Of a stretch of 64,000 nucleotides of DNA, positions 1-64,000 are shown piece by piece (within the stretch, counting starts at the first letter, position 1; each line of letters begins with the position of its first letter). The position numbers and the translations under genes were made by a program. The stretch is taken from contig CALYOH010000002.1 of the NCBI GenBank assembly GCA_945228905.1, forward strand, positions 3,706 to 67,705, read 5' to 3'. Source of the DNA: an uncultured Bacillales bacterium. Its GTDB lineage: Bacteria; Bacillota_I; Bacilli_A; RF39; UBA660. The notes under the pieces are model-generated. The model was not told the origin of the DNA and did not search any database. It saw only the letters and a list, made by a program, of their open reading frames with translations.

Positions 1-647
1 GAATCAGTAACTAAAGGCATAACCATACCATAAGCTTCTTTATCTAGTTTCTTTCTAATTAATTCAATACCAGAAGTAATATTACCCCATTGATCTGAAC
101 CTGCTACTTGTAATTCACAATTATGTTCTTTAAATAAATAGTAGAAGTCCATTGCTTGTAATAACATATATGAGAATTCAGCAAAAGTAATACCAACATC
201 CATTCTAGATTTAACGTGATCTTTTGCTAACATATAGTTAACATTAAAATATTTACCATAATCTCTTAAGAAATCACAAATATTAACATCTTTAGTCCAA
301 TCCCAGTTATTAACAACATCAAAACCAAATATCTTCTTAGCTTGAGCAGTTAATCCCTTAATATTCTTTTCAACTTCCTCTTTACTAATTAAAGGTCTTT
401 CACTAGATGGTTTAGGATCTCCTATTAATCCAGTCGCACCACCTACTAATAATATTGGATGATGTCCAGCTTTAGCTAATCTTTTTGATATTAAAAATGA
501 ACTATAATGTCCAATATGCATAGAATCTGCAGTAGGATCAGTTCCAATATAAAAAGTCATTCCGCCTTTATTTAATTTATCTATTAATTCAGGACTACTA
601 ATATTTTGTACTAGTCCTCTCCATTCTAAGTCTTCAAATAATGTCAT
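1..647 (-). CDS. tyrS: Tyrosyl-tRNA synthetase, N-terminal part (gene continues beyond window start)
   Basis: My reverse-strand translation from ATG at 647 reads MTLFEDLEWRGLVQN...FYIGTDPTADSMHIGHY (class I HIGH signature)...QVAGSDQWGNITSG. ATGA start/stop overlap with the upstream CYTH gene. A T-box leader lies upstream of the operon. Confidence 0.9.
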   Translation of the reverse strand, partial: MTLFEDLEWRGLVQNISSPELIDKLNKGGMTFYIGTDPTADSMHIGHYSSFLISKRLAKAGHHPILLVGGATGLIGDPKPSSERPLISKEEVEKNIKGLTAQAKKIFGFDVVNNWDWTKDVNICDFLRDYGKYFNVNYMLAKDHVKSRMDVGITFAEFSYMLLQAMDFYYLFKEHNCELQVAGSDQWGNITSGIELIRKKLDKEAYGMVMPLVTD

Positions 648-1189
648 TTTCTTTCCTCCTCTAATTTTAAATTATAATCATTACTTAAATCATGACCATA
701 TTGTTTATATATACTATCTACATCTAATGTAGTACAATCTTCTTTTTTAAAACCTAAAGCTTCTACAGCATTATAAACATCATCTTCTGATGGCCCTTCA
801 ATCTCTAAATATGTAGGAATATGTGGCCAACTATCAATATCTACTTCTACATCATTTAATTTATATTGAATTCTTCTATTTTCTTGATATCCTTTAGCTT
901 CATATCCTAACTCTTTTAATATTAAATTGCATCTTTCAAAATCGTCCACTTCAATTTCAAGTTCTTGAGTACCATCAATTTCAGAAGACACAAGATTTTT
1001 AATAGTAAGAGTAGTTTTATCTCCATTAGTTCTTAATCTAATCCATTTACCATCAATTTTAGGTATAAAATCATAAACATATCTTCTTTGTAAATGATCC
1101 CACTCTAACTTAGCATGAGCTTTTTTTAATCTTTTCATAACATCTTCTTGATCTATTTCTAGTATTCTAACTTCATACTCAGTATGCAT
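644..1189 (-). CDS. CYTH-domain protein (class IV adenylate cyclase / triphosphatase-like)
   Basis: 181-aa ORF. The N-terminal EYEVRILEID and alternating charged beta-strand pattern are typical of CYTH/CyaB-like proteins. First gene after the T-box leader and translationally coupled to tyrS. Confidence 0.6.
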   Translation of the reverse strand: MHTEYEVRILEIDQEDVMKRLKKAHAKLEWDHLQRRYVYDFIPKIDGKWIRLRTNGDKTTLTIKNLVSSEIDGTQELEIEVDDFERCNLILKELGYEAKGYQENRRIQYKLNDVEVDIDSWPHIPTYLEIEGPSEDDVYNAVEALGFKKEDCTTLDVDSIYKQYGHDLSNDYNLKLEEERK

Positions 1190-1210
1190 AAAATCTCTCC
1201 TTTTTATAAT

Positions 1211-1407
1211 AAAAAAACGAACAAATCATCCTAAGGACGAAATGTTCGCGGTACCACCTTAATTCATGTAAAACATGCACTTATACTTTAACGCAGTTAA
1301 CGATTTTTCTCCAAGCAATGTAATTCATAAATATACTCTTCTTAATTCACACCAACCATTAAGTCTCTTTAAAGAAATATAGTTACTACTATTTTACTCA
1401 TCAACAA
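1211..1407 (-). promoter_or_regulatory. T-box leader (tyrosine-type by context) with terminator
   Basis: The reverse strand contains the AGAGA box, a GGTTGGTG distal-loop motif and the conserved T-box AAGGTGGTACCGCG. A terminator hairpin and U-run follow (GAACATTTCGTCC...GGATGATTTGTTCGTTTTTTT). Candidate Tyr specifiers UAU-A / UAC-A lie in the stem I region. Confidence 0.85.
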
Positions 1408-1464
1408 AAATTACAATAGTAATATAACATTATAAATAAAAAAAGTCAAAGATAATTGACTTTA

Positions 1465-1860
1465 TTATTTATTAATATATCCATCTCTAATAAACAGTAT
1501 ACATAAATGGAACAGCATTTTTCTCTCTTCATATGTCCAAGATAGATAATTGAAAAATATCTTTATCTAATATAGTAGCAAATCGTCCAATCTCTTCTTC
1601 TACTTTTTTTAAAGCAACATATAATAAATTATTATCACCATCAGCATAACCTCCAAGAGTAAGCCAAAAATTATATGTATTATGAAAAACCATTAATATC
1701 TTAGGTCTTTATTTGTTTAATACTAACCCACTAGAAGCAAAATGACATTTATCATTATTTCTAGTCAATACATCAGGATATATATTTAATTATTTTTCTT
1801 TTATTTGTTCCTCTTCCTTATCAAAACTTGATAATTATCAATAATATCTCTTATTTCCAT
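1465..1860 (-). pseudogene. NUDIX hydrolase pseudogene (frameshifted, several in-frame stops)
   Basis: SD (AGGAGGA) plus ATG at 1860, but the frame stops after about 19 codons. Other frames read ...HFASSGLVLNK*RPKILMVFHNTYNFWLTLGGYADGDNNLLYVALKKVEEEIGRF... (Nudix-box-like GGxxxxxExxxxAxxxExxEExG) and are again interrupted. A terminator hairpin lies at about 1440-1463. Confidence 0.55.
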
Positions 1861-1944
1861 TAAAATCCTCCTATAGAACATTATTTATTATAAATAGATA
1901 TATATTAAAAGATAATAAAAAAAGTATAAATTTATTATACTTTT

Positions 1945-2358
1945 TTATTTATCTTCTTTAGCTAATTTCTTTTGAGTTTCTTTAGAAACTTTAATAACAT
2001 TTTCTAAAACATCATTAGCAGTTTTCTTTAATACTGGAGTTCCTTTCTCAACAGCTAAGTCTACTAATTCTTGAGCTTTGGCTTTTAAAGCAGCTCCTTT
2101 TTCTTTAGCAATTTCTAATGCTTTTTCTTTGTCTAAATCTACTAATTCCATTTTAATTTCTTCAACTTTTTTATTGAATTCATTTTTAACTTCTTTAACA
2201 TCAATATTCTTAGTTTGATCAATAATATCATCTAATTTAGCTTTTAATTCTCTTCTAGTTTCTTCTCCCTTTTTAGGTGCGAATAAAACTCCTAATCCTG
2301 CTCCTACAGCAGCTCCTAAAACAAATTTTCCAAGTCCAAATTTTTTTTCTTTACTCAT
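1945..2358 (-). CDS. YtxH-like general stress protein
   Basis: MSKEKKFGLGKFVLGAAVGAGLGVLFAPKKGEETRRELK... has a Gly-zipper N-terminus followed by coiled coil, typical of the YtxH family. The start was moved to the internal ATG at 2358. Paired with the DUF948 gene as in ytxG-ytxH. Confidence 0.7.
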   Translation of the reverse strand: MSKEKKFGLGKFVLGAAVGAGLGVLFAPKKGEETRRELKAKLDDIIDQTKNIDVKEVKNEFNKKVEEIKMELVDLDKEKALEIAKEKGAALKAKAQELVDLAVEKGTPVLKKTANDVLENVIKVSKETQKKLAKEDK

Positions 2359-2644
2359 CTTCAAATTCCTCCTTTTTCTTTGTAAATTTATTAAATATTT
2401 TTGATAAAGCAGATGTAACTCCAAAAGCAACTGTATCACTTATACTAGCAATACCATCTGCAGCAGTTCTAATAATAGAGATTGCTCCATTAAAAGAATT
2501 TACTTTGTCCTCTACATTGTCTGCTATTCTATCAATTTTATCAAGTACTCTAATAAGTTTAAATGCTACTACAATTAAAACTACTAATAATATAATAGCA
2601 ACAACATATAGAACTGTTAATAAAAATGTATTAGCCATAATCAT
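2351..2644 (-). CDS. DUF948 (YtxG-like) membrane protein
   Basis: 97 aa with an N-terminal TM helix followed by a helical region (VLDKIDRIADNVEDKV...). Overlaps the ytxH-like start by 8 nt. Confidence 0.6.
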   Translation of the reverse strand: MIMANTFLLTVLYVVAIILLVVLIVVAFKLIRVLDKIDRIADNVEDKVNSFNGAISIIRTAADGIASISDTVAFGVTSALSKIFNKFTKKKEEFEDE

Positions 2645-2653
2645 ATCTCCCTT

Positions 2654-3787
2654 CTAATCATTTTCTTTATACATAGAATCAATTAGATCAAATAAATTAT
2701 CATCATCATCTAATGTTGGAGTAGCCTTAGACTCTTCTTTAACTTCATAATCTTTTTTATTATCTGTTTCTTCAGCTGTTTCTTCTATTTCTTCTTTATT
2801 TTCTTCTACGTCAGGTTCTGTCTTTGGCTCTTCTTTTTCAATTTCCTCTTTTATATCCTCTTCAATTGATTCTTCTTGTTTTTTAGGTGCTTGTTTTTCC
2901 ATACTAGCATCAACATAATCAACATTATATTCTAATCCTAAATCTTGGAAATATTCAACAGCATCTCCTACAGTTATTTCTTTAACTTCAGGTTTCTTCT
3001 CATCATTTAAATCAATTAATAGATTTTCATCTTCTTCAGTTTCTTCTTCAAATTTAGTTGTAGGAGTCTCTTCTAAGACTTCAGTTTTCTTTTCTTCTCT
3101 TCTACCATAAGCCTTATCTCTAACATCATCTACATTAATATTTACTCTACTATAACTAGATGTAAGTCTAACTTCTTTCTTTTGTACAACATCATCTTTT
3201 GTATAGTTCTTATCTAAAATACCATATATTGGAGAAATAATTGGGCTTGGTTTAAATGTAGTCTTCTCTTCTTTTCTCTCATAAGTACCATATTCATGAA
3301 CAGGCACTTTATATGTAGAATCCAGACCATAAGGTTTACTTTCTCTTTCTTTAGAAGCATTATAAGAATAAGCAGTTTCAGTTCTACTAGATATGTATTG
3401 TTCTTCTTTTTCTTTTTCTTCTTCTACTTCTCTAGCATTTATAGATCTAGTAACAGGTTCATATTCTTCTTTATCTATTACCTCTACTATTTCAGGATCA
3501 GCATCTACTTTAAAATCATTATCATCCATAAATTTAAATTCATGATGATTATCTTCTTTAATAGTCTCATCCTTAGGTCTAGATTCAAAATTATCATCTT
3601 TTAATTCTTCTTCTTCTAACTCTTCGATTTTCTCTTCTCTTTTTCCTGGTAAAACGATCTTTTTAGCAATAGGCTTATCTTCAGTTTCTACTACTTCTTT
3701 TCTTTTCTTTTCTTTTTTATCCGGTTCATCAACTTCAACGTATTCTACCTCAAAAAGAGCATTTTTTAATTTCTCAAATACACCCAT
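2654..3787 (-). CDS. Highly acidic low-complexity protein with N-terminal amphipathic helix (function unknown)
   Basis: 377-aa ORF that is very E/K/D-rich. N-terminus MGVFEKLKNALFEV and C-terminus DDDDNLFDLIDSMY. I could not recognise any catalytic motif. Confidence 0.4.
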   Translation of the reverse strand: MGVFEKLKNALFEVEYVEVDEPDKKEKKRKEVVETEDKPIAKKIVLPGKREEKIEELEEEELKDDNFESRPKDETIKEDNHHEFKFMDDNDFKVDADPEIVEVIDKEEYEPVTRSINAREVEEEKEKEEQYISSRTETAYSYNASKERESKPYGLDSTYKVPVHEYGTYERKEEKTTFKPSPIISPIYGILDKNYTKDDVVQKKEVRLTSSYSRVNINVDDVRDKAYGRREEKKTEVLEETPTTKFEEETEEDENLLIDLNDEKKPEVKEITVGDAVEYFQDLGLEYNVDYVDASMEKQAPKKQEESIEEDIKEEIEKEEPKTEPDVEENKEEIEETAEETDNKKDYEVKEESKATPTLDDDDNLFDLIDSMYKEND

Positions 3788-3803
3788 GAGTTCACCTCTT
3801 CAA

Positions 3804-4463
3804 TTAATAATCTATTTCAATTTTCTCATCTTCCAAATCTTTTTTATAAGCATCAGTTTCATTTCTTTCAACAACATCTAAATAAGACTCTTTTGAAGAA
3901 TCTGGTTTAAATAAAGAATACTCTTCTTCTTTATAATCTAATGCTTTATCTCCAATTAAACTTTCTATTACTGAATCATTAAATTTAAAAGATCTTAAAA
4001 TATAACACATATTATTAATAGATTTACTTAAATTATTCTTATCAACATAAGATTCAATCTTAACATAATTATACACAAATTGAATAAAGAACTTATTTCC
4101 ATATTGATCTATTTGAATATAACCATTTTTCTTATTATATTCAATCTTCTTAGAATAATAAGATTCATCATTAATATCATAATCATTTTCTATTTTATGA
4201 TAATAACTAATAAGATCTACATATAAGTAATATTTATTATTATATTGGTCTTTTAATAAAGCATTATAATCATCTTTACTAATAAAATTAACACCTTTTG
4301 GTAAATAATACTTATATCCATCATAATATACATTATAAAGTTTATTCTTTTTAGATAATATATAATCCATATTTGTAGGAAAATCATAATTATCTAATTT
4401 TTTAACTGCACATCCAGTTGTAAAAAGAATAACTATAGAGAGTAAAACGACTAATCTTTTCAT
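3804..4463 (-). CDS. Lipoprotein, function unknown
   Basis: N-terminus MKRLVVLLSIVILFTTGCAV carries a signal peptide with a lipobox (LFTTG|C). Confidence 0.6.
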   Translation of the reverse strand: MKRLVVLLSIVILFTTGCAVKKLDNYDFPTNMDYILSKKNKLYNVYYDGYKYYLPKGVNFISKDDYNALLKDQYNNKYYLYVDLISYYHKIENDYDINDESYYSKKIEYNKKNGYIQIDQYGNKFFIQFVYNYVKIESYVDKNNLSKSINNMCYILRSFKFNDSVIESLIGDKALDYKEEEYSLFKPDSSKESYLDVVERNETDAYKKDLEDEKIEIDY

Positions 4464-4539
4464 AATTCACCTACTCTTATTACATTATATCATTTTTTTG
4501 TCAAATGTAAAAACTTTTTACGTAAAATAAAGGACTTTA

Positions 4540-5160
4540 CTATTCTTTAATACACTCTACATAATAAATTGGCATGTCCTTAGATGAAAACCTATCTTCA
4601 TACTCTGTTGTTATATCAGGCATATTATCACTATGTAAATCTAAACTAATATCAACAAGTTTATATCCATTAGTACTAAAACTAACTAAAGAATATGTAA
4701 ATAAATCCTTATTATCAGTTCTCATAAATATATGTTTTTTTCCTTTAAAAATAAAATCATATTTCTTAAGAAATACTTCACTAGATAATCTTCTTAAATG
4801 ATGTCTTTTCTTAGGCCATGGATCAGAAAAATTTAAATAAATAGTATCTATTTCATGATCAAATAAATCATCTATATTTAAAGCATCTGCTCTTAACATA
4901 CATAAGTTATTTAATCCTTCAGGTACCTTTAATAAACCATTTGCAATAACACTATCATACTTTTCAATTCCAATATAATTAATATCCGGATTTTTAATAG
5001 CATTTCCAATAATAAATTTACCTTTTCCCATACCAATTTCTATATATATTGGATTATTATTTTTAAAGTAATCATTCCAATGTCCCTTATAATTGTCTCT
5101 TACTAAATAAGAGGAATTATTCATAATTTCTTCTTTATTTTTTACATTTCTAAGACGCAT
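4540..5160 (-). CDS. trmB: tRNA (guanine-N7)-methyltransferase
   Basis: IEIGMGKGKFI (SAM-binding G-loop) and FSDPWPKKRHHLRRL are motifs characteristic of TrmB. 206 aa. Confidence 0.85.
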   Translation of the reverse strand: MRLRNVKNKEEIMNNSSYLVRDNYKGHWNDYFKNNNPIYIEIGMGKGKFIIGNAIKNPDINYIGIEKYDSVIANGLLKVPEGLNNLCMLRADALNIDDLFDHEIDTIYLNFSDPWPKKRHHLRRLSSEVFLKKYDFIFKGKKHIFMRTDNKDLFTYSLVSFSTNGYKLVDISLDLHSDNMPDITTEYEDRFSSKDMPIYYVECIKE

Positions 5161-5247
5161 AAAATCACCTACAACATATTATACAATTTAATATGCTTTA
5201 TCACAATATATATGATATACTTATTATTAGAAAGTGAGGAAGAAGAC

Positions 5248-6561
5248 ATGTTAAAACTAAAGAATATAGAAAAAAAACAATTCGATGAATATGTAAAAAA
5301 TCATAAGACTAAATCTCATTTTCTACAATCATTATCTTGGGGAGAATTTGCTAAAGTAAAAAAGAATTTAACTCCATATTATTTAGGACTAGTTAATGAT
5401 AAAGATGAGCTTGTAGGAGCAACCTTATTACTAGAAAAGAAACTACCTATGAATTATACTTACTTTTATGCTCCAAGAGGATTTGTTATAGATTATAAGA
5501 AAAAAGAAATTGTAAGAGAAATGACTAAAAAAGTAGTCGAATTTGCTAAAGGTAAAAAAGCTATATTTGTAAAGATAGATCCAGATATAATTAAAACTTC
5601 ATTTAATTATCTAAATGAAGAAACTAAGAATCCTGATGCAGATGAAATATTTAATACATTAAAAAGTTGTGGATTTAAACATCAAGGTTTTACAAAGAAC
5701 TTTGAAACAATGCAACCAAGATATACATTTAGAATAGATTTAGATCAAAGTTTAGAAGATATAGAAGAACACTTTTCTAAAACAACTAAACAACGTATTG
5801 CTAAATCATTAAAATTAGATACAGAAGTAGTTATAGGAGATCAAAGTGATATTAAAGAATTCTATCATTTAATGACACTTACAGAAAATAGAAAGGATTT
5901 TATTTCATATAATGAAGATTACTATGAAACACTATATGAAATATTTAATGGTAATAAAAATAGTAAAGCTACTTTATTCTTAGGAAAAGTACACATAAAT
6001 AAAACTATTAAAGCATTAGAAAAAAACTTAAAAGTAATAAATAATCAAATATCTATATTACCAATAGATAACTTAAGTAAAAGTGCGAAAGCTAAATTAA
6101 CAGAATTAACTAAACAAAAATATAATATTATTAAAGAAATAGATAAGTATAATGACTATAAAAAAGAATATGGAAATGATATTACATTAAGTGCTCATAT
6201 GATAATAGAGTATGGTGATAAAGCATGGGTTTTATATGCAAGTAACCATAATATATTAAGTGAGACATATGTAAACTATAATACATATTTTGAGCATCTA
6301 AAGTATTGTAAAAATCAAGGATTAAAAATATATGATCAATTTGGTACTATAGGTGACTTATCAAAAGATAATCCAAGGTTAGGACTACATGAATTTAAAA
6401 AGAAATTCGGTGGAGACTATGTAGAATTTTTAGGAGAATGGGATTATATAACTAATCATTTTATGTACTTTATATTTACTAAACTAGTACCAATCTATAG
6501 AAAACTAGTTAGAAGAAAAAGTAAGAAAGAATTAAAAGAAGAAATAAAAAAAGAAACATAA
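5248..6561 (+). CDS. FemAB-family peptidoglycan interpeptide-bridge aminoacyltransferase
   Basis: FLQSLSWGEFAK...YAPRGFVIDY plus a central coiled-coil insertion and a C-terminal LHEFKKKFGG, which is the typical FemX/FemA/MurM architecture. Start set at ATG 5248, preceded by AGTGAGGAAG. Confidence 0.8.
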   Translation: MLKLKNIEKKQFDEYVKNHKTKSHFLQSLSWGEFAKVKKNLTPYYLGLVNDKDELVGATLLLEKKLPMNYTYFYAPRGFVIDYKKKEIVREMTKKVVEFAKGKKAIFVKIDPDIIKTSFNYLNEETKNPDADEIFNTLKSCGFKHQGFTKNFETMQPRYTFRIDLDQSLEDIEEHFSKTTKQRIAKSLKLDTEVVIGDQSDIKEFYHLMTLTENRKDFISYNEDYYETLYEIFNGNKNSKATLFLGKVHINKTIKALEKNLKVINNQISILPIDNLSKSAKAKLTELTKQKYNIIKEIDKYNDYKKEYGNDITLSAHMIIEYGDKAWVLYASNHNILSETYVNYNTYFEHLKYCKNQGLKIYDQFGTIGDLSKDNPRLGLHEFKKKFGGDYVEFLGEWDYITNHFMYFIFTKLVPIYRKLVRRKSKKELKEEIKKET

Positions 6562-6579
6562 GAACTGGTTAGATAAATT

Positions 6580-7266
6580 TCTACACGAAATAGAAAGATC
6601 TAACTATGACTACAGCGATATTTTGTTGCTGTAGTTTTTAGTTTATTTTTGATTTTTATGTTATTATTATAGTTCTAATTTGATTTATAGTTCATCAATA
6701 TTTTTTAGATAATTGTTCTTGATGAAAACTTTAAATTGACCGTTGAGTGTTTCTATCCAAGGATTATGAGTACATGTATATGGGACAGACATACTTGGAA
6801 TAAGATTCATTTCAGCGGTTTTTGTGTTATATATTCCACTTTTATACATACCACCACGATCAGAATGTAATATTACATCATCTAGTTTATAGTCACTATT
6901 ATTTAATAAATTGGAATTTGTACGTATTTCTTTTTCCAGGAAAGTGTTGATTTTTTTAATATTTCATATCCCACATTATTTTCAATTATTTCTACTTTTT
7001 CAATCCTTTTTTATTTTTAAAGCAATATTCTTCGCTTTCTTGAATATACTCTCTAATCCACTTATTAATTGTATCTGTACATTTCTTTTTGCCTAAAACT
7101 ATTCTTTCTACTTCCACTTACTTTCATTTAAGATTTCTTATCAACTAAAACAATTTTTACAGCTTTAATTTTTTCTTCTCTAGTAAAATTTCTATATTCT
7201 CTTGTATACATATCCTCCATTAATTTTAACATATAAAAAATCTACACGCTTTTTATTTCGTGTAGA
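6580..7266 (-). mobile_element. Decayed IS3-family insertion sequence (internally deleted, multiple stops) bounded by imperfect inverted repeats
   Basis: The reverse strand reads an OrfA-like MYTREYRNFTREEKIKAVKIVL... and then an integrase-core tail ...DDVILHSDRGGMYKSGIYNTKTAEMNLIPSMSVPYTCTHNPWIETLNGQFKVF... broken by stops. TCTACACGAAATAGAAAG (6580-6597) matches the reverse complement of 7249-7266 at 17 of 18 positions. Confidence 0.6.
6610..6639 (+). terminator. Rho-independent terminator after the FemAB gene
   Basis: CTACAGC-gatattttgtt-GCTGTAG followed by TTTTT. Confidence 0.6.
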
Positions 7267-7267
7267 T
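7240..7267 (-). terminator. Rho-independent terminator of the WXG/hydrolase operon
   Basis: On the minus strand ATCTACACG-aaataaaaag-CGTGTAGAT is followed by TTTTTT, 40 nt downstream of the last WXG100 gene. Confidence 0.6.
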
Positions 7268-7308
7268 TTTCTTAAAATCACTTATTAAGCTTCTTTTTAT
7301 TTTTAAAA

Positions 7309-7608
7309 TTAGTTTTGTGTAACAACATTGCTTGCTGCAGCATCTGCATCTTCGTTAGCAGCAGTTACATTGTAAATATGATTTCTCATAGTTACTACTT
7401 TATTATAGAATACTTCATAATTCTTACGAATTTCGTTATAACGTTCTCTAGCATTGTCAGCACCTGTACTACCCCAGTTAGAGCCATATAAACTATTCAT
7501 AACTCCATCAATATCATTAAAAATACCCATAATATTTTCAGCATTATTCTTTACACCATCTGCATAACTTCTTGCTCCAGCATAATCTTTTTCTTCAAAC
7601 TCGTTCAT
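7309..7608 (-). CDS. WXG100-family (EsxA/ESAT-6-like) protein
   Basis: 99 aa with a helix-turn-helix composition and a central W-x-G (SNWGSTGADNARERY). SD AAGGAGG upstream. Confidence 0.75.
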   Translation of the reverse strand: MNEFEEKDYAGARSYADGVKNNAENIMGIFNDIDGVMNSLYGSNWGSTGADNARERYNEIRKNYEVFYNKVVTMRNHIYNVTAANEDADAAASNVVTQN

Positions 7609-7622
7609 AATTAACCTCCTTA

Positions 7623-7919
7623 CTAGAATAGACGTGCGCCAGCGTTGGCGTTATCTTCTTCTGTTTTATTTAATATATTTGCAGCAGCACTAATACTTTC
7701 ACCTAAATCATTTAATAAGATTTTAAAAGCATTGAAATTATTAGCTTGTTCTTCATATGAAGCACTAAATTCATTAGCAGACATACCTTTCCATAAAGTC
7801 ATAAGACCATCAATATTAGATCTTAAACTATTTAATTCATTTTCTAGATATTCTGCATTAGCAACAGTATCTTTACCATTAGTGTTCATTGCAGCTGTGT
7901 CAGCATGTAAACCAGACAT
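7623..7919 (-). CDS. WXG100-family (EsxA-like) protein
   Basis: 98 aa with a central LWKGMSANEF (W-x-G). The start was placed at the second ATG to give proper SD spacing (AGGAGG-N8-ATG). Confidence 0.75.
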   Translation of the reverse strand: MSGLHADTAAMNTNGKDTVANAEYLENELNSLRSNIDGLMTLWKGMSANEFSASYEEQANNFNAFKILLNDLGESISAAANILNKTEEDNANAGARLF

Positions 7920-8002
7920 AATCATAACCTCCTATCTATAAAAATTATATCATAATTTGTAAAATTGCATACTCTTTACACTAAAAATTACATTGTTTTA
8001 CA

Positions 8003-8290
8003 TTATATATTTAATGCGGCTAGCTCATCATCTAAACTTTGAATTGCTTGAGCAGCACTTTTAATAAACTCACCAATCTTTTGAGCTTCTTCAGCATTAG
8101 CTTGAGCTAAAGCAACTTGAGCATCACATTGCTTTGTAAAAGAAGTCTTAGCTGATCCATCCCATGAAGCCAAATCACTTGTTACAGTTCCTGAATAATT
8201 AGATACTGCTGATTGTAAATCAGAAGCCATTGAAACCAACTTATCTCCTGCTGAAATAACTTGTTCAACATCACAAACAAACTTTGCCAT
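8003..8290 (-). CDS. WXG100-family protein, related to the N-terminal domain of the two following large proteins
   Basis: 95 aa with SWDGSAKTSF (W-x-G). The N-terminus FVCDVEQVISAGDKL aligns by eye with LFLLDCDSVTSGASSL of the 8302 and 9456 proteins. Confidence 0.75.
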   Translation of the reverse strand: MAKFVCDVEQVISAGDKLVSMASDLQSAVSNYSGTVTSDLASWDGSAKTSFTKQCDAQVALAQANAEEAQKIGEFIKSAAQAIQSLDDELAALNI

Positions 8291-8301
8291 ATTTTTACCT
8301 C

Positions 8302-9444
8302 CTATACATTAGTATCATTAGAATATTTATTAAACATTTCATCTAATATAGATTTATTACTATTTTGTTTTTGTTTTTCTCTTTCAATTATTGCTCTAAA
8401 AGGATTTCTAGAAGTATTACTATCAGTAGTTGTACTATCTGTCGTTGTTGTTGTATTTGTTTTACTATCACCTGTACTATTATTAGTATTAGTATTAGTT
8501 GTAGTATCAGTAGTAGTATTTGTATTATTTTCACTTTTAGCGTTTGGTATTTCAGTCTTAGTAGTATCTTCTAATTTAACTTTACAATTATTAGTAATTT
8601 TCTTTATATCCTTTGTCAAATCAATAGTTATATTATTCTTATTAGCAGCTTTCCATTTTTCAGAATCTATAAAGAAGTTTACAGCATTTTTAGAAGCTTC
8701 TTCATCAGTAACTTGACCAATAACACAGTCAACACTTGTTCCATCTTCTCTAGTAAATGTAATAGCATCCCCAACTTTACCAAATGATTTATCACAAGAG
8801 ATAACATATCTATTACCTAACATTGCATAGCCATCTGTGTTATATTTAAATTTTTCATGTTCAAATAATTCTTTTTCTTCATCAGTTAATTTTTCTTTAT
8901 CTACTTCTTTACAAGTTATCTTCTTAACTTCTGTCTTAATTTCAACAGAATCTTTTCCTTCAAGAATTTGTCTTAATTGTTCTAACTCATCATGAGTTAA
9001 CTCAGATAGAGCAGTTGTTCCTACAGTAGTAGTTGCTCCAGTACCTCCACCACCAGAGTAGCCGCCACCGCCGCCACCTCCTGAGTAGTAGCCACCTCCG
9101 CCACCAGAAGTTCCTCCACCACCGGAAGTTCCTCCACTAGTACTTGTTCTTTTCTGAACTTCATTTTGTTTTTCTTCATTTTTACCATATATTAACTGAT
9201 TTTGAAGAGAAGTATGTGAACTTACTACTGTAGATACAATCTTAGAAGCATTTTGTATTTTTATAGAACATGCTTCAATATTATTAGCAATTGCAGACTT
9301 TGCAGATGCAAAATCAAAACCATCTTCGCAATTTGTATCATATCCACTAACAGAACTTTCAATATTTGAAATTTCTTTAGCAACTGAATCTAATGTAGAT
9401 CCAGTTGATGTTACAGAATCACAATCTAGCATAAATAATGCCAT
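8302..9444 (-). CDS. WXG100-like N-domain / Gly-Tyr linker / unassigned beta-rich module / Thr-Asn-rich tail protein (paralog of 9456-10718 lacking the peptidase domain)
   Basis: The N-terminal about 90 aa are homologous to the 9456 protein (MALFMLDCDSVTS...GFDFASAKS). Linker GGTSGGGGTSGGGGGYYSGGGGGGGYSGGGG. Module KFKYNTDGYAMLGNRYVISCDKSFGKVGDAITFTREDGTSVDCVIGQVTD. C-terminus NTNTTTDTTTNTNTNNSTGDSKTNTTTTTDSTTTD. No signal peptide. Confidence 0.7.
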   Translation of the reverse strand: MALFMLDCDSVTSTGSTLDSVAKEISNIESSVSGYDTNCEDGFDFASAKSAIANNIEACSIKIQNASKIVSTVVSSHTSLQNQLIYGKNEEKQNEVQKRTSTSGGTSGGGGTSGGGGGYYSGGGGGGGYSGGGGTGATTTVGTTALSELTHDELEQLRQILEGKDSVEIKTEVKKITCKEVDKEKLTDEEKELFEHEKFKYNTDGYAMLGNRYVISCDKSFGKVGDAITFTREDGTSVDCVIGQVTDEEASKNAVNFFIDSEKWKAANKNNITIDLTKDIKKITNNCKVKLEDTTKTEIPNAKSENNTNTTTDTTTNTNTNNSTGDSKTNTTTTTDSTTTDSNTSRNPFRAIIEREKQKQNSNKSILDEMFNKYSNDTNV

Positions 9445-9455
9445 ATTCATTCCTC

Positions 9456-10718
9456 CTATACACTTACTGTTTTATCATTACCTTTATATCTTAAAACCCA
9501 TGTCCAATTATTTCCTGTATTTGAAACACTAATTTCATTACCAGATGAATCTCCATTAGAACCATCATAATTAGAATGAGCTCCAACGTTCTTACCATCA
9601 CCTACATACATTTCAGTATGACCATTTCTTAATAATACGTCTCCTGGTTGTAATTGAACTTTTCCAAAGTCATAACATTCAAATCCAACTTTAGTAAATG
9701 CTGCTCTCATATTACCTGTATAAGATGCTCCAGCAGCTTTAACAGGTACACCTGCAGCTTCATATGCACTTATTACCAGTGAAGAACAGTCATAATTTGG
9801 ATTGCCCCATCTTGTTTGTTGTGAATATCCATGACTATTATCATTAGCAATATTTATTGCCCAATCCATAGCAGATTGAACAGACTTATTAGAAGATCTT
9901 AATTTACCAATATTAACAATCTTTGAAATTCCTCCTGCTAAACCTAAAGTTATATTATTAGCATTATCTTTCTTCCATGTTTTTTCATCTCCAAAGAATG
10001 AAACCTTATTCTTGTCTTTAGCATCTTTAGTAATTTGACCTATAATACAATCAACTTTAGTTCCATCTTCTCTAACAAAAGTTATTCTATCTCCAACTTC
10101 TCCAAATGATTCATCACATGAAATAATATATCTATTATCAAGCATTGCATATCCATCTGAATTATATTTAAATTTTTCATCATCAAACAATTCTTGAGCT
10201 TCTTTAGTTAGCTTAGTCTTATCATATGGTATACACTCTACTTCTTTAACTTCTGTTTTTATTTCTTTAACAGTATCTATTAGTCTTAATTGAGTTGCTC
10301 CTGCTGTAGTAGTAGCTGCTGCAGTGACATAGCCACCGCCTCCGCCGCCACCAGAGTAGCCGCCGCCACCACCTGAGTAGTCGCCCCCTCCACCACCGGA
10401 AGTTCCACCTCCAGTACTTGTACTTTCTTGAGCTTTCCTTTGCTCTTCTTCTTTTTTACCATATATTAATTTATTTTGAAGACTAATATGAGAAGTAACT
10501 ACAGAATTAACTAATTTAGATGAGTTTTGTACTTTTGTGGAACAAGCCTCTAAATTAGATGCAATTATAGATTTTGCAGATGCAAAATCAAAACCATCCT
10601 CGCAACTTGTATCATATCCACTTACAGAACTCTCTACATTAGATAATTCCTTTGCAATAGCATCTAAACTACTAGCACCTGAAGTCACACTATCACAATC
10701 AAGCAAAAATAAAGCCAT
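9456..10718 (-). CDS. WXG100-like N-domain fused to an unassigned beta-rich module and a C-terminal NlpC/P60-clan (Amidase_5/CHAP-like) peptidoglycan hydrolase
   Basis: N-terminus MALFLLDCDSVTS...GFDFASAKS. Gly/Tyr linker. C-terminus SHGYSQQTRWGNPNYDCSSLV (catalytic Cys context)...GDVLLRNGHTEMYVG (His)...GAH. No signal peptide. SD AGGAGG upstream. Confidence 0.8.
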   Translation of the reverse strand: MALFLLDCDSVTSGASSLDAIAKELSNVESSVSGYDTSCEDGFDFASAKSIIASNLEACSTKVQNSSKLVNSVVTSHISLQNKLIYGKKEEEQRKAQESTSTGGGTSGGGGGDYSGGGGGYSGGGGGGGYVTAAATTTAGATQLRLIDTVKEIKTEVKEVECIPYDKTKLTKEAQELFDDEKFKYNSDGYAMLDNRYIISCDESFGEVGDRITFVREDGTKVDCIIGQITKDAKDKNKVSFFGDEKTWKKDNANNITLGLAGGISKIVNIGKLRSSNKSVQSAMDWAINIANDNSHGYSQQTRWGNPNYDCSSLVISAYEAAGVPVKAAGASYTGNMRAAFTKVGFECYDFGKVQLQPGDVLLRNGHTEMYVGDGKNVGAHSNYDGSNGDSSGNEISVSNTGNNWTWVLRYKGNDKTVSV

Positions 10719-10730
10719 ATTAATTACCTC

Positions 10731-11552
10731 CTACTTTGGATCCCATTGATCTAATCCATATTGTTCAACTAATTTTATAAGATTTTCTGTATAAGACAAA
10801 CTAGTTGCATAACCAGCTTCCCTAACCGCTTTACATGCTTCCTTATAGTCTTGAGCCTCAATTACAGCCCTATATCTATCATTTGTCAATAATACAGCGT
10901 GATCTTCAATAGAATCAGATAATGAATCATAATCTCTAAATTTTGCAGTTATTTGGACATAACTTCCATCAGCATTTTGTTCTGATGTTCTACATTCTTG
11001 TGTTTTTCCTGTCCAACTATCTCCAGCTTTAATACCAAACACATTATTTCCAATTGAATGTTTTCCCCATCCACTTTCTAGTATAGCTTGAGCTAAAGTT
11101 AATGAAGGTAAAACACCATATTTATTATAAGCTTCAACTGCACCTTCTGCTATCGAATTAATGAAGTCTAATTGATAACCAGATAAGTTTGTAGGATTTA
11201 AATAATCAGAAACAGCACCTGCTCTAATAACTTTACCATTTGTACCTTTTAATTCAAGAATAACATTTGAAGCACTTTTATCCCCTGCTTTATAAGCATT
11301 AGATACATCTATTAGATATTGATTAATAGTTGTAAAATTATCAGTCATTATAGCCATAGACTCATTCATAGCATTAAGTGCTTCTACACAACTATCTGCA
11401 CAAGGTCCCATAAATAATGTATCATTATCAATAATAGTTTTAACATCATTATACGAAACTTGAGCAGTATCAATACTTGCTTTTAATTTATTAGTTGTAG
11501 TAATAGCATCACTAAATATACCATAATCACTTACTGAATATTTTTCATTCAT
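10731..11552 (-). CDS. WXG/LXG-like helical N-domain fused to a GH73 N-acetylglucosaminidase
   Basis: The N-terminal about 100 aa (MNEKYSVSDYGIFSDAI...LFMGPCADSCVEAL...) form a helical hairpin with F-M-G at the turn. C-terminus LAQAILESGWGKHSIGNNVFGIK...GYATSLSYTENL carries the canonical GH73 motifs. No signal peptide. Confidence 0.8.
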   Translation of the reverse strand: MNEKYSVSDYGIFSDAITTTNKLKASIDTAQVSYNDVKTIIDNDTLFMGPCADSCVEALNAMNESMAIMTDNFTTINQYLIDVSNAYKAGDKSASNVILELKGTNGKVIRAGAVSDYLNPTNLSGYQLDFINSIAEGAVEAYNKYGVLPSLTLAQAILESGWGKHSIGNNVFGIKAGDSWTGKTQECRTSEQNADGSYVQITAKFRDYDSLSDSIEDHAVLLTNDRYRAVIEAQDYKEACKAVREAGYATSLSYTENLIKLVEQYGLDQWDPK

Positions 11553-11565
11553 CTAATCACACCTT

Positions 11566-12387
11566 TTAGGTATTGTATTTATTATAAATGTTACTTGCAT
11601 AACCCTCTCTTGTACTTGTATTAGCATCTGCAGATTTCTCATAAACATTATGGAATTTAGCAGCAGCTTGTGAAGCAGATGTAGCATTTTTCATATCACT
11701 AGATAAATCTGCTCCCATCTCTTGAATCATAAAATCAAGTTGCCCACCTAAACTATCTATATTTTCAGGACCTAAATAATCATATAAAGCAGCTTTTCTT
11801 GTATGATATGTCCATTGAGCAATACCAAATCCACGAGAATCATTTGCGAAATCTTCTCTAGAAATAGTACCATTCTTTATACCAGCAACATAATCAGCAT
11901 CTTCATAACCCATTCCATTTTGAACATTATCTGCTCTAAAATTAGATTCTTGTTGAAGATTACCCATTATACCAGCAGCTCCTTGTGGAGAAAAACCTTT
12001 ACTAACTAAGTAATTATAAATTTGTTCCTCATTACTGTTACCAGTTAAATTTCCACCTTCACCAACACGTAATTGAGTTCCATTAATTGATAACACTTTA
12101 TTAGCTGCAGCAGTATCACCACTTTTATATGCAGTAGCAACTTCAGCTAAATAATTACTTATAGTAGTGAAATTATCATTAATTGTACTCATTCCACTAT
12201 CTAATGAACTAACTGCTTCTACACAACTATCTGCACAAGGTCCCATAAACACTGCATCATTATCAATAATGCCTTTTACATCATTTACTGTAGTCTTTGC
12301 AGAATCAACACTGACCTTTAATTTATTAGTTGTTGATATAGCATCACTAAAAATACCATAATCACTTATTGAATAATTCTCATTCAT
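11566..12387 (-). CDS. WXG/LXG-like helical N-domain fused to a phage-tail-lysozyme-like (GNxxxES family) peptidoglycan hydrolase
   Basis: The N-terminus is paralogous to the 10731 protein (MNENYSISDYGIFSDAIS...VFMGPCADSCVEAV). C-terminus AAGIMGNLQQESNF...GFGIAQWTYHTRK...QLDFMIQEM matches the Phage_lysozyme2-type signature from memory. 1-nt TAATG overlap with the upstream gene. Confidence 0.7.
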   Translation of the reverse strand: MNENYSISDYGIFSDAISTTNKLKVSVDSAKTTVNDVKGIIDNDAVFMGPCADSCVEAVSSLDSGMSTINDNFTTISNYLAEVATAYKSGDTAAANKVLSINGTQLRVGEGGNLTGNSNEEQIYNYLVSKGFSPQGAAGIMGNLQQESNFRADNVQNGMGYEDADYVAGIKNGTISREDFANDSRGFGIAQWTYHTRKAALYDYLGPENIDSLGGQLDFMIQEMGADLSSDMKNATSASQAAAKFHNVYEKSADANTSTREGYASNIYNKYNT

Positions 12388-13256
12388 TATTTATCACCAT
12401 TATATCTAAGAACCCAAGTCCAACTATTACCTGTATTAGAAACTCCAACTTCTGAACCAGAAGAGTCTCCATCAACACCATCTTTATTTCCATGAGCTCC
12501 AACGTTTTTACCATCACCAATATACATTTCAGTGTGACCATCTCTAAGTAAAACATCTCCAGGTTGTAAATCTACACTACCAAAGTCATAACAATCAAAA
12601 CCTGTTTGAGTAAATGCACTTCTCATATTACCTGTATATGTAGCTCCATTTGTTTTTACCGGAATACCAGCTGCTTCATAAGCACTAATAACAAATGAAG
12701 AGCAGTCATAATTTGGATTACCCCATCTTGTTTGTTGTGAATATCCATGTGAATCATCTGCTGCTGTAGCCATGGCCCAATCAATAGCACCTTGTACACC
12801 CGCACTTGATCCCGCAGATTGAGTAACCTTTCCACTTGCATTAACACTTGGATTCATAGAAGAAGCCTCTAATTTAACACTAGTAACAGAACTTAAAGCC
12901 TGCTCTATTTGTCCTTTTAAATTACTAAGTTCTGATTCATACGTACTAATTTTAGATGAAAACTCACTAGTACTTTCTCCTGTAGCAGATGCAGTATTAT
13001 AATTAGATCTTGCTATATTTAAATTATCTTTTGTAGTTTTATATCGTTCATATAAGTCACATGCATTTGCAAATGAACTCATTTGCCCTTTTATTGCCCC
13101 AGAAAATTCAGAAGAAAAACTTGTAGCTTTAGATTCAAAGTTATCATGAGAATTTCCCTTCCAAGAGCTTGAAGTTTCACTAACTGCACTATCAAATTTT
13201 GATAAAGCTGAAGCAATAGAACTAGCATCAGAATTAACTGTACCACTACTAACCAT
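12387..13256 (-). CDS. WXG100/LXG-like N-domain (about 140 aa) fused to an NlpC/P60-clan (Amidase_5/CHAP-like) peptidoglycan hydrolase
   Basis: N-terminus SSWKGNSHDNFESKA (W-x-G) followed by a long helix. The C-terminal domain is highly similar to that of 9456-10718 (SHGYSQQTRWGNPNYDCSSFV...GHTEMYIG...GAH). Start set at ATG 13256 (AGGAGG-N7-ATG). No signal peptide. Confidence 0.8.
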   Translation of the reverse strand: MVSSGTVNSDASSIASALSKFDSAVSETSSSWKGNSHDNFESKATSFSSEFSGAIKGQMSSFANACDLYERYKTTKDNLNIARSNYNTASATGESTSEFSSKISTYESELSNLKGQIEQALSSVTSVKLEASSMNPSVNASGKVTQSAGSSAGVQGAIDWAMATAADDSHGYSQQTRWGNPNYDCSSFVISAYEAAGIPVKTNGATYTGNMRSAFTQTGFDCYDFGSVDLQPGDVLLRDGHTEMYIGDGKNVGAHGNKDGVDGDSSGSEVGVSNTGNSWTWVLRYNGDK

Positions 13257-13309
13257 ACACATGCCTCCTATTTTCATATACTATATAATCATTTTACCAT
13301 TTATATAAG

Positions 13310-13318
13310 ATTATAACA
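13310..13318 (-). promoter_or_regulatory. Candidate extended -10 promoter of the hydrolase/WXG operon
   Basis: The minus strand reads TGTTATAAT (TGn-TATAAT) about 50 nt upstream of the first gene. The -35 is weak. Confidence 0.35.
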
Positions 13319-13367
13319 AATTATTTTATTATATTTTTTTAATTTGACATAAAAAAGAAATAGTAAA

Positions 13368-15020
13368 CTATTTCTTCATAATTATTCTTTTAATACTATT
13401 AATTATATTTTTACCAAATACTTCATTAGTTATTCCACTAAAATGAATATAAATAAAGTATACTATTGCTCCTACTAATCCATAGAAAGCTATTATTCCT
13501 AAATTAACAATTCTAGTAGATGAACAAGTAGGAATAAATAATCCAATAACTGTAAGTACTAAAATCATTAATATAGATCCACATAATATTTCTATAATGA
13601 ATTTAACTATATTTTCAAATAATACTTTATATTTAATCTTTAATATTAAAATACAACAAATAAATGATATTAAATATCCAATTATACTAGCAGTAATAAC
13701 TCCATAATATGGAGGTAAATTAATAAGCATAAACACTCTTAATAAACTAATATTTAATAATAATTTAATTAGTACACCAATGACTAAACTAATAAATACA
13801 GCTTTATAATCTTTTAGTGTTTGTAATACAGTAACAACAGTAGTAAATAAACCAGTAAATAAACCAACAAATATATAATAACTTAATACACTTGCTCCAT
13901 ATAAACTTTCTCCATAAAATAAAGTCCAAATAGCATCAGATAAGAAACTAATTCCAAAAGAAATAGGAACAGTTAAATATAATAATATACTTAAAGCCTG
14001 AACTATTTTTCTATGTATTTGTTTTTCTTCTTTTTTAACAATACTCTCAGTTAAATTAGGTATTAAACTAACAACAACACCAGTTGATATAGAAAGAACT
14101 ATCATATTAAATTTAGCTCCCCATGTTGATAAAATACTATATACATTTTCAGCATCACTTGCACTATATTTAGCATAATCAACTAATCCTCTAACTACAG
14201 TAAACATATCAATATAATTATATAGTGACTTAAATATATCAATCATTATAAATGGAAAAGCATAAATAACTATCTTTTTTATAATTGCTTTATCACTTAT
14301 ATATGGTTCATTAACATCTCTTGCTTTAGTATCAAATTTAGATTTATTCTTAAATAATTTATCAACAAGATAAATATAAGATACTAATGCTCCTAAAGTT
14401 GCTCCAAAAAGAGCTACTCCTACAGAAGTACTTAAATCTAAATGTAAATATTTAATACTTACTAAACTACCAAATATAATAATTAAAACTCTCACTAATT
14501 GTTCTAATACTTGGGATATTGATGGAGCAGACATAAATCTATGTCCCTCAAAATATCCTCTATAAATACTAAGTACTGGTACTACTAATATTGCTGTTCC
14601 TATTACTCTAATAACTAAAGTAATATCTTCTATACTATTACCACCTACTACGTCACCCATAACAGCTTTAGCAAGTAATGGAGCAAATATAGTAATGATT
14701 ATAAATGAAATAATACCAAGTACTAACGCAATTCTTTTTCCTAAAACAAACGCTCTTTTTTTAATATTATAATATCCCAAAGTTTGATATTCAGATACTA
14801 TTTTACTAATTGCTAGAGGTATACCTGCAGAAGATAAAGACATAAAAAGCAAATAGATAGTATAAGCATATCCATATAAAGCACCGCCAGCATCACCAAT
14901 AATAGCATGAAATGGAATAACATATAATATACCCAATATCTTGGCAATAACTATACCAATAGTTGTAATAAGAGCTCCATTAACAAATGAAGTTTTTCTC
15001 ATAGTAATATCTTTCTTCAT
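13368..15020 (-). CDS. MOP-superfamily polysaccharide/lipid II flippase (MurJ/SpoVB/YtgP-like)
   Basis: 550 aa with about 14 predicted TM segments. N-terminus SFVNGALITTIGIVIAKILGILYVIPF is typical of this family. Confidence 0.7.
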   Translation of the reverse strand: MKKDITMRKTSFVNGALITTIGIVIAKILGILYVIPFHAIIGDAGGALYGYAYTIYLLFMSLSSAGIPLAISKIVSEYQTLGYYNIKKRAFVLGKRIALVLGIISFIIITIFAPLLAKAVMGDVVGGNSIEDITLVIRVIGTAILVVPVLSIYRGYFEGHRFMSAPSISQVLEQLVRVLIIIFGSLVSIKYLHLDLSTSVGVALFGATLGALVSYIYLVDKLFKNKSKFDTKARDVNEPYISDKAIIKKIVIYAFPFIMIDIFKSLYNYIDMFTVVRGLVDYAKYSASDAENVYSILSTWGAKFNMIVLSISTGVVVSLIPNLTESIVKKEEKQIHRKIVQALSILLYLTVPISFGISFLSDAIWTLFYGESLYGASVLSYYIFVGLFTGLFTTVVTVLQTLKDYKAVFISLVIGVLIKLLLNISLLRVFMLINLPPYYGVITASIIGYLISFICCILILKIKYKVLFENIVKFIIEILCGSILMILVLTVIGLFIPTCSSTRIVNLGIIAFYGLVGAIVYFIYIHFSGITNEVFGKNIINSIKRIIMKK

Positions 15021-15078
15021 ATATCCTCCATACTACTATAGTATAACAAAAAAAGTGGATATTAACATCCACTTTGTA

Positions 15079-16056
15079 TTATTTTTGTGAAGGAATTGAT
15101 TGTGGTACAATAGCATCTACATGTTTTAAATATGGTTCAAAATCAAGTTCATATATAGAATCACATATTTTAAAATAATAGAATACAGTCAAACTACTAT
15201 AATCTTTATCACATACAGCTTTTTCTAAAGCATCATGATAAGCTTTTCTTTCTTTTTTTACTATATAAACTGGTGGTAAATTTCTTTCTTTAAACATTAG
15301 ATTTAATAATGTTCTAAAAGTTCTCTTATTACCATCTCCAAATGGTTGTAATGCAATTAAATCAGCAACAGTTCTAACACAATAATCTATATAATGGAAA
15401 ATGTTGGGATCTGCTTTTGCTTCTTCATATTCTCTTACTTTATCAGGTTGTAAATAACCATTAAATATTCTACAAGCTTCAGCAGCAGATGGAACTTCTA
15501 TATTAAAGTCCCTCATTATAACCGGACCTTTTCTTAAAGAACCACCAAAACTCACACCTTCAGTTACCCTAGCCATTTCTCTTGCTTCTCTAAGTTTCTT
15601 TAAATTTCTTTCTTTTTTTGCTTCTTCATATAATCTTTCTGCTTCTGATCTTTGATCTTCAACTTCTTTTCTCTTCTTTTCATCAAGTGGTTTATATAAT
15701 AACGAATGTATATGTAATGAATTAACAAATATGTTGAAATAATCCTTATCAATATCAAAGCTAGTAATATAGTCATATGCTAGAGCTACTCCTTTTCTTT
15801 CCTCAGGAGTATCATTCTTTTCAACTAATGCTTCATTAGCAATATACTTACGTTTAAAGTTTAAAATCATATCAACATAATTAGGTCTAATCTTTCTATA
15901 ATATTGGTCAATTAATGTTTTACAAATAGATACATCATGCTCATTCTTATAAACATTTTTATGAGATTTAGAAATATTATATAGTTCAAAAGCAGTTAAT
16001 AATAAGTCTATTGTATCTTGATCAATTTCAGCATTATAAATATTATTTTCATTCAT
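15079..16056 (-). CDS. Fic/Doc-family protein with degenerate active-site motif
   Basis: The C-terminal region reads ALQPFGDGNKRTFRTLLN, which corresponds to Hx[FY]x[DN][GA]N[GK]R but has Gln in place of the catalytic His. Start set at the internal ATG after GAGGGGGG. Confidence 0.6.
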   Translation of the reverse strand: MNENNIYNAEIDQDTIDLLLTAFELYNISKSHKNVYKNEHDVSICKTLIDQYYRKIRPNYVDMILNFKRKYIANEALVEKNDTPEERKGVALAYDYITSFDIDKDYFNIFVNSLHIHSLLYKPLDEKKRKEVEDQRSEAERLYEEAKKERNLKKLREAREMARVTEGVSFGGSLRKGPVIMRDFNIEVPSAAEACRIFNGYLQPDKVREYEEAKADPNIFHYIDYCVRTVADLIALQPFGDGNKRTFRTLLNLMFKERNLPPVYIVKKERKAYHDALEKAVCDKDYSSLTVFYYFKICDSIYELDFEPYLKHVDAIVPQSIPSQK

Positions 16057-16136
16057 ACTATAACCCCCCTCATAGTTGTTGTACATTATACCATAAAATA
16101 ACCAAAAAGTCAAAAAATAAAGAGTATTTATACTCC

Positions 16137-18548
16137 TTATTTAACTACTATATTAACTATTTTTCCCTTAATAACAATTACTTTAACTATCTCTTTACCT
16201 TCAATATGTTTCTTAACATTTTCACATTCCATAGCAGCACTAGTAATTGTATCTTCATTATCCTCAATACTAATTGTTATAGTTGCTCTTACTTTACCAT
16301 TTACTTGAACAGCTATTTCTTTAGTATTTTCAATTGTTTTTTCTTCATCATATATAGGCCATTCAGATTCACATATTGGTTTTTCACCAATCATCTCATT
16401 TAATTCCTCTGTAATATGAGGAGCAATTGGATTTAATAAGATTAATAGTAATCTATAATCATCTTTAGTAATAGATTCTAATTCATCATAAGCATTTGCT
16501 AAAATCATTAAACTAGATATTACAGTATTATATCCCATATGAGTCATATCATACTCAATCTTCTTAATAGTTTTATTTTGAAGAGATTCTAATGATTCAC
16601 TATATCCTTCAGAATCATTAAGCTTATCTTTTAATCTTTCTACTTTATCTAAGAATCTCTTACATCCTCTTAATGAATCAGTACTCCATGGAGCATCCAT
16701 TTGATAATCACCCATAAACATTTCATAAGTACGTAGTGTATCTGCTCCATATTCTTTAACAATATCATCAGGGTTAATAACATTACCTTTAGATTTACTC
16801 ATCTTTTGATTATCAGGACCTAAAACCATACCATGAGATACTCTAGTCCAAATCATTTCTTTATTTGGTACTAAACCAATATTATATAAGAATTGCACCC
16901 AGAACCTTGCATATAATAAGTGTCTAGCAGTATGTTCCATTCCACCATTATACCAATCAACTCTATTCCAATATTTCAAAGCATCCATTGAAGCGAATTC
17001 CTTTTCATTATGCGGATCCATAAATCTTAAGAAATACCAAGAAGATCCAGCCCAGTTAGGCATAGTATCTGTTTCTCTCTTAGCATCTTTTCCACACTTA
17101 GGGCATTTACAATTTACCCAATCAGTAATATTTGCAAGAGGACTTTCTCCATCTTCTGTTGGTTCATATTCAGCAACATCTGGTAATAATAATGGTAAAT
17201 CTTCTTCATTCATTGGAACCCAGCCACAGTCAGGACAGTTTACCATAGGAATTGGTTCACCCCAGAATCTTTGTCTTGAGAAAATCCAATCTCTCATCTT
17301 ATAATTATTAACTCTTTTACCAAATCCTCTTTCTTCAAGCATATTAGCAATTTCTTCTCTAGCTTTATCAACAGTCATACCATCAAATTCTTCTGAATTA
17401 ATCATTTTATAATCATGACCCATATATTCAGTCTTTTCAATAGCATGTTCTGAAATATCACCGCAATCAATTACTTGAATAATCTCAAGATTATGTTCTT
17501 TAGCATATTCAAAATCTCTTTGATCATGGCTTGGTACAGCCATAACAGCTCCAGTACCATAATCACCTAAAACAAAATCTCCTAAGAATATAGGAACTTC
17601 TTTTCCATTAACCGGATTAATTGCTTTAATACCTTTAACTTCAACACCAGATTTACCTTTATTAAGTTCAGTTCTATCCATTGCTGATTTTAATGAAGTT
17701 TCTTTAATATAAGCTTCTACTTCTTCTTTATTTTCTACTCTATCCATTAATTCTTTAATAAGTTTTCCATCAGGTGCAATTACAAAGAATGTAATACCAT
17801 AAATAGTTTCAGGACAAGTAGTAAATATACTAAACTTACCTCCACCAACTATATTAACATCTACTTCTACACCTTGACTCTTACCTATCCAATTAATTTG
17901 TCCAAGTTTTACTCTATCAGCAAAATTAGTATCATCTAATCCTTTTAATAAATCCTCAGAATAATCACTCATTCTAAGCATCCATTGACTCTTTTCTTTT
18001 TGTTCTACTTGTGAACCACATCTCTCACATACTCCACCAGCAGCATCTTCATTAGAAAGAACACTCTTACACTTAGGACACCAATTTACTGGAATAGTAT
18101 CCTTATATGCCATTCCGTGTTTATAAAATTGTAAGAATTGCCATTGAGTCCATTTGTAATATTCAGGATCAGTTGTTGAAAACTCACGATCCCAATCAAA
18201 TGAGAATCCAAGTGATTTCATTTGTCCTTTAAATGTTTCAATATTTTTCTTAACTGCTTCTTTTGGATGAATATGATTTTGAATTGCATATTGTTCAGCA
18301 GGAGCTCCAAAAGCATCCCATCCCATTGGATATAAAACATTATATCCTTGCATTCTCATCATTCTAGCTAAAGCATCTTGAGCAGTATAACTACGAACAT
18401 GTCCTACATGTAGTCCTGCTCCAGATGGATAAGGAAATTCAACTAATATGTAATAGGGTTTCTTATTACCTTCCATTTTAGCTTTAAAAGATTTTTTCTC
18501 ATCCCAATAATCTTGCCATTTCTTTTCAATTTTATTTATGTTTTCCAT
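16137..18548 (-). CDS. leuS: Leucyl-tRNA synthetase
   Basis: 803 aa. PYPSGAGLHVGHVRSY (HIGH-type) and QKMSKSKGN (KMSKS). Full-length similarity to bacterial LeuS by eye. Confidence 0.95.
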   Translation of the reverse strand: MENINKIEKKWQDYWDEKKSFKAKMEGNKKPYYILVEFPYPSGAGLHVGHVRSYTAQDALARMMRMQGYNVLYPMGWDAFGAPAEQYAIQNHIHPKEAVKKNIETFKGQMKSLGFSFDWDREFSTTDPEYYKWTQWQFLQFYKHGMAYKDTIPVNWCPKCKSVLSNEDAAGGVCERCGSQVEQKEKSQWMLRMSDYSEDLLKGLDDTNFADRVKLGQINWIGKSQGVEVDVNIVGGGKFSIFTTCPETIYGITFFVIAPDGKLIKELMDRVENKEEVEAYIKETSLKSAMDRTELNKGKSGVEVKGIKAINPVNGKEVPIFLGDFVLGDYGTGAVMAVPSHDQRDFEYAKEHNLEIIQVIDCGDISEHAIEKTEYMGHDYKMINSEEFDGMTVDKAREEIANMLEERGFGKRVNNYKMRDWIFSRQRFWGEPIPMVNCPDCGWVPMNEEDLPLLLPDVAEYEPTEDGESPLANITDWVNCKCPKCGKDAKRETDTMPNWAGSSWYFLRFMDPHNEKEFASMDALKYWNRVDWYNGGMEHTARHLLYARFWVQFLYNIGLVPNKEMIWTRVSHGMVLGPDNQKMSKSKGNVINPDDIVKEYGADTLRTYEMFMGDYQMDAPWSTDSLRGCKRFLDKVERLKDKLNDSEGYSESLESLQNKTIKKIEYDMTHMGYNTVISSLMILANAYDELESITKDDYRLLLILLNPIAPHITEELNEMIGEKPICESEWPIYDEEKTIENTKEIAVQVNGKVRATITISIEDNEDTITSAAMECENVKKHIEGKEIVKVIVIKGKIVNIVVK

Positions 18549-18906
18549 TCTTAATCATTCCCTTCTTCTTATAAAATAAATAAACTAAATGATAACTTAA
18601 TAATATAATCACAATAGCAGAACCAAACCCTACTAATAACTCGAGTAATAATCCATGAACATAAGCAACTAAACTAACAACTAAGGCAATATCTATACTA
18701 GAAACAATTCCACATATTTGTAATAATTGATTATAATCAACTTTCTTTAAATTTAAATTGTATCTAGCAACTAAATATCTAATTTCAATTATTTCTTTCT
18801 TCTCCTTATTCAGTTGTCTTTTCTTCTTCTGAGGAGAAATTATAAATATCTCATAAATAATTAAAACAAATATAAAAGTCATTAATATCAATACTAATTC
18901 TTCCAT
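18532..18906 (-). CDS. Small membrane protein (2-3 TM), first cistron of the T-box-controlled leuS operon
   Basis: GGAGGA-N4-ATG at 18906 immediately follows the T-box terminator. Hydrophobic N- and C-terminal segments. Overlaps the leuS start by 17 nt. Confidence 0.5.
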   Translation of the reverse strand: MEELVLILMTFIFVLIIYEIFIISPQKKKRQLNKEKKEIIEIRYLVARYNLNLKKVDYNQLLQICGIVSSIDIALVVSLVAYVHGLLLELLVGFGSAIVIILLSYHLVYLFYKKKGMIKNGKHK

Positions 18907-18916
18907 AAATTCCTCC

Positions 18917-19112
18917 AAAAAAAATAATCCATCCCATAAGGACGAATTATTCGCGGTACCACCTTAATTTATAAGTAAACTTATACTCTTTTAATCTATA
19001 ACGGAATTACCCAATTGTTCATAAGACAAGTTCATAAAACTATACTATCTATTTTCACCAACCATAGACTCTCTATCAGTAATCATTTTACTACTACTTC
19101 TCAGTCATCACA
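18917..19112 (-). promoter_or_regulatory. T-box leader (leucine-type by context)
   Basis: The reverse strand contains AGAGAG, GGTTGGTG and AAGGTGGTACCGCGAATAATTCGTCCTTATGGGATGGATTATTTTTTTT. The candidate specifier is CUU in GAACUUG. Confidence 0.85.
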
Positions 19113-19171
19113 AAATATAAGTTTATTATAACATAAATAATAAAAAAACCAATAAAAAAAGAAATATTTAT

Positions 19172-19900
19172 CTATTTCTTTTTCTTTTCATAAACTGATA
19201 GTAAATAATCACTAGATATATTAGAAACTATTGTTTCAAAATTTCCTTCTCTTTGATTAATAATATTCATTAATTCAATAGGATTAATATATGTAACAGT
19301 ATCAGTATCATTATGATATAGTACACCATCTGGATTCATTAATAAAACTGATCTCTTATCAGTATCAAAATTCTTAAATGGACCATCTTCTAAAGACATA
19401 TCAGTAATAACTTTTAGAAGTGCTTCTTTACTAATAAATGTTCCAATTAGAAAATCAACTACACTAGTTTCACCAAAAGCATCATAATCAGCATATTTAG
19501 CTAATTCTTTTAATGCTTTTTCTCCACCTTTAATAAACATCTCAATTAAGAAATCATAATAATTTAATAATTTTAATGAAATAGTCTCATAATCAATAAG
19601 AGGCATATCTACTGAATCAAACCAATTAGAACTATCATTATCATAGAATAATAAATATGAATATTTATTAACTACATTTAAAATAGTATTCTTCTCTTCT
19701 TCATCCATTTCATCTAATAAAGGAGATTCATAAAAGTCATTTAAATCACCTTTAACTAAATGTTCAAATAAAGCATCAGTAATAATAAAGTCTCTATCAC
19801 CATCATAATCTATTTCATCTGAATACTGCATAACAATTTCATTTTTGAGATTCTCAAATCTACCAATTTGTTGTGCAAGAACTTTATCATCAACTTTCAT
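19172..19900 (-). CDS. Acidic cytoplasmic protein, function unknown
   Basis: 242-aa ORF with no recognisable motif, 8 nt downstream of the GH31 gene. Confidence 0.4.
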   Translation of the reverse strand: MKVDDKVLAQQIGRFENLKNEIVMQYSDEIDYDGDRDFIITDALFEHLVKGDLNDFYESPLLDEMDEEEKNTILNVVNKYSYLLFYDNDSSNWFDSVDMPLIDYETISLKLLNYYDFLIEMFIKGGEKALKELAKYADYDAFGETSVVDFLIGTFISKEALLKVITDMSLEDGPFKNFDTDKRSVLLMNPDGVLYHNDTDTVTYINPIELMNIINQREGNFETIVSNISSDYLLSVYEKKKK

Positions 19901-19908
19901 AAAACCTC

Positions 19909-22329
19909 CTAGAATTCACCAATATAATCTAATAATTTCAAGAATAAATTGATATGATCTTTTTCAAGCCCATTCTTTTTCAACTTTCTAATGGCAATTC
20001 TTTTCTTATCCATTGGTAAATCACCAAATATTATTTTAGCAATATCTTCTTTCATATATGTATCAATCTTTAAGTCCATTAAGATACTATCTAAGTCATC
20101 ATTAATAAGTCTAACAGCGTCAATTTCAATATCTTTTCCTTTACAGTTAATTGTTAATTGTCCTATTGTAGGTACATCATTAACTTTAACTACGAAGTCA
20201 TTACCGTCTACATAGTTTTCACTCTCTAACTTATCAGAATTAAAGTAAATAGTAACGCTATCAGCTTGTTTAGTATTTCTAAATACCATCTTATAATTAC
20301 GTTTTTCAGGAACAATTCCACTCTTACCATCAACAGATCTAATAATAACAGTATAGTTATTACGTAAATAGTTATAGTCAATTGATGTTTTAAGGAAATA
20401 TCCCTCTCTATATAATGAAGTAACTCCATCATCTTCAAATAATGTATATGTATTAGATACTCCAGGGAATATCTGAATTTCTAAATCTGTTGGAAGGCCA
20501 ACATTATTGTAATCACTCTTATTAGAAAATGGAATAATTGAACCGGCATGAGCAAATACTGGATAATCATCCTCTTTAAAGAATGAAACATACTTTTTGT
20601 TTCCAGGAAATTTCTTACCTGTAACAAAGTCATACCAAATACCATCTGGAACAAAGAATCTATGAATAGTACGGTTCATTATAGGATCCTTTGGTTCTAG
20701 TATTGGACATACTAATAATTGAGATCCAAAATAGTATTGGTTTCTATATAATTCATCATCATATACCCACATATAGTTATAATAGAATGGTTGAATTACA
20801 GGAATACCTGATTTTGTATAATTATATGCTTCAGTATATAAATATGGAATTAATCTATGTCTTAATCTTAAATATTCAGCTGCGATATTTTCAACTTTAG
20901 CATTCCAAAGCCAAGGCTCCTTCTTATAATAACGACCTCTTGCTCCATGGAATCTTAATATTGGTCCAAAAGTACTCAATTGAATATATCTAATATATAG
21001 TTCTCCGTCTTCAACTCCACCATGGTTTCCACCAACATCATGACTCCACCATGAAACACCTATGTTAGCAGCATTTAAAATAGTAAAAGGTAATGCTTTT
21101 AAAGCAGCCCAACTAATTTCAGATGAGCCACCATATAATACTGGATATCTATGTGGAGCATAAATTCCACTTCTTGCTAAAATTAAAGGTCTCTTATTAC
21201 TATTTCTACCAGAATCTAAATACATATAATGATTTAATGCCCATAATTTAGAAACATCCATATTACCTTTAGAATCATTCCAAAAGAAATCTACTCCAAA
21301 TGTTTCAAGTGGGTGTAAAAACATCTTAAATAAAACATCTATATGTTTTGGATTATAAGGATCAAATTGAATAATATTAGGACTCTCTATACCTAAATAT
21401 TGACTAGCTTGAGGATAATATTGTTCAGATGGATATATTCCATTTGTAGGATTAACAACCAATCCAACACGTATTCCTCTTCTATGAAATTCATCAATCA
21501 TTGCTTTAGGATTCTTAATAACATCAGGATTAAAAGTAAATCCTGTTTTTAAAGCATTATTATCACTAACATTTCTAATATGCCAATCATGATCAAATAA
21601 CATAACAGAAAATGGTATGTGTTTTCTTTCAAAATTTCTAATTAAGTCATGAATACTATCATCATCATAAATAGTATTTCTACTCCACCAGTTTCCTAAA
21701 GCATATCTTGGAATCATAGCAGGAGCACCAGTCATTTTAAAATAATCAAATAATACTTGTTTAAAGTCCTTATCATACATAAATACATAAATATCAATAT
21801 GATTAGGAATAGCATCTCCTAAAGTACCATCTTCCATTATTGGCTTAGCATATGAATCATCTATTGTAGAAAAACCATCTAATGAATAAAGGCCCTTCTT
21901 TAAACTATCAGGAATATTAACATCTATAGATACTAAATTTCCCTTCATATTCTTGGCTTCTACATTACCATAGAACCAATCTTTACATCTATCTCTATCT
22001 TTACTTAATAAAGTAATTTTTAAATTTCTCATAGGATCAACCTTAGTACCTGTAAATGGTTGCCCTTTAATATAACTTAAAGCAAAATATTTTGTAGTAA
22101 TCTCAACTATATTAGCATCCTGACGCACTGAAAAGTCAGGAATACCTATATTCCTTTTTCTTATAATTTGAGTTGGTCTATCTTGGAATTGTCCAGCTGC
22201 CGAATACTCAAGTCTAACAATTCTCTCGCTAATAACTGATATTCGATAGTTTGTACCCTGTACCACGCACTTCTTATCACTTTTAGCCTTTGTATAATCT
22301 ACTTCAAATTGTTTTCCAAGCGGATACAT
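19909..22329 (-). CDS. Glycoside hydrolase family 31 (alpha-glucosidase/alpha-xylosidase-like)
   Basis: GVDFFWNDS and WWSHDVGG motifs, in an approximately 800-aa beta/alpha-barrel enzyme layout. Start set at ATG 22329 (AGAAGGTG-N7). Confidence 0.7.
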   Translation of the reverse strand: MYPLGKQFEVDYTKAKSDKKCVVQGTNYRISVISERIVRLEYSAAGQFQDRPTQIIRKRNIGIPDFSVRQDANIVEITTKYFALSYIKGQPFTGTKVDPMRNLKITLLSKDRDRCKDWFYGNVEAKNMKGNLVSIDVNIPDSLKKGLYSLDGFSTIDDSYAKPIMEDGTLGDAIPNHIDIYVFMYDKDFKQVLFDYFKMTGAPAMIPRYALGNWWSRNTIYDDDSIHDLIRNFERKHIPFSVMLFDHDWHIRNVSDNNALKTGFTFNPDVIKNPKAMIDEFHRRGIRVGLVVNPTNGIYPSEQYYPQASQYLGIESPNIIQFDPYNPKHIDVLFKMFLHPLETFGVDFFWNDSKGNMDVSKLWALNHYMYLDSGRNSNKRPLILARSGIYAPHRYPVLYGGSSEISWAALKALPFTILNAANIGVSWWSHDVGGNHGGVEDGELYIRYIQLSTFGPILRFHGARGRYYKKEPWLWNAKVENIAAEYLRLRHRLIPYLYTEAYNYTKSGIPVIQPFYYNYMWVYDDELYRNQYYFGSQLLVCPILEPKDPIMNRTIHRFFVPDGIWYDFVTGKKFPGNKKYVSFFKEDDYPVFAHAGSIIPFSNKSDYNNVGLPTDLEIQIFPGVSNTYTLFEDDGVTSLYREGYFLKTSIDYNYLRNNYTVIIRSVDGKSGIVPEKRNYKMVFRNTKQADSVTIYFNSDKLESENYVDGNDFVVKVNDVPTIGQLTINCKGKDIEIDAVRLINDDLDSILMDLKIDTYMKEDIAKIIFGDLPMDKKRIAIRKLKKNGLEKDHINLFLKLLDYIGEF

Positions 22330-22412
22330 ACTACGCACCTTCTTTTTACTCTAATAACATAATAACACACTTAAGAGAATAATTAAAGAAAAAAAAAGGA
22401 TGATTTCTCATC

Positions 22413-23225
22413 CTAATTTTCATGAGTTGTTCCTGAATTACTTTGTACAGCATTTTCCACATCATTAGATGCATTATTAAATACTATAGATTTCTTTACA
22501 GTTGTAATTGCAGGTAATGATTCTTCCCAATTACCAGCTTCAAGTACTTCAACAATACCCATTAAAATATGTTTATCATCTAATGTAGTAACATAGAAAT
22601 ACTTAGTAGTTGAACTAACTTTAATTCTATAAATCAAGAATTCCTCAGTACCATTATTTCTCTTTTCAGAATTTTCTACAGTATATCCAGACTTTTCCAT
22701 TTGTTTACTTAAAATAGTCAAATCATCTGAATATTTCTTATAAGTATCATTAGTAACATTAAATGAGAATGTATAGTTAGTATTATCACTAACATATAAT
22801 TTATTAGATTCGGTTGTATATCTTAATTTACCAGGAATAGTTACAGTATAATCACTCATAGTAACTTTAGAATCTTCTATAACTATTGGATCAGATGGAA
22901 CTTGAGGAGTATCAGGTTTTTTAGTAAGTGTAATAACAATTATTATTATTGATACAACTATTATTGAAATTAAACCAATATAAATAATTAAATCCATTGG
23001 TTTTAACTTCATCTTTCTCTTTTTCTTCTTTTTCTTAGGTTTTTTCTCAACAATATCTTCTTCTATTTGAGGAATATCATCTATAACAACTTCTTCTTTT
23101 GGATCTTCATAAGTTTCTTCTGCTTGTTCTTCTTCAACCATATCTTCATCATCAATATAACTACCACAGTTTAAACAATATTTGACTCCCGGCTTTAAGT
23201 CAGCACCACAGTTTTTACAAACCAT
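22413..23225 (-). CDS. Zinc-ribbon membrane protein
   Basis: MVCKNCGADLKPGVKYCLNCG (CxxC...CxxC), then an acidic linker, a lysine patch and a TM helix, then an extracellular domain. Confidence 0.55.
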   Translation of the reverse strand: MVCKNCGADLKPGVKYCLNCGSYIDDEDMVEEEQAEETYEDPKEEVVIDDIPQIEEDIVEKKPKKKKKKRKMKLKPMDLIIYIGLISIIVVSIIIIVITLTKKPDTPQVPSDPIVIEDSKVTMSDYTVTIPGKLRYTTESNKLYVSDNTNYTFSFNVTNDTYKKYSDDLTILSKQMEKSGYTVENSEKRNNGTEEFLIYRIKVSSTTKYFYVTTLDDKHILMGIVEVLEAGNWEESLPAITTVKKSIVFNNASNDVENAVQSNSGTTHEN

Positions 23226-23237
23226 TTTATCACCTCA

Positions 23238-24377
23238 CTATTTATCTAGAAAAATAACAAAGTATTCTTCCAATGACATATTATTATGATCATGACAATA
23301 TTTTGCAATATCTTTACCCACATATCTATAATGCCATGCTTCTGCTCTAAATCCAGTAAGATTTTCATCTCTCTTACTATACCTTTGAATAAACCCATAT
23401 TTATATGCATTATCTTGCATCCATTGATATTCTTTAGAATTTGCAAATATATTAACACTCTTACTACCAACATCTAATGCTAAACCTGTTTGATGTTCAG
23501 AATATCCAGGTTTCGCAACATACTTATCAACATATTCTTGACCATAATATTTTAAATATAAGTCAGACAAATCTTGTTGATCTTGATAACTTCTATAAGC
23601 AGAATTAATTATAATTCCATATCCTTCCTTAGTAGCAGCATCACTCATCTCTTTAAAAGCATTATATGCTATTCTACTAAGAAATATTTCTTTCTCACTT
23701 GCATATTCTAAACTAGCTTCAGTTAAATCATTTGGTTCAAAATCTTCACTTAAATGTCTATGTTTATTAATCAACATATCAGTAGAAAACTCTTCAACCA
23801 ATACTGAATCAGTATAATCTTCTTTATCTAAATTAAGATTAACCGCAATTACAGTATCAATCTCATTCTCACCAGTCTCATCAGAGTATGCTTCATATCT
23901 ATCATAATTTTCTAATTTAGCATAGTCAAGAGAAAAGAACTCTTCTAAGTAATTAACCTTGTCTCTTTTTGTAAACTCAGTAACACTCTCATCAGTACCA
24001 TGACTAAGAATTAAATTAATATCTGAATTACTATATCCTTTTTTAATGAGTCTATTTATATTCTTAATAATATTATCTTGTTTTACATAATTAATTTTAA
24101 CATATCTTTTAATATATTTTTCATTAAAATGTCTACTTTCAAAAGCAACATTTAAAGTCTTATTCTCTCCATATGATAAAACTTCATCTTTCTTAAAAGA
24201 GAACAATATATTATTACTAGAAACTTCACTATAACCAATCTTCTTAAGATCATTAATTTGTTTTCTATAAAATAGGAATATTGCCAAAAAAATACAAAGC
24301 ACTATTCCAATAACTTTAAGTACCCCTGCAAACTTAGGTTTTAGTTTTATACTCTTTACCTTTTTCAAGCATACCAC
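23238..24377 (-). CDS. M15B (VanY-type) D-alanyl-D-alanine carboxypeptidase, membrane anchored
   Basis: SAYRSYQDQ...KPGYSEHQTGLALDV...EAWHYRYVG motifs. N-terminal TM helix. The start codon is uncertain (GTG 24377 or TTG 24368). Confidence 0.75.
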   Translation of the reverse strand: MVCLKKVKSIKLKPKFAGVLKVIGIVLCIFLAIFLFYRKQINDLKKIGYSEVSSNNILFSFKKDEVLSYGENKTLNVAFESRHFNEKYIKRYVKINYVKQDNIIKNINRLIKKGYSNSDINLILSHGTDESVTEFTKRDKVNYLEEFFSLDYAKLENYDRYEAYSDETGENEIDTVIAVNLNLDKEDYTDSVLVEEFSTDMLINKHRHLSEDFEPNDLTEASLEYASEKEIFLSRIAYNAFKEMSDAATKEGYGIIINSAYRSYQDQQDLSDLYLKYYGQEYVDKYVAKPGYSEHQTGLALDVGSKSVNIFANSKEYQWMQDNAYKYGFIQRYSKRDENLTGFRAEAWHYRYVGKDIAKYCHDHNNMSLEEYFVIFLDK

Positions 24378-24530
24378 CTATTATTATAGTACCACATTTC
24401 ATTGTAAAAGACTATATTTTATGATATAATCAAAAAGATTTTTAAGGACGTATTATATAAAAACAAATGAATGTTAAATTATAACAAATGAATATATAAT
24501 ACATAAATTATAATTTAAGAAAGGAATACT

Positions 24531-25469
24531 ATGAATCCATTTAAATATACTAATACAAATAAAAGATATCATACTTTAGACTATTACTATAAAAAAAGAT
24601 TTAATGAAAAAGTATTTAAAGTTAGTTTAAACGCTGGATTTACCTGTCCAAATATGGATGGAACTAAAGGTAAAGGTGGCTGCATATACTGCTCTAAAAC
24701 AGGTAGTGGTGAATTTGCAGGTAATGTAAAAGACTCTTTAGAAAAACAATTTATAGAAATAAGAGATATAATGTTAAAGAAATGGCCTAAAGCTAAATAT
24801 ATAGGTTACTTTCAGGCAAGAACAAACACTTATGCACCAGTAGATAGATTAAAAGAATTATATGAAACAATATTAAAACAAAATAATGTTATAGGATTAA
24901 ATATCGCAACACGTCCAGATTCAATATCAGATGAATGTCTAGATTATTTAGAAGAATTAAATAAAAAGACATATTTAACTATAGAGTTAGGTCTACAAAC
25001 AACAAATGAAAAAACATCTATCTTAATTAATAGATGTCATACTTTAAAATGCTTTGAAGATATGGTAAAAGAATTAAGAAAAAGAAATATAGATGTAGTT
25101 GTCCATATAATTAATGGACTACCTAACGAAACTAAAGAAGACATGTTAAATACAGTAAAATACTTAAATAAATTAGATATACAAGGAATAAAAATACATA
25201 TGTTAAGTATTATAAAAGATACTAAATTATATAAAATGTATAAAGAAAAACCATTTAAAGTACTATCTAAAGAAGAATATATTGATATAGTAATAGATCA
25301 ATTAGAATTATTAAGACCAGAAATAGTAATTCATAGAATAACAGGAGATCCTAAATTAGATGAATTAGTTGAACCAGATTGGTTAGTTAAAAAGTTTTGT
25401 GTACTAAATGATATAGATAAAGAAATGGTAAAAAGAGATTCTTATCAAGGAAAAAAACTATATGAATGA
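24531..25469 (+). CDS. TIGR01212-type radical SAM protein (YhcC-like)
   Basis: FTCPNMDGTKGKGGCIYCS cysteine cluster in a 312-aa TIM-barrel-type layout. Confidence 0.75.
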   Translation: MNPFKYTNTNKRYHTLDYYYKKRFNEKVFKVSLNAGFTCPNMDGTKGKGGCIYCSKTGSGEFAGNVKDSLEKQFIEIRDIMLKKWPKAKYIGYFQARTNTYAPVDRLKELYETILKQNNVIGLNIATRPDSISDECLDYLEELNKKTYLTIELGLQTTNEKTSILINRCHTLKCFEDMVKELRKRNIDVVVHIINGLPNETKEDMLNTVKYLNKLDIQGIKIHMLSIIKDTKLYKMYKEKPFKVLSKEEYIDIVIDQLELLRPEIVIHRITGDPKLDELVEPDWLVKKFCVLNDIDKEMVKRDSYQGKKLYE

Positions 25470-25713
25470 AATATATTACTTAATAATAATTAATATAATA
25501 GAATTTATACTTATGGGATTAGATAAACTATTCTCAATTAAAAAGATGTATAGAATACCAGAAATAGTATTACTAATAATACCATTCTTAGGAGGAAGTA
25601 TTGGAGGAATACTTGGTATGTATATATTTAGACATAAAACAAAAAAATTAAAATTTAAATTATTATTCACACTATCATTAATAGTAAATGTACTGTACAT
25701 AATAATTGATTAA
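25462..25713 (+). CDS. DUF1294 membrane protein
   Basis: MGLDKLFSIKKMYRIPE...GGSIGGILGMYIFRHKTKK is characteristic of DUF1294. Overlaps the upstream gene by 8 nt. Confidence 0.65.
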   Translation: MNEIYYLIIINIIEFILMGLDKLFSIKKMYRIPEIVLLIIPFLGGSIGGILGMYIFRHKTKKLKFKLLFTLSLIVNVLYIIID

Positions 25714-25751
25714 AAAATATAAATTTGTTAATATTATAATAGGAGAAGAAT

Positions 25752-26921
25752 ATGAAAAAAACGAAGATTATAATATTAACATTTTTTGTTTTAGGTTTAA
25801 TTAGTATATCTACTGGACTAATTATAAATCAAGATGATATGTATTATAAAAACGTCCTAAAGGAATATACCAAATTAGTAGAAACAAATACTACTTCTAT
25901 TGACAGTCTAAATAAAATGGAAAAGAAAATTAATAGAATATCTAATACAGATAATAAAACTCTATTAATAGAAGACCTAAATAATTATAAAGAATATATT
26001 AATTATAAAAAGAAAATAGATAAATACTATAAAGCAAATATCTTAAAATCTAATATTACTGATGAAGAAATAAAAGATTTAAAGAATAATTATAATAATT
26101 TGTCTAATAGATATAAAAAAGAACTTAAAAAGACTATTAATGAAATAATAAAACAAAAAAATAATATAGATAATCTAAAAAATGATTTTAATAATCTATA
26201 TGAAAATAATTTACCTAAAGAAAATATAACAAAAGAAGATATTCAAAAATTAAAAGTAAAATTAAAAAATATACCACAAAAAGATATATATAAAGAATAT
26301 ACAAATAAAATTAATAATCTAGAAAAAGTAGTAGATGAAAGAATTGAAGCATCATGGGTAAGATTACATGTACCATATATAAGTCAAAATAAAAATAATA
26401 TATTAAATGGATGTGAAGCAGCATGTATGTTAATGGCTCTTCAATATAAAGGTTATTTAAAAGATATGTCATTAAAAGATTATGTTAAATTAATGCCTCT
26501 AAGTCCTGATACAGATGCAGAAAAAGGATTTACTCATGATATTTATAGTCTAGATCCATTAACAGTTCCACATTGGATAGCACCAGAACCATTAAAGAAG
26601 TTTGGTATAGATACTTCAGGCAATCAAAATATAATTAATGGTACAGGTATGAGTATTGATGATTTAGATAGAGAATTAGATAAAGGTAATCCAGTAATAA
26701 TTTACTTAATAGCAAAATTTAATCCACCTAAAGAAGTAGTTGAAGGAGTTCCAAGAAACTTACATGTAATGTTACTGACAGGATATAATAAAATGACAGG
26801 AGAACATTATATTGTAGATCCTTGGACACATGATGATGGAAGAATTAGTTGGACAGTTTCAAAAGAAATATTAACAGAAAAATATGAATTACTATCAAAA
26901 AGAAATGTAATTGTAAGATAA
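25752..26921 (+). CDS. Membrane-anchored peptidase_C39-like (YvpB/BtrH-type) protein
   Basis: N-terminal TM helix, an N/K-rich coiled coil, then VPYISQNKNNILNGCEAACMLMAL (papain-like Cys context). Confidence 0.55.
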   Translation: MKKTKIIILTFFVLGLISISTGLIINQDDMYYKNVLKEYTKLVETNTTSIDSLNKMEKKINRISNTDNKTLLIEDLNNYKEYINYKKKIDKYYKANILKSNITDEEIKDLKNNYNNLSNRYKKELKKTINEIIKQKNNIDNLKNDFNNLYENNLPKENITKEDIQKLKVKLKNIPQKDIYKEYTNKINNLEKVVDERIEASWVRLHVPYISQNKNNILNGCEAACMLMALQYKGYLKDMSLKDYVKLMPLSPDTDAEKGFTHDIYSLDPLTVPHWIAPEPLKKFGIDTSGNQNIINGTGMSIDDLDRELDKGNPVIIYLIAKFNPPKEVVEGVPRNLHVMLLTGYNKMTGEHYIVDPWTHDDGRISWTVSKEILTEKYELLSKRNVIVR

Positions 26922-26948
26922 AAAAAAGACATTATTTGATGTCTTTTT

Positions 26949-27830
26949 CTATTTCTTTAAAGATTCTGCTACTGCAGTACCAGCTGTTACAATTCCTTGT
27001 AAATCACTTGGAACAATAATCTTAGTAGCATTACCATTAGCAACTTCTACCATTGCTTCATAACTTTTTAATTTTAATACAGCTTCATCCATTTCTGCTG
27101 ATTTTAATAATCTTAAACCTTGAGCAGTAGCTTCTTGAATTTTAACAATAGCTTCAGCTTCTCCTTCAGCAGCACGAATTTTAGCTTCTTTTTCAGCATC
27201 AGCTCTAAGAATAGTACTTTCTTTTTCACCTTCAGCAATTAAGATAGCAGCTTTTTTCTCACCCTCAGCTTTAAGAATAGCTTCACGTCTTTCACGTTCA
27301 GCTCTCATTTGTTTTTCCATAGATTCTTGAATATCTCTTGGAGGTAAAATATTTTTAACCTCTACACGGTTAACTTTAACTCCCCAAGGATCAGTTGCTT
27401 CATCAAGAATACTTCTCATTTTTGTATTAATTACATCACGTGATGTTAATGTTTCATCTAATTCAAGTTCACCAATAATATTACGTAATGTAGTTGCAGT
27501 TAAATTTTCAATTGCATTAATTGGATTCTCTACACCATATGTATATAATTTAGAATCAGTAATTTGAAAATATACAACTGTATCAATTTGCATAGTAACA
27601 TTATCTTTTGTAATAACAGGTTGTGGAGCAAAATCCTTAACAATTTCTTTTAAACTAACTACATTAGCAACTCTTTCAATAAAAGGTAATACATAATGTA
27701 ATCCTGTTTGCATAGTTCTATGATAAGCTCCTAGTCTTTCAACAACATATGCTTTTGATTGTGGAATAATTTTTATTCCTGTTGCAGCAATCACTACAAG
27801 TATTATTAATACTACTAAGCCAAATTCCAT
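26949..27830 (-). CDS. SPFH/band-7 (stomatin-like) protein
   Basis: N-terminal TM helix, an SPFH core (VVERLGAYHRT...) and a C-terminal AEGEAEA coiled coil. Paired with NfeD. Confidence 0.85.
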   Translation of the reverse strand: MEFGLVVLIILVVIAATGIKIIPQSKAYVVERLGAYHRTMQTGLHYVLPFIERVANVVSLKEIVKDFAPQPVITKDNVTMQIDTVVYFQITDSKLYTYGVENPINAIENLTATTLRNIIGELELDETLTSRDVINTKMRSILDEATDPWGVKVNRVEVKNILPPRDIQESMEKQMRAERERREAILKAEGEKKAAILIAEGEKESTILRADAEKEAKIRAAEGEAEAIVKIQEATAQGLRLLKSAEMDEAVLKLKSYEAMVEVANGNATKIIVPSDLQGIVTAGTAVAESLKK

Positions 27831-28247
27831 TTATTTCTCCTCCCTTTCTACAATGAGTTTGACTCCCTCAATATTTAATACTTTGACTTTTTCTCCAACA
27901 TCAATTACTTCTTTACTAGTAGCAGTCCAAGTATTACCAAAAACCTTTACTTCTCCATAGCTATTGTTATCTATTTTCTTAGTTACTTCACCAGTTTTAC
28001 CAATTACTCTATCTGAATTAGTTGGAGTAATATCAAAACCTTTAAATTTCTTTACTAATGGTTTTGTAATTAGTAAAGATATTATACTAACTACAATAAA
28101 TACAATAATTTGTATAACTATAGAGTCAGTAAAATAAGCAGTTAACATAGCTCCAAGAGCTCCTATTGAAAACCAAATAGAAACTAAATTAACAGTCATT
28201 AATTCTACTATTAACATAACTAGAAAAACTATAAACCATATTAACAT
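27831..28247 (-). CDS. NfeD-family membrane protein
   Basis: Three TM helices plus a C-terminal OB-like segment (GEVKVFGNTWTA). Abuts the SPFH gene. Confidence 0.8.
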   Translation of the reverse strand: MLIWFIVFLVMLIVELMTVNLVSIWFSIGALGAMLTAYFTDSIVIQIIVFIVVSIISLLITKPLVKKFKGFDITPTNSDRVIGKTGEVTKKIDNNSYGEVKVFGNTWTATSKEVIDVGEKVKVLNIEGVKLIVEREEK

Positions 28248-28379
28248 ACTCTAATCACCTCTAACTAAATTATATGTTAAATACCTGTCAATTTCAATAA
28301 AATTTATATATAACTTATTGTTTATAAAATATTAATCTTTTATAATTTAAGTAAAGATAGAATAGGAGTAGTGTGATCA

Positions 28380-29075
28380 ATGAAACTAAAACAAAAAGAA
28401 ATACAAATTCTTTCAATAACAGTTGCATGCTTTGGTTTATTAATGACAACAAGTGGTTTAATAATGAACAAAAATGATAAGCCAATTATAAAGACTAACT
28501 ATAAGTTAGATGTAGCCATTGAAAAAACAACTGCTCAAGCTAAAAAAGTAGAAATAAAATTAAAAGATATTGAAATAGATATAAATACACCATTAAGTGT
28601 AGATGTAAAAGACTATATAGAAAATATAGATCAAATAAGTAATGATGTAATTAGTAAATTAGAATTAGATACATCATTAGTAAAAGTAACAGAAGCAGGT
28701 AATTATAAATATACAATTACTTATGGAAAGAAAAAATATCTTGGAAATATAGTTATCAAAGCAAAAGAAGTAGTAACAACATTAACTGCTAAAACAATAG
28801 TAATAAAAGCAGGAAGTTCACTTCCTGGAGATACAAAAGAATATATAATGGAAACATTAAAAGATGAAGAATATAAAGAAATATATTTAAATCTAGATGA
28901 AGCTAAAAGTAAAATAAATATTCCGGGAGAATATACATACTATTTAATTTATAAAGGTTCTAGATATGATGGAAAAATAATAATAGAAAATCCAGAACCA
29001 TCAGGTATTCAAATAGTTGAAAAAGATAAAGAAACTGATGAATCAGAAACAGCAGTAATTACAAAACCACAGTAA
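28380..29075 (+). CDS. Membrane-anchored protein with two Ig-like repeats, function unknown
   Basis: N-terminal TM helix. Two segments of about 70 aa end in GNYKYTITYGKKKYLGNIVIK and GEYTYYLIYKGSRYDGKIIIE. Confidence 0.4.
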   Translation: MKLKQKEIQILSITVACFGLLMTTSGLIMNKNDKPIIKTNYKLDVAIEKTTAQAKKVEIKLKDIEIDINTPLSVDVKDYIENIDQISNDVISKLELDTSLVKVTEAGNYKYTITYGKKKYLGNIVIKAKEVVTTLTAKTIVIKAGSSLPGDTKEYIMETLKDEEYKEIYLNLDEAKSKINIPGEYTYYLIYKGSRYDGKIIIENPEPSGIQIVEKDKETDESETAVITKPQ

Positions 29076-29098
29076 AAGAAGACATAAGTCTTCTTTTT

Positions 29099-30712
29099 TT
29101 AACTTAAATTAATGATTTCTCCATCAACTACATCAATAAGTTCACAGTTTGGTTTGCGAGATAATCCTGGCATAGTCATAATATTACCTAAAAGTACAGT
29201 AATAAATCCTGCCCCATTATATAAGTTAATATCACGAACAGTTACCTCAAAGTCTTTTGGTACTCCAACTTTGTCTTTATCATCAGAGAAAGAATACTGT
29301 GTCTTAGCAATACATATTGGTAATTCAGAATATTTATTCTTATTAATTATATCAATCTTTTCTTTAGCTAAGTCACTTATAACAACTTTCTTAGCTCCAT
29401 ATATTTCTTTACATACAGTATTTATTTTATCCACAACACTGTCTTTAGTATCATATAAAGGTTTAAATTTAGATTCCTTACTATCAATAACAAGTTTAGC
29501 TAAATCTTCAGCACCTTTTCCACCATCAACATAAGCAGATGAAACACTAAATTTATAACCCTTCTCTTCACAATGTTTCTTAACTAATTCAATTTCTTCA
29601 TCAGTATCTGTATTAAATTTATTTAAACAAACAATAACATCTACACCATATTTTTTCATATTATCATAATGTTTATCTAAATTTTCAAATCCCTTAATTA
29701 AAGCTTCATCATTCTTTTCATATACATTATCCTTTGGAACTCCACCATGATACTTCATAGCTTTAATAGTTGCGACTAAAACTACAGTTTCAGGTTTTAA
29801 TCCACTAACTCTACATTTAATATCAAAGAACTTTTCAGCACCTAAATCAGAACCAAATCCAGCCTCAGTAACAACATAATCAGCATAATTTAAAGCAGTC
29901 TTTGTACTAATAATACTATTACATCCATGAGCTATATTTGCAAAAGGTCCTCCATGAATAAATGTAGGAGTATTCTCTAAAGTTTGAACTATGTTTGGTA
30001 ATATAGCATCTTTTAATAAAGCAACTAAACTACCTTCTATATTCAAATCTCTAACATAAATATATTGATTCTTACTATTAGTTCCAACAATAATGTTACC
30101 CAATCTTTTTCTTAAATCTTCTAATGAATCAGCTAAACAGAATAAAGCCATTATTTCACTAGCAGAAGTAATAGTAAATGAATCATGTCTTGTACCTAAA
30201 TCAACATCTCTAAGAACTCTATCATTAACATCTAAACATCTCTTAAATAATACATTTTGAATATCTAAACTATTTCCAAAATAAATATGATTATCTATAG
30301 CAGCACTAATTAAATTATTAGCAGAAGTAATTGCATGAAAGTCACCAGTAAAATGAAGATTAATATCTTCCATAGGAACAACTTGACTATATCCTCCACC
30401 AGTTGCTCCACCCTTCATACCAAATACAGGTCCCATAGATGGTTCTCTTAAAGATATAATAGTTTTCTTTCCTAGCTTTTTTAATGCATCTCCTAAACCA
30501 ATACTTACAGTAGTCTTACCTTCTCCCATTGGAGTTGGACTAATCGCAGTAACAAGTATAAGTTTAGAATTACTCTTTTTAGTATTAATTTTTTTAATCT
30601 TAGCCTTGTAATCTCCATATAACATTAAGTCTTCTTTTTTAATACCAATACTCTTCGCTACATCAACTATATTTTTCTTCTTACTCTTTCTTGAAATTTC
30701 TATATCAGTCAT
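29099..30712 (-). CDS. fhs: Formate-tetrahydrofolate ligase
   Basis: 537 aa. ISPTPMGEGKTT P-loop and overall Fhs-like sequence. Confidence 0.9.
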   Translation of the reverse strand: MTDIEISRKSKKKNIVDVAKSIGIKKEDLMLYGDYKAKIKKINTKKSNSKLILVTAISPTPMGEGKTTVSIGLGDALKKLGKKTIISLREPSMGPVFGMKGGATGGGYSQVVPMEDINLHFTGDFHAITSANNLISAAIDNHIYFGNSLDIQNVLFKRCLDVNDRVLRDVDLGTRHDSFTITSASEIMALFCLADSLEDLRKRLGNIIVGTNSKNQYIYVRDLNIEGSLVALLKDAILPNIVQTLENTPTFIHGGPFANIAHGCNSIISTKTALNYADYVVTEAGFGSDLGAEKFFDIKCRVSGLKPETVVLVATIKAMKYHGGVPKDNVYEKNDEALIKGFENLDKHYDNMKKYGVDVIVCLNKFNTDTDEEIELVKKHCEEKGYKFSVSSAYVDGGKGAEDLAKLVIDSKESKFKPLYDTKDSVVDKINTVCKEIYGAKKVVISDLAKEKIDIINKNKYSELPICIAKTQYSFSDDKDKVGVPKDFEVTVRDINLYNGAGFITVLLGNIMTMPGLSRKPNCELIDVVDGEIINLS

Positions 30713-30910
30713 CTAATCACCTCCCGTTTATTATATCATAAATAGAAAACTTTTTATTTAAAATACAAAAAGATCTAGGAATATAAAAAATCGTTATAGT
30801 AAAGTAATTATTTCATCTTAAAAAATCACATAATTATTAAAAAGTACGATTTGTTTTCTATAAAGGATAGTGTTAGTATCTGAACCATTAAGAAAAAAGG
30901 AGGGATTATT

Positions 30911-32320
30911 ATAAAAAGAAAATTTTTCTTAATAACACTATTATGTACAGTACTATTTAGTGTATTAAATGTACATGCAGAAACCACATCATTCTTTGAA
31001 GCAGAGTATATAAGAGGTATTTATGAAAGTAAATATATGTACTCTAACAATACTATTTATTATCAAACAGCTAGATTCTTTAGAAAGTCTGATACTCATA
31101 TGTTTGCTTATTGTATTGAACCATTCACATTCTTTAATGAAGATGCATCTTATGAATCAACAATTACTCCAAACAATTTAACTAATGAACAAAAAGATAG
31201 AATATCTAAAATAGCTCACTTTGGATTCTATTATAAGAATCATACAGATGATTATTGGTATGCAGTAACTCAAATGATGATTTGGCAAGTTGCGGATACA
31301 GTTAATGGAGAAACATACTTTACTGATAAATTAAATGGTAATAGAGTAAATATTTATCAAAATGAAATAAATGAAATTAATAACTTAGTAGATAATTATA
31401 ATACTCTACCAAATACAAATAATAAAACTTATATATTTAAAGAAGGAGAAAATATATCTATCCCCGCAGGAGATATAGTAACTAACTATAAATCAAATGA
31501 TGAAAGAGTAAAAATAGAAGGAACAAATGTAGTAATAGATGACTTAAAAGAAGGTAATTATACATTTACATTAGAAAGAAATGAAGTAAATTATAATAGA
31601 CCAACTATCTTCTATCAATCTAATAATAGTCAAAATATAATGGAATCAGGAGATTTAGATCCAATTAAATCTACATTTAATATTAAAATAATAAAAACAG
31701 AAATTAATATTAATAAAATAGATTCAGATACACAAAGTATTATTCCATCAGGAGATGCCTCTCTAGATGGAGCAATCTACACTCTATATGATAGTAATAT
31801 GAATGAAATTAAAGACCTAACTATTATAAAAAATATATCTGATATAAAAGATCTAGATTTAGGAACATACTATATAAAAGAAAAAACTCCCGGTACAGGA
31901 TATAATCTAGATAATGAAACATATAAAATAGTATTAGATGAAAATAATACTAAAGTAGAATTAACATTAGAAAACAAAGTAATAAAAAAGAATATTACTA
32001 TTAAGAAACTATATGGAGATAATAATAAAATGAATAATGAAAAAAATATAGATTTTGAATTATATAATAGTAAAAATGAATTAATAAAAACTATTTCCAC
32101 AGATGAAAATGGAGAAGTTACTATTAATCTACCATATGGTGAATATAAACTAGTTCAATTAAATTCTACTAATGGTTATCAAAAAGTAGAACCATTTATC
32201 ATCAAAGTAACAAATAATGAAGATGAAACAATAGAATTAAAAGACTATAGAATACCAGTACCAGATACACATATTAGTATATGGATATATTTAATTAGAT
32301 TATTATTACAAATATGTTAA
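30911..32320 (+). CDS. Surface adhesin with candidate thioester (TQxxIW) domain and two SpaA/CnaB-type domains; apparent non-canonical start
   Basis: In frame upstream of the first ATG (31037) lies a signal peptide KRKFFLITLLCTVLFSVLNVHA|ETT, directly after AAGGAGGG. AYCIEP and AVTQMMIWQ are a candidate Cys/Gln thioester pair. DGAIYTLYD...GTYYIKEKTPGTGY and ENGEVTINLPYGEYKLVQ are prealbumin-fold repeats. The C-terminus is PVPDTH followed by a hydrophobic tail. Confidence 0.6.
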   Translation: MKRKFFLITLLCTVLFSVLNVHAETTSFFEAEYIRGIYESKYMYSNNTIYYQTARFFRKSDTHMFAYCIEPFTFFNEDASYESTITPNNLTNEQKDRISKIAHFGFYYKNHTDDYWYAVTQMMIWQVADTVNGETYFTDKLNGNRVNIYQNEINEINNLVDNYNTLPNTNNKTYIFKEGENISIPAGDIVTNYKSNDERVKIEGTNVVIDDLKEGNYTFTLERNEVNYNRPTIFYQSNNSQNIMESGDLDPIKSTFNIKIIKTEININKIDSDTQSIIPSGDASLDGAIYTLYDSNMNEIKDLTIIKNISDIKDLDLGTYYIKEKTPGTGYNLDNETYKIVLDENNTKVELTLENKVIKKNITIKKLYGDNNKMNNEKNIDFELYNSKNELIKTISTDENGEVTINLPYGEYKLVQLNSTNGYQKVEPFIIKVTNNEDETIELKDYRIPVPDTHISIWIYLIRLLLQIC

Positions 32321-32841
32321 AGAAACTGTTAATTGTATTAGTAGTAATAATAACTATATTATTAAATTTATCAATAATAAAAATAGATAATAAAAAAGAA
32401 ATATTATCTATAGATAAACCAATATATATAAATAATAATGATCAAAGTATAGGTTATTTAAAAATAGATAAAATTAATCTAAAAGAGAAATTATATAATA
32501 CTAATAGTAAAGAAAATAATATAGAACATAATGTTACTATATTAAAAGAATCAATATTACCAGATAAAAATAATAGTATAGTTTTTTTAGCAGCTCATTC
32601 AGGTATTGGTGATATAGCATATTTCGAAGAATTAGATGAATTAAATATTAATGATGAAATAGTACTAAATATAAATAATAAAACATATACATATATAGTA
32701 AAAGATTATTGGGAAGAAAAGAAAAATGGATATATTAATATTAATAAAGAGAATAAAAATCAATTAATATTAACTACTTGTAGTCCTAATAAAGATAATT
32801 ATCAATTAGTAATAAATTGCATAGAAAAAGAGTCTAAATAG
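32314..32841 (+). CDS. Small sortase-family transpeptidase (atypical)
   Basis: N-terminal TM helix, FLAAHSG (His) and LILTTCSP (TLxTC-like Cys). The start overlaps the adhesin stop by 7 nt. Confidence 0.65.
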   Translation: MLKKLLIVLVVIITILLNLSIIKIDNKKEILSIDKPIYINNNDQSIGYLKIDKINLKEKLYNTNSKENNIEHNVTILKESILPDKNNSIVFLAAHSGIGDIAYFEELDELNINDEIVLNINNKTYTYIVKDYWEEKKNGYININKENKNQLILTTCSPNKDNYQLVINCIEKESK

Positions 32842-32845
32842 ACTC

Positions 32846-34102
32846 TTATTTTAATTTTGAAATTGCTAATTGTAATTGATTATCATTTTCAAATGTAGGA
32901 GTAGTATAATATTCCTCATTTAATTGTACTTCATAATCAGGTTTAATACCTTTTCCTTCTATAGATTTACCTTTAGAAGTTAACCATTGTTCAGTAGTAT
33001 ATTTAATACTAATACCAGAACTAAATGTCTGAGACTTTTGAACACTACCTTTTCCATAAGAATTAGTACCAACTATAATAGTATTTTTATAATTATCTTT
33101 AAAACATGAAGCTAATATTTCAGAAGCAGAAGCACTACCTCCATTTATAATAACTGCTATAGGATATTTTCTACTCTCTTTTGTAGAAGAATATATTTTA
33201 GTAGTACCAGAATTATTCTTAATCTTATATAAAACAGTCTTCTTATCAAAGAATAAACTTAAAATCTTATTAGTTTGAGCTAAATGTCCTCCAGGATTAC
33301 TTCTAACATCAATAACTAATTTATTAATATCTTTCTTTTCTAAACTTTCTAAATTAGATTTAAATTGACCATAAGTATTAGCAGCAAAATTAGTAATCCT
33401 AATATAACCAACTTTATCATTTTCTATTTCATAGTATTTACTAATTACACTTTCAATATCAATTTCTTCACGAGTAACAGTATAAGTCTTCTCTTTATCT
33501 TTTCTAAGTACTTTTACTTTAACTTTAGTACCAACTTCTCCTTTAATTAAATCAGTTAATTGATACATATTCTCTTTATTAATTTCTTTACCATCTACTC
33601 CTATAATAACATCATTTACTTTTAATCCGGCTTTAGCAGCAGGGCCCTTATCATTAACAAGAATAATAGTACATTTATCATCTTCATAACTAACAGTTAT
33701 TCCTATACCAACATAAAAACCATCTATAGACTCATTAAATGCTGAAGTAGAGCCTTCATCTAAATAATTAGTATATGGATCATCTAAAGAAGATATCATT
33801 GCTCTAATAGCGGCATTACTAAGTTTATTATCATCAATATCTTTATAATAATTATTCTTAAGAGTATTATATGTAGAAATAATTTCAGTAAGATTAGGAT
33901 CATTCTCAATATTATTACTCTTAGTATAAGTAATAATATATCCAATAATAATTCCAAATATTATAGATATAAATATAATAATTATAATTTCAAATATAGA
34001 GAACTTAGAATCACTATCTAAATCTATTTCAAAATCTTTAATATTCTTATCAATAAACTTCTTAATAGATTTCTTCTTCTCTCTATTTTTTATCTTACTC
34101 AT
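32846..34102 (-). CDS. S41-family C-terminal processing peptidase with PDZ domain
   Basis: PAAKAGLKVNDVIIGVDG (PDZ) and IINGGSASASEILA (catalytic Ser context). TM anchor. Start set at ATG 34102 after AGGAGTGG. Confidence 0.8.
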   Translation of the reverse strand: MSKIKNREKKKSIKKFIDKNIKDFEIDLDSDSKFSIFEIIIIIFISIIFGIIIGYIITYTKSNNIENDPNLTEIISTYNTLKNNYYKDIDDNKLSNAAIRAMISSLDDPYTNYLDEGSTSAFNESIDGFYVGIGITVSYEDDKCTIILVNDKGPAAKAGLKVNDVIIGVDGKEINKENMYQLTDLIKGEVGTKVKVKVLRKDKEKTYTVTREEIDIESVISKYYEIENDKVGYIRITNFAANTYGQFKSNLESLEKKDINKLVIDVRSNPGGHLAQTNKILSLFFDKKTVLYKIKNNSGTTKIYSSTKESRKYPIAVIINGGSASASEILASCFKDNYKNTIIVGTNSYGKGSVQKSQTFSSGISIKYTTEQWLTSKGKSIEGKGIKPDYEVQLNEEYYTTPTFENDNQLQLAISKLK

Positions 34103-34161
34103 ATAAACCACTCCTGTACCATTTAATTATAACATAAAAAAAGACATTTAAATGTCTTTTA

Positions 34162-34710
34162 TTAATTTAAATAATCATTAATATTATCAGTACCTTCAAT
34201 ATATTCTTCTACATTATTACCATTAAATTTAATAAGAGTTGGTCCAGATATCTTAAGTTCTGAAGCTTTAGTAGGATTTTTATTAGACTCTTCTGATACA
34301 TACATAGTATTTAGAGGATCTCCCATATCTACTACATATAAATCAAGTTTATCAGCATTTCTATAAGTATGAATAGCATCTTCTAAAGTAGTATCTTCAC
34401 CTGCATCATAATAAACAACTAAATATTCTCCATCACTAATAGAAAAACTTCTACCAGCAATAATCTTGTCAAATGAGAATACTGCTTCTTCTGTAACTGT
34501 ATTATTAGTACTTGTATCTCCTTTACTAGTTAAATATAAAGTTAATAAATAAAATGCAAGTATAAATACAACTACTCCTATAGCAACAAACACTTTACTC
34601 CAAACACCTTCAGTAAAATTAACTCCTACTTCTTCAATCTTTTCTCTTTCTTTTTTTAATCTTTCTTTTCTACTTTTACTACCATTTTGTCCTCTCTTAC
34701 CTTTTGACAT
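34162..34710 (-). CDS. Membrane-anchored protein, function unknown
   Basis: 182 aa with a basic N-terminus, one TM helix and an extracellular domain of about 120 aa. Confidence 0.4.
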   Translation of the reverse strand: MSKGKRGQNGSKSRKERLKKEREKIEEVGVNFTEGVWSKVFVAIGVVVFILAFYLLTLYLTSKGDTSTNNTVTEEAVFSFDKIIAGRSFSISDGEYLVVYYDAGEDTTLEDAIHTYRNADKLDLYVVDMGDPLNTMYVSEESNKNPTKASELKISGPTLIKFNGNNVEEYIEGTDNINDYLN

Positions 34711-34779
34711 AATATCACCTGAGAAATATTATAACACATTTCTATTAAATAAAACAAAAAAAAGAGAACTTTAGTTCTC

Positions 34780-36150
34780 TTATTTCTTAGTAATTACAAC
34801 AGTAACCTTCTTAATCTTAGATTCATAAGATAATTTCAAGTCAGTTCCAGTTACTTGTACAGGAACTTCATGAGTACCTTCTCCATAATTCTTAAGATCA
34901 ATATAAGCAGTAATATCACTCTCTTTAAGATTATCTAATGATTCACTACTTCCCTTTACTGCAACTGTAACTTGTCTATCTTCATCAGTCTTAGCTTGAA
35001 CCTTATATTGACTATCTAAGTTTCTAGTAGTAACTGAAATATTATTAAATTCTTTATAAGAAGAATTATCAACTACTACTTTAATAGTCATAGTCTTACT
35101 ACTTAATTCAGTTATACCTCTTGGTTTAGAAAGAGTAATATTAAATTCTTTATTCTTATCTAATCCTTTAACATCAATTTCTACATCTAATTGTTCAATA
35201 TCATCAACTGCTGCTTGATCACCATATACAGTAATCTTAGATATACTTGTTTCTATAGACTTAATAGATTTACCATCAGCCATCTTACCTGTAGGAACAA
35301 CTCTTACTGGTATTTCCTTACTTGGAGAAGTAATCTTAACATTAGCAGAAACAACTTTTGGTACTATTTCTACATCAACAATATTTCCATCATTATCATA
35401 AGCAACCAATGGAATATCTTTAACAGGATTATCTCCAGCTTTAGGTGTAGGTATTGTATTAACATCTAATAATGCTTTAACAGATGCAACTTTATCTAAT
35501 TTATATTGTGCACCCTTAACAATAACATCACTTCTATCAAGTTCTACATTACTAATATATAACTTAGTATCTAATTTATCTTGATGTAATAAGTCATATG
35601 TTAAACTTCTATTTTCACTAACCTTCTCATAAATAGTTACATTAACTTGAGAAGGGTCTAATTTATAATCTAATGATTTTAATCTTTGATTATATTTTAA
35701 TGTTACTTTATGAGTTCCTGGTTTTAATCCAGTTAAATCAACAGATACTCCTTTAGAAGGAGACTGTTTAGCCAAAAAGATATGTCTTCTTTGACCAATT
35801 AGTGTAATATCAACCTTTTCAGGTAATCCTTCTACCACATATAATTCTTCATTAAATACTGCAGTAACAGGTTGATCATATAATATTTCTGCATATTGAT
35901 CTATCATTACTGAAGATGATCTATCAATAAATATAAACACTAGAAATGCTAAAAGTAAACTTACTATTAATAATGTTGATTTTTTACTAGATAATCTATC
36001 TAGATTTTTCATTGAATTCTTAGCTAAATCAGATACCTTAAGAATAAGTTTAGTTATTGGAGTTATTAAAAACTTATCAAAGAATAATCCTATTCTTCTA
36101 AAAATTCTTCCTGATCCTCTACCTATCTTTTTCATATATCTCTTCCTCAA
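34780..36150 (-). CDS. cdaR: YbbR-domain protein, diadenylate cyclase regulator
   Basis: N-terminal TM helix plus four repeated beta-rich YbbR-like segments. Overlaps the 3' end of cdaA. The start is uncertain (36150 or 36135). Confidence 0.7.
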   Translation of the reverse strand: MRKRYMKKIGRGSGRIFRRIGLFFDKFLITPITKLILKVSDLAKNSMKNLDRLSSKKSTLLIVSLLLAFLVFIFIDRSSSVMIDQYAEILYDQPVTAVFNEELYVVEGLPEKVDITLIGQRRHIFLAKQSPSKGVSVDLTGLKPGTHKVTLKYNQRLKSLDYKLDPSQVNVTIYEKVSENRSLTYDLLHQDKLDTKLYISNVELDRSDVIVKGAQYKLDKVASVKALLDVNTIPTPKAGDNPVKDIPLVAYDNDGNIVDVEIVPKVVSANVKITSPSKEIPVRVVPTGKMADGKSIKSIETSISKITVYGDQAAVDDIEQLDVEIDVKGLDKNKEFNITLSKPRGITELSSKTMTIKVVVDNSSYKEFNNISVTTRNLDSQYKVQAKTDEDRQVTVAVKGSSESLDNLKESDITAYIDLKNYGEGTHEVPVQVTGTDLKLSYESKIKKVTVVITKK

Positions 36151-36961
36151 CTACTTCTTCATCTTCATCATCATCTGTATCAACATCTTGTTTAGGTTTT
36201 AACTCATCTATTAATAGCATTCTAACATCATCAAGTGTTAGGTTATATAGCATTTCTCCTTTTAAAGCAATTGAAACTCTTCCAGTCTCTTCTGAAACAA
36301 CTATACATATAGCATCAGTCTCTTCAGCAAGACCTAAAGCGGCTCTATGTCTAGTACCTAAACGTCTATTTAGTTTAGGACTACTACTTGTAGGGAAAAC
36401 AGCTCCAGCACAAGTAATTCTATCTCCTTGAATAATAACTCCACCATCATGTAATGGATTACCTTCATAGAATATAGCAATTAGTAAATCACTTGATAAA
36501 TCAGCATATAATTTCTTAGCTTTATCAATGTAATTACCTAAACTTATATCTCTTTCAATTACTATTAAAGCTCCAATTCTTTCTTTTCTTAAATAATCAA
36601 TTGCATTAATTAACTCATAAACCATATGTTCTCTTTCATCAACAGTAAGAACTTTATGTCGACCTAACAATTGATTTCTACCCAATTGTTCAAGTATAGT
36701 TCTAATTTCTGGTTGAAATATAACTATTAAAGCAATAGGTCCCCATTGAATAATATAATCAAGTAAATATCCTACAGTAACAAAATGAGCAAAATCACTA
36801 ATTATTTTAAGAACTATTATTATTAATAATCCTTTAAAAATAAGTGATAATTTAACATTATTTCTAATATTCTTAATTATAAAGTAAAAAATAAACCATA
36901 CTAATGAGATATCTACTATCTTTCTAAGTACAGTTAATATATCATTCCAAGTTATTAACAT
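36119..36961 (-). CDS. cdaA: Diadenylate cyclase
   Basis: Three N-terminal TM helices. DAC domain motifs GALIVIERD, DGGVIIQGDRI and TRHRAALG. Confidence 0.9.
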   Translation of the reverse strand: MLITWNDILTVLRKIVDISLVWFIFYFIIKNIRNNVKLSLIFKGLLIIIVLKIISDFAHFVTVGYLLDYIIQWGPIALIVIFQPEIRTILEQLGRNQLLGRHKVLTVDEREHMVYELINAIDYLRKERIGALIVIERDISLGNYIDKAKKLYADLSSDLLIAIFYEGNPLHDGGVIIQGDRITCAGAVFPTSSSPKLNRRLGTRHRAALGLAEETDAICIVVSEETGRVSIALKGEMLYNLTLDDVRMLLIDELKPKQDVDTDDDEDEEVVEEEIYEKDR

Positions 36962-37071
36962 CACATCATCTCCCAAGTTCTCTTTAATAACTGACTCTCT
37001 AACCAACCCATACCTATACTAATGATACCATTTTATAATTAATTTATCAACTTATAAAACAAAAAAAGAGC

Positions 37072-39309
37072 TTATTTTCTTCTTTTAGCTCTTTTTGATT
37101 TAGAATATATTTTTACATCTCTATTTATTGAATCAGCATCTCTAGTTTTATTCTCTTTAACTTTTTCTACTACCTCAAAATTAATAGTATGAGCTTTCTT
37201 AGAAGCATTAGATACCTTTAATTTTAATTTATCACCAATATAATAATTTGGTTGTCCATCTAAAGATACAAGAGAATAAGAATCTTGTGAATGAGTATAA
37301 TCACCTTTAAGATCTCTTACACTAACATAACCTTCTACAAGATAATCATCTAATTCTATTGATAAACCACTATTAGATACACCAACAACAGTTCCTTCAA
37401 ATTCAGTTCCAATTTCATGTTCCATATATCCAGCACTTTCCATTTTAAATACTTCCTCTTCGCAGTCATTAGCAACTCTTTCAAAATGAGAAGTTTGTGC
37501 ACAAATATCCGGTAATTTCTTTTTCCATTTAAATACATTCTTAGTAACTTCTTTTGGATTCTTATTAAATACACAATCCCATAAAATTCTTTGAACAGTT
37601 AAATCTGCATATCTTCTAACAGGAGAAGTAAAATGACAATAGTACTCTTTAGATAATCCATAGTGTCCAATATTATCAGTACTATATTTAGCCCTAGACA
37701 TACAAGAAATAGCTTTAACTGTTAAGAAATTAGATAGTGTTCCATGTCCTGAAATATGTTGAATTAATTCTTGGAATGCTTTTTTATTACCTGCAAGTTC
37801 TTCAGCATCATATTTAGTAAATGGTAAATTAACAGCTTCTAATAAATTCAAGAATCCTTGAATCTTCTCTTCATTAGGAGAAGCATGAACTCTATGTACA
37901 CAAGGAAGTCCTCTTCTAGATAATTCCTTATCTACACATTCATTAGCTGCAAGCATGAACTCTTCAATTAAGTTTTCAGCTACATCTTGAGTTCTAACTC
38001 CTAAAGCTGAAACATCACCGTCTTCATCATATTTAAGTTTTGGTTCTGGTCTATTAAATTCAGTTGCTCCATTAAGAATTCTCTTTTTTCTTAATGCAAG
38101 AGCAAGTTTATTCATATTACGTAATGTATTAGCATAAGGAGCATAATCAGGATCAACATTACCTGTCTTTAATATTTCGTTAACCTTATCATAGTTCATC
38201 TTTTTTCTAGATTTAATAACAGATGGAACTATATTATAATTAATAATTTTACCATCAGGAGAAAACTCCATCTTAACAGAAATAGTAAGTCTTTCTACTC
38301 CCTCATTTAAAGATCCAATACCATTAGATATTTTATGTGGAAACATAGGAAATACTTTTCCGCCTAAATAATAACTATTACATTTTCTAAAAGCATCTTT
38401 ATCTAGAGGAGATCCCTCTGGTATTAATGTTGCAATATCAGTAATACTTACATTTAATTCATAATTACCTTTAGAATTTACTTTTAATCCAATGGCATCA
38501 TCCATATCTTTTGTATCGATACCATCAATAGTAAATATCTCTTCATCAGTTAAATCTTCTCTACCAATTTTATCAACAGGGCGAACTTCATCTTGAATAT
38601 ATTCTAATTGTTTCATTGATTCTTCAGTAAATTCAGTATAAATTCCTGCTTTAAAAGCTTCCCAATAAATATCCTCATCAGGATCATCTTTATGACCAAA
38701 AGTTCTAACAACTTCTCCAATATAATAGTTAGGAGCAGTTTGATCAACTAAAGCAACTGCAACTTTAGCCCCTTCAATAGCATTAGTACCTAAACTAATA
38801 ACAATATTATTCTTCTTTTTATCAGCAGGTTTTAAATAGTATTGTGTTCCTTCTCTATAAACTTCTCCAGGAACATAATCTAATTTTCTTTCAAGTACTT
38901 CAATAATCTTAGCAGGTCCCTTACTCGGACAATCAGCTAAAACTATATCATCATTTATAGCACATTTATTATTTTCAGTAGTAACTTTAAACTCTTCATT
39001 TTTAACAATAAGCTTACCATCTTTATCAGTATAACTTCTTGTTACAAAAACATTTCCTCCACCATCTCTATTTCCATGGAATCTACCCACTACAAAACTA
39101 GTCTTAGAAAATAAAGTATAATTACCATTTGGCGTCTTATAAAAATTAAACTCTTTACAACCGCTTTCAAGTATTTCAATTATCTCCGCTTTCTGATCAT
39201 TAGATAATTCAGTTACATATTCAGCAAGAATCTCAATTTTTTCAAATATCTTTTCTATAGATAATGGCTTTTTTGATTTTTTTAAAACATATTCAACATA
39301 TTCTCTCAT
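37072..39309 (-). CDS. RNB-family 3'-5' exoribonuclease (RNase II/R paralog) with C-terminal S1 domain and basic tail
   Basis: IDGIDTKDMDDAI and HFTSPVRRYADL RNB motifs, an S1-like EFEGTVVGVSNSGLSIEL, and a C-terminal KSKRAKRRK. Confidence 0.8.
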   Translation of the reverse strand: MREYVEYVLKKSKKPLSIEKIFEKIEILAEYVTELSNDQKAEIIEILESGCKEFNFYKTPNGNYTLFSKTSFVVGRFHGNRDGGGNVFVTRSYTDKDGKLIVKNEEFKVTTENNKCAINDDIVLADCPSKGPAKIIEVLERKLDYVPGEVYREGTQYYLKPADKKKNNIVISLGTNAIEGAKVAVALVDQTAPNYYIGEVVRTFGHKDDPDEDIYWEAFKAGIYTEFTEESMKQLEYIQDEVRPVDKIGREDLTDEEIFTIDGIDTKDMDDAIGLKVNSKGNYELNVSITDIATLIPEGSPLDKDAFRKCNSYYLGGKVFPMFPHKISNGIGSLNEGVERLTISVKMEFSPDGKIINYNIVPSVIKSRKKMNYDKVNEILKTGNVDPDYAPYANTLRNMNKLALALRKKRILNGATEFNRPEPKLKYDEDGDVSALGVRTQDVAENLIEEFMLAANECVDKELSRRGLPCVHRVHASPNEEKIQGFLNLLEAVNLPFTKYDAEELAGNKKAFQELIQHISGHGTLSNFLTVKAISCMSRAKYSTDNIGHYGLSKEYYCHFTSPVRRYADLTVQRILWDCVFNKNPKEVTKNVFKWKKKLPDICAQTSHFERVANDCEEEVFKMESAGYMEHEIGTEFEGTVVGVSNSGLSIELDDYLVEGYVSVRDLKGDYTHSQDSYSLVSLDGQPNYYIGDKLKLKVSNASKKAHTINFEVVEKVKENKTRDADSINRDVKIYSKSKRAKRRK

Positions 39310-39378
39310 AAAGCACCCCCACAATTATTATTAAATCATAAAAATTAAAAAAATACAAAAAAATAGAGCAAATTTGCT

Positions 39379-40401
39379 CTATTGTATTCTACGTACTGAA
39401 AGTAATGATGTACCAGATCCATTTATCCAGTAATCAACATTATCTAACACAACTCCAGTACCAGAGTTAGCTGCATGAATCATCATACCATTTCCTACAT
39501 ATAATGCAGAGTGAGTAACATTACCATATCCATATCCCCAACTTAATATATCTCCAGGTTGTGCATCAGCATAACTAACACCAACACCATCATATATTTG
39601 AGTATATGAACTTCTACTTACATATTTACCCACACATGAATATACATATTGAACAAAACCACTACAGTCAAATCCATAAGGACCATTAGATCCACTAATA
39701 TATGGCATTCCAAGTAATGAATAAGCAATTGATACAACATCATTACCAACAGGATTTGCTGGAACATTATAATTAATACCATAAATATATTGTGGAGTTG
39801 GTTGAACAACTTCTAATGTAAATGTAAAAGTAGAACTGTTTCCAGATTTATCAACAGCATTAACAGAAATTTCATGATTACCTACACTATTAATATCTTC
39901 ATTGTAATTAATACTATAATAATTAACAGAATCTTCCTTTATTTCTTCACTAGAAATATTAATATCTCCATCAATTTCATCCAATACTGATTCTATATTT
40001 TCTTCAGGATTATAATTATCACCCTGAGTAATAGTCACCTTTTCTTCTTTTACTTTAATTACAGGTGCAACAGAATCTACTACAGTAATAACAATAGGAA
40101 CTTCTTTTACTACATTATCCTTTTGTACTTCAAGTATGACTTCTTGTTCACCAATTTTATTAACATCTATATCTTGTATAACAGATATAATATTACCTTC
40201 AACCTCTTCAATAAATTCTTTTACGTTGTAATTCGCACTTCCGTATTCTACAGAAGGAGTATCTTTAACTACAACTTTTATGCTTTGATAAGTATAGTAA
40301 TTATGATATACATAGCAGCTAACTAGCATAATAAATGATAACATCATCAACCCTGAGAATCTCTTTATTCTTAGCTTCGACGACCCATCAGTTGATTTCA
40401 T
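39379..40401 (-). CDS. NlpC/P60 (C40) cell-wall peptidase with Ig-like repeats
   Basis: TM/signal anchor, two repeat domains, and a C-terminal YGFDCSGFVQYVY...HSALYVG...IHA (Cys-His-His). Confidence 0.8.
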   Translation of the reverse strand: MKSTDGSSKLRIKRFSGLMMLSFIMLVSCYVYHNYYTYQSIKVVVKDTPSVEYGSANYNVKEFIEEVEGNIISVIQDIDVNKIGEQEVILEVQKDNVVKEVPIVITVVDSVAPVIKVKEEKVTITQGDNYNPEENIESVLDEIDGDINISSEEIKEDSVNYYSINYNEDINSVGNHEISVNAVDKSGNSSTFTFTLEVVQPTPQYIYGINYNVPANPVGNDVVSIAYSLLGMPYISGSNGPYGFDCSGFVQYVYSCVGKYVSRSSYTQIYDGVGVSYADAQPGDILSWGYGYGNVTHSALYVGNGMMIHAANSGTGVVLDNVDYWINGSGTSLLSVRRIQ

Positions 40402-40427
40402 AAAATTTCCTCCCACGAATGCAGTAT

Positions 40428-40457
40428 ATTATACCATACCAAGCCCTTATTTGTCAA
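40428..40457 (-). promoter_or_regulatory. Near-consensus sigma-A promoter of the C40 peptidase gene, with a palindrome over the -35
   Basis: The minus strand reads TTGACA-N18-TATAAT with TGg immediately upstream of the -10. The -35 lies inside the palindrome TGTCAAA-a-TTTGACA (40452-40466). Confidence 0.5.
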
Positions 40458-40578
40458 AATTTGACAGGGCAGGTAATTCAATATTCTATTATAATATAAA
40501 TAAAAATGCAAATCGTGATAAAATACATAGTATAAGTGATAATTTATGCATAAAACAAAAAGAGATAGTAATATCTCT

Positions 40579-41332
40579 TTTTTTTATATGATAATTTATA
40601 ATAACAAGTGCAACATTCATTTAAATAGTCATTAAATAATTCTTGTGGCGTTTTATAATTAATACATTCTTGGTCTATTATTGAGAAGTTGAAGAACATC
40701 TTGAACTTCTTTTTCATTTGCAAGTGATAAATCCATTTGTTTTAGATAAAATTCTCGTAATAGTCCATTTGAATTTTCGTTTGTTCCTTTTTGCCATGCA
40801 CAATATGAATCAGCAAAATACATGTTAGTTTGTAATTTTTCTTCAATTCTTTTCCAACCAGCAAATTCTTTTAAACAATCACATGTTATTATTTTAACTA
40901 CTTCTTTTGGCTTTTTCTTTATTGTTTTTCATAAATTAAATCTTCCTCTTGTTTCTGCTGGTCTCTTAAAGGTTCCTTTTCTTCTTAAATATTCAATAAC
41001 TAAGATGAATCCCTCTATAAATTGTGGATAATGATGGAAAGGATTTGGTTTATTTTCATCATTACTATTTGTTATTTGATCTAGTGACCAATGTAATTCT
41101 ATTTTGCTTTTTATATATTTCAATGATGTATAAGCTGCTTTGATAAGTCTATAACAATTATCTCTTCTTTCTACGTATTTATTATTAGCAACACTTGGTT
41201 AATATCTAGTTACTGAATAATTGATTGATATTTTATAAGAATTTCTTTTTAATATTCTTGAAATTGTAGAAACTTTTCTATTTGAAATTCTATTGTGTTC
41301 CACTTGTTATTATAAATTATCATATAAAAAAA
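40579..41332 (-). mobile_element. Internally deleted IS30-family element with intact terminal inverted repeats
   Basis: 40579-40610 is the exact reverse complement of 41301-41332 (TTTTTTTATATGATAATTTATAATAACAAGTG); the outer A/T runs may belong to flanking terminators. The interior reads broken IS30-type transposase pieces (LRRKGTFKRPAETRGRF..., YFADSYCAWQKGTNENSNGLLREFY...LNNRPR) without the central DDE core. Confidence 0.7.
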
Positions 41333-41347
41333 GACTTAAAAGTCTTT

Positions 41348-42127
41348 TTAAACACCCATAGTCATTGTCTCTGGTAAAGTACTTCCTCCATCAATAACAA
41401 TACCTTGAGCAGTAATATAACTTGATTCATCACTTGCTAAGAAAGCTGCAAGTTCTCCTAACTCTTCAATAGTTCCCATTCTCTTCATTGGAATAGCAAC
41501 TTCAATTCCATCAATAACAGATTGTGGATTATCTGGAGCAGATATTTTAGCCATATTATCAACCATCGGAGTACGAATATAACCAGGCATAATACAATTT
41601 ACTCTAATTCCATAAGGAACTAATTCAGCAGCCAAACTCTTAGTAAATCCTTGTAAAGCAGACTTAGTAGTTGCATAAGCAACCTCTCCACTATCAGCAA
41701 CCATTGGACCAGTAACACTAGAAAGGTTAATAATAGATCCCTTTCTATTTTTCATATATGGTAAACATGCTTTAGTAACATTCCATGTACCAATAATATT
41801 AATATCAAAATGGAAATCTCTTTCTTCATCAGTCATTTCTTCAAAAGTAACTAATTTACATACACCTGCGTTATTTACAAGTACATCTATATGTTCATAT
41901 TGATTAACAACATCTTTTACACATTCATTTATTCTTTCTTTATCTCTAATATCGACCTTATAACCAATAACATCAGGATTATTTAACTCCATTAAAGTAT
42001 TTTCAATATTATCAGAATAATCAAATATAACTACTTTTGCTCCATACTTTAAAAATACCTTTACAATACCTAAACCATTACCCATTGCTCCACCAGTTAT
42101 AATAGCAACCTTATTCATTAATTTCAT
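41348..42127 (-). CDS. Short-chain dehydrogenase/reductase (SDR) family oxidoreductase
   Basis: ITGGAMGNGLG (TGxxxGxG), NNAG and YATTKSAL (YxxxK). Confidence 0.8.
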   Translation of the reverse strand: MKLMNKVAIITGGAMGNGLGIVKVFLKYGAKVVIFDYSDNIENTLMELNNPDVIGYKVDIRDKERINECVKDVVNQYEHIDVLVNNAGVCKLVTFEEMTDEERDFHFDINIIGTWNVTKACLPYMKNRKGSIINLSSVTGPMVADSGEVAYATTKSALQGFTKSLAAELVPYGIRVNCIMPGYIRTPMVDNMAKISAPDNPQSVIDGIEVAIPMKRMGTIEELGELAAFLASDESSYITAQGIVIDGGSTLPETMTMGV

Positions 42128-42162
42128 ATAATCACCTCTATCTTCATTATATTATAAAAATC

Positions 42163-42189
42163 AAAAAAAAGAACCAAATTCGGTTCTTT
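42163..42189 (-). terminator. Rho-independent terminator 36 nt upstream of the SDR gene (end of a short leader or sRNA)
   Basis: On the minus strand AAAGAACC-gaattt-GGTTCTTT is followed by TTTTT. Confidence 0.55.
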
Positions 42190-42589
42190 AAACGTCAATA
42201 TGGTGCGATACTCGTACTTTATATGAACTGTCCCTCGTTGACATATTCAGTATATCACAAGTCTTTTGAAGCTCCTATACCAAAAATCGCTATTCGAGTG
42301 ATTCCCGATTAATTTTCGAATAATTTCTGGCTCACTACCTGACTCACTACTGATTGATTTCCGGTAAAATTTTGAATTAAAAAAGTTTTTTACTAGGTTT
42401 TTTAAGGGTTTGTAAATTTTCAAAAATTCATTTTTTATTTTTTCCTCTCAAAATATTCTATGTTGTTTTTTTAGAAAAATCACTCCCATCACTAACTACC
42501 TGTTCAATTACCGATTAATTTCCATTTCATTTCCATCAGTACTTTTTATCACTACGCCAATAAAAAAGGAGCATTTTTTACTCCATAAA

Positions 42590-43063
42590 TTACTTAATTA
42601 ATTTTTTTACATATGCTCCATCTGTTAAACAGTCATATGTTGTAATAGTTTTATCTTCTAAGAACACACCCTCATAATTAATAAAGGGCTCTGGCAAATT
42701 ATTTACATCAGCCCAAAGCAATTCATCACATTTATCTTCTTCAATTATTTTTGGAACTCCATTGTATTTTTTTATTTCAAAATAATAGTCAATATATGGT
42801 TCTAGTATTTTTCCATCTATTTCAAAAAAATTTCTCCTTAAAACAACATAGTTATTAATTATATCATTAAGATTTATTTCAATTCCCAATTCTTCTTTTG
42901 CTTCTCTAACCAAAGCATCATATTGAGTTTCTCCTTCATCTATATGTCCAGCAGGTAATGCATAATAACCTGGCCATAATTTAGATCCTTTTCTTTTTTG
43001 TAATAAAATTTTATTATCATTAATTAATATAATATGTACCGCACTTTTAAAAATTGCTTTCAT
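42590..43063 (-). CDS. NUDIX hydrolase
   Basis: Nudix box GHIDEGETQYDALVREAKEELGI. Confidence 0.85.
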   Translation of the reverse strand: MKAIFKSAVHIILINDNKILLQKRKGSKLWPGYYALPAGHIDEGETQYDALVREAKEELGIEINLNDIINNYVVLRRNFFEIDGKILEPYIDYYFEIKKYNGVPKIIEEDKCDELLWADVNNLPEPFINYEGVFLEDKTITTYDCLTDGAYVKKLIK

Positions 43064-43243
43064 TTAAACCTCCTTTGTCTCTTTTATCATACCATAAATT
43101 ATTAACTTATTTATTCTATTTTATTTCCAATTAATTTATGTTTAATTTCTGATTCGTTTATATACTTTTTTTTGATTTGTTTTTATAAGTTGTTTTTACT
43201 TTATATATCACTTACTCATTTCATCACAAAATTTAAATTAAAC

Positions 43244-43272
43244 AAAAAAATCACTTTTTTGAATCAGTGATC
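43244..43272 (-). terminator. Terminator downstream of ssrA
   Basis: On the minus strand ATCACT-gattcaaaaa-AGTGAT is followed by TTTTTTT. Confidence 0.5.
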
Positions 43273-43328
43273 TTCCTATATAAAACTTGACTTTCTAGAC
43301 TATCTAGATAGTTCAAGTGAAACTCTTA

Positions 43329-43714
43329 TGGTGGAGATGAGGAGAATCGAACTCCTGTCCGAAAATAAAGCTACATAAACGTCTACAGACATAGTTAACT
43401 AAATAATCTTATATACTATCCAAGTAGTTAACGACAAAGATAATATACCAGTCTATGAATTCTTTCTATCTTCTAGACAAAAGATAGCTATAACCCATTA
43501 AAATGATCCTCTAAATAACTTCTGGGTAAAAGTTAAGTAGAAGAGCTGGCTCTATTCTTATTATTAAAGAGCGTAAGCAACAGCTTGGCGTCCACCAAAG
43601 AAGTTTGCTACAGCATTTTTTAATTTGTTTGCATTTATTGCTTTTTGACTATTACGTAGTCACTCGACCTGCAGTCCATGCTCTGGCTATTCCCGTCGAA
43701 ACCAAATCATCCCC
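43329..43714 (-). ncRNA. ssrA: tmRNA (SsrA)
   Basis: The reverse strand starts GGGGATGATTTGGTTTCGACGGG and ends GGAGTTCGATTCTCCTCATCTCCACCA (tRNA-Ala-like acceptor/T-arm with CCA). An internal tag ORF ends ...GGT GGA CGC CAA GCT GTT GCT TAC GCT CTT TAA TAA. Sits next to smpB. Confidence 0.9.
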
Positions 43715-43724
43715 ATATGTACAC

Positions 43725-43753
43725 ATTATATCATATTTTTAATTGTTAATAAA
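43725..43753 (-). promoter_or_regulatory. Candidate ssrA promoter
   Basis: The minus strand reads TTTATT-N17-TATAAT with TGa extended -10, about 10 nt upstream of the tmRNA 5' end. Confidence 0.4.
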
Positions 43754-43821
43754 GTAGAATATGAAAATAACTTAAATTAATTTTTTTGTATAAATAAAAC
43801 ACTAATCATAATGAAAAGAAT

Positions 43822-44259
43822 TTAAAATCTCTTTAAATTCTTTTCAACTTCTCTTTTAATATCTCTTTCTTTAATAGATTCTCTCTTATCAAAAGTCTTT
43901 TTACCTTTACAAACTCCTAACAGTACTTTTAATTTACTATCTTTAAAATATAATTTAAGAGGGACTAAAGTTAATCCATTTAATTCAATAGCGTTTGCTA
44001 TCTTTTTAATTTCTTTTTTATGTAAAAGTAATTTTCTACTTCTAGTTTCTTCATGATTAAATATATTACCCTCTTTATATTGTCCAATAAACATATTTAA
44101 AAGAAAGACTTCATTATTTTTAACAATTCCATAACAATCTTTAATATTACAGTGTCCATTACGTACAGATTTAATTTCAGTACCAGTAAGAACAATACCC
44201 GCTTCATATTCTTCTTCTATAAAATAATCAAATCTTGCTCTTTTATTTAAAATTTCCAT
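43822..44259 (-). CDS. smpB: SsrA-binding protein
   Basis: NKRARFDYFIEEEYEAGIVLTGTEIKSVR, 145 aa, adjacent to ssrA. Confidence 0.9.
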   Translation of the reverse strand: MEILNKRARFDYFIEEEYEAGIVLTGTEIKSVRNGHCNIKDCYGIVKNNEVFLLNMFIGQYKEGNIFNHEETRSRKLLLHKKEIKKIANAIELNGLTLVPLKLYFKDSKLKVLLGVCKGKKTFDKRESIKERDIKREVEKNLKRF

Positions 44260-44268
44260 AACATCACC

Positions 44269-45480
44269 CTATTCGTAAGTAAGTCCCCATGTAAGATTTG
44301 GATAACATTCATTAACAACAGCTTTATATTTTTCATATAAATTCCAATGATTTGGTAATTGACTATCATCTAACTTAGGATATGGAATAATTCTAAACTC
44401 ATGACTATATCCATTATAGAATTTAGTTACAGTATAGAATAATTCTGCTTTAGGATCAACAACACTATTAGTAACAGTATCATCAACATCTACATGTTTC
44501 TTTAAAGTTACTTCCATAGCAAGTCCAGTATAGTTATCAACATCTAATTGATCACTTAAGAAATTACCTAAAGAATAAATTACAAATGTTCTACCTTCAT
44601 TTAGATATTCTACAGTTTGAATAACATGTGGATGTGCTCCTATTATTAAATCAACACCTAAATTTGACAAATGTGCTGCAATTTCATCTTGTTTATAATC
44701 TGTTTTAAATGAATACTCAGTTCCCCAATGCATTGCAACTATAACAAAATCAACTTTATCTCTAATAGCAGAAATATCAGCAGTTGCTTTTTCAGGACTA
44801 TATACATTATTTAAATAATCTTTACCATAAGGAGTTTCTAATCCATTAGTCCATATTGTATAAGAAATAAAAGCATACTTAATATTATTTACTTCATATA
44901 TTTTAGAAACACCAGCTGCTCTATCTTCATAACTATTCCATTGTCCAGAATAAGCTACATCAGGATGAGACTTCCAATAAGCAACAGAGTTTAATACTCC
45001 TTGCTCTCCCTTATCCATTGTATGATTAGTTGCTAGTGAAACCATATTAAATCCAGCATCTATAAAGGCATCTCCTACTTCTTGTGGAGAATTAAATCTT
45101 GGATAACTAGATAATCCCATTGCAGTTCCACCTAAAATAGTTTCTTGGTTATAATAAGCAAGATCATATTGAGATACAATTGGTTTTACATATTGAAGCA
45201 TTGGTTTAAAATCATATGAACCATCAGCTTGCTTAGCATCATTATATACTCCCCAATGTATTAAAGAATCTCCTACCATGAAAACCTTTGCTTCATAGTC
45301 AACCGCTTTCTTTTCTTCTTTTTTAGGTTCCACAACTTTTTTAGGTTCCTCTTTCTTTTTGGAAAAGTAATTTTTAGAAGCTACAAAATAAGCAGAAACT
45401 CCAATAACTACAAGCAATAAAATTAATACTAATATTTTTCCACCTTTTTTAAGTTTTCTTTTTACTTTTCTCTTTCTCAT
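44269..45480 (-). CDS. CapA-family (PGA_cap) metallophosphatase-like membrane-anchored protein
   Basis: TM anchor. MVGDSLIH, ATNHTMD, MHWGTEY and GAHPHV motifs. Confidence 0.75.
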   Translation of the reverse strand: MRKRKVKRKLKKGGKILVLILLLVVIGVSAYFVASKNYFSKKKEEPKKVVEPKKEEKKAVDYEAKVFMVGDSLIHWGVYNDAKQADGSYDFKPMLQYVKPIVSQYDLAYYNQETILGGTAMGLSSYPRFNSPQEVGDAFIDAGFNMVSLATNHTMDKGEQGVLNSVAYWKSHPDVAYSGQWNSYEDRAAGVSKIYEVNNIKYAFISYTIWTNGLETPYGKDYLNNVYSPEKATADISAIRDKVDFVIVAMHWGTEYSFKTDYKQDEIAAHLSNLGVDLIIGAHPHVIQTVEYLNEGRTFVIYSLGNFLSDQLDVDNYTGLAMEVTLKKHVDVDDTVTNSVVDPKAELFYTVTKFYNGYSHEFRIIPYPKLDDSQLPNHWNLYEKYKAVVNECYPNLTWGLTYE

Positions 45481-45481
45481 A

Positions 45482-47593
45482 TTAACACTCTACCTTCTTA
45501 ATAACTTGAAAATCAATAGTCTTTTCTTCTTTAGAAGCTCTTAATACTTTTACTTCTACTCTGTCACCTATTGAATATTTTACATGATTTTTCTCACCAG
45601 TCAAGGTCATTCTCTCTTCATCAAAATGATAGAAATCATCCATATCTCTAAAAGCAACTAAACCTTCTATTAAATTATCTAATTCAACGAACATACCAAA
45701 ACTTGTTACTGAAGAAATCATACCAATAAAATGTTCTCCTATATGTTTTTCCATATATTCAGCCATCTTCATATCTTCAACTTCTCTTTCACAGTCAACT
45801 GATGCTCTTTCTCTTTCAGAAGAATGTTCTGCAACATATACAAGTTTCTCTTCCCATTTTCTTATTGTTTGCATATCAATTCTTCCATCAAATAAATATG
45901 TTCTAAGTAATCTATGTACTGTTGTATCAGGATATCTTCTAATTGGAGAAGTAAAATGTGTATAACAAGAACTTGCTAAACCATAATGTCCTAAGTTTTC
46001 AGGTTTATATACAGCCTTCTGCATACTTCTAAGTAATAAACTAGATAAAATCTTATATTCTGGTTTATCCTCTAATTGGGCAAGTATCTTTTGCATAGTA
46101 GTAGGTTTTACATCTTTAATATTACCATTAACTTGATATCCTAAACTACTAACAAATCCTAAGAAACTTCTAATTCTCTCCTCTTTTGGATATTCATGAA
46201 TACGATAAATAAATGGTAAATTCATAAAATATATATGAGATGCTACACATTCATTAGCAGCAATCATAAAGTCCTCTATTAAGTTTTCACCTAAACCTCT
46301 ATCTCTTAAAACAATCTCAGTAGGAACACAATTCTCATCAACTAAGATTTTAGCTTCATCTACACCAAAATCAATATAACCTCTTTGTACTTTTGCTTTT
46401 CTAAGTATTTGAGCTAATTCTTCCATTAATCTTAATGTATCAGCATATTCTTCATATCCTTCAGGAACAATATTCTTCTCTAAAATACTATTTACCTTCT
46501 TATAAGTCATTTGTATTCTAGATTTTATAATACTTGGAAATATCTCATAATTTAATTGTTTACCATTACCATCAAATTCCATAACACATGATATTGCTAA
46601 TCTATCTACGTTAGGATTTAATGAACAAATACCATTAGATAACTCATGTGGAAGCATAGGTATAACTCTATCTACTAAATAAACACTTGTTCCTCTATCC
46701 ATAGCTTCATTATCAAGAGGACTTCCTTCTTTTACATAATAACTAACATCAGCAATATGTACACCTAACTCATAATGACCATTATGTAATCTCTTTACTG
46801 AAATAGCATCATCTATATCTTTAGTATCATCTCCATCAATAGTAAAAATCATTTCTTCTCTTAAATCTCTTCTACCTTTTAAATCCTTTTCAAGTACTTC
46901 CATAGGTATTTCAGAAACTTCTCTTTTTACATCTTCAGGAAAATCAACATTAATATTATATTTATAAACTATAGATAAAATATCAACTCCAGGATCATTA
47001 ATATGACCTATAATTTCAACAACTTCTCCCTCATATTTATCATCCTTAATTTTCTTTCCTAACTCAACGACTACTTTATGTCCATCTACGGCATTTAAAC
47101 TCTTATCTTTAGGAATCTCTATATCTAATTTAATCTTTGAATCATCTAAAGTAATATGTCCAACTTCATTCTTATCAAATTTAATTAAACCAATATATCT
47201 TTTAATTCTTCTTTCTAATATTTTAAGAACTCTTCCTTCTAATTTATCAAGATTCATCTTACTAGTAATTTCTACAAGTACTACATCATCATGAATAGCA
47301 CCATTCATATTATCTTGATCAATATATATATCATCTTCTAAGTTATCAACTTCTACAAAGCCAAAACCTTTTTTATTAGCTCTCATGATCCCTTTTCTTA
47401 GATGACTCTTATCAAGCATCATATATTTATTTTTATTAGAACGATATATTAAAGCTTCATCTTCTAATTTTCTTAATTCATCAGTTAATTCTTTAGTCTC
47501 TTCAACAGTCTTAATCTCTAAAGCATCTTGTATTTCATAAATATCTATAGCTTTATCAGAATTATTTAATAAGTTAATAATATTATCTCTCAT
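45482..47593 (-). CDS. rnr: Ribonuclease R
   Basis: TIDGDDTKDIDDAI and HFTSPIRRYPD RNB motifs, and a C-terminal S1 domain. Lies in the conserved secG-rnr-smpB-ssrA context. Start set at ATG 47593 (GAGGGTGA-N6). Confidence 0.9.
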   Translation of the reverse strand: MRDNIINLLNNSDKAIDIYEIQDALEIKTVEETKELTDELRKLEDEALIYRSNKNKYMMLDKSHLRKGIMRANKKGFGFVEVDNLEDDIYIDQDNMNGAIHDDVVLVEITSKMNLDKLEGRVLKILERRIKRYIGLIKFDKNEVGHITLDDSKIKLDIEIPKDKSLNAVDGHKVVVELGKKIKDDKYEGEVVEIIGHINDPGVDILSIVYKYNINVDFPEDVKREVSEIPMEVLEKDLKGRRDLREEMIFTIDGDDTKDIDDAISVKRLHNGHYELGVHIADVSYYVKEGSPLDNEAMDRGTSVYLVDRVIPMLPHELSNGICSLNPNVDRLAISCVMEFDGNGKQLNYEIFPSIIKSRIQMTYKKVNSILEKNIVPEGYEEYADTLRLMEELAQILRKAKVQRGYIDFGVDEAKILVDENCVPTEIVLRDRGLGENLIEDFMIAANECVASHIYFMNLPFIYRIHEYPKEERIRSFLGFVSSLGYQVNGNIKDVKPTTMQKILAQLEDKPEYKILSSLLLRSMQKAVYKPENLGHYGLASSCYTHFTSPIRRYPDTTVHRLLRTYLFDGRIDMQTIRKWEEKLVYVAEHSSERERASVDCEREVEDMKMAEYMEKHIGEHFIGMISSVTSFGMFVELDNLIEGLVAFRDMDDFYHFDEERMTLTGEKNHVKYSIGDRVEVKVLRASKEEKTIDFQVIKKVEC

Positions 47594-47673
47594 TAGTATC
47601 ACCCTCTATCTTAAATTATACATTAAAAACAAAGATATAACTAGTCTTTTACAAAATAAAAAGGACCCAAGTC

Positions 47674-47889
47674 CTAAATAAACATAGATATTAAACATAT
47701 TAAGAAGAATGCACAACCTAAAACAGCTGTAATTCTTGTAATAACAAGTTCTGATCCTCTTTCTTTTCTATTAGCAAAAAGCTCACTAGAACCACCTGAA
47801 ATAATTTGAGGTCCATTATCAGCTTTACTACTTTGTAATAAAACAATTATAATTAATAGAATTGAAATGATTAATAAAGCTATTTCCAT
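47674..47889 (-). CDS. secG: Preprotein translocase subunit SecG
   Basis: 71 aa from the internal ATG after GGAGGG. Two TM helices with LLQSSKADNG between them. Confidence 0.75.
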   Translation of the reverse strand: MEIALLIISILLIIIVLLQSSKADNGPQIISGGSSELFANRKERGSELVITRITAVLGCAFFLICLISMFI

Positions 47890-47950
47890 ATAATTAATCC
47901 CTCCATTTACAACACAAATATAATAACATATAAATAATATTTTTACAAGC

Positions 47951-47980
47951 AAAATAAAAAGTACATAAAAATGTACTTTT
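47951..47980 (-). terminator. Terminator ending the six-gene WXG-like array
   Basis: On the minus strand AAAAGTACA-ttttta-TGTACTTTT is followed by a T-rich run, immediately after the stop of the 47991 ORF. Confidence 0.55.
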
Positions 47981-47990
47981 ATTTAAATTA

Positions 47991-48299
47991 CTATTTAACC
48001 AGCCTATCTCTTTGTTCAATAACACTGGTATCTACAGTTTCATTAGCAGCTGAGATATTCTCTTTAACTGCATTAACTAAATTGTCTGTATTAACGGCTT
48101 TTCCATATACATTTGAGAGTTCACTTCTAAATTCACCAATCTTACCTGAAAGTCCTTTTAAGTAATTTAAATATTCAAAATTACTTGGAACAGTCATTGC
48201 ACAATACTCTTGTGCACTAGATAAATGTGATAATGAATCCTCAACCATAGGTTTAATTTTAGATGAAATACCATCATTAGGATAAATTAATTTACTCAT
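47991..48299 (-). CDS. Small alpha-helical T7SS-associated protein (no W-x-G)
   Basis: 102 aa with helical heptad-like composition. 1-nt overlap with the upstream WXG-like gene. Family not recognised. Confidence 0.5.
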   Translation of the reverse strand: MSKLIYPNDGISSKIKPMVEDSLSHLSSAQEYCAMTVPSNFEYLNYLKGLSGKIGEFRSELSNVYGKAVNTDNLVNAVKENISAANETVDTSVIEQRDRLVK

Positions 48300-48583
48300 T
48301 ATTCTTCTCCTTGCTTAGCTTTTGTTACAGTAGTATCTATCATATTAGCACTCTCTGTAATTGCTTTAGAAAAGGACTTAATTCCATCACCAACATTCAT
48401 TAGCTCATTCTTATCAAGTAAAACCATATTTACATAGTCTTTTGCTCTTCCACCTGTCCATTCTTTAGTATCAGGTAAATTAACAAACTTATTAAACAAT
48501 TCGGTAATCTTTCCTTGATATTCTGCTGCTAATGAGTTGATAGCTGCCGCGTGATTACGCATTTCTTCAGTATTTATCTTCAT
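48299..48583 (-). CDS. WXG100-like protein
   Basis: 94 aa with a central KEWTGGRAKDY (W-x-G). No gap to the upstream gene. Confidence 0.65.
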   Translation of the reverse strand: MKINTEEMRNHAAAINSLAAEYQGKITELFNKFVNLPDTKEWTGGRAKDYVNMVLLDKNELMNVGDGIKSFSKAITESANMIDTTVTKAKQGEE

Positions 48584-48892
48584 CTAATCAGCCCCTATCT
48601 CAGCTATTTTATTATGGCATTTAATAATAGCTCTATCCACAGCTGGAATAACCGTATTTTTTATAAAATTAGCAGTTGTAGTTATATCTTCTCTAACATT
48701 CTTTACATTTGTACATAGTGTACTATCATTATCATCTAATGAATAACATTCATTCAATGTTCCAGAAAAGTCATCTAAACTACCTTTAGATAAAGTTAAT
48801 TCACTTACAATACTAGAAAGATTAGCTTTAACAGCATTATATCTAGAAATAGCATTTCTATATGAATTAATAGCTTCCTCTTTTGTAGCCAT
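48584..48892 (-). CDS. Small alpha-helical T7SS-associated protein (no W-x-G)
   Basis: 102 aa with a predicted helix-loop-helix. Located in the WXG array. Confidence 0.5.
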   Translation of the reverse strand: MATKEEAINSYRNAISRYNAVKANLSSIVSELTLSKGSLDDFSGTLNECYSLDDNDSTLCTNVKNVREDITTTANFIKNTVIPAVDRAIIKCHNKIAEIGAD

Positions 48893-48915
48893 AACTACAC
48901 CACCCTTTTATTATA

Positions 48916-49377
48916 TTATCCGATTTCAACTTTAGAAGCTGCTGATGCAACATCTTCAGCATCACTTGAAACAGCTTCAGATAATGAAGTATCTCCTGAT
49001 TGATATTTTTCATAAGCATCATCAAGTTCAGTATTCCATTTTTCAACTAATTTAACATATGCATCTAATAATGATTTAGTAGATGTAATGAATTCAGTCA
49101 TAGCTGTACCAGCTTGTCCTTTGAATGTTTGCTCTAAATCAGCTGAAGTATCATATGTATCAACGATTTCTTGAACGTTAGAAGCATATGTATTGATTGC
49201 AGATTTTAAAGCCTCAAAGTTACTAACTCCTGCAAATCCTCCATCCCAGATGTTTGCAACGAAAGATCCGATATTGTTAGCCAATCCACTAACAGCTCCC
49301 CATGCAGCATCTAAGAATGAACTAATTCTTTGTCCTACTGTTGACTTAACGTCACCAATTATACTTTGAATTCCCAT
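48916..49377 (-). CDS. Extended WXG100-like protein with Gly/Ala/Ser-rich N-terminal extension
   Basis: 153 aa. The N-terminal 50 aa contain AAWGAVSGLANNIGSFVANIWDGGFAG, followed by a helical hairpin with FKGQAGTAM at the turn. Confidence 0.5.
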   Translation of the reverse strand: MGIQSIIGDVKSTVGQRISSFLDAAWGAVSGLANNIGSFVANIWDGGFAGVSNFEALKSAINTYASNVQEIVDTYDTSADLEQTFKGQAGTAMTEFITSTKSLLDAYVKLVEKWNTELDDAYEKYQSGDTSLSEAVSSDAEDVASAASKVEIG

Positions 49378-49389
49378 TAATTTCTCCTC

Positions 49390-49701
49390 CTATCTCTTTT
49401 CAATTAAATCTTGATCGATTTCAGCTAGTCCTGCAAGAACCTTTTGGAACTCAGCAACAAGTCCTTCATATGCTGCATCTAATCCTTTACAAATTTCATC
49501 AACATCATGCTCCATATTAGACATAAAGTTATTAGCAGATTGTCCAACCCAACATGCATGAACTTCGTCTCTTAAAGTAGCAAGATTATTACGTAGTGCA
49601 TTTTTTGCAGTTACAACACAATCGTTATGAACGTGGTTTAATGTTGAAACCATATTACTTTGATCGTATCCAATTGTAGCACCTTCGATACCTAAAGCCA
49701 T
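49390..49701 (-). CDS. WXG100-family (EsxA-like) protein
   Basis: 103 aa with a central ACWVGQSANNF (W-x-G). Confidence 0.75.
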   Translation of the reverse strand: MALGIEGATIGYDQSNMVSTLNHVHNDCVVTAKNALRNNLATLRDEVHACWVGQSANNFMSNMEHDVDEICKGLDAAYEGLVAEFQKVLAGLAEIDQDLIEKR

Positions 49702-49712
49702 TAAATCACCTC

Positions 49713-50096
49713 CTACATATTTTCAATTTTACTGGCTTTATCTTTTGTATCCTCAGTAATAGAATCAATTAAGAACGCAATAGTTCTATCACCTGTTCTA
49801 ACCTTATTAATAACTGCAATAAGGTCATCTGAATATGAAACAATATTATCTTTTACAATAGAATAATTCTTTTTAAAATCTCTATATTTTGTCATAAGAG
49901 CAGAATACTCATCAGACTCATAACAATTCTTTAGAGAATCCATTTTAGCATCAATCTTTGAAAAAATATCAGTAACATCTTCAGATATAGTGAGAATATC
50001 CATAGCTAAAGTAGATAAATCTTCTTCGTTAATAGCTAACTCAACATCTTCATCAGCAACTAATCCGATACTTTCTTGCATATTAATATCCTCCAT
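49713..50096 (-). CDS. Acidic WXG100-sized helical protein lacking W-x-G (first gene of the array)
   Basis: 127 aa with the turn region NCYESDEYSAL in place of W-x-G. SD GGATGGAGGA upstream. Confidence 0.5.
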   Translation of the reverse strand: MEDINMQESIGLVADEDVELAINEEDLSTLAMDILTISEDVTDIFSKIDAKMDSLKNCYESDEYSALMTKYRDFKKNYSIVKDNIVSYSDDLIAVINKVRTGDRTIAFLIDSITEDTKDKASKIENM

Positions 50097-50251
50097 CCTA
50101 AGAATACTATAGTAAGTAACTTATCCTTACTAATTTAATAATACAACACTTTTTTTATTTTAATCAAGTAAAACGACCATTCTTTACACTTAACAAGTAA
50201 AAAATTAAAAAAAGGACCTATTATTATGCTATTATAATAATAGGTGATTAT

Positions 50252-51664
50252 ATGATTGAATACACAGTAATAGGAAATTTTAAATATAGGGGACAAGAAT
50301 ATCAAGTAATGATTGATGATGAAAAAAGATATTACTTTTTAAAAATCCATCCAGATGGTTCAGAAAGTTATATAGATATACATGAATATATAAGATTAAT
50401 AAATGAATTTAAGTATAAAGAAGAACCACTATTAATTGAAGATAATAGAAAGAAGAAAAAAAGAAAACTAACACCAAAAATCATAATAGCAGGTATAATA
50501 TTAACTTTATCCCTTTCGTTTGTATCTATAATGAACTCTATGGCTCCTACAATGGACCTTCATAGTCATACAAGTGACTATTCTAATACTTCTTCGTACA
50601 CAGTACAAATAGAAGAACAAGATAATGATAAAGCTCAAAAAGCCATAGATGAACTATATAGATATATAGAACAAGAAAACCAAAACTTTAAAGTAGATAC
50701 AAGAGTAGATGGTTGGAACTTAATAAAAATATATGATAATAGTGAATTAGATGATGTATTGGGCTATTCAAGAGAAGAAATTACATATAATGATATTATT
50801 AATGATATAAATAATAATCCTCATATGTCACAAAAATTCAAAAATTTATATATCAAATTAGCAAACAATCTAAGAGAACAATATCCAAATATGGATTTAA
50901 GAATATGGCATTATAATCTACAAACATTAAAAATAGTAGAATTATCAGAAATGGATATGCAATTAAAAGCAATGAGTGGAACTGCATGTGCCGTATATAG
51001 ACAAGATGAAAATACTATTTATACAGTAGAAGGATATGATTATGTTCAAGGTACTTGGGATTATCAAGTAATAATGCATGAAATGGGTCATCCAATTAGA
51101 AGTTTAGTAACACATATTGGTGAAAATCAAGTAAAAGCAAGATTCCAATCTTATTCTGGACATGGAACAGTTATAGGAGAAGCATTAAATTCCCTACTTA
51201 CACTAAGATCATATGATCCAAATGAAAAAGATGTAGCATATCAATTCCAAAGTAATATGGTTGAATTAATGGTTAATGAAATGGATAACTACACATATCA
51301 AGACTTTGTTGAACATAATCTAACTTATTTTGAGCAACAATTAAATGAATACAACGGAAATAATGATGCAGTAGAAATCATAGGACTAATTGAATTACAA
51401 TATAATGATTATCATAACAAAGACTTTGAAATAGATGAAGCACAATTCCATAAAGTATATGATTATATAGCAAATATGTATTATGGAAATCATCTAAATC
51501 CAAATATGTCTGCTGAAGAAGCTATTAAAGTTAGAGATACATTTATAGATAAATTAACATTTGATGTCCCAGAAGAATACAAAGTAAGTATAGAACATTT
51601 AAATGAATACTTTGAAACATACTGTAACTCAATAGGATTACAACTAAATGGATACTCAAGATAA
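50252..51664 (+). CDS. Single-pass membrane protein with extracytoplasmic HExxH (putative zinc metallopeptidase) domain
   Basis: A cytoplasmic N-domain of about 75 aa, RKKKKRKLTPK, then the TM helix IIIAGIILTLSLSFVSIM, which predicts N-in/C-out by the positive-inside rule. VIMHEMGHP with Glu candidates downstream (IGEN, VIGEALNS). Confidence 0.55.
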   Translation: MIEYTVIGNFKYRGQEYQVMIDDEKRYYFLKIHPDGSESYIDIHEYIRLINEFKYKEEPLLIEDNRKKKKRKLTPKIIIAGIILTLSLSFVSIMNSMAPTMDLHSHTSDYSNTSSYTVQIEEQDNDKAQKAIDELYRYIEQENQNFKVDTRVDGWNLIKIYDNSELDDVLGYSREEITYNDIINDINNNPHMSQKFKNLYIKLANNLREQYPNMDLRIWHYNLQTLKIVELSEMDMQLKAMSGTACAVYRQDENTIYTVEGYDYVQGTWDYQVIMHEMGHPIRSLVTHIGENQVKARFQSYSGHGTVIGEALNSLLTLRSYDPNEKDVAYQFQSNMVELMVNEMDNYTYQDFVEHNLTYFEQQLNEYNGNNDAVEIIGLIELQYNDYHNKDFEIDEAQFHKVYDYIANMYYGNHLNPNMSAEEAIKVRDTFIDKLTFDVPEEYKVSIEHLNEYFETYCNSIGLQLNGYSR

Positions 51665-52175
51665 TTTAATTCTTAAAATAGCAACCATAGATGAATTAAA
51701 AGAAAAATGGGATTATGAAATAAAAAATCATAAAGGGAATATTCATTATCTTCAAGCAGCAAATGAAGCAATAAGAGAAACTAGACATGGTAATAGAATA
51801 ACATATATAGCTAAAATAAATAATCAAATAATAAGTGATATAACAGTAATAATAAAAGAAAAAGGTATTCTAAGTGAATCTAAATATACAGAAGATTTAA
51901 TATCAAATATAAGAGTATTCTTATGCGATATAAGAACTATAGAAGATTATCAAGGAAAAGGATACTTATCTAAACTATATAAATATGTAGAAAATGATTT
52001 AAAAGAAAAAGGATATAAAGAAATATCCCTATCATATGACACAAATAATATAAAAAATAAAATAATGTATACTAAATGGAATTATACTAATTTCATAAGA
52101 AGTGAAACAAGAACAAGTAATAATACAACATATACATATGATTATTATTATAAAAAAATAGACATTTTAAATTAA
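51648..52175 (+). CDS. GNAT-family N-acetyltransferase
   Basis: YQGKGYLSKLYKYVE (Q/RxxGxG/A acetyl-CoA motif). 175 aa. Overlaps the upstream gene by 17 nt. Confidence 0.65.
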   Translation: MDTQDNLILKIATIDELKEKWDYEIKNHKGNIHYLQAANEAIRETRHGNRITYIAKINNQIISDITVIIKEKGILSESKYTEDLISNIRVFLCDIRTIEDYQGKGYLSKLYKYVENDLKEKGYKEISLSYDTNNIKNKIMYTKWNYTNFIRSETRTSNNTTYTYDYYYKKIDILN

Positions 52176-52192
52176 ATGTCTATTTTATTTTT
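52152..52192. terminator. Bidirectional terminator between the GNAT gene and esaB
   Basis: ATAGACAT-tttaaattaa-ATGTCTAT is flanked by an A-run and a T-run. The loop contains the GNAT stop codon. Confidence 0.55.
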
Positions 52193-52445
52193 AGAAAAAA
52201 ACTAATTGAGATCCATTTCTTATATTTGTATCTCTAATTAATTTTTCATAAGGATAAACCTCAGAAGAAAATTTATTACATAAAGCAACAGTATCACTAA
52301 TAGGATATAACCCATTTGTATCTTCATTAATCATTTTATTAATTAATCTACATACATCTCCTATCGCTCTATTAATTGGTAAATATACTTCATAAGTTTT
52401 TTCTATCTCTGGAACAAGAATAGTAACTAATACTTTATATTCCAT
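52191..52445 (-). CDS. esaB: YukD/EsaB-like ubiquitin-fold T7SS protein
   Basis: 84 aa. The pattern YEVYLPINRAIGDVCRLI...IRNGSQLVFF matches the beta-grasp EsaB/YukD layout. TAATG overlap with the essC stop. Confidence 0.6.
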   Translation of the reverse strand: MEYKVLVTILVPEIEKTYEVYLPINRAIGDVCRLINKMINEDTNGLYPISDTVALCNKFSSEVYPYEKLIRDTNIRNGSQLVFF

Positions 52446-55400
52446 TAATCATCACCATCCATCATAGTCTTAATTAATGTATAAGTAGAATCCTTAATCA
52501 AGTAAGCCATACCAGCGTAATTGTACTTCTTATCTTCTTCAGATAAGTCATTTGTAACTAATACGGATTGAGATTCAATTCCAGGACCTAACCACATACC
52601 TTTAGTAGTATCCATTGTATTATACCAAGGTTGTAGTTTTAATAACTTAAACTTCTTATAATCATCTATTAAGAAGAATATATTTTGTTTACAATTAGCT
52701 ATTCCATTAAACATACTATCAGCAAATTCTTGACCAACTTTATCTAATTTACCTTTTATAGAACCAGCTCCAAGAATAATATTAATTGCTAAAGGTTGAG
52801 TATCAGTACGAGACTTAACATCTTTATCTATAGCAGCAAATATAACTCTTAAATCATCTTGGAATAATTTAATGTCAAGAATTGGTTTTTCAAATGCACC
52901 AAGAACATCGATTACTCTAACTACTGTGTTAGGAATCTTAGTTAATAAATTAGCAAGTGCATATATGAAAGGCATACTAGATTTCATATCTTTTGTAATA
53001 ATTGGATATAGTTTTGTTTCACTAATATCAAGTTTAGCAATATCTTTCTCATAGAAATTATATCCAATAGGTAAATCTTTAATAGTAGTAATATACTTAA
53101 CAAGATCTTCACTAGTAATATTATCAGGTATAGTAGCAATCTTCTTAGCTCTAGTAGTGTAATTATTATTAAGTACCTCTGCTACTTGCTTTAAATATGC
53201 TAATTCATTTTCAGGAGTAGTAATCTTAGCAGTTTGGAATTCAGCATAAGAATCATCATCATTAGTAACTTTACAAATTCCTCTTCCATATAAATTACTT
53301 GGAAGTAATCCCTTACGACAATTAGTTAAGTTTCTATATTGAGACTCATCTTGTAGATTTAATACTATTAATCTATTAAAGTATTGTAATACTCTTGGTC
53401 TAAATGTATTTTGAGCAGATGCAGTTAAGATAAATATAATTCCATATCTTGGAGCATCCCTGAATAAAGCATTTAAACTATCTACTACTTTAGCTAAGAC
53501 TTCTCCAAATACATCAAATGCATTAATAACTAAACATATTACTGGTAATACTTCACCACTATGAGTATTATAGTATTCTAAAGATCCATTGAAATCTTGG
53601 AATAATACTTTACGTTTATTTAATTCATCCATTACTAATTGAATAACTCCACCCACTCGTTCCATATCATCTTGGAAAACAACTTCTCCAACATGTGGGA
53701 ATTTAGCAAATTTACGTAATGTTTCAGCTCCAAAATCAAGAATATAATAATTTATCTCTTGAGGAGTATGTTCTGTCATACTAGAGAATAGTATTGAAGA
53801 AACCAACATTTCTTTTCCTGATCCAGGTTGTCCAACAATTGCAATATTACCATCAGCTATATTAACTGTAAGAATATCTTGTTTTTGTTCTCTTGGTTCA
53901 TCATATTCACCAATAACAGTAGTAAAATCTAACTTTTTAGGTTGGAAACCATATCTCTTCTTAACTTCTGTTAAATAAATATCTTCAGGAATGTTAGGCA
54001 ACCATAATTGTTGTTTAACAAACTTTTCTTCTTGAGAAATATTACTAATATATTTAACTATATTAAGTAACTCTTCTCCTTCACTCTCTTCATTCTTCTT
54101 CTCTTCAACATTATCAAAATAATTAATTATTTTACCAATATTATTAATATATTGAACAGATTGATCAACAGTATGCTTAACTATATCAGAAGGATAATAC
54201 TTAGCACCTGCCCATGCAGATTGACCTAAGTTATAATATTCATCATTACCTACTTCCAAATAGAAAGCTCCAGTTTGTTTTAAATAAGCTGCATCAGGCT
54301 TCTTTAATATTTCATTTGAATCAGACTTATCTTGAACTCTTAAACAAACTTTAAATCTTGAGTTTGACCAGATTTGATCATTAACAACTCCAGAAGGTTT
54401 TTGAGTTGCTAGAATCAAGTGAACTCCTAAAGAACGTCCGATACGTGATGTAGAAATTAACTGTTCCATAAATTCAGGTTGTTGTTGTTTTAACTCAGCA
54501 AACTCATCACAAATAATAAGTAAGTGACTTAGAGGTATATCAACAGCACCTTTTCTATAATATTGTTGATACTTATAGATATCCATTTGACCTTCTTTTA
54601 ATTTCTCACGTGCATCATTAAATATAGATTGACGTCTTTTTAATTCTGATTCAATAGATGCAATAGATCTATTAATAGCAGATTTATCAAGGTTTGTAAT
54701 TGTACCAGCAAGATGTGGAAGTTTAATACCTAACTCATGGTTCTCAAAACTCATGGCAAGACCTCCACCCTTATAGTCGATAAGTACAAATTGTACTTCA
54801 TCAGGACTAAAGTTAACAGCTAAAGATAAAATATAAGTAACAATCCATTCTGATTTACCCGAACCAGTAGTACCAGCTACTAATCCATGTGGACCATATA
54901 CTTTTTCATGTATATCCATCTTAAAAGCTTCACCATTTTGATCAATACCAATTGGTACACTTAATGAATTAACCGGATTATTAGATTTCCATCTTTCCAA
55001 ACTATTTAATTGTTCTACTCTACCAACATTAAACATTTCAAGGAATGATAATGATTTAGGTAACTCATATTTTCCTTTTTCTAGTAAAATAGGAGTATTT
55101 GCTAATATTAAAGCAACATTATACATATTAATTGGTGTAGTAAAATCAACTTGAAATTCATTCTTATCATCAAGTTTTAACTTATTAGTAAATAAACCAG
55201 ATTTCTCTTTATTAACACTAATAAAAGTATGGGTTTGATCAGGTAAAGTACTTAATCTATCATTTTCAATTAATAAAGTAAATCCAAGATTTCTCTTATA
55301 ATTTAATATCTTTTTAACTAATGAAGTACTTCTAATAGACTCAATACTATCAGTAAACAATATAAAGTATGGTTTATATTTCTTATAAGGTTCCTCAGTG

Positions 55401-57019
55401 CCATCTTCTTTTCTACCATCATCTTCTAATTGTTCAGATTCAGCTTCATCTCTTCTAGCATCAAATATAGAATCAATATCAGCACTCATCTCATTAAATT
55501 CTTCTATATTAGTAGCAAAATATCTATTATTATGTTGATTATCCCAGTTATGAGGAGATACTTTTAAATACTCCCATTTTTCTGCATTTTCAGGTGTTGT
55601 AAACACAATAAATTTCAAATCAGAATAAGGATGATATGCCATTATTTGTAAAAAGATATTATCAATTAATCTATCACAATAAACTTCTTCTCCTACAACA
55701 GCAGTAAGATTATTTTCAACCAATGAGAATGAATATGGAGAAGCATCAATATATTTAGAATCATCTAAAACAGTCTTTAATGACTTCATTAATTCATCTT
55801 CATCATTAACAGAAAACTTATCTTCTGGATATCTAACTTTAATCTTGGACTTAACAGTACCGTTACCTAAACATACTCTTAGGAAATCTTCATCATCAAT
55901 ATTCTTTTTCCATAAATCATTTTTTCTTTTTAAAATAACCTCATTAACAACATCAAGGTTAGGATATTCTTCATATAATAATTCTCTTTGTTGTACTTTA
56001 ATATTACTTATCTCAGTCTTTTTCTTTTCAAGATACTTTTTATACTTAATAACACGTTTAATCTTAGCTTTCTTAAATTGTTTCTTTTTATAGAATTTTA
56101 AAATAAATGGCCACATTACTGTTCCAGATACTAAAGCAAAAACAGTAATCATAGAAGTAAAGAACCTCATTCCATCTACTTCTCCTTCAGCATAACCAAT
56201 AATAGTATCTAAAACAGAAAAGATAGACATAACCATCATTGTAAGTTGTGGTCCTAAAGTTAATAATATAGGTGTCTCTTCTCTTTGCTCTTCTGGAGGT
56301 GGTTCATCTATTCTTACTTCTTCTTCCTCTCTTTCAGAAATAAATCTTGGAGATTTTGAAAAATAAGACTTTTTATCATATAAAGGTAAATCTTCTTGTC
56401 CCTTAGGAGAAATAAAATTACCTAAATTAGATACAGCAGTAGTAATAAATGAATTATTATTTAAACTTATTCCTCCAGGAGCAGTAATAATAAATTGTTG
56501 TCCTAAACATATAATTTTTAATCCAAAGCAAAAGATATAATCACCAGAATAAATTCTACTATCTCCAACAGGTTTATTATTAAGATATACTTTATTACCT
56601 TCAGTAGTTACTTTCCAATAACCCTCTTGATTAAAAGTAAGTCTAAATTCTTCAGGTCCAATATATGAATTTCTAAAGCAAACATCACAATTTGGACCAG
56701 AACCAACAATAATTTCTTGCTTATTAGCTTTTACAATATTAGTATCTTCATAATAAGCAGGTGTCGCAACTAAATATAAATAAGCCCCTTCAATAGAAAA
56801 AACAAAAATAGAATCACTTTTAAGTACAGGTTTATCAACTTCTTGATTACCCTTCATTATTCTTACTTCTTCAGCAGGTTTAATTCTCCACTCTCCGTCT
56901 ACCCCTTCAATACTCGCAAGCAACTTATTTTCAGTAAGTGGAATTGGATATACGCCCATTACTTTTGATGGTAAAAATATTTTTTTAAAAAAGTTGTTAA
57001 AAAAGACATTTACTATCAC
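52445..57019 (-). CDS. essC: Type VII secretion FtsK/SpoIIIE-family ATPase EssC
   Basis: 1524 aa. Two N-terminal FHA-like modules, two TM helices and three P-loop domains. D1 has GTTGSGKSE plus LLIICDEFAEL. D2 has GQPGSGKE, a degenerate Walker A. D3 is further degenerate. Apparent GTG start at 57019 after AGGGTGGGA. Confidence 0.9.
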   Translation of the reverse strand: MIVNVFFNNFFKKIFLPSKVMGVYPIPLTENKLLASIEGVDGEWRIKPAEEVRIMKGNQEVDKPVLKSDSIFVFSIEGAYLYLVATPAYYEDTNIVKANKQEIIVGSGPNCDVCFRNSYIGPEEFRLTFNQEGYWKVTTEGNKVYLNNKPVGDSRIYSGDYIFCFGLKIICLGQQFIITAPGGISLNNNSFITTAVSNLGNFISPKGQEDLPLYDKKSYFSKSPRFISEREEEEVRIDEPPPEEQREETPILLTLGPQLTMMVMSIFSVLDTIIGYAEGEVDGMRFFTSMITVFALVSGTVMWPFILKFYKKKQFKKAKIKRVIKYKKYLEKKKTEISNIKVQQRELLYEEYPNLDVVNEVILKRKNDLWKKNIDDEDFLRVCLGNGTVKSKIKVRYPEDKFSVNDEDELMKSLKTVLDDSKYIDASPYSFSLVENNLTAVVGEEVYCDRLIDNIFLQIMAYHPYSDLKFIVFTTPENAEKWEYLKVSPHNWDNQHNNRYFATNIEEFNEMSADIDSIFDARRDEAESEQLEDDGRKEDGTEEPYKKYKPYFILFTDSIESIRSTSLVKKILNYKRNLGFTLLIENDRLSTLPDQTHTFISVNKEKSGLFTNKLKLDDKNEFQVDFTTPINMYNVALILANTPILLEKGKYELPKSLSFLEMFNVGRVEQLNSLERWKSNNPVNSLSVPIGIDQNGEAFKMDIHEKVYGPHGLVAGTTGSGKSEWIVTYILSLAVNFSPDEVQFVLIDYKGGGLAMSFENHELGIKLPHLAGTITNLDKSAINRSIASIESELKRRQSIFNDAREKLKEGQMDIYKYQQYYRKGAVDIPLSHLLIICDEFAELKQQQPEFMEQLISTSRIGRSLGVHLILATQKPSGVVNDQIWSNSRFKVCLRVQDKSDSNEILKKPDAAYLKQTGAFYLEVGNDEYYNLGQSAWAGAKYYPSDIVKHTVDQSVQYINNIGKIINYFDNVEEKKNEESEGEELLNIVKYISNISQEEKFVKQQLWLPNIPEDIYLTEVKKRYGFQPKKLDFTTVIGEYDEPREQKQDILTVNIADGNIAIVGQPGSGKEMLVSSILFSSMTEHTPQEINYYILDFGAETLRKFAKFPHVGEVVFQDDMERVGGVIQLVMDELNKRKVLFQDFNGSLEYYNTHSGEVLPVICLVINAFDVFGEVLAKVVDSLNALFRDAPRYGIIFILTASAQNTFRPRVLQYFNRLIVLNLQDESQYRNLTNCRKGLLPSNLYGRGICKVTNDDDSYAEFQTAKITTPENELAYLKQVAEVLNNNYTTRAKKIATIPDNITSEDLVKYITTIKDLPIGYNFYEKDIAKLDISETKLYPIITKDMKSSMPFIYALANLLTKIPNTVVRVIDVLGAFEKPILDIKLFQDDLRVIFAAIDKDVKSRTDTQPLAINIILGAGSIKGKLDKVGQEFADSMFNGIANCKQNIFFLIDDYKKFKLLKLQPWYNTMDTTKGMWLGPGIESQSVLVTNDLSEEDKKYNYAGMAYLIKDSTYTLIKTMMDGDD

Positions 57020-57046
57020 AATATCCCACCCTATCTTCTATATAAT

Positions 57047-57075
57047 AGTATATTATTATTAAGATAATAAGTCAA
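57047..57075 (-). promoter_or_regulatory. Candidate sigma-A promoter of essC
   Basis: The minus strand reads TTGACT-N17-TATACT, located between the proS terminator and the essC start. Confidence 0.45.
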
Positions 57076-57076
57076 T

Positions 57077-57104
57077 TTAAAAAAGGAAGATTAAACTTCC
57101 TTTT
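57077..57104 (-). terminator. Rho-independent terminator of proS
   Basis: On the minus strand AAGGAAG-tttaat-CTTCCTT is followed by TTTT. The stop codon of proS lies in the loop. Confidence 0.55.
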
Positions 57105-58767
57105 TTAATGCTTCTATATCATATTCTTTAATATCTGAACTAGTACGTTCTTTATATTCAACAATACCTTCAGATGCCCTTTTTCCAACAACAATTCTCT
57201 TAGGTATACCAATAAGATCCATATCTTTAAATTTAAATCCAGCTCTTGCATCTCTATCATCTAAAAGAACATCATATCCTTTATTAGTTAAATAATCATA
57301 CAAGTCATTAGCTACTCTAACTTGATCTTCATCTTTTATATTAACAATAACAATACTATAATCATAAGGAGCAACTATTTCAGGGAAAATAATTCCATTA
57401 TCATCATGATTTTGTTCAACTAAAGCAGCCATTATTCTAGCAATACCAATTCCATAACTACCCATAACTACAGGTTTAAGTTCATTATTTTCATCACTAT
57501 ATAATAATCCCATAGCTTCAGAATATTTAGTTCCTAATTTAAATGTATTACCAACTTCAATACCATGTTTAAAAGTTAATTTTTCTCCACATACTGGACA
57601 AACATCATCTTCAGTAATATTTCTAATATCTGCAACCATCTCATATTTAAAATCATCAAGATTAGTATTAATAAAATGATAATCAGTCTTATTAGCTCCA
57701 ACTAAGAAGTTCTTCATACCTTCAACTTCTCTATCAATAATTACAGGTACACTTAAATCTATAGGTCCAGCAAATCCAACCGCTGCCCCAGTAACTTCTT
57801 CATCTTCCTCAAATGTAGCCATTTCCACATTTTTGGCACCAAGAAGCTTAAGAATTTTATATTCATTTACCTCTCTATCACCTCTAACCATAAATGCATA
57901 GAACTTACCATCTACTTTATAAATCATAGTTTTACAAGTATCTTTTGCCTCAATATGATAATTATTATATATATCATCTATAGTTCCACAATTTGGAGTA
58001 TGAAGTAATTCTTTCTTTTTCTTTCTATCCTTACTAATTTCAATTTCACCATTACATTCACAAATTTCATCATTAGTAGATAAACCACATTTTTCACATA
58101 ATACTAATGTATCTTCACCAATATCAGTAATAGCTTGGAACTCTTCAGATAAAAGTCCACCCATCGCACCATTAGATGCTCTAACTATTTTATAGTTTAT
58201 TCCCAATCTATCAAATATTTTCTTATAAGCATTAAACATTAAATCATAAGACTTATCTAATCCCTCTAAATCTTTATCAAAAGTATAAGCATCCTTCATT
58301 TCAAACTCTCTAGTTCTAATAAGACCATATCTACTTCTAATCTCATCTCTATATTTATTAGCCATTTGATATATACTAATTGGCATATCTTTATATGATT
58401 TAATTAAATCTCTACAAGCTTCAACAAATAACTCTTCATGTGTTGGACCTAAAACATAATGTCTTCCAGCTCTATCATCTAAATAAAACATATCATCTCC
58501 AAACACTTCTTTTCTTCCGCTTGCTACAAAGTAATCTTCCGGTAGTAATGAAGGCATTAATAATTCTTGTGAACCAATATTGTTCATTTCTTCTCTAATG
58601 ACTTTTTCAATTTTTCTAAACACTTTAAGTCCAAGCGGTAAAAACATATATATACCACTACCAACTTTTTTAATCATTCCACTTCTAACTAATAAGTTAC
58701 CACTAGTAGAATCTTCATCTTTTGCATCTTCCTTTAATGTAATAAAATAGCCTTTACTTAATCTCAT
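57091..58767 (-). CDS. proS: Prolyl-tRNA synthetase (bacterial type with editing insertion)
   Basis: MRLSKGYFITLKEDAKDEDSTSGNLLVRSGMIKK... is a typical ProRS N-terminus. 558 aa from ATG 58767. The longer ORF in the track reads through the T-box terminator. Confidence 0.9.
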   Translation of the reverse strand: MRLSKGYFITLKEDAKDEDSTSGNLLVRSGMIKKVGSGIYMFLPLGLKVFRKIEKVIREEMNNIGSQELLMPSLLPEDYFVASGRKEVFGDDMFYLDDRAGRHYVLGPTHEELFVEACRDLIKSYKDMPISIYQMANKYRDEIRSRYGLIRTREFEMKDAYTFDKDLEGLDKSYDLMFNAYKKIFDRLGINYKIVRASNGAMGGLLSEEFQAITDIGEDTLVLCEKCGLSTNDEICECNGEIEISKDRKKKKELLHTPNCGTIDDIYNNYHIEAKDTCKTMIYKVDGKFYAFMVRGDREVNEYKILKLLGAKNVEMATFEEDEEVTGAAVGFAGPIDLSVPVIIDREVEGMKNFLVGANKTDYHFINTNLDDFKYEMVADIRNITEDDVCPVCGEKLTFKHGIEVGNTFKLGTKYSEAMGLLYSDENNELKPVVMGSYGIGIARIMAALVEQNHDDNGIIFPEIVAPYDYSIVIVNIKDEDQVRVANDLYDYLTNKGYDVLLDDRDARAGFKFKDMDLIGIPKRIVVGKRASEGIVEYKERTSSDIKEYDIEALKKEV

Positions 58768-58780
58768 AATAATACCTCCT

Positions 58781-58975
58781 AAAATTAAAAGGATGATACC
58801 AAAGGAGTGCATAATGCACGGTACCATCCTTAATTTACTCTTTTTGATAACGGTGTAGACCACCGGATTACTCTCCTAAAGCGGTAGGAATCATATTAGA
58901 TTATTAATAGGTTCACACTATCCCTATCTCACTGAAATAAGAGCTAATATAATCATGTCCTCTTTCTCGGATTTC
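58781..58975 (-). promoter_or_regulatory. T-box leader (proline-type)
   Basis: The reverse strand has AGAGA-like stem I, GGTGGTC, the candidate specifier CCU-A (GAUUCCUACC), the T-box AAGGATGGTACCGTG and the terminator GGATGGTACC...GGTATCATCCTTTT. Confidence 0.8.
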
Positions 58976-59008
58976 ATATATTGTAGCATATAACAATCAT
59001 TTAATCAA

Positions 59009-60238
59009 CTATTTACTTAATTCTTCTTCTATTCTCATTAATTGATTATATTTACAAACTCTATCAGTTCTAGACATAGATCCAGTCTTAATTTGACCTA
59101 AATCAAGTCCAACAGCTAAGTCAGCAATTGTAGTATCTTCTGTTTCTCCAGATCTATGAGAAATAACAGTAGCATAACCATTGCTTCTAGCAAGTTCAAT
59201 AGTCTCTAAAGTTTCAGTAATTGTACCAATTTGATTTACTTTTAATAAAATAGCATTTCCAGCATGTTTATCAATTCCCATTTGAAGACATTTCTTATTA
59301 GTAACAAATAAATCATCACCAACTAATTGAATCTTATCTCCTAATTTTTCAGTAATCTTAGTAAATCCTTCCCAATCATTTTCATCAACTGGATCTTCAA
59401 TTGAAATAATTGGATATTTAGAAACTAATTCTTCATAGAATTCAATTAATTCATCAGTAGTTAAACTTCTATTTTCTCCAACTAAATTATATTTTCCATC
59501 TTTATAGAATTCAGAAGCAGCAACATCAATTCCCATGCAAACGTCTTTTCCTGGTTCATAACCTGCTCTTCTAATAGCTTCCATAATTAGTTCAAATCCT
59601 TCAGTATTAGATTGTAAGTCTGGAGCAAATCCACCTTCATCTCCTACACCAGTAGCAAGACCTTGTTCATTTAAAACTTTCTTTAAATTATGGAATACTT
59701 CAGCACCAACTCTAACTCTTTCATGAATAGTATCTCTTTGAGGAATAATCATAAACTCTTGGAAATCAAGTTTATTATCAGCATGAGCTCCTCCATTAAT
59801 AATATTCATCATTGGTTTAGGTAAAGTGGTTCCATTACCAATATACTTGTATAATGGTTTACCAGCATTAATAGCACTTGCTTTTAAAGCAGCCATTGAA
59901 ATGCCTAAAATAGCATTAGCTCCATATTTAGATTTAGTTTCAGTACCATCAGCCTCAATCATAGCATAATCTAATGCCTTTTGATCTTCAGCATCCATAC
60001 CAATTACTAAGTCTCTTAATGGTCCATTAACATTAGCAACAGCCTTTAATGTACCTTTTCCAAGATATCTAGACTTATCTCCATCTCTAAGTTCTAGAGC
60101 CTCTCTTTCACCAGTAGAAGCACCACTTGGAACAGCTGCTCTACCTAAAATTCCATTTTCTAGAATAACGTCTACTTCTACAGTAGGATTACCTCTAGAA
60201 TCAAGTATTTCCCTTCCTATTACATCTTTAATTTTCAT
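59009..60238 (-). CDS. eno: Enolase
   Basis: [18 protein letters not shown] and [17 protein letters not shown]. Confidence 0.95.
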
Positions 60239-60286
60239 ATAATTACCTCCTATTTCATTATATCATTTATCAAATAAAATATACTA

Positions 60287-61645
60287 TTATTGATATTTAT
60301 TTTTTAATTCTTTTACTTTATCCTTAAATTCAGTTCCTCTAACTTCACATTCTTTATATTGATCCCAACTAGCACTAGCAGGACTAAGTAAAATAATATC
60401 TCCCTTAGAAGAAACATCATAACATTTAATAAATCCATCTTTTAAATATTCAAAAGAATATGTAGGAATACCAATATTATTACCAAATTCAACTACTCTA
60501 TTACGACACTGTCCAATAGCAATAATAGCTTTAACATGTCCAATATATGGAATTAACTCATCAAAATCTTGTCCTCTTTCTAATCCACCAAGAATTATAA
60601 CAGTTGGCTTATCAAAAGAAGATAAAGCTATCTGAGTGCATTTTATATTAGTTGCTTCAGTATCATTATAAAACTTTCTACCATTAACAGTATCAACATA
60701 TTCTAGTCTATGTTCTACTCCTCTGAAGTTAGATATTACTTTAATGATAACTTCATTTGGAACATTAAACTCTTTAGCAACCATAATAGCGGCCATACAA
60801 TTTTCTACATTATGTCTTCCTGCAATAAATATTTCTTCTCTAGACATAACTTTCTCATCATAATAATAAATATCATCTCCATCTAAATAGCACCCTTTAA
60901 TTGTAGTTCTACTAGAAAAATATTTCTTAGTAGATAATATCTCTTTAGTAGAATCAATTACATCATCATTATCAATATTAAGAATTGCTATATCATTACT
61001 AGTTTGTTTCTGAAATAATTTTGTTTTTACTCTTTTGTAATTATCATAACTCTTTAAAAAATCAATATGAGCAGGACTTAAATTAGTCATAACAGCTATA
61101 TTGGGATGAAATTCACTCATATTCTCTAATTGTTGACAAGAAACTTCCATAACTAGTATATTATCCTTTTTTAATTTATCTAAAACACTACATAAAGGAT
61201 ATCCAATATTTCCTGCTAAAACAACCTTATCACCAAAGTATTCTTTTAATATATTATAAGTAATAGTTGTAGTGGTAGTCTTACCGTTAGTACCAGTAAT
61301 ACCAACTATTTTTAATTCTTTAGGTAATAATCTATAAGCCATCTCAACTTCATTTATTACTTCTATTCCAAGTTCTCTAGCTTTAAGAACATACTTATGA
61401 TCTATTGGAACTCCTGGATTTTTAATTAAAAAATCAAAACTATCATCTAATAAATCATCAGGATGAGAACCGAATACAAATTCAACACCTAAATCTTTTA
61501 ATTCTTTTATTTTATCTTGGTCTAACTTAGATTCATCTTTAGAATCATTAAGAATAACTTTATTATTTCTTTTTATTAATACTTTTGCAGCTTCATAACC
61601 ACTTCTTGCAAAACCAAGAATTAATACTTTGTTATTTTTAAACAT
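60287..61645 (-). CDS. murD: UDP-N-acetylmuramoylalanine--D-glutamate ligase
   Basis: VLILGFARSG Rossmann N-terminus and GITGTNGKTTTT P-loop. 452 aa. Confidence 0.9.
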   Translation of the reverse strand: MFKNNKVLILGFARSGYEAAKVLIKRNNKVILNDSKDESKLDQDKIKELKDLGVEFVFGSHPDDLLDDSFDFLIKNPGVPIDHKYVLKARELGIEVINEVEMAYRLLPKELKIVGITGTNGKTTTTTITYNILKEYFGDKVVLAGNIGYPLCSVLDKLKKDNILVMEVSCQQLENMSEFHPNIAVMTNLSPAHIDFLKSYDNYKRVKTKLFQKQTSNDIAILNIDNDDVIDSTKEILSTKKYFSSRTTIKGCYLDGDDIYYYDEKVMSREEIFIAGRHNVENCMAAIMVAKEFNVPNEVIIKVISNFRGVEHRLEYVDTVNGRKFYNDTEATNIKCTQIALSSFDKPTVIILGGLERGQDFDELIPYIGHVKAIIAIGQCRNRVVEFGNNIGIPTYSFEYLKDGFIKCYDVSSKGDIILLSPASASWDQYKECEVRGTEFKDKVKELKNKYQ

Positions 61646-61657
61646 ATAATCTCCTTA

Positions 61658-63097
61658 TTATTTTATAAACACATCATTATAACCTTCATATAATGATTCA
61701 TCAAATTTAAAGTTAATCTTTTTATCCTTTTCTTCATATGCTTTTAATAATATCTTCTTTAACTTATCTTCATTACCTTCATCAAAATATTCTGGAGGTA
61801 CAACAATACCATTTTCTCCATCTTTAACACCTAATTCAAAGAAAGCCTCAAGTGGAGTAACAATTACCTTAGTATTAAGTGATAATGATTCTAGTACAGA
61901 ATAAGGCATAGCTTCACTTTCACTAAGTAAAACAAAGTAATCCGCATCATTAATATAAGGTAAAGGATTGGGTACTCTACTTCTAATAATTAATCCACCC
62001 TTATTAGTATTTTCATTGACATCAGTAAATAAATTCCAAGTATATGGAATACCTAACTCATCCAACATTTTAGCCATTTTCTCTACTCTTTCAGGTCTCT
62101 TAACTTTAGCTGTTCTATGTGCAGAGCATAACATTAAATGAGGTTTTACCATATTCTCATCGATTTTAAATGGATTCCATATAGTCTCATAATTATCTGT
62201 AGGGAAATATCCTTTAGCTCTATCACTCGCAACCTTAGAAACACCCACATAATGAGAATATAAATCATCTTTAAAATGCATAGAATTTTCATAATCACTC
62301 ATACATCCATGTATAAACATATAACTTTCCCCAAGATTTATAATATTCTTAGGATAAAAGTAATTAGTATATGGTGCAGAATAACTTTCATTAATATAAT
62401 TTATAGAATTATCATACTTAAGGCAATCAAAAAACTCACTAAATAATCCTAAGGTAGTAGGATGTATCTCATCATATAATATTGTTATTTTATATTTATC
62501 AGAAAAACATCTTCCTAAATTCTTTAACCAACTAACATAACCATTAAATATACCGTTACAACCACCCGCAACATATATTAAGTTTTTAACTTTAATTTCA
62601 TCTTTAACGTCATTATAAATCCATTTATTAATAATTCTCTTAGTGTTAGGATTATGGAAATAAATAACTTTATTGATACAAGTTCTATTAGTTAAATTAT
62701 CTTTAATATAATTATTAATATTATCAAGTTCTAAATCTAATACAGGAAGAAACTTATCTCTATCAATTATAAAACTCCATATATATTCACCAACTAAAGG
62801 CATATAATTACATAATTCATATTTATTATGAAGTATTCTTACTTTAGATTTATAATCATAATTAATCTTATAATTAATAAAACAAGTATCAAAATCTTCC
62901 TTAATCTTATTAGTAATTATTTCAAAATAATCATCACTTAACTTATCATCATCTCTAACAAATAAGAAATATTTAGTTTTAAGGCCTTTAATAAGTTTAG
63001 ATAAATTTGATCCATTAGAAAAAACAAAATCAACATCTTCTCTAGATTCAGTACCTTTATTTTTTTTACCTAATACAATTATAGTTAATCTACTCAT
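61658..63097 (-). CDS. Glycosyltransferase (C-terminal GT4/GT-B-like domain)
   Basis: C-terminus LLSESEAMPYSVLESLSLNTKVIV (an ExxxxxxxE-type motif of retaining GT-B enzymes). Start set at ATG 63097. Confidence 0.55.
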   Translation of the reverse strand: MSRLTIIVLGKKNKGTESREDVDFVFSNGSNLSKLIKGLKTKYFLFVRDDDKLSDDYFEIITNKIKEDFDTCFINYKINYDYKSKVRILHNKYELCNYMPLVGEYIWSFIIDRDKFLPVLDLELDNINNYIKDNLTNRTCINKVIYFHNPNTKRIINKWIYNDVKDEIKVKNLIYVAGGCNGIFNGYVSWLKNLGRCFSDKYKITILYDEIHPTTLGLFSEFFDCLKYDNSINYINESYSAPYTNYFYPKNIINLGESYMFIHGCMSDYENSMHFKDDLYSHYVGVSKVASDRAKGYFPTDNYETIWNPFKIDENMVKPHLMLCSAHRTAKVKRPERVEKMAKMLDELGIPYTWNLFTDVNENTNKGGLIIRSRVPNPLPYINDADYFVLLSESEAMPYSVLESLSLNTKVIVTPLEAFFELGVKDGENGIVVPPEYFDEGNEDKLKKILLKAYEEKDKKINFKFDESLYEGYNDVFIK

Positions 63098-63230
63098 ATA
63101 TACTCCTATCATCATTTATTATAACATAATAATGTATAAATAAAATGTAAATATATCATAATATTTTTCTATATTGATACAATTAAAATTATTGTGATAT
63201 AATAAGTAATAGAGTAAGGAGTGGGCAAAC

Positions 63231-64000
63231 ATGAAAATAGTTAAGCTTAGTTCATCACAATTTGATAGATTTGCAAGCACGCATAAGTATAGAAATTATT
63301 TTCAATCATCAATGTATGCTAATGTTATGTCTAGATTTGGATATCAACATCAATTTATAGGAATAGTAAATGATAGTAATAAACTTATAGGTGCATCATT
63401 AATTATATATAAAGAAGTTTGGATGAAGAATAAAATTGCCTATGCTCCAAGAGGATTATTATATAGTTATGAAGATGAAAGAGAATTAGAAGAAGTAGTA
63501 GAAAAACTACAAAAAACTTTAGGCAAACAAAATTTTATGCTATTAAGAATAGATCCTTATATCCCATTAACAATAAGAGATTCTGAAGGAAATATAATGA
63601 ATTTCAATAATCAGGGAACAACAATAATAGATAATCTTAAAAGAGCAGGATTTAAATATAAAGGTAAAACATTATACTTTGAAACAGAAAAGCCAAGATG
63701 GGAAGCATTAATCTTACTTCAAAGAGATGTAAGAGAAGTATTTGCAAGATTTGATAAAAGAACAAGAAACAAGATTAGAAGAGCAAGTTCTAGTGGTATA
63801 GAAATAGAAAAAGCTTCAACTAAGAATGTTAATAAGCTATATCAATTTGTTGCTAAAAAAGATAAAAAGCCATTATCTTTCTATAAAGAAATATTTAATA
63901 GATTTGAAGATGATGTAGAAGTATATTACGCAAAAATAAATACAGAAACATTCTTAATAAATAGTAGAAGAAATTATGAAAAAGAATTAGAATATAATGA
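63231..64000 (+). CDS. FemAB-family aminoacyltransferase (second paralog, runs off window end)
   Basis: My translation from ATG 63231 reads MKIVKLSSSQFDRFASTHKYRNYFQSSMYANVMSRFGYQHQFIGIV...YAPRGLLYSY..., parallel to the 5248 gene. Confidence 0.75.
   Translation, partial: MKIVKLSSSQFDRFASTHKYRNYFQSSMYANVMSRFGYQHQFIGIVNDSNKLIGASLIIYKEVWMKNKIAYAPRGLLYSYEDERELEEVVEKLQKTLGKQNFMLLRIDPYIPLTIRDSEGNIMNFNNQGTTIIDNLKRAGFKYKGKTLYFETEKPRWEALILLQRDVREVFARFDKRTRNKIRRASSSGIEIEKASTKNVNKLYQFVAKKDKKPLSFYKEIFNRFEDDVEVYYAKINTETFLINSRRNYEKELEYN

What the first reader, a model, noticed from the sequence alone, without database searches (positions are those of the whole stretch)
7309..13256. Operon of five signal-peptide-less peptidoglycan hydrolases carrying WXG100/LXG-like N-terminal domains, plus three WXG100 proteins and no immunity genes
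Seen: eight tightly packed minus-strand genes, with gaps of 5-14 nt apart from one 77-nt gap and one TAATG overlap.

Five of them start with helical-hairpin domains of about 90-140 aa. The turn carries W-x-G (SSWKGNS) or degenerate versions (GFDFASAK, LFMGPCADS).

They end in bona fide cell-wall hydrolase domains:
- two NlpC/P60-clan domains (NYDCSS...GHTEMY...GAH);
- one GH73 domain (AQAILESGWG...NNVFGIK...GYATS);
- one phage-tail-lysozyme-like domain (GIMGNLQQES).

None has a Sec/Tat signal peptide or lipobox. Three canonical WXG100 genes close the operon, and an essC locus lies 40 kb away.

Established knowledge: T7SSb substrates are WXG100 proteins and LXG-type fusions. The effectors I recall are nucleases, NADases, a lipid II phosphatase, and membrane-depolarising or lipase toxins, each with an adjacent immunity gene. 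The one T7SS-linked PG hydrolase I know (S. aureus EssH) is Sec-exported.

Inference: this is either a T7SS-exported lytic cocktail for killing neighbours or a T7SS-dependent autolysin set. I am not aware of either being described. There is no space for immunity ORFs.
Basis: partly seen in the sequence, partly recalled or inferred. Interest (0 to 1): 0.9.

Follow-up and report, generated by a model that had tools for sequence, protein, structure and literature searches.

The report
Cell-wall hydrolases with type VII signals
An uncultured gut/rumen Bacilli lineage encodes its peptidoglycan-cutting enzymes with ESAT-6-like (WXG100) helical hairpins in place of ordinary signal peptides, next to three small WXG100 genes and linked to the EssC secretion ATPase. 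This suggests the type VII secretion system exports wall-degrading enzymes in Firmicutes, which I did not find described.

Summary
Eight tightly packed minus-strand genes (7309-13256) encode four proteins with recognised peptidoglycan-hydrolase domains: two NlpC/P60-ELLD, one GH73 and one phage-tail-lysozyme type. A fifth protein has only a double-psi beta-barrel (DPBB) domain. Three WXG100 proteins follow.

None of the five has a hydrophobic N-terminus. Their N-termini fall into three families of about 100-aa helical hairpins, and each family is specifically related to the small WXG100 proteins of the same genome.

About 40 related loci from uncultured Bacilli (GTDB genus UBA3789 and relatives) repeat the pattern: MurJ, shuffled carrier/hydrolase fusions, the same three WXG100 genes, then FemAB. 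In two loci essC follows directly.

One carrier family has 227 clusters. It carries almost only wall hydrolases from at least ten catalytic families, and no nucleases or NADases. None of the three carriers has a relative in 2.9 million viral contigs. Related catalytic domains in Clostridia carry Sec signals or are endolysin-like.

Best reading: these are T7SS substrates (about 0.75-0.8). Whether they lyse neighbours or remodel the cell's own wall is unresolved. The "no immunity" claim needs a caveat, because the adjacent FemAB genes belong to the classical immunity type for bacteriolysins.

Novelty: a new variant of a known kind.

The parts
12387..13256 (-). P1 (289 aa). WXG100-like N-region (about aa 1-140, motif SSWKGNS) joined to an NlpC/P60-ELLD endopeptidase domain.
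   Evidence: Pfam hits ELLD 5.5e-10, NLPC_P60 1.3e-5, WXG100 6.8e-5. W-x-G and the Cys/His catalytic residues are invariant in 24 homologs. Start codon fixed by the AGGAGG site and homologs. An HMM of the N-region hits P7 at 3e-7 and P6 at 4e-5.
11566..12387 (-). P2 (273 aa). N-domain B hairpin (aa 11-103; turn F47-M48-G49-P50; Y87-x-x-x-D91) joined to a phage-tail-lysozyme domain.
   Evidence: Pfam Phage_lysozyme2 3.8e-31; weak EspC/WXG100 hits. AF2 pLDDT 80-90 for the hairpin. Foldseek matches phi29 gp13 at 1e-4 and T. curvata EsxA with target-normalised TM-score 0.78. Conserved motifs.
10731..11552 (-). P3 (273 aa). N-domain B hairpin joined to a GH73 N-acetylglucosaminidase domain.
   Evidence: Pfam Glucosaminidase 5e-33. 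The N-domain aligns with P2 and keeps the same invariant residues.
9456..10718 (-). P4 (420 aa). N-domain A hairpin (aa 8-98), Gly/Ser/Tyr-rich disordered linker (99-149), DPBB-fold middle domain (150-295), NlpC/P60-ELLD domain (308-414).
   Evidence: Pfam. AF2 model. Foldseek: 7v6t peptidase; cerato-platanin/MltA/expansin/p97-N for the middle domain; PE5-PPE4, GBS1074 and EsxA for the N-domain. An HMM of N-domain A hits P6 at 6e-5.
8302..9450 (-). P5 (382 aa). N-domain A, Gly-rich linker, DPBB middle domain and a Thr/Asn-rich tail. No recognised catalytic domain.
   Evidence: No Pfam or NCBIfam enzyme hit. Aligns with P4 over the N and middle domains.
8003..8290 (-). P6 (95 aa). WXG100-like protein (motif SWDG). 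Its N-terminal 34 aa resemble N-domain A.
   Evidence: Pfam WXG100 8.8e-6, 26.3 bits, just under the cutoff. hhalign against P7 gives 97% probability. Conserved in 23 loci.
7623..7925 (-). P7 (100 aa; the likely true start is ATG 7919). EsxA-type WXG100 protein (motif LWKG).
   Evidence: Pfam WXG100 8.7e-10. TIGR03930 46.6 bits, above the cutoff of 44.85. About 70% identical across species and 99% to L003.
7309..7608 (-). P8 (99 aa). WXG100 protein (motif NWGS), the standalone relative of N-domain B.
   Evidence: Pfam WXG100 2.9e-7. hhalign against N-domain B is end-to-end, 68% probability, E 5e-5. 71-88% identical across species.
7235..7267 (-). Hairpin (9-bp stem, 10-nt loop) plus T-run. Likely the operon terminator.
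   Evidence: Read directly from the sequence. Missed by the scan because the loop exceeds 8 nt.
13291..13319 (-). Promoter-like site (TTGTTA, 17-nt spacer, TG-TAAAAT) upstream of P1.
   Evidence: Consensus scan and sequence. Consensus match only.
5212..6561 (+). FemAB-family peptidyltransferase, convergent with the operon. Candidate for cross-bridge-based self-protection, or simply a housekeeping neighbour.
   Evidence: Pfam FemAB 4.7e-74. Adjacent in 17 related loci, often 10-20 nt from the last operon gene and sometimes duplicated. 82-85% identical across species.
13368..15020 (-). MurJ/polysaccharide-flippase-like gene immediately upstream on the same strand.
   Evidence: Pfam Polysacc_synt 1.6e-28, MurJ 8.4e-10. 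Upstream of the operon in 19 loci.
52445..57019 (-). EssC, the FHA + FtsK/SpoIIIE T7SS ATPase.
   Evidence: TIGR03928 945.6 bits, cutoff 778.4. Pfam FtsK_SpoIIIE 5.8e-47 and FHA. An ortholog directly follows P8 in L010 and L091.
52191..52445 (-). 84-aa ORF overlapping the essC stop. It sits where EsaB/YukD usually lies, but identity is unconfirmed.
   Evidence: Position and size only. No Pfam, NCBIfam or PDB sequence hit.
47991..50096 (-). Six small (94-153 aa) helical ORFs downstream of the essC region, four with weak WXG100/ESAT-6-like hits. The 153-aa ORF (48916-49377, motif YQSGD) is the best non-self match of N-domain B.

Best explanation
P1-P5 are substrates of the type VII secretion system.

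**Export.** Each protein carries, in place of a Sec signal peptide, a roughly 100-aa WXG100-type helical hairpin. There are three carrier families, each a paralog of one of the small WXG100 proteins. The carrier pairs with the co-encoded small WXG100 proteins P6-P8 to form a helical bundle. The EssC ATPase recognises that bundle and exports it. The P2/P3 family also shows a Y-x-x-x-D export motif.

**Action.** Outside the membrane the C-terminal domains cut peptidoglycan at complementary bonds: NlpC/P60 endopeptidases, a lysozyme-like muramidase, a GH73 glucosaminidase and an MltA/expansin-like DPBB module.

**Target.** I lean slightly to the walls of neighbouring bacteria, that is, a bacteriolytic cocktail. 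Under that reading the producer is protected not by inhibitor proteins but by the chemistry of its own wall, and the adjacent FemAB cross-bridge transferases are the candidate.

**What is shown and what is inferred.** Shown in silico: domain identities, hairpin fold, absence of Sec signals, operon and synteny, essC linkage, and wall-only cargo. Inferred: the pairing with P6-P8, recognition by EssC, the target, and a FemAB role in self-protection.

**Probabilities.** Export by T7SS: about 0.75-0.8. The full statement including antagonism: about 0.4.
For: 1. **Catalytic domains that must act outside the membrane, with no hydrophobic N-terminus.** None is seen in P1-P5 or in 44 of 44 carrier-bearing homologs. 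Of 61 carrier-less homologs in other taxa, 21 carry Sec-like N-termini and about 28 begin directly with the catalytic domain, like endolysins.
2. **The N-domains are WXG100-type.**
   - AF2 hairpins.
   - Foldseek helical matches to EsxA, GBS1074, PE5-PPE4 and T. curvata EsxA, with target-normalised TM-scores 0.67-0.78.
   - Invariant W-x-G in the P1 family. F-x-G-P plus Y-x-x-x-D in the P2/P3 family.
   - Pfam WXG100/EspC hits in members of these families.
   - N-domain HMMs rank only the window's small WXG100-like proteins after themselves, among 88 ORFs.
   - Standalone 100-aa versions of N-domain B exist.
3. **Conserved operon partners.** The P6-P7-P8 triad is present in 23 of 40 loci, and in nearly all of the remainder the contig ends first. 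P7 passes the TIGR03930 cutoff.
4. **A bona fide EssC in the same genome**, directly adjacent to the operon in L010 and L091.
5. **Cargo census of N-domain B.** NlpC/P60, Phage_lysozyme2, GH73, CHAP, C39-like, M23, Amidase_5, M15_4, Hydrolase_2 and NAGPA were found. No nuclease, NADase or deaminase appeared.
6. **Points favouring antagonism.**
   - All characterised large T7SSb substrates are antibacterial toxins.
   - Carriers and catalytic domains are shuffled between species, and copy number varies from 2 to at least 6.
   - FemAB adjacency matches the zoocin A/Zif and lysostaphin/Epr pattern.
   - A T7SS-secreted wall glycosidase weapon exists in mycobacteria.
Against: - There is no experimental evidence of secretion or activity.
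- Helical-hairpin similarity is weak evidence. Foldseek E-values for the hairpins are about 1-3. The N-domain B profile also hits coronavirus spike HR1 at 2e-6, so composition inflates scores for these sequences. Profile searches against PDB did not retrieve Esx proteins.
- P4/P5 lack W-x-G, and P1 and P4/P5 lack Y-x-x-x-D.
- No EssA, EssB or EsaA homolog was seen in the window, so the machine is incompletely defined.
- Against antagonism:
  - The locus is a conserved, syntenic chromosomal core next to murJ.
  - Catalytic domains diverge at housekeeping rates, 89-96% against 90-92% for the flanks.
  - There is no inhibitor-type immunity gene.
  - FemAB is 82-85% conserved across species, as expected for an essential housekeeping enzyme rather than a variable immunity factor.
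Confidence: 0.4

Rival explanations
1. T7SS-exported housekeeping autolysins. The same export mechanism applies, but the enzymes act on the producer's own wall (growth, daughter-cell separation, turnover). In this lineage T7SS would have taken over the role that Sec or SecA2 plays for autolysins elsewhere.
For: - The locus is conserved in synteny across about 20 species-level genomes, directly downstream of murJ and next to femAB.
- A P1 ortholog is first in the operon in nearly every genome, at 41-58% identity against 53-65% for MurJ.
- Catalytic domains evolve at the same rate as flanking housekeeping genes.
- There are no dedicated immunity ORFs.
- The cargo is restricted to wall enzymes.
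Against: - Gene number and domain combinations vary even between close relatives; L003 has an extra gene.
- There are no cell-wall-binding repeats (LysM, SH3b, CWB) typical of resident autolysins.
- No T7SS-dependent autolysin was found in the literature searched.
- At least one membrane-anchored, Sec-type NlpC/P60 exists in the same window at 39379-40416.
Confidence: 0.33
2. T7SS-associated wall-opening enzymes, functionally like S. aureus EssH. The hydrolases, or at least the conserved P1, cut a local path through the peptidoglycan so that the T7SS can assemble or release EsxA-type substrates.
For: - P1 is the conserved first gene of an operon that also holds the EsxA-like P7 and, in L010 and L091, essC.
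- EssH shows that T7SSb can need a dedicated hydrolase.
Against: - Five proteins covering four different bond specificities is more than a conduit needs.
- The number of genes is variable.
- EssH itself is Sec-exported and has no WXG100 domain.
Confidence: 0.1
3. Not T7SS substrates. The helical N-domains are generic coiled coils, for oligomerisation or regulation. The enzymes stay cytoplasmic until released by lysis, vesicles or a holin-like route, as phage endolysins are.
For: - The catalytic domains belong to endolysin or tail-lysin families (ELLD, Phage_lysozyme2, Amidase_5).
- About 28 homologs in Clostridia begin directly with the catalytic domain, like endolysins.
- Hairpin similarity scores are weak and inflated by composition.
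Against: - There are no holin or phage genes in or around the operon, and synteny is chromosomal.
- No N-domain has a relative in 2.9 million viral contigs.
- W-x-G and Y-x-x-x-D motifs are conserved.
- The N-domains match specifically the genome's WXG100 proteins.
- The link to the WXG100 triad is constant, and essC is adjacent in two loci.
Confidence: 0.12
4. Remnant of a prophage or conjugative element whose lysis or wall-penetration enzymes have been domesticated.
For: - There is fold and sequence similarity of the catalytic domains to phage proteins.
- The operon has slightly higher GC (0.32-0.33) than its flanks (about 0.26-0.29).
Against: - Gene order between murJ and femAB/trmB is the same across many species.
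- No integrase, capsid, tail or T4SS genes are nearby.
- The viral-contig scans were negative.
Confidence: 0.03

Closest known systems
T7SSb LXG polymorphic toxins with Lap partner proteins (e.g. S. intermedius TelA-D; TelC is a lipid II phosphatase)
   Same: An N-terminal helical targeting domain of the WXG superfamily. Small helical partner genes in the same operon. Interchangeable C-terminal effector domains. Linkage to EssC. TelC also attacks the cell envelope from outside the membrane.
   Different: - The carrier here is a roughly 100-aa WXG100-size hairpin, not a roughly 200-aa LXG domain. There is no PF04740 hit.
- The cargo is peptidoglycan hydrolases only.
- There is no adjacent inhibitor-type immunity gene and no DUF4176 chaperone.
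- The three partners are shared by several substrates and are highly conserved.
S. aureus EsaD nuclease with three small partners EsxB/EsxC/EsxD (PMC10653861)
   Same: One large substrate class plus three small WXG100 or WXG100-like partner proteins encoded together.
   Different: EsaD is a cytoplasm-acting nuclease with the EsaG immunity protein and the EsaE chaperone. Here the cargo acts on the wall and no immunity or chaperone gene is present.
Mycobacterial EatA, an ESX-4-secreted GH183 endo-D-arabinanase with TapA1/A2 partners and the EatI immunity lipoprotein. The same paper predicts NlpC/P60 T7SS toxins in Mycobacteriales (PMC13444075).
   Same: A cell-wall-degrading enzyme fused to a T7SS helical N-domain, with small helical partners. 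NlpC/P60 is listed among the predicted cargo.
   Different: - That system is actinobacterial T7SSa (ESX-4), the target is arabinogalactan, and there is a dedicated adjacent immunity lipoprotein.
- The present case is a Bacillota EssC-type system, targets peptidoglycan with several enzyme classes in one operon, and has no inhibitor gene.
S. aureus EssH (CHAP hydrolase needed for T7SSb secretion)
   Same: A peptidoglycan hydrolase genetically and functionally tied to a T7SSb locus.
   Different: EssH has a Sec signal peptide and no WXG100 domain. It is a single enzyme that serves the machine, not a substrate.
Gram-positive bacteriolysins with FemABX-like immunity (lysostaphin/Epr-Lif, zoocin A/Zif, millericin B)
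   Same: Secreted peptidoglycan hydrolases with an adjacent FemAB-family gene that protects by altering cross-bridges.
   Different: Those enzymes are M23 endopeptidases exported by Sec, with wall-targeting domains. Here FemAB is highly conserved and may be purely housekeeping.
T6SS peptidoglycan effectors (Tae amidases, Tge glycoside hydrolases) with Tai/Tgi immunity. Established knowledge, not re-checked here.
   Same: A specialised secretion system delivering a mixed set of peptidoglycan-cleaving enzymes against neighbours.
   Different: That is a Gram-negative contractile injection system delivering into the periplasm, and a cognate periplasmic immunity protein always accompanies the effector.
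Listeria SecA2-dependent autolysins p60 (NlpC/P60) and NamA. Established knowledge, not re-checked here.
   Same: A non-canonical export route dedicated largely to housekeeping wall hydrolases. This is the analogue for the autolysin rival.
   Different: SecA2 substrates keep signal peptides, and no WXG100 or EssC is involved.

Membership tests
WXG100 superfamily (PF06013 / TIGR03930) | About 100-residue helix-turn-helix hairpin | tested here: met
   AF2: P2 has helices 11-41 and 50-103 (pLDDT 80-90); P4 has helices 8-33 and 45-98 (pLDDT 72-82). P1 was not modelled. P6-P8 match the Pfam model end to end.
WXG100 superfamily (PF06013 / TIGR03930) | W-x-G motif in the turn | tested here: inconclusive
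   Met for P1 (W39, G41 invariant) and for P6, P7 and P8. P2/P3 have an invariant F-x-G-P instead. P4/P5 have GFDF and no W-x-G.
WXG100 superfamily (PF06013 / TIGR03930) | Score above the curated family cutoff | tested here: inconclusive
   P7 (39.2 bits) and P8 (31.1 bits) pass the Pfam cutoff of 27.3. P7 also passes TIGR03930. P6 scores 26.3, just below. P1 scores 23.5 and P2 15.1, both below. P3-P5 give no hit. Some P1- and P2-family homologs do carry PF06013 or PF10824 hits.
WXG100 superfamily (PF06013 / TIGR03930) | Genomic linkage to an EssC/EccC FtsK-SpoIIIE ATPase | tested here: met
   EssC lies in the same window, 39 kb away. It is directly adjacent in L010 and L091.
T7SS substrates in general | Y-x-x-x-D/E export motif after helix 2 | tested here: inconclusive
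   Present and conserved in the P2/P3 family (Y87 nearly invariant, D91 invariant). Not found in P1 or P4/P5.
T7SS substrates in general | EssC-dependent secretion | not testable with these tools
   Needs a cultured or heterologous system.
LXG polymorphic toxins (PF04740) | About 200-aa LXG domain at the N-terminus | tested here: not met
   No PF04740 hit at E<=0.1 for P1-P5. Only the unrelated 153-aa ORF at 48916-49377 has a weak LXG hit.
LXG polymorphic toxins (PF04740) | Adjacent cognate immunity gene | tested here: not met
   Gaps of -1 to 14 nt and one of 77 nt. There is no plausible ORF on either strand within the operon.
LXG polymorphic toxins (PF04740) | Variable C-terminal effector domains on a conserved carrier | tested here: met
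   Carriers and catalytic domains recombine between loci. At least ten catalytic families occur on N-domain B.
Phage lysis cassette / endolysin | Holin and phage structural genes nearby; occurrence on phage genomes | tested here: not met
   Chromosomal synteny murJ...femAB-trmB. No relatives of the N-domains in IMG/VR.
EssH-type T7SS accessory hydrolase | Sec signal peptide plus CHAP domain, divergent from esxA | tested here: not met
   No hydrophobic N-terminus. The catalytic domains differ, and the genes lie in the same operon as the esx genes.
Bacteriolysin with FemABX-like immunity | Adjacent FemAB-family gene that alters the cross-bridge and confers resistance | tested here: inconclusive
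   Adjacency is met in 17 loci. The protective function is untested, and high conservation (82-85%) fits a housekeeping role equally well.

The most novel reading that the evidence does not exclude
An entire lineage of gut and rumen Bacilli has replaced Sec signal peptides on its extracellular peptidoglycan hydrolases with WXG100 hairpins. It exports a complete wall-degrading toolkit through a minimal type VII system in which EssC and small WXG100 proteins were the only recognisable parts in the window. There are no inhibitor-type immunity proteins. Depending on the target, this would be either the first T7SS-dependent autolysin pathway or the first T7SS bacteriolytic cocktail in Bacillota whose self-protection rests on wall chemistry.
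Probability: 0.55. Interest if true: 0.8.

Novelty: new variant of a known kind. Interest (0 to 1): 0.68.

Why it matters
**A gap in the Firmicute T7SS picture.**
- Type VII secretion in Firmicutes is currently understood as a route for small Esx proteins and for LXG toxins. Those toxins mostly act inside target cells and always come with immunity proteins.
- How anything crosses the thick wall, and whether T7SS handles enzymes that act on the wall itself, are open questions.
- A whole family of wall hydrolases built on WXG100 carriers would extend the substrate range of T7SSb-like systems to peptidoglycan.
- It would also give a natural Sec-versus-T7SS comparison for the same catalytic domains, Clostridia against this lineage.

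**Testable consequences.**
- A small, shared three-partner targeting system can be tested by co-expression.
- If the enzymes are weapons, the lineage is a source of modular lytic enzymes active from outside on Gram-positive walls. It would also be a case of immunity through FemAB-type wall chemistry in a secretion-system setting.
- If they are autolysins, T7SS is a housekeeping pathway in an abundant, uncultured rumen and gut genus (UBA3789).

Tried and rejected
1. **Profile searches of N-domains A and B against PDB sequences.** They returned coronavirus spike HR1, reovirus sigma-1 and other coiled coils, and no Esx proteins. I take these as composition and coiled-coil artefacts. They are also a warning about the hhalign scores.
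2. **Foldseek on whole multi-domain models.** The hairpin matches to Esx and PE/PPE proteins have good TM-scores but E-values of about 1-3. They support the reading but are not decisive.
3. **The 84-aa ORF after essC as EsaB/YukD.** No Pfam, NCBIfam or PDB hit. It is kept only as a positional guess.
4. **LXG membership.** No hit, so rejected.
5. **Prophage or ICE origin.** Rejected on synteny and three negative viral-contig scans.
6. **Literature.** Searches for a T7SS-exported peptidoglycan hydrolase in Bacillota found only EssH (Sec-dependent) and unstudied CHAP genes at streptococcal loci. The nearest precedents are actinobacterial.
7. **Evolutionary rate as a discriminator.** Catalytic domains evolve like the flanks and the carriers a little faster. 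This does not separate weapon from autolysin.
8. **Search for EssA, EssB or EsaA in the window.** Not found among the ORFs I scanned with Pfam/NCBIfam. Many of the window's other large ORFs were not scanned, and the rest of the genome is not available.

Full report
**1. What is in the sequence**

Positions 7309-13256 hold eight minus-strand genes. The spacing is -1 (a TAATG overlap), 13, 12, 5, 11, 77 and 14 nt. Each gene has an AGGAGG ribosome-binding site. A promoter-like site lies upstream of the first gene. A 9-bp hairpin with a T-run follows the last gene at 7235-7267.

Pfam and NCBIfam give:
- P1 (289 aa; true start ATG 13256): weak WXG100 (6.8e-5) plus ELLD/NlpC-P60.
- P2 (273 aa): weak EspC/WXG100 plus Phage_lysozyme2 (4e-31).
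- P3 (273 aa): Glucosaminidase/GH73 (5e-33).
- P4 (420 aa): ELLD/NlpC-P60.
- P5 (382 aa): no enzyme domain.
- P6, P7, P8 (95-100 aa): WXG100, with P7 above the TIGR03930 cutoff.

None of P1-P5 has a hydrophobic N-terminal segment. Their maximum Kyte-Doolittle(12) hydrophobicity score is <=1.34, against 2.46-3.80 for a membrane-anchored NlpC/P60, a lipoprotein, MurJ and SecG from the same window.

**2. The N-terminal domains**

Homolog searches and alignments define three carrier families.

- *Family C (P1).* Invariant W39-x-G41, followed by a conserved "FAxAC..Y..Y" helix and a third helix.
- *Family B (P2, P3).* Invariant or nearly invariant D-Y-G-x-F near the N-terminus, F47-x-G49-P50 in the turn, and Y87-x-x-x-D91-x-x-A94 at the end of helix 2. 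The last is the Y-x-x-x-D/E pattern known as a T7SS export signal.
- *Family A (P4, P5).* Begins "M-x-x-F-x-L-D/E...SGYDTSCEDGFDF" and lacks W-x-G.

AlphaFold2 (AF2), run with these alignments, gives helix-turn-helix hairpins:
- P2: helices 11-41 and 50-103, pLDDT 80-90.
- P4: helices 8-33 and 45-98, pLDDT 72-82. In P4 a disordered Gly-rich linker follows, then a beta-rich middle domain and the NlpC/P60 domain.

Foldseek against PDB matched:
- the catalytic parts to a bacterial peptidase (7v6t) and the phi29 gp13 lysozyme (3csq, 1e-4);
- the P4 middle domain to double-psi beta-barrel (DPBB) proteins (cerato-platanin, MltA, expansin, p97-N);
- the hairpins to PE5-PPE4, GBS1074, S. aureus EsxA and T. 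curvata EsxA, with target-normalised TM-scores of 0.67-0.78 but E-values of about 1-3.

Hairpins are easy to match by chance, so I looked for sequence-level specificity.
- hhalign links family C to P6 and P7 (83% and 70% probability, with the W-x-G motifs aligned).
- It links family B to P8 end to end (68% probability, E 5e-5), including the shared "MNE..DY" start and the "xxGDxAAxN" end.
- It links the first 34 residues of family A to P6 (38% identity).

As an internal control I searched HMMs of the three carriers against all 88 window ORFs of at least 60 aa. After themselves they rank only the small WXG100-like proteins of the operon and of the essC-proximal cluster:
- Family C: P7 at 3e-7, P6 at 4e-5, and two small ORFs at 49390-50096.
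- Family A: P6 at 6e-5.
- Family B: the 153-aa ORF 48916-49377 at 3e-6, which shares "Y-x-S-G-D", then P8 at 4e-3.

A caveat applies. The family B profile also hits coronavirus spike HR1 in PDB at 2e-6. Composition and heptad bias therefore inflate scores for these sequences.

**3. Context in other genomes**

The window is closest to the MAG "Bacillales bacterium UBA3789" (L003; P1 92%, flanks about 90%). UBA3789 is a GTDB genus name reported in rumen and livestock-gut studies.

Local domain mapping was done on 99 fetched loci. It found 40 loci with carrier-bearing ORFs, all from uncultured Bacilli that are variously labelled Bacillales, Mollicutes or Erysipelotrichaceae.

The recurrent order is:
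1. MurJ
2. a P1-type gene
3. one to five further fusions
4. P6, P7, P8
5. sometimes more family-B fusions
6. one or two FemAB genes on the other strand
7. TrmB

Counts across the 40 loci:
- The full WXG100 triad is present in 23. In nearly all of the others the contig ends first.
- MurJ is present in 19, FemAB in 17.
- In L010 and L091 a 1542-aa EssC starts about 100 nt after P8, and small ORFs follow it.

Carriers and catalytic domains are recombined between species: family C or B with GH73, family B or A with NlpC/P60, and family A with CHAP. The closest relative, L003, has one extra gene.

Homologs of the catalytic domains outside this lineage have no carrier. Of 61 such homologs, 21 have Sec-like N-termini, for example the adjacent GH73 and NlpC/P60 genes of Ruminococcus flavefaciens. 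About 28 begin directly with the catalytic domain, as endolysins do. None of 44 carrier-bearing proteins has a hydrophobic stretch.

No carrier family has a relative in 2.9 million viral contigs.

**4. Cargo census**

A profile of family B was searched against 1.84 billion representative proteins. It finds 227 clusters. The match is almost always at residues 1 to about 100, either in standalone 100-aa proteins or at the N-terminus of 250-380-aa proteins.

Pfam on 83 fused representatives gives:

| Pfam family | Members |
|---|---|
| NlpC/P60 | 12 |
| Phage_lysozyme2 | 11 |
| GH73 (Glucosaminidase) | 9 |
| CHAP | 8 |
| Peptidase_C39_2 | 7 |
| ELLD | 4 |
| Peptidase_S9 | 4 |
| Peptidase_M23 | 3 |
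| Amidase_5 | 3 |
| Peptidase_M15_4 | 2 |
| Hydrolase_2 | 2 |
| Peptidase_C70 | 2 |
| Esterase | 2 |
| NAGPA | 1 |

No nuclease, NADase, deaminase or pore-former appeared. Seven members hit T7SS_ESX_EspC and five hit WXG100. This carrier is therefore dedicated to enzymes that act on the cell wall.

**5. The secretion system**

- The 1524-aa ORF at 52445-57019 is a bona fide Firmicute EssC (TIGR03928, 945 bits against a cutoff of 778; FHA plus FtsK domains).
- An 84-aa ORF overlaps its stop codon. It is in the EsaB/YukD position but unconfirmed.
- Six small helical ORFs lie at 47991-50096, four with weak WXG100/ESAT-6 hits.
- Two plus-strand genes interrupt the cluster.
- No EssA, EssB or EsaA homolog turned up among the window ORFs I scanned.
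- T7SS variants built around only EssC, EsaB and EsxA plus lineage-specific parts are known (PMC11217815). That paper mentions no wall hydrolases as substrates.

**6. Interpretation**

The most economical reading is that P1-P5 are T7SS substrates. They are enzymes that must reach the wall, yet they lack Sec signals. They carry WXG100-type hairpins paralogous to the co-encoded Esx proteins. They sit in an operon with an EsxA-type protein, and that operon is contiguous with essC in some genomes. I put this at about 0.75-0.8.

By analogy with EsxA/EsxB dimers, LXG-Lap complexes and EsaD-EsxBCD, each carrier probably pairs with one or more of P6-P8 to form the exported bundle. This is inference.

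The target is unresolved.

For antagonism:
- Every characterised large T7SSb substrate is an antibacterial toxin.
- The repertoire is shuffled and variable.
- The enzyme types are those that lyse from outside.
- Mycobacteria use an ESX-4-secreted wall glycosidase as a weapon.
- FemAB-family genes, here always next door, are the classical immunity factors for secreted murein hydrolases.

For a self-directed role:
- The locus is a conserved core next to murJ.
- P1 is orthologous throughout the lineage.
- Catalytic domains evolve at housekeeping rates.
- FemAB is too conserved (82-85%) to look like a variable immunity gene.
- There is no inhibitor-type immunity.

My split is 0.40 for bacteriolytic effectors, 0.33 for autolysins, 0.10 for EssH-like conduit enzymes, and about 0.15 for not being T7SS substrates at all.

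**7. Comparison with what is known, and novelty**

The system works like LXG/Lap or EsaD/EsxBCD export, but it fails the LXG membership tests: there is no LXG domain and no immunity gene. It is best filed as a WXG100-fusion substrate class.

Reviews up to 2026 list no T7SSb-exported peptidoglycan hydrolase. EssH is Sec-dependent, and the CHAP genes at streptococcal T7SS loci are unstudied. Zhang et al. 2012 assign Tox-NlpC/P60 and Tox-Glucosaminidase to T6SS and PVC systems, not T7SS.

The nearest precedents are actinobacterial:
- EatA, together with bioinformatically predicted NlpC/P60 toxins.
- NlpC/P60 genes in the ESX-4/SigM regulon.

I therefore rate this a new variant of a known kind. 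It is of real interest to T7SS and cell-wall researchers, but it rests entirely on in-silico evidence.

Noticed in passing
window 47991-52445 and 52445-57019: The essC neighbourhood looks minimal. It holds EssC, an overlapping 84-aa ORF with no family hit, and six small helical ORFs. No EssA, EssB or EsaA homolog was found among the window ORFs scanned. Two plus-strand genes (a GNAT and a 470-aa ORF) split the cluster. This may be a T7SS variant outside the published a-j scheme.
   Followed up: partly
window 50252-51664 (+): A 470-aa ORF with no Pfam hit, one predicted transmembrane segment (about aa 77-95) and an HEMGH (HExxH) zinc-protease-like motif. It sits between essC and the small WXG100-like genes.
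   Followed up: no
window 48916-49377 (-): A 153-aa protein with a Gly-rich, mildly hydrophobic N-terminal 50 aa, followed by a WXG100/LXG-like hairpin ending in Y-Q-S-G-D. It is the best non-self match of the P2/P3 carrier (E 2.6e-6 among 88 ORFs).
   Followed up: partly
window 39379-40416 (-): A 345-aa NlpC/P60 protein with an N-terminal membrane anchor or signal. The genome therefore also has at least one Sec-type wall hydrolase.
   Followed up: partly
window 6562-7308: About 750 bp of mostly non-coding DNA separates FemAB from P8, where relatives have only 10-20 nt. A 54-aa ORF (6685-6849) contains an 'NPWIETLNGQFK' stretch that, from memory, resembles the C-terminus of IS3-family transposases. 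This may be an IS remnant.
   Followed up: no
window 37072-39324 and 45482-47602 (-): Two RNase R/RNB-family paralogs lie within 10 kb of each other.
   Followed up: no
window 15079-16113 (-); L001, L003, L011, L015: A Fic-domain protein is conserved just upstream of murJ in several relatives, so it is part of the same syntenic block.
   Followed up: no
L029 8804-10423; L034 8852-10489; L018 9965-10777: Other hydrolases (GH73 + NlpC/P60, 539-545 aa; NlpC/P60, 270 aa) have different helical N-terminal regions of about 130-210 aa without hydrophobic stretches. These may be additional carrier families not captured by my three profiles.
   Followed up: no
L009, L011, L012, L015, L016, L096: Loci with two tandem FemAB genes are the same ones that carry extra family-B hydrolase genes downstream of P8. 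This could reflect shared ancestry or a functional link between FemAB copy number and hydrolase load.
   Followed up: no
alignment A4 vs PDB: The P2/P3 carrier profile matches coronavirus spike HR1 heptad repeats at E 1.7e-6. This is almost certainly coiled-coil and compositional convergence, and it shows how such profiles can mislead.
   Followed up: yes

Follow-up and report, generated by a model that had tools for sequence, protein, structure and literature searches.

Results

Gene content and genomic site of the hydrolase island

We favor, with some reservation, an interpretation in which the cluster described here is an accessory island whose cell-envelope hydrolases are polymorphic, lack signal peptides and are probably exported by a T7SS, with WXG100-like N-terminal modules swapped among the enzymes and with free WXG100 proteins that are not their one-to-one cognates. 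The window, i.e., the whole stretch of DNA that was analyzed, consists of 64,000 nt of a MAG of an uncultured gut Bacillales bacterium (GCA_945228905.1 CALYOH010000002.1:3706-67705), and all eight minus-strand ORFs of the cluster were confirmed in it. Five genes (8302-13256) join a helical N-terminal domain of family F1, F2 or F3 to cell-wall hydrolase domains and are followed by three free WXG100 genes, W95, W98 and W99 (7309-8290). Each ORF is a fusion or a WXG100 gene, intergenic gaps measure 5-77 nt, and inspection of all cluster ORFs revealed no immunity genes within the island. Neither the sequences nor the Pfam searches showed a hydrophobic leader or signal peptide in the five fusion proteins.

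Along the minus strand, on which all eight genes lie, the gene at 12387..13256 encodes an F3 N-domain (~135 aa; a WxG hairpin plus a third helix) and an ELLD-type NlpC/P60 peptidase (Pfam: ELLD, 5.5e-10; NlpC_P60, 1.3e-5; WXG100, 23.5 bits). The next two genes combine an F2 N-domain (~115 aa; FMGP turn and conserved YxxGD) with Phage_lysozyme2 (11566..12387; PF18013, 3.8e-31) and with a GH73-type Glucosaminidase (10731..11552; PF01832, 5e-33). Both F1 genes encode an N-domain, a Gly-rich linker and a β-rich domain, Dmid, and end either in NlpC/P60 (9456..10718; BLASTP and NlpC tree) or in a Thr/Asn-rich tail (8302..9444; AF2). W95 (8003..8290), W98 (7623..7919) and W99 (7309..7608), the obligate neighbor of W98, complete the cluster. 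Homolog alignments placed the likely true starts of three genes at 13256 (MVSSG; ORF open from 13277), 9444 (MALF) and 7919 (MSGL). With the last of these, the ORF listed at 100 aa for W98 corresponds to the 98-aa WXG100 protein named in the original prediction.

The cluster is an accessory island at the murJ-femAB site: in genomes that carry it, synteny always places it between these two genes, and murJ directly abuts femAB in the seven cluster-free species that were checked. In the window, the upstream border is a MurJ/Wzx-type flippase gene (13368..15020, minus strand; Pfam Polysacc_synt and MurJ, synteny) and the downstream border is a convergent FemAB-family gene (5212..6561, plus strand; Pfam FemAB, 4.7e-74). 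We considered femAB as a lysostaphin/Lif-style immunity gene and rejected it, as femAB, often a tandem pair, is found there both in species that have the island and in species that lack it.

A candidate exporter, an EssC-type FtsK/SpoIIIE ATPase (52445..57019, minus strand; Pfam FtsK_SpoIIIE, 5.8e-47, and FHA), is encoded in the window beside a YukD-like gene (52191-52445). The genome contains a second essC on contig C14; the copy in the window is the nearer one, at 39 kb from the island. Among 41 genomes (species) of the genus, genome G009 shows the order W95, W98, W99, essC with a final gap of 219 bp, and in G026 and G006 essC is followed 2-3 kb downstream by F3 fusions. All 41 genomes have essC (one to four paralogs each), the 11 in which no fusion genes were seen included, so that its presence is uninformative about the island.

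Relationship of the N-terminal domains to free WXG100 proteins

Families were defined by clustering at ≥35 bits, because profile drift in iterated HMM searches blended the WXG families. This yielded six clean clusters (F1, 25; F2, 37; F3, 34; W95, 32; W98, 19; W99, 19). The F1 and F2 families, proposed in the original prediction, are real. The N-domains of the 9456 and 8302 proteins are 74% identical over 95 aa (whole proteins, 58% over 330 aa), and the 11566 and 10731 proteins are 55-60% identical over 112-126 aa, with the 55% identity confined to residues 1-126. Alignment of F2 members showed near-invariant F47, G49, P50, Y87 and D91. The first three belong to an F-x-G-P turn, and Y87 and D91 (YxxGD) lie late in helix 2, to be compared with the YxxxD/E-type T7SS export motif, of which no equivalent was identified in F1, F3 or W95. 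F3 has an invariant W-x-G, and AF2 modeled its helices in the 12387 protein at residues 11-37, 42-99 and 104-132 with pLDDT 87-97. The F1 model, from the 8302 protein, is a low-confidence hairpin (helices 10-35 and 47-102; pLDDT ~55).

Against the Pfam WXG100 gathering cut-off (PF06013; 27.3 bits), W98 (39.2 bits, 8.7e-10) and W99 (31.1 bits, 2.9e-7) pass and W95 falls just short at 26.3 bits; hhalign links W95 to the W98 family at 96% and W98 to W99 at 80%. F3 scores 23.5 bits and F2 15 bits. F1 and F2 lack a WxG motif and stay below the Pfam thresholds, which, like the low confidence of the F1 hairpin model, counts against the favored interpretation. None of the five window proteins matched LXG (PF04740) in Pfam at E values up to 1, and an F3-M23 paralog on contig C12 reached 14.1 bits against an LXG cut-off of 26.5 bits.

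Profile comparisons were judged against reversed profiles (hhalign), and z scores were taken from Smith-Waterman shuffles. Four N-domain/WXG100 pairs gave hhalign scores of 28-31, compared with ≤20.8 for the null, which all three N-families exceeded. The resemblance of W95 to F1, the first of the pairings predicted originally, is real but weak, both in pairwise alignment (30-32% identity over ~80 aa; z 4.6-6.0) and as a profile match (hhalign 70%, only 32 columns). W99 had been assigned to F2 by elimination and proved to be the best F2 profile match (71% over 92 columns; z 5.3-6.1). The WKG turn said to join W98 to F3 is the generic WxG hallmark, present in W95 too, and F3 scored higher with W95 (z 6.7) than with W98 (z 2.5). 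Similarity is weak but above the null for F1-W95, F2-W99 and F3-W95, the last being at least as good as F3-W98. These comparisons support the view that the N-domains are diverged, distant homologs of the free WXG100 proteins and therefore not unrelated to them (hhalign above null; z 4.6-6.7); unrelatedness would have refuted the original prediction. Similarity between an N-domain and a WXG100 protein is no evidence of binding.

Payload domains and their recombination

The NlpC/P60 modules of the 12387 and 9456 proteins, described as roughly three quarters identical, share 76.3% identity over 139 aa. Both exceeded the Pfam thresholds for ELLD (39.8 and 42.1 bits, respectively; cut-off 27) and NlpC_P60 (25.5 and 23.1 bits; cut-off 23), and the D-C-S-S and H residues were invariant in the alignment; with these conserved Cys and His residues, the modules are predicted peptidoglycan peptidases. 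The two F2 payloads are unrelated, as had been suggested: no pairwise similarity was found between the Phage_lysozyme2 domain of the 11566 protein and the Glucosaminidase of the 10731 protein. Dmid of the 8302 protein (residues 165-295; AF2 pLDDT 87-93) had no Pfam match, and its best Foldseek matches, double-psi-beta-barrel proteins (MltA and expansin), were not significant (E 0.03-0.06); we tentatively regard it as double-psi-beta-barrel-like.

The 9456 protein is similar to the 8302 protein over residues 1-300 and to the 12387 protein over residues 276-414 (BLASTP). In the NlpC tree, the F1 and F3 NlpC modules of G000 and G004 form sister groups (100/99 support), and the starred branches require at least two to three changes of N-family label. 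Judging from this domain tree, the 9456 gene is a chimera because of a lineage-specific copy event involving its NlpC module. Across the 41 species and metagenome proteins, F1, F2 and F3 carry at least 10 types of enzyme domain: NlpC/P60 was found on all three families, Glucosaminidase and C39_2 on F2 and F3, CHAP on F1 and F3, Phage_lysozyme2 and GDSL on F2, and M23, alpha/beta-hydrolase and NAGPA on F3. Metagenome contigs encode over 1000 homologs of these families. Recombination at domain junctions, likened in the original prediction to that of polymorphic toxins, is strongly supported by the payload survey and the NlpC tree and extends further than had been noticed.

ELLD, Phage_lysozyme2 and Amidase_5 are phage-associated families. 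Their presence among the payloads would fit an explanation without any T7SS, in which the N-domains are coiled coils that serve only oligomerization or regulation, and the enzymes are phage-derived lysins or autolysins released by lysis, holins or similar means. Such an origin would also accommodate the wide occurrence of the NlpC module in Clostridia genomes without these N-domains, as well as the distance between island and essC in this genome. It is nevertheless very unlikely, given the homology between the N-domains and WXG100 proteins, the three bona fide WXG100 genes within the operon, the position of the island next to essC in G009 and of fusions near essC in G026 and G006, and the lack of phage structural, holin or integrase genes on either side of the island.

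Distribution of free WXG100 genes and candidate partners

W95 was found in 30 of the 41 genomes and shares the distribution of F1 and F3 except in G023 (69% complete) and G010 (60%). Of the free WXG100 genes, it alone accompanies the fusions in all genomes of adequate completeness. Strong W98 matches occurred in 24 genomes, each time with W99 adjoining, and W99 was present in the same 24. Three free WXG100 genes accompany five to nine fusions, their distribution is not family-specific, and dispersed F2 and F3 fusions far outnumber them. The cluster genes have a single locus and a single species tree in common and paralogs abound, which makes them ill suited to mirror-tree or co-evolution analysis.

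These patterns bear on the original prediction that W95-F1, W98-F3 and W99-F2 are dedicated pairs, each forming a four-helix bundle recognized by EssC. Such pairing would agree with W95 being the nearest free relative of F1 and W99 that of F2, with the ~25 loci in which W95 directly follows an F1 gene, and with cognate small helical partners being the rule for LXG toxins (PMC10765036). We nonetheless consider it quite unlikely. One-to-one pairing is unsupported by comparative genomics because W98 and W99 are inseparable and both are missing from G001 (96% complete), G061 (91%) and G032 (86%), where F2 and F3 fusions are kept, and because W95 occurs in loci that lack F1. G036 (94% complete) has W99 but no F2, and F3 is closer to W95 than to its supposed partner. 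Nor is W95 exclusive to F1: it occurs without F1 in at least six loci, directly beside F2 or F3 fusions, and in G013 and G028 the F1 gene is followed by W98-W99 with W95 missing. In the second loci of G031 and G011, for example, the only fusions are F2 and F3, and W95 is intact and forms its own clade. The W95 tree contained no sub-families by neighbor (F1- versus F2-linked), its eight label changes equaling the shuffled expectation.

In ~20 loci an F3 gene lies directly upstream of an F1 gene, an arrangement expected if the fusions paired with one another, especially F3 with F1, so that two enzymes leave as one heterodimer and the free WXG100 proteins are substrates in their own right or parts of the machine. 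A 445-aa protein of G025, in which tandem F3-like (49 bits) and F1-like (46 bits) domains precede a membrane anchor, offers a Rosetta-stone hint of the same kind, but this protein is no hydrolase, and its species is the most divergent one. The two genes also occur in unequal numbers (three F3 to one F1, or F3 without F1, in several loci), the F3-M23 fusion on contig C12, the second F3 fusion of this genome, stands alone among housekeeping genes, and F3 by itself models as a confident three-helix unit (AF2). Taken together, pairing between fusions seems rather unlikely.

Discussion

In the interpretation that we favor, namely a T7SS-exported hydrolase island with shared WXG100 proteins, F1, F2 and F3 would be diverged helical domains of the WXG100 superfamily that act as export or targeting modules and that recombination at flexible Gly/Ser/Thr-rich linkers has joined, many times over, to a set of at least 10 wall-active domains. 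W98 and W99 would form an obligate yet dispensable pair, probably an EsxA/EsxB-like heterodimer. As the only free WXG100 protein that co-occurs with the fusions everywhere, W95 is the leading candidate for a small partner or co-substrate common to the fusions, which may complete a four-helix bundle with the fusion hairpins; co-occurrence and adjacency suggest this role, and in G013 and G028 F1 stands beside W98-W99 instead. The exported enzymes may have an antibacterial or wall-remodeling role. A more specific version is speculative and, to our minds, doubtful: W95 would be a single promiscuous adaptor for the WXG100-sized hairpins of F1, F2 and F3, which look unrelated and would serve as a minimal targeting system in place of LXG domains, and a stripped-down T7SSb (EssC and YukD, with no recognizable EssA, EssB or EsaA) would export peptidoglycan and teichoic-acid hydrolases for which immunity proteins are not needed. 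Further observations that count against the T7SS model are the 39 kb to the nearer essC, the presence of essC in genomes with no fusion genes, the island's want of immunity genes and the phage association of several payload families. Antibacterial T7SS toxins do not usually lack immunity genes.

Most of what is known about polymorphic T7SS effectors concerns LXG toxins, which have partner and immunity genes of their own. The island departs from this pattern in that its targeting modules are WXG100-sized, three module families stand side by side in one operon, the cargo consists solely of cell-envelope hydrolases, immunity genes are absent, and the free WXG100 proteins appear to be shared rather than cognate. 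If export is true, the rules for what counts as a T7SSb signal would be wider, and T7SS-delivered wall-degrading cocktails would suggest themselves as a strategy of competition or wall remodeling in uncultured Bacilli that are abundant in gut and rumen. The genus as a whole offers a natural domain-swap matrix, a ready data set for tracing the recognition of a T7SS substrate to one of its parts.

Comparison with known systems

Within T7SSb, the system to compare is that of LXG toxins and their helical partner proteins (PMC10765036), i.e., Lap1/Lap2 or EsxB/C/D, as with Tel of S. intermedius, EsaD of S. aureus and YxiD of B. subtilis. Like these toxins, the island proteins are polymorphic and recombining, with a helical N-terminal targeting domain of the WXG superfamily and swappable C-terminal payloads, and small WXG100-like helical genes lie in the same operon. 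LXG domains are ~200 aa long, whereas the N-domains here measure 95-135 aa and all stay below the Pfam threshold for LXG. Each LXG toxin has a dedicated upstream pair of small genes and a cognate immunity gene beside it; in the island the small genes lie downstream and are common to many fusions, immunity genes are lacking, and every payload is a wall-active enzyme, with the genes standing in tandem arrays.

EatA/TapA1-A2/EatI of Mycobacterium abscessus (ESX-4; PMC13444075) likewise combines an N-terminal helical bundle with a wall-degrading enzyme and small helical partners. In that work a cell-wall glycosidase is secreted by the T7SS with Tap partners, and NlpC/P60 and alpha/beta-hydrolase payloads were predicted in the same survey (PMC13444075). 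The EatA system belongs to the T7SSa of Actinomycetota, has a cognate lipoprotein immunity gene and encodes one toxin per locus; the likeness drawn here is in architecture. W98 and W99, a putative heterodimer, resemble EsxA/EsxB dimers in being ~100 aa long, adjacent, always co-inherited and equipped with a WxG, and W95 resembles a stand-alone EsxA. Whereas esxA/esxB head an ess locus, the W genes lie in a substrate island, G009 being the exception.

EssH of S. aureus is a CHAP hydrolase that enables T7SS secretion. The island enzymes are similarly predicted to be peptidoglycan hydrolases functionally tied to a T7SSb. EssH is a single conserved gene product with a Sec signal peptide, whereas the island proteins have no signal peptide, carry WXG-like domains and are highly variable.

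Organization of the gene cluster

The island consists of eight minus-strand genes running from 13277 down to 7309 with intergenic gaps of 5-77 nt, and alignments of homologs placed likely true starts at 13256, 9444, and 7919. Pfam searches identified an ELLD/NlpC_P60 domain in the products of 12387-13256 (minus) and 9456-10718 (minus), a Phage_lysozyme2 domain in that of 11566-12387 (minus), and a Glucosaminidase domain in that of 10731-11552 (minus); the 8302-9444 protein had no known Pfam domain. The three free WXG100 proteins, W98 (7623-7919), W99 (7309-7608), and W95 (8003-8290), matched PF06013 (WXG100) at 39, 31, and 26 bits, respectively. A hydrophobic leader was absent from all eight island proteins. 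Elsewhere in the window, 39379-40416 (minus) encodes an NlpC/P60 hydrolase of the conventional type, which has a membrane or signal segment at its N terminus and Ig-like repeats; Sec-type wall hydrolases are therefore also present in this organism. Its genome is a 1.56-Mb MAG with a GC content of ~27%, and its relatives, from gut and rumen, are labeled in databases as uncultured Bacilli, Bacillales, or "Mollicutes."

In every case, the island is bordered by a MurJ/Wzx-type flippase gene on one side and a convergent femAB gene on the other. Since murJ directly adjoins femAB in seven species without the island, the island is accessory. We considered femAB as an island-specific immunity gene and ruled this out, as it occurs at the site without the island. 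The 747 bp between femAB and the W99 gene (6562-7308) form a repeated element, with copies on contigs C39 (90% over 751 bp) and C80 (73-84%) of the same genome; read on the minus strand, it resembles, by eye, a decayed IS/transposase. The same gap in the sister species G004 is only 20 bp.

N-terminal families and domain exchange

As originally predicted, the fusion proteins carry three N-terminal families: the two F1 domains (8302 and 9456 proteins) share 74% identity over 95 aa, the two F2 domains (10731 and 11566 proteins) share 55-60% over 112-126 aa, and F3 (12387 protein) stands apart from both. AlphaFold2 (AF2) modeled F3 as three helices (11-37, then a WKG turn, 42-99, and 104-132; pLDDT 87-97), with the NlpC fold after them, and F1, at low confidence, as a hairpin of helices 10-35 and 47-102. 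The NlpC/P60 modules of the F3 protein and the 9456 protein, judged three quarters identical by eye, are 76.3% identical over 139 aa. The 9456 protein is a visible chimera, with residues 1-300 corresponding to the 8302 protein (58%) and residues 276-414 to the 12387 protein (76%). A sixth fusion, F3 with Peptidase_M23 (E 2e-26), is encoded outside the window on contig C12 of the same genome (17526-18428, minus), isolated between metG and tatD and without a WXG100 neighbor.

Residues ~140-295 of the 8302-9444 and 9456-10718 proteins, C-terminal to the Gly-rich linker of F1 proteins, form a conserved, beta-rich middle domain (Dmid) with a confident AF2 model (pLDDT ~90) and no Pfam match. The top structural matches were double-psi beta-barrels (MltA, expansin) at a non-significant E of 0.03-0.06, and for this reason a wall-binding or transglycosylase-like role is only a suggestion. 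Dmid may represent an undescribed family of wall-binding or wall-cleaving domains, frequent in metagenomes.

The original prediction of recombination at domain junctions was correct, and the shuffling extends across the genus. Among the C-terminal parts of 109 fusions and 120 database homologs, NlpC/P60 was carried by all three families; Glucosaminidase and Peptidase_C39_2 by F2 and F3; CHAP by F1 and F3; Phage_lysozyme2 and GDSL by F2; M23, alpha/beta-hydrolase, and NAGPA by F3; and Dmid by F1, with one case on F2. In the NlpC tree, the F1-borne and F3-borne modules of this genome and of G004 formed a single clade (support 100/99), and well-supported branches required at least two to three changes of N-terminal family. 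This topology indicates copying or conversion of the module between an F3 gene and an F1 gene within this lineage. An ORF at locus L074 (G025:C12, 3216-4496, minus) has an F2-like domain (31 bits) at residues 304-413 and runs past the edge of the contig; this may reflect either a substrate whose domain order is reversed or an ORF-calling artifact.

Relationship of the fusions to the free WXG100 proteins

Family profiles were compared by hhalign against a null obtained by reversing the column order of these profiles (maximum score 20.8). Scores were 30.2 for F1-W95 (32 columns), 31.0 for F2-W99 (92 columns), 30.2 for F3-W95 (44 columns), 28.2 for F3-W98 (41 columns), 54.6 for W95-W98 (91 columns), and 32.9 for W98-W99 (86 columns); F1, F2, and F3 scored 13.1-18.3 against one another, inside the null range. 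Smith-Waterman z-scores of the window sequences were consistent with these results (F1-W95, 4.6-6.0; F2-W99, 5.3-6.1; F3-W95, 6.7; F3-W98, 2.5). Judged from sequence comparison, the N-terminal domains thus appear weakly related to the free WXG100 proteins. The proposed likeness of F1 to W95 was upheld, and W99, originally assigned to F2 by elimination, is indeed its nearest free relative. F3 does share the WKG turn that had linked it to W98, but this turn is a family hallmark and F3 is at least as near to W95.

With the single W95 sequence as query, homologs were found in 28 of the 37 genus members searched, and 24 other genera yielded no homolog. When all WXG-like domains of 48 fetched loci were clustered at >=35 bits, exactly six families resulted: F1, F2, F3, W95, W98, and W99. 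Across 41 genomes of the genus, profile searches detected F1 in 30, F3 in 30, F2 in 28, and W95 in 30; strong W98 and W99 matches occurred in an identical set of 24 genomes, adjacent every time. Typical gene order was F3 fusions, (F2), F1 fusions, W95, W98, W99, and (F2 fusions).

These data do not support the original proposal of one free WXG100 partner per fusion family. W98 and W99 are inseparable; both are missing from G001 (96% complete), G061 (91%), and G032 (86%), which keep F1, F2, F3, and W95, and both are present in G036 (94%), which lacks F2. In at least six loci W95 lies beside F2 and/or F3 fusions only, without F1, and in G031 and G011, where loci of this kind are second loci, they retain an intact W95 lineage of their own. 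W95 is absent after an F1 fusion in G013 and G028, where W98-W99 come next, and in G023 W98-W99 alone occupy the site. The W95 tree showed no separation by neighboring gene. Many additional F2 and F3 fusions are dispersed without a WXG100 neighbor, with up to six F2 and seven F3 fusions in a single genome. On the simplest reading, W98 and W99 are a self-contained, dispensable pair and W95 is the sole free WXG100 protein linked to the fusions as a class.

An alternative pairing, between F3 and F1, is hinted at by the adjacency of their genes in ~20 loci and by a 445-aa protein of G025 (locus L073; G025:C11, 4885-6222, minus) whose F3-like WXG domain (49 bits) is joined in tandem to an F1-like hairpin (46 bits). 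After the hairpin come a low-complexity acidic region, a single transmembrane helix, and a tail that is likewise acidic; the protein is not a hydrolase and is possibly a Rosetta-stone fusion of the two targeting families.

Type VII secretion genes

The window contains essC (52445-57019), accompanied by a YukD-like gene; six small genes at 47991-50096 encode helical proteins. This genome has a second essC (contig C14, 8328-12896, minus; 40% identity to the first), after which come a YukD-like gene encoding 84 aa and two further small genes for helical proteins. All 41 genomes encode essC, with up to four paralogs each; the C14 type is the one conserved in all 41, and the window type (>=50% identity) occurred only in G004, G013, G016, and G015. 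In G009 the island leads directly into essC, 219 bp from W99, and in G026 and G006 F3 fusions lie 2-3 kb downstream of essC.

Comparison with known systems

LXG toxins rely on dedicated helical partners (Lap/Esx) together with immunity proteins (PMC10765036). In EatA, a mycobacterial ESX-4 toxin, a helical bundle is fused to a cell-wall glycosidase, and Tap partners and an immunity lipoprotein go with it; NlpC/P60 payloads were predicted in the same survey (PMC13444075). The island would work in a similar way to both. Unlike LXG toxins, it has no LXG domain, immunity genes, or per-toxin partner pair, and it therefore falls outside that class. It may instead be filed within the polymorphic T7SS-substrate theme, as a new variation.

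Follow-up and report, generated by a model that had tools for sequence, protein, structure and literature searches.

EssA, EssB and EsaA count as indispensable core components of the type VII secretion systems (T7SS) of Staphylococcus and Bacillus, and which type VII proteins form the channel and which serve as scaffold is still unsettled. T7SSb (Ess in S. aureus; Yuk in B. subtilis, with YukE, YukD, YukC, YukB, YueB and YueC) shares with the locus analysed here a YukB/EssC-type ATPase with an FHA-like N-terminus, a small ubiquitin-like protein lacking a Gly-Gly tail that is encoded beside the ATPase, and small proteins that are probably of the WXG100 type. Unlike T7SSb, the present cassette is accompanied by no EssB/YukC pseudokinase, EsaA/YueB or EssA/YueC, either among the scanned ORFs of the window (the whole 64-kb stretch of DNA analysed) or within 10 kb of essC in the related loci, while it possesses a single-pass membrane protein with a predicted extracellular HExxH domain and a set of small proteins fixed at six.

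Non-canonical T7SS compositions form an established class, T7SSc to T7SSj (Garrett, Higginson and Palmer 2024, PMC11217815), and the lack of EssA, EssB and EsaA is therefore less surprising than the preliminary description of this DNA had assumed. Like these variants, which combine a conserved TsxC ATPase, a ubiquitin-like TsxB and a WXG100 protein TsxA with variant-specific parts (PMC11217815), the cassette has such an ATPase and such a ubiquitin-like protein, together with probable WXG100 proteins. Nearest among the variants are T7SSg, described as "relatively simple", and T7SSf of clostridia; the presence of two non-identical, probable WXG100 proteins recalls T7SSe and T7SSg. Pfam and NCBIfam searches of the ten proteins of the region revealed no TsxD kinase, TsxF PPM phosphatase, TsxJ (DUF6382-FHA), AAA+ TsfV, DUF5050 propeller TsgL, Ig-rich TsxI or EspG-like chaperone TsxG, and the gene set conserved across loci holds nothing beyond the cassette genes. 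In contrast to T7SSc to T7SSj, for which no metallopeptidase-like component is described in PMC11217815, the cassette includes a candidate for one. That survey was confined to RefSeq, whereas the cassette is known only from metagenome-assembled genomes (MAGs). The composition matches none of the published T7SSa to T7SSj and is set apart by its gene content. In our view the region probably encodes a type VII secretion cassette that is complete and self-contained and whose composition has not been described before.

Organization of the locus

The features of the region are as follows (window coordinates, strand).
47991..48299, minus: 102-aa small soluble protein, sixth of six; in 18 loci by tblastn, 28 by clustering
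48299..48583, minus: 94-aa probable divergent WXG100 protein, invariant W42-x-G44
48584..48892, minus: 102-aa small soluble protein, fourth of six; in 21 loci by tblastn, 27 by clustering
48916..49377, minus: 153-aa protein, Gly-rich amphipathic N-terminal extension plus WXG100/LXG-like helical hairpin; in 25 loci
49390..49701, minus: 103-aa probable divergent WXG100 protein, invariant W51-x-G53; in 26 loci
49713..50096, minus: 127-aa small helical protein, first of six; at the same position in 25 loci
50252..51664, plus: 470-aa single-pass membrane protein (from alignment, AlphaFold2 and adjacency)
51648..52175, plus: 175-aa GNAT acetyltransferase (Acetyltransf_1, 8.4e-8), overlapping the 3' end of the 470-aa gene
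52157..52184, no strand: AT-rich 11-bp hairpin flanked on either side by A/T runs, where the convergent 84-aa and GNAT genes meet
52191..52445, minus: 84-aa ubiquitin-like protein of the EsaB/YukD/TsxB type (AlphaFold2 and Foldseek)
52445..57019, minus: essC, T7SS FtsK/SpoIIIE-type membrane ATPase, 1524 aa
57047..57075, minus: promoter-like TTGACT-N17-TATACT upstream of essC, followed by a GGTGGG ribosome-binding site and a GTG start

The essC product is an intact, full-length EssC, which scores 945.6 bits against the NCBI EssC equivalog model TIGR03928 (cutoff 778.4) and matches Pfam FtsK_SpoIIIE (PF01580) with an E-value of 5.8e-47; it provides the membrane-bound FtsK/SpoIIIE-family ATPase of the EccC/EssC type by which T7SS are generally recognised. 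The solved structure that matches it best is that of B. subtilis YukB (9qks, 410 bits, with the alignment beginning at EssC residue 65), EccC5 scoring far lower (146 bits). An FHA-like N-terminal region is followed by two transmembrane helices (approximately residues 251-307) and three ATPase-like domains, as had been described, but the second of two previously proposed FHA domains was not recovered: HMM analysis finds a single one at residues 104-162, so that the FHA-bearing N-terminus characteristic of T7SSb is present with a score barely above the cutoff of PF00498 (20.9 versus 20.7 bits). On reading its sequence, the Arg, Ser and His residues of phosphothreonine binding do not seem evident. 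ATPase domain 1 contains a canonical Walker A motif (GTTGSGKS at residue 716) that is invariant across 29 orthologues, and residues 701-950 are 89-95% conserved; the Walker A motif of domain 2 is degenerate (GQPGSGKE at 1063), and a pattern search detected no P-loop in domain 3. The intact reading frame and the invariant Walker A motif speak against essC being a pseudogene. Although TTGACT-N17-TATACT is indeed found upstream of the gene, it cannot be taken as evidence of the promoter formerly assigned there, because such matches are no commoner in this AT-rich stretch than in shuffled sequences (63 found, 71.9 expected).

essC is joined to the 84-aa open reading frame by a TAATG stop/start overlap, read directly in the sequence as the preliminary description had it, and the ubiquitin-like gene directly follows essC in 28 of the 29 related loci. 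The ubiquitin fold proposed for the small protein was reproduced in the AlphaFold2 model (pLDDT 95.3), whose best PDB match by Foldseek is the EccD5 ubiquitin-like domain in the ESX-5 complex (E 6.4e-6, TM 0.77); the EccD1 ubiquitin-like domain matches as well. No sequence-level match to YukD or any other family was obtained with Pfam and NCBIfam, and its family has no Pfam domain. The protein ends in LVFF, without Gly-Gly. It thus shows the fold and the Gly-Gly-free tail of EsaB/YukD/TsxB, but falls outside the Pfam YukD sequence family. Downstream, the hairpin at 52157..52184 has the flanking A/T runs expected from the bidirectional terminator claimed at this position and may possibly act as one, but it was not picked up by a consensus terminator scan, its G-C pairs being too few.

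The six small proteins are helical and lack signal peptides. Two of them are probably divergent WXG100 proteins, in which the WxG motif is invariant across 21-22 orthologues while the HMM scores stay below threshold: the 94-aa protein reaches 24.9 bits against Pfam WXG100, just under the cutoff of 27.3, and the 103-aa protein 16.6 bits. Profile searches against the PDB gave weak matches of the 94-aa protein to EsxB and EsxA, and weak full-length matches of the 103-aa protein to EsxA (3zbh and 2vs0, E 0.006-0.009). The 127-aa and 153-aa families are related to each other (hhalign probability 86.6%); the former shows sub-threshold ESAT6_2 and WXG100 matches and the latter sub-threshold LXG (1.9e-5), DUF6507 and WXG100 matches, in addition to a conserved GGFxG in its N-terminal extension of about 50 aa. 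Neither 102-aa protein, the fourth or the sixth, has a Pfam match or could be assigned to a family.

A second T7SS-related island, overlooked in the preliminary description, lies at 7309..13277, 40 kb from the cassette. It comprises three canonical WXG100 genes (7309..7925) scoring above the Pfam cutoff, adjoined by genes for five modular peptidoglycan-hydrolase proteins, which at 7.3-13.3 kb are likely to be cargo.

Conservation of the cassette and absence of EssB, EsaA and EssA

Comparison of essC neighbourhoods in 29 related loci from uncultured gut Bacilli, all of them MAGs, revealed one recurrent gene order, [470-aa]-essC-Ubl-127-103-153-102-94-102, in about 27 species-level genomes with EssC identities of 45-90%, so that the six small proteins and the HExxH membrane protein, regarded at the outset only as candidates nearby, turn out to be fixed members. 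All nine cassette genes are intact open reading frames. The chromosomal context varies: in the window the cassette is flanked by proS, eno and murD on one side and by secG, rnr, smpB and the tmRNA at 43329..43714 on the other, proS and secG-rnr-smpB-tmRNA being as reported before, and it shares the proS/secG setting only with L001 and L002; the recurring neighbour families scanned are all housekeeping ones (tRNA synthetases, ABC transporters, HtrA, GH31, TraX and an HD-domain protein). In the genome L011, the stretch from essC to the sixth small gene is duplicated in tandem. The GNAT gene was found only in the window, L001 and L003, and represents an insertion specific to the lineage, outside the cassette core. 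Five more distant loci, with EssC identities of 36-41%, contain only essC, a gene for a protein of about 84 aa (in three loci by tblastn; upstream in L034) and WXG100-type genes, except for L033, where essC is accompanied by an 86-aa gene only. The lineage has a GC content of 27%, its relatives are all gut or rumen MAGs, and it looks like reduced-genome, host-associated Bacilli. The label of a stripped-down T7SSb does not fit a locus whose gene order recurs among the 29 related loci; the cassette represents a conserved composition of another kind rather than a remnant.

The reported lack of EssA, EssB and EsaA was borne out among the membrane proteins and the large proteins of the 64 kb that were scanned. 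No match to YukC/EssB, EsaA/YueB or EssA was found among the 60 window ORFs scanned with Pfam, which include all ORFs of at least 90 aa for which a membrane helix is predicted and all those of at least 700 aa; the latter encode LeuRS, GH31, two RNase R/RNB proteins and EssC, none of them EsaA-like. Ten ORFs in 41348..47952 and 57091..63115, searched with NCBIfam only (E at most 1e-5) except for 44269..45480, which was searched with Pfam too, likewise gave no match to EssB, EssA or EsaA models. Within 10 kb of essC, none of the 29 close loci has an EssB-, EsaA- or EssA-like gene, and the five distant ones show no Pfam match to YukC, EssA or EsaA, with the limit that a very divergent EssA is hard to recognise. 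The 307 non-core flanking ORFs include none that combines the size and topology of EssB or EsaA with a match to a T7SS family, the large multi-transmembrane neighbours in related loci being ABC/FtsX proteins, a histidine kinase and a MatE fusion. Besides, the gaps within the cassette are too small for an extra gene such as essA.

The 470-aa HExxH membrane protein

The 470-aa protein begins with a cytoplasmic beta-rich domain of about 55 aa and a basic stretch (RKKKKRK), followed by one transmembrane helix (approximately residues 77-97) and a domain of about 320 aa bearing the HExxH motif, which the positive-inside rule would place outside the cell. HExxH (H276, E277, H280) and E310 are invariant in 34 aligned family sequences down to 30% identity. 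AlphaFold2 modelled the C-terminal domain with a pLDDT of about 90; the model has no significant match in the PDB or BFVD, the best Foldseek match being anthrax lethal factor (E 0.17). The protein belongs to no Pfam family (best match Reprolysin_5, E 0.049, far below threshold), and distant family members match the Pfam zincin model MPTase-PolyVal, one of them (P0239) above the cutoff (28.7 versus 27.5 bits). We regard the protein as a putative zincin-like peptidase; because the fold has no significant match and the Pfam match is below threshold, it is the motifs that argue for peptidase activity.

In the window and in 23 loci the gene lies directly beside either essC or the gene for the ubiquitin-like protein, in three arrangements that differ in position and orientation; this makes its product a candidate for a cassette-specific EssC partner. 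It is not beside essC in four of about 28 informative loci (L018, L024, L026 and L029), and no homologue was found in the more distant minimal essC loci, so the protein may be an accessory and not a core part. The extracellular-domain family is large (609 clusters at E of at most 1e-3), with many members lacking the N-terminal cytoplasmic domain and one distant member (P0062) encoded away from any T7SS gene.

T7SS-associated hydrolases with the active domain outside the membrane, as predicted here, are known in MycP of T7SSa (PMC11217815) and in EssH of S. aureus T7SSb (PMC13059805). MycP is also single-pass and membrane-anchored (PMC11217815), but it is a serine protease of the subtilisin type whose anchor is a C-terminal helix, and EssH is a peptidoglycan hydrolase, whereas the 470-aa protein is zincin-like, with an N-terminal helix anchor and a cytoplasmic N-domain. 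The likeness would be a functional analogy only, without homology.

Alternative explanations and proposed mechanism

The locus could be an ordinary T7SSb whose essB, esaA and essA lie elsewhere in the genome, and the fact that EssC passes the T7SSb EssC equivalog model, is nearest to YukB and keeps the FHA-like N-terminal region, whose T7SSb counterpart binds the EssB pseudokinase domain (PMC11217815), would agree with this. Characterised T7SSb loci, however, have these three genes beside essC (PMC11217815), while here none was seen within 10 kb of essC in the 29 close and five distant loci or among the scanned window ORFs, and the cassette moves among chromosomal contexts as a single fixed unit; we regard such a split arrangement as improbable. 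A decaying or silent T7SSb that has lost its membrane components is barely credible: the missing canonical components and the reduced-genome character of the lineage would suit it, but nine intact ORFs keep their order even between species with EssC sequences that diverge by as much as 55%, the catalytic Walker A, HExxH and WxG motifs are invariant, and one genome has even duplicated the cassette. Of the two alternatives left by the preliminary description, parts encoded elsewhere are thus unlikely, and the comparative evidence favours a minimal EssC-centred machine with non-homologous partners, because the cassette is fixed across about 27 species-level genomes in varied contexts.

The machine might also consist of EssC and the ubiquitin-like protein only, with the 470-aa protein as an accessory encoded alongside, for instance an enzyme that acts as a surface protease, remodels the cell wall or matures substrates. 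Distant EssC relatives with essC, the ubiquitin-like gene and WXG100 genes but no 470-aa homologue, the four clade loci in which the gene is not beside essC, and the breadth of the extracellular-domain family all point this way, as does the recruitment by S. aureus T7SSb of the separate wall hydrolase EssH (PMC13059805). Nevertheless, adjacency to essC or the ubiquitin-like gene is kept despite three placements, and the form linked to T7SS possesses a conserved cytoplasmic N-terminal domain of its own, for which a purely extracellular enzyme would have no need; we think this explanation unlikely, if easier to defend than a split T7SSb.

For the self-contained cassette that we prefer, T7SSa and T7SSb structures suggest that EssC would oligomerise, with its transmembrane helices forming the channel and its ATPase domains powering export. 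The ubiquitin-like protein, translationally coupled to the ATPase, may stabilise the EssC assembly in the manner of YukD, which promotes assembly of YukB (bioRxiv 10.1101/2025.01.24.634720). The 470-aa protein could fill the scaffold place held by EssB, EssA and EsaA in T7SSb, docking in the cytoplasm through its small N-terminal domain and contributing, outside the membrane, a metallopeptidase activity that would process substrates or aid passage through the wall. The small proteins, with two probable WXG100 members and two mutually related members that appear LXG/ESAT-6-like, would be exported, probably in pairs, as co-secreted partners for cargo encoded elsewhere, for example the WXG-linked peptidoglycan hydrolases of the second island. 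In its full form, with EssC and the ubiquitin-like protein sufficing for the channel and one unrelated single-pass zincin-type protein replacing EssA, EssB and EsaA by docking on EssC, we put this forward as a tentative and somewhat doubtful proposal. Were this minimal-machine reading true, it would add a further T7SS subtype beyond a to j, the simplest known system in which to reconstitute type VII secretion, and a novel type of zincin protease sitting at the channel's outer face.

Dozens of gut Bacilli species have preserved the cassette in intact form, with EssA, EssB and EsaA missing from it; together with its simpler relatives, this suggests that the conserved engine is made up of EssC and the ubiquitin-like protein. 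Its few, well-defined genes would lend themselves to heterologous reconstitution. The cassette also brings in a family of zincin-like, membrane-anchored proteins that is uncharacterised, and extends the catalogue of T7SS variants to uncultured, reduced-genome gut lineages beyond RefSeq-based surveys. For these bacteria, the cassette and the nearby peptidoglycan-hydrolase genes suggest that type VII secretion is used against neighbouring bacteria.

EssC and its ubiquitin-like partner

The window has a G+C content of about 27%, and the genes central to this analysis are located as follows:

52445..57019, minus strand, essC, 1524 aa
52191..52445, minus strand, gene of the 84-aa ubiquitin-like protein
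50252..51664, plus strand, gene of the 470-aa HExxH membrane protein

EssC is of the T7SSb type. It scores 945.6 bits against the NCBI EssC equivalog TIGR03928 (cutoff 778.4), and Pfam detects FtsK_SpoIIIE (5.8e-47) together with a single, borderline FHA match at residues 104-162. The nearest solved structure is that of Bacillus subtilis YukB (9qks, 410 bits, residues 65-1000 aligned), with EccC5 lying far below it at 146 bits. The first Walker A motif, GTTGSGKS at residue 716, is invariant across 29 orthologues; the P-loop of the second domain is degenerate, and a pattern search of the third ATPase domain returned none. The essC stop overlaps the start of the 84-aa ORF in the sequence TAATG, in agreement with the translational coupling proposed in the preliminary description, and the hairpin that it placed near the 84-aa gene is likewise present and AT-rich. 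As for the promoter that it assigned to essC, the hexamers do exist in the sequence, but promoter-like matches were not enriched over shuffled sequences, and the promoter was dropped as evidence.

The 84-aa protein found no match in Pfam, NCBIfam or, by profile, the PDB sequences, leaving the fold as its sole link to YukD. An alignment of 29 homologues gave a predicted beta-grasp fold (pLDDT 95.3). The structure closest to this model is that of the EccD5 ubiquitin-like domain from the ESX-5 complex (E 6.4e-6), and the corresponding domain of EccD1 was matched as well. The protein ends in ...LVFF, without Gly-Gly.

Gene content of the window

The locus lies between housekeeping genes, as previously described. 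One flank carries proS, eno and murD, and the other secG, rnr, smpB and the tmRNA. Downstream of the essC/84-aa pair, a GNAT gene and the 470-aa gene are encoded on the opposite strand, followed by six small minus-strand genes of 127, 103, 153, 102, 94 and 102 aa. Pfam was run on 60 window ORFs, including all of at least 90 aa with a predicted membrane helix and all of at least 700 aa, and none of them matched YukC/EssB, EsaA/YueB or EssA. Nine flanking ORFs searched with NCBIfam alone gave no T7SS match either, so that the reported lack of EssB, EsaA and EssA from the 64 kb holds for the ORFs scanned with these two libraries. Compared with the B. subtilis Yuk system, YukB-like and YukD-like parts are retained here, whereas YukC is missing. 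In addition, one of two RNB-domain exoribonucleases encoded less than 10 kb apart (37072..39324 and 45482..47602, minus strand) is RNase R (TIGR02063, 835.8 bits), and the other, of 750 aa, is its paralogue and falls into the same cluster.

A wall-less, Mollicutes-like lineage would have no need for a wall-spanning EsaA. This was ruled out by the wall-related genes of the window, which encode MurD, FemAB-family, VanY and NlpC/P60 proteins, a MurJ-like flippase, and a sortase with a pilin-like substrate. The organism is walled, and the missing EsaA is therefore not explained by the absence of a wall. The interval 31037..32841 (plus strand) encodes a 427-aa surface protein of the thioester-domain/SpaA-fold kind and, after it, a 175-aa sortase; the pair resembles a small operon for a pilin or adhesin.

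Conservation of the cassette in related genomes

With each GTDB species represented by one genome, a scan yielded 29 loci with an EssC relative (L001-L029), all from uncultured gut, rumen or faecal MAGs labelled as Bacilli, Clostridium, Mycoplasmatota or Erysipelotrichaceae, with EssC identities to the window ranging from 90% down to 37%. Comparison of the essC neighbourhoods, as the preliminary description had suggested, was performed by tblastn and all-against-all ORF clustering, and revealed a single nine-gene order recurring in about 27 loci: the 470-aa gene, essC, the ubiquitin-like gene, and then the 127-, 103-, 153-, 102-, 94- and 102-aa families. The proS/secG context is common to the window, L001 and L002 only, other housekeeping neighbours being found elsewhere; the GNAT gene is confined to the window, L001 and L003, and is thus not part of the core.

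In the window and in 23 loci, the 470-aa gene is the immediate neighbour of either essC or the ubiquitin-like gene. It occurs in three placements: upstream with the same orientation, upstream and divergently oriented, or, as in the window, inverted on the downstream side. No such gene lies next to essC in L018, L024, L026 and L029, and contig ends truncate the loci L004 and L020. L011 (9989..24329) carries a tandem second copy in which essC through the sixth small gene is duplicated and the 470-aa gene is single, and L018 looks like an orthologue of this second copy. L029 (8952..22493), the most distant locus of the scan with an EssC of 37% identity, has essC and a ubiquitin-like gene, after which come proteins of 545, 868 and 503 aa interleaved with WxG-containing proteins of about 100 aa, and a 470-aa homologue is absent; the locus seems to be a further arrangement whose large cargo is toxin-like.

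Among 307 non-core flanking ORFs, those with EssB- or EsaA-like size and topology were identified as ABC/FtsX, histidine kinase, MatE fusion and Ppx/GppA phosphatase proteins, apart from one 366-aa ORF without a Pfam match. The recurring neighbour families (510, 740-810, 223, 379, 727 and 168 aa) were considered as hidden components and rejected, all those scanned being housekeeping proteins.

The 470-aa HExxH protein

Homologues of the 470-aa protein contain no Pfam domain, and those that are named are called "hypothetical protein". From its N-terminus, the protein consists of a conserved segment of about 55 aa, a basic RKKKKRK stretch, one hydrophobic helix, a variable linker and a C-terminal domain of about 320 aa. 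The HExxH motif is followed 29 residues on by EA(L/M)NS, and His276, Glu277, His280 and Glu310 are invariant across 34 aligned sequences, the most distant of them 30% identical. The positive-inside rule predicts an extracellular location for the HExxH domain. AlphaFold2 modelled the C-terminal domain with a pLDDT of about 90, and the small N-domain as four strands and a helix with a pLDDT of about 75. Foldseek searches of PDB and BFVD gave nothing significant, so that no likeness to the EssB extracellular domain, EccB or a known protease was established; the best, weak matches are zinc proteases, namely anthrax lethal factor (E 0.17), PepO, neprilysin and Zmp1. A profile search of PDB sequences found no match.

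An exhaustive search with the profile of this family returned 609 clusters at E <= 1e-3, many of which match the C-terminal domain only. The Pfam zincin model MPTase-PolyVal is hit by three longer distant members, of which one exceeds the cutoff, and the gene of one distant member lies well away from T7SS genes of any kind. We read the C-terminal part as a putative new zincin-like extracellular domain family, in one branch of which a cytoplasmic N-domain was acquired and an association with essC arose. The rank correlation between 470-aa and EssC identities to the window (rho -0.09) was uninformative and carries no weight here, since most loci diverge from the window to much the same extent.

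The six small proteins

None of the six small proteins has a hydrophobic segment. W51-x-G53 is invariant in the 103-aa family, as is W42-x-G44 in the 94-aa family, and the profiles of both gave weak, full-length matches to EsxA and EsxB structures. Profile comparison related the 127-aa family to the 153-aa family with a probability of 86.6%, and the 103-aa to the 94-aa family more weakly (49.9%). The N-terminus of the 153-aa protein is extended by a Gly-rich stretch that contains a conserved GGFxG, and the LXG and WXG100 matches of this protein are below threshold; the two 102-aa families received no Pfam assignment.

Distant EssC loci

EssC homologues fall into two groups, a clade with at least 48% identity (at least 1539 bits) and, after a gap, relatives with at most 41%. 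Five of the latter (L030-L034, 36-41% identity) were viewed together with flanks of 10 kb and the Pfam hits precomputed for them. A protein of 83-86 aa directly follows essC in four of the five; L033 consists of essC and the 86-aa gene only, while L034 has its 84-aa gene and several WXG100 genes upstream. L030-L032 also encode several proteins of about 100 aa, annotated as WXG100 in L031 and devoid of precomputed Pfam hits in L030 and L032, and large proteins without annotation (557 and 1233 aa) or a DUF4176 protein occur in some of the distant loci. Neither YukC, EssA or EsaA hits within 10 kb nor the 470-aa family were found in any of the five, which suggests that minimal T7SS loci are widespread in uncultured gut Firmicutes, as a wide radiation, and that the 470-aa protein is an addition specific to the EssC clade of the window.

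A hydrolase island with likely cargo

Further WXG100 genes are found at a second site of the window:

7309..8290, minus strand, three WXG100 genes (99, 100 and 95 aa), two of which pass the Pfam cutoff
8302..13277, minus strand, five modular proteins, directly upstream of the three WXG100 genes

The modular proteins have helical N-terminal domains, one of them WXG100-like, that are swapped and common among the five. Four carry peptidoglycan-hydrolase C-termini (two NlpC/P60/endolysin-like, one phage tail lysozyme and one glucosaminidase), and the fifth (382 aa) gave no C-terminal match; a hydrolase of 296 aa occupies 12387..13277. The island is a polymorphic T7SS effector architecture, its hydrolases are probably T7SS cargo, and its presence suggests that the secretion system is in use. 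A FemAB-family gene (PF02388, 4.7e-74; 5212..6561, plus strand) adjoins the island. By analogy with the lysostaphin immunity factor, which protects its producer through altered peptidoglycan cross-bridges, the encoded protein could protect the producer by changing these cross-bridges.

Discussion

The variants T7SSc-j were defined from RefSeq (Garrett, Higginson and Palmer 2024, PMC11217815). All of them keep an ATPase and a WXG100 protein, the latter not being pinpointed for T7SSi, and most also keep a ubiquitin-like protein together with variant-specific parts; a metallopeptidase component is not described in that work (PMC11217815). The variant-specific parts of T7SSc-j are all missing from the region studied here, as judged by Pfam and NCBIfam. 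Our literature search found j to be the last T7SS variant described, and no work on T7SS in Bacilli of the RF39 or RFN20 type.

Our analysis confirms what the preliminary description observed and bears out part of its interpretation. That description left open whether the missing membrane parts are encoded elsewhere or the lineage runs a minimal EssC-centred machine, possibly with non-homologous partners. The former would account for a locus without EssB, EsaA and EssA, yet we consider it unlikely that canonical components are encoded elsewhere in the genome. The comparative evidence favours the minimal machine with a non-homologous membrane partner, and the framing of the locus as stripped down understates what is conserved. 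In such a machine, EssC would form the export channel, the ubiquitin-like protein would aid its assembly, and the 470-aa protein would dock, with a putative protease activity outside the cell. Altogether, our analyses favour a conserved, self-contained T7SS variant, whose membrane partner is non-homologous, rather than the remnant of a larger system.
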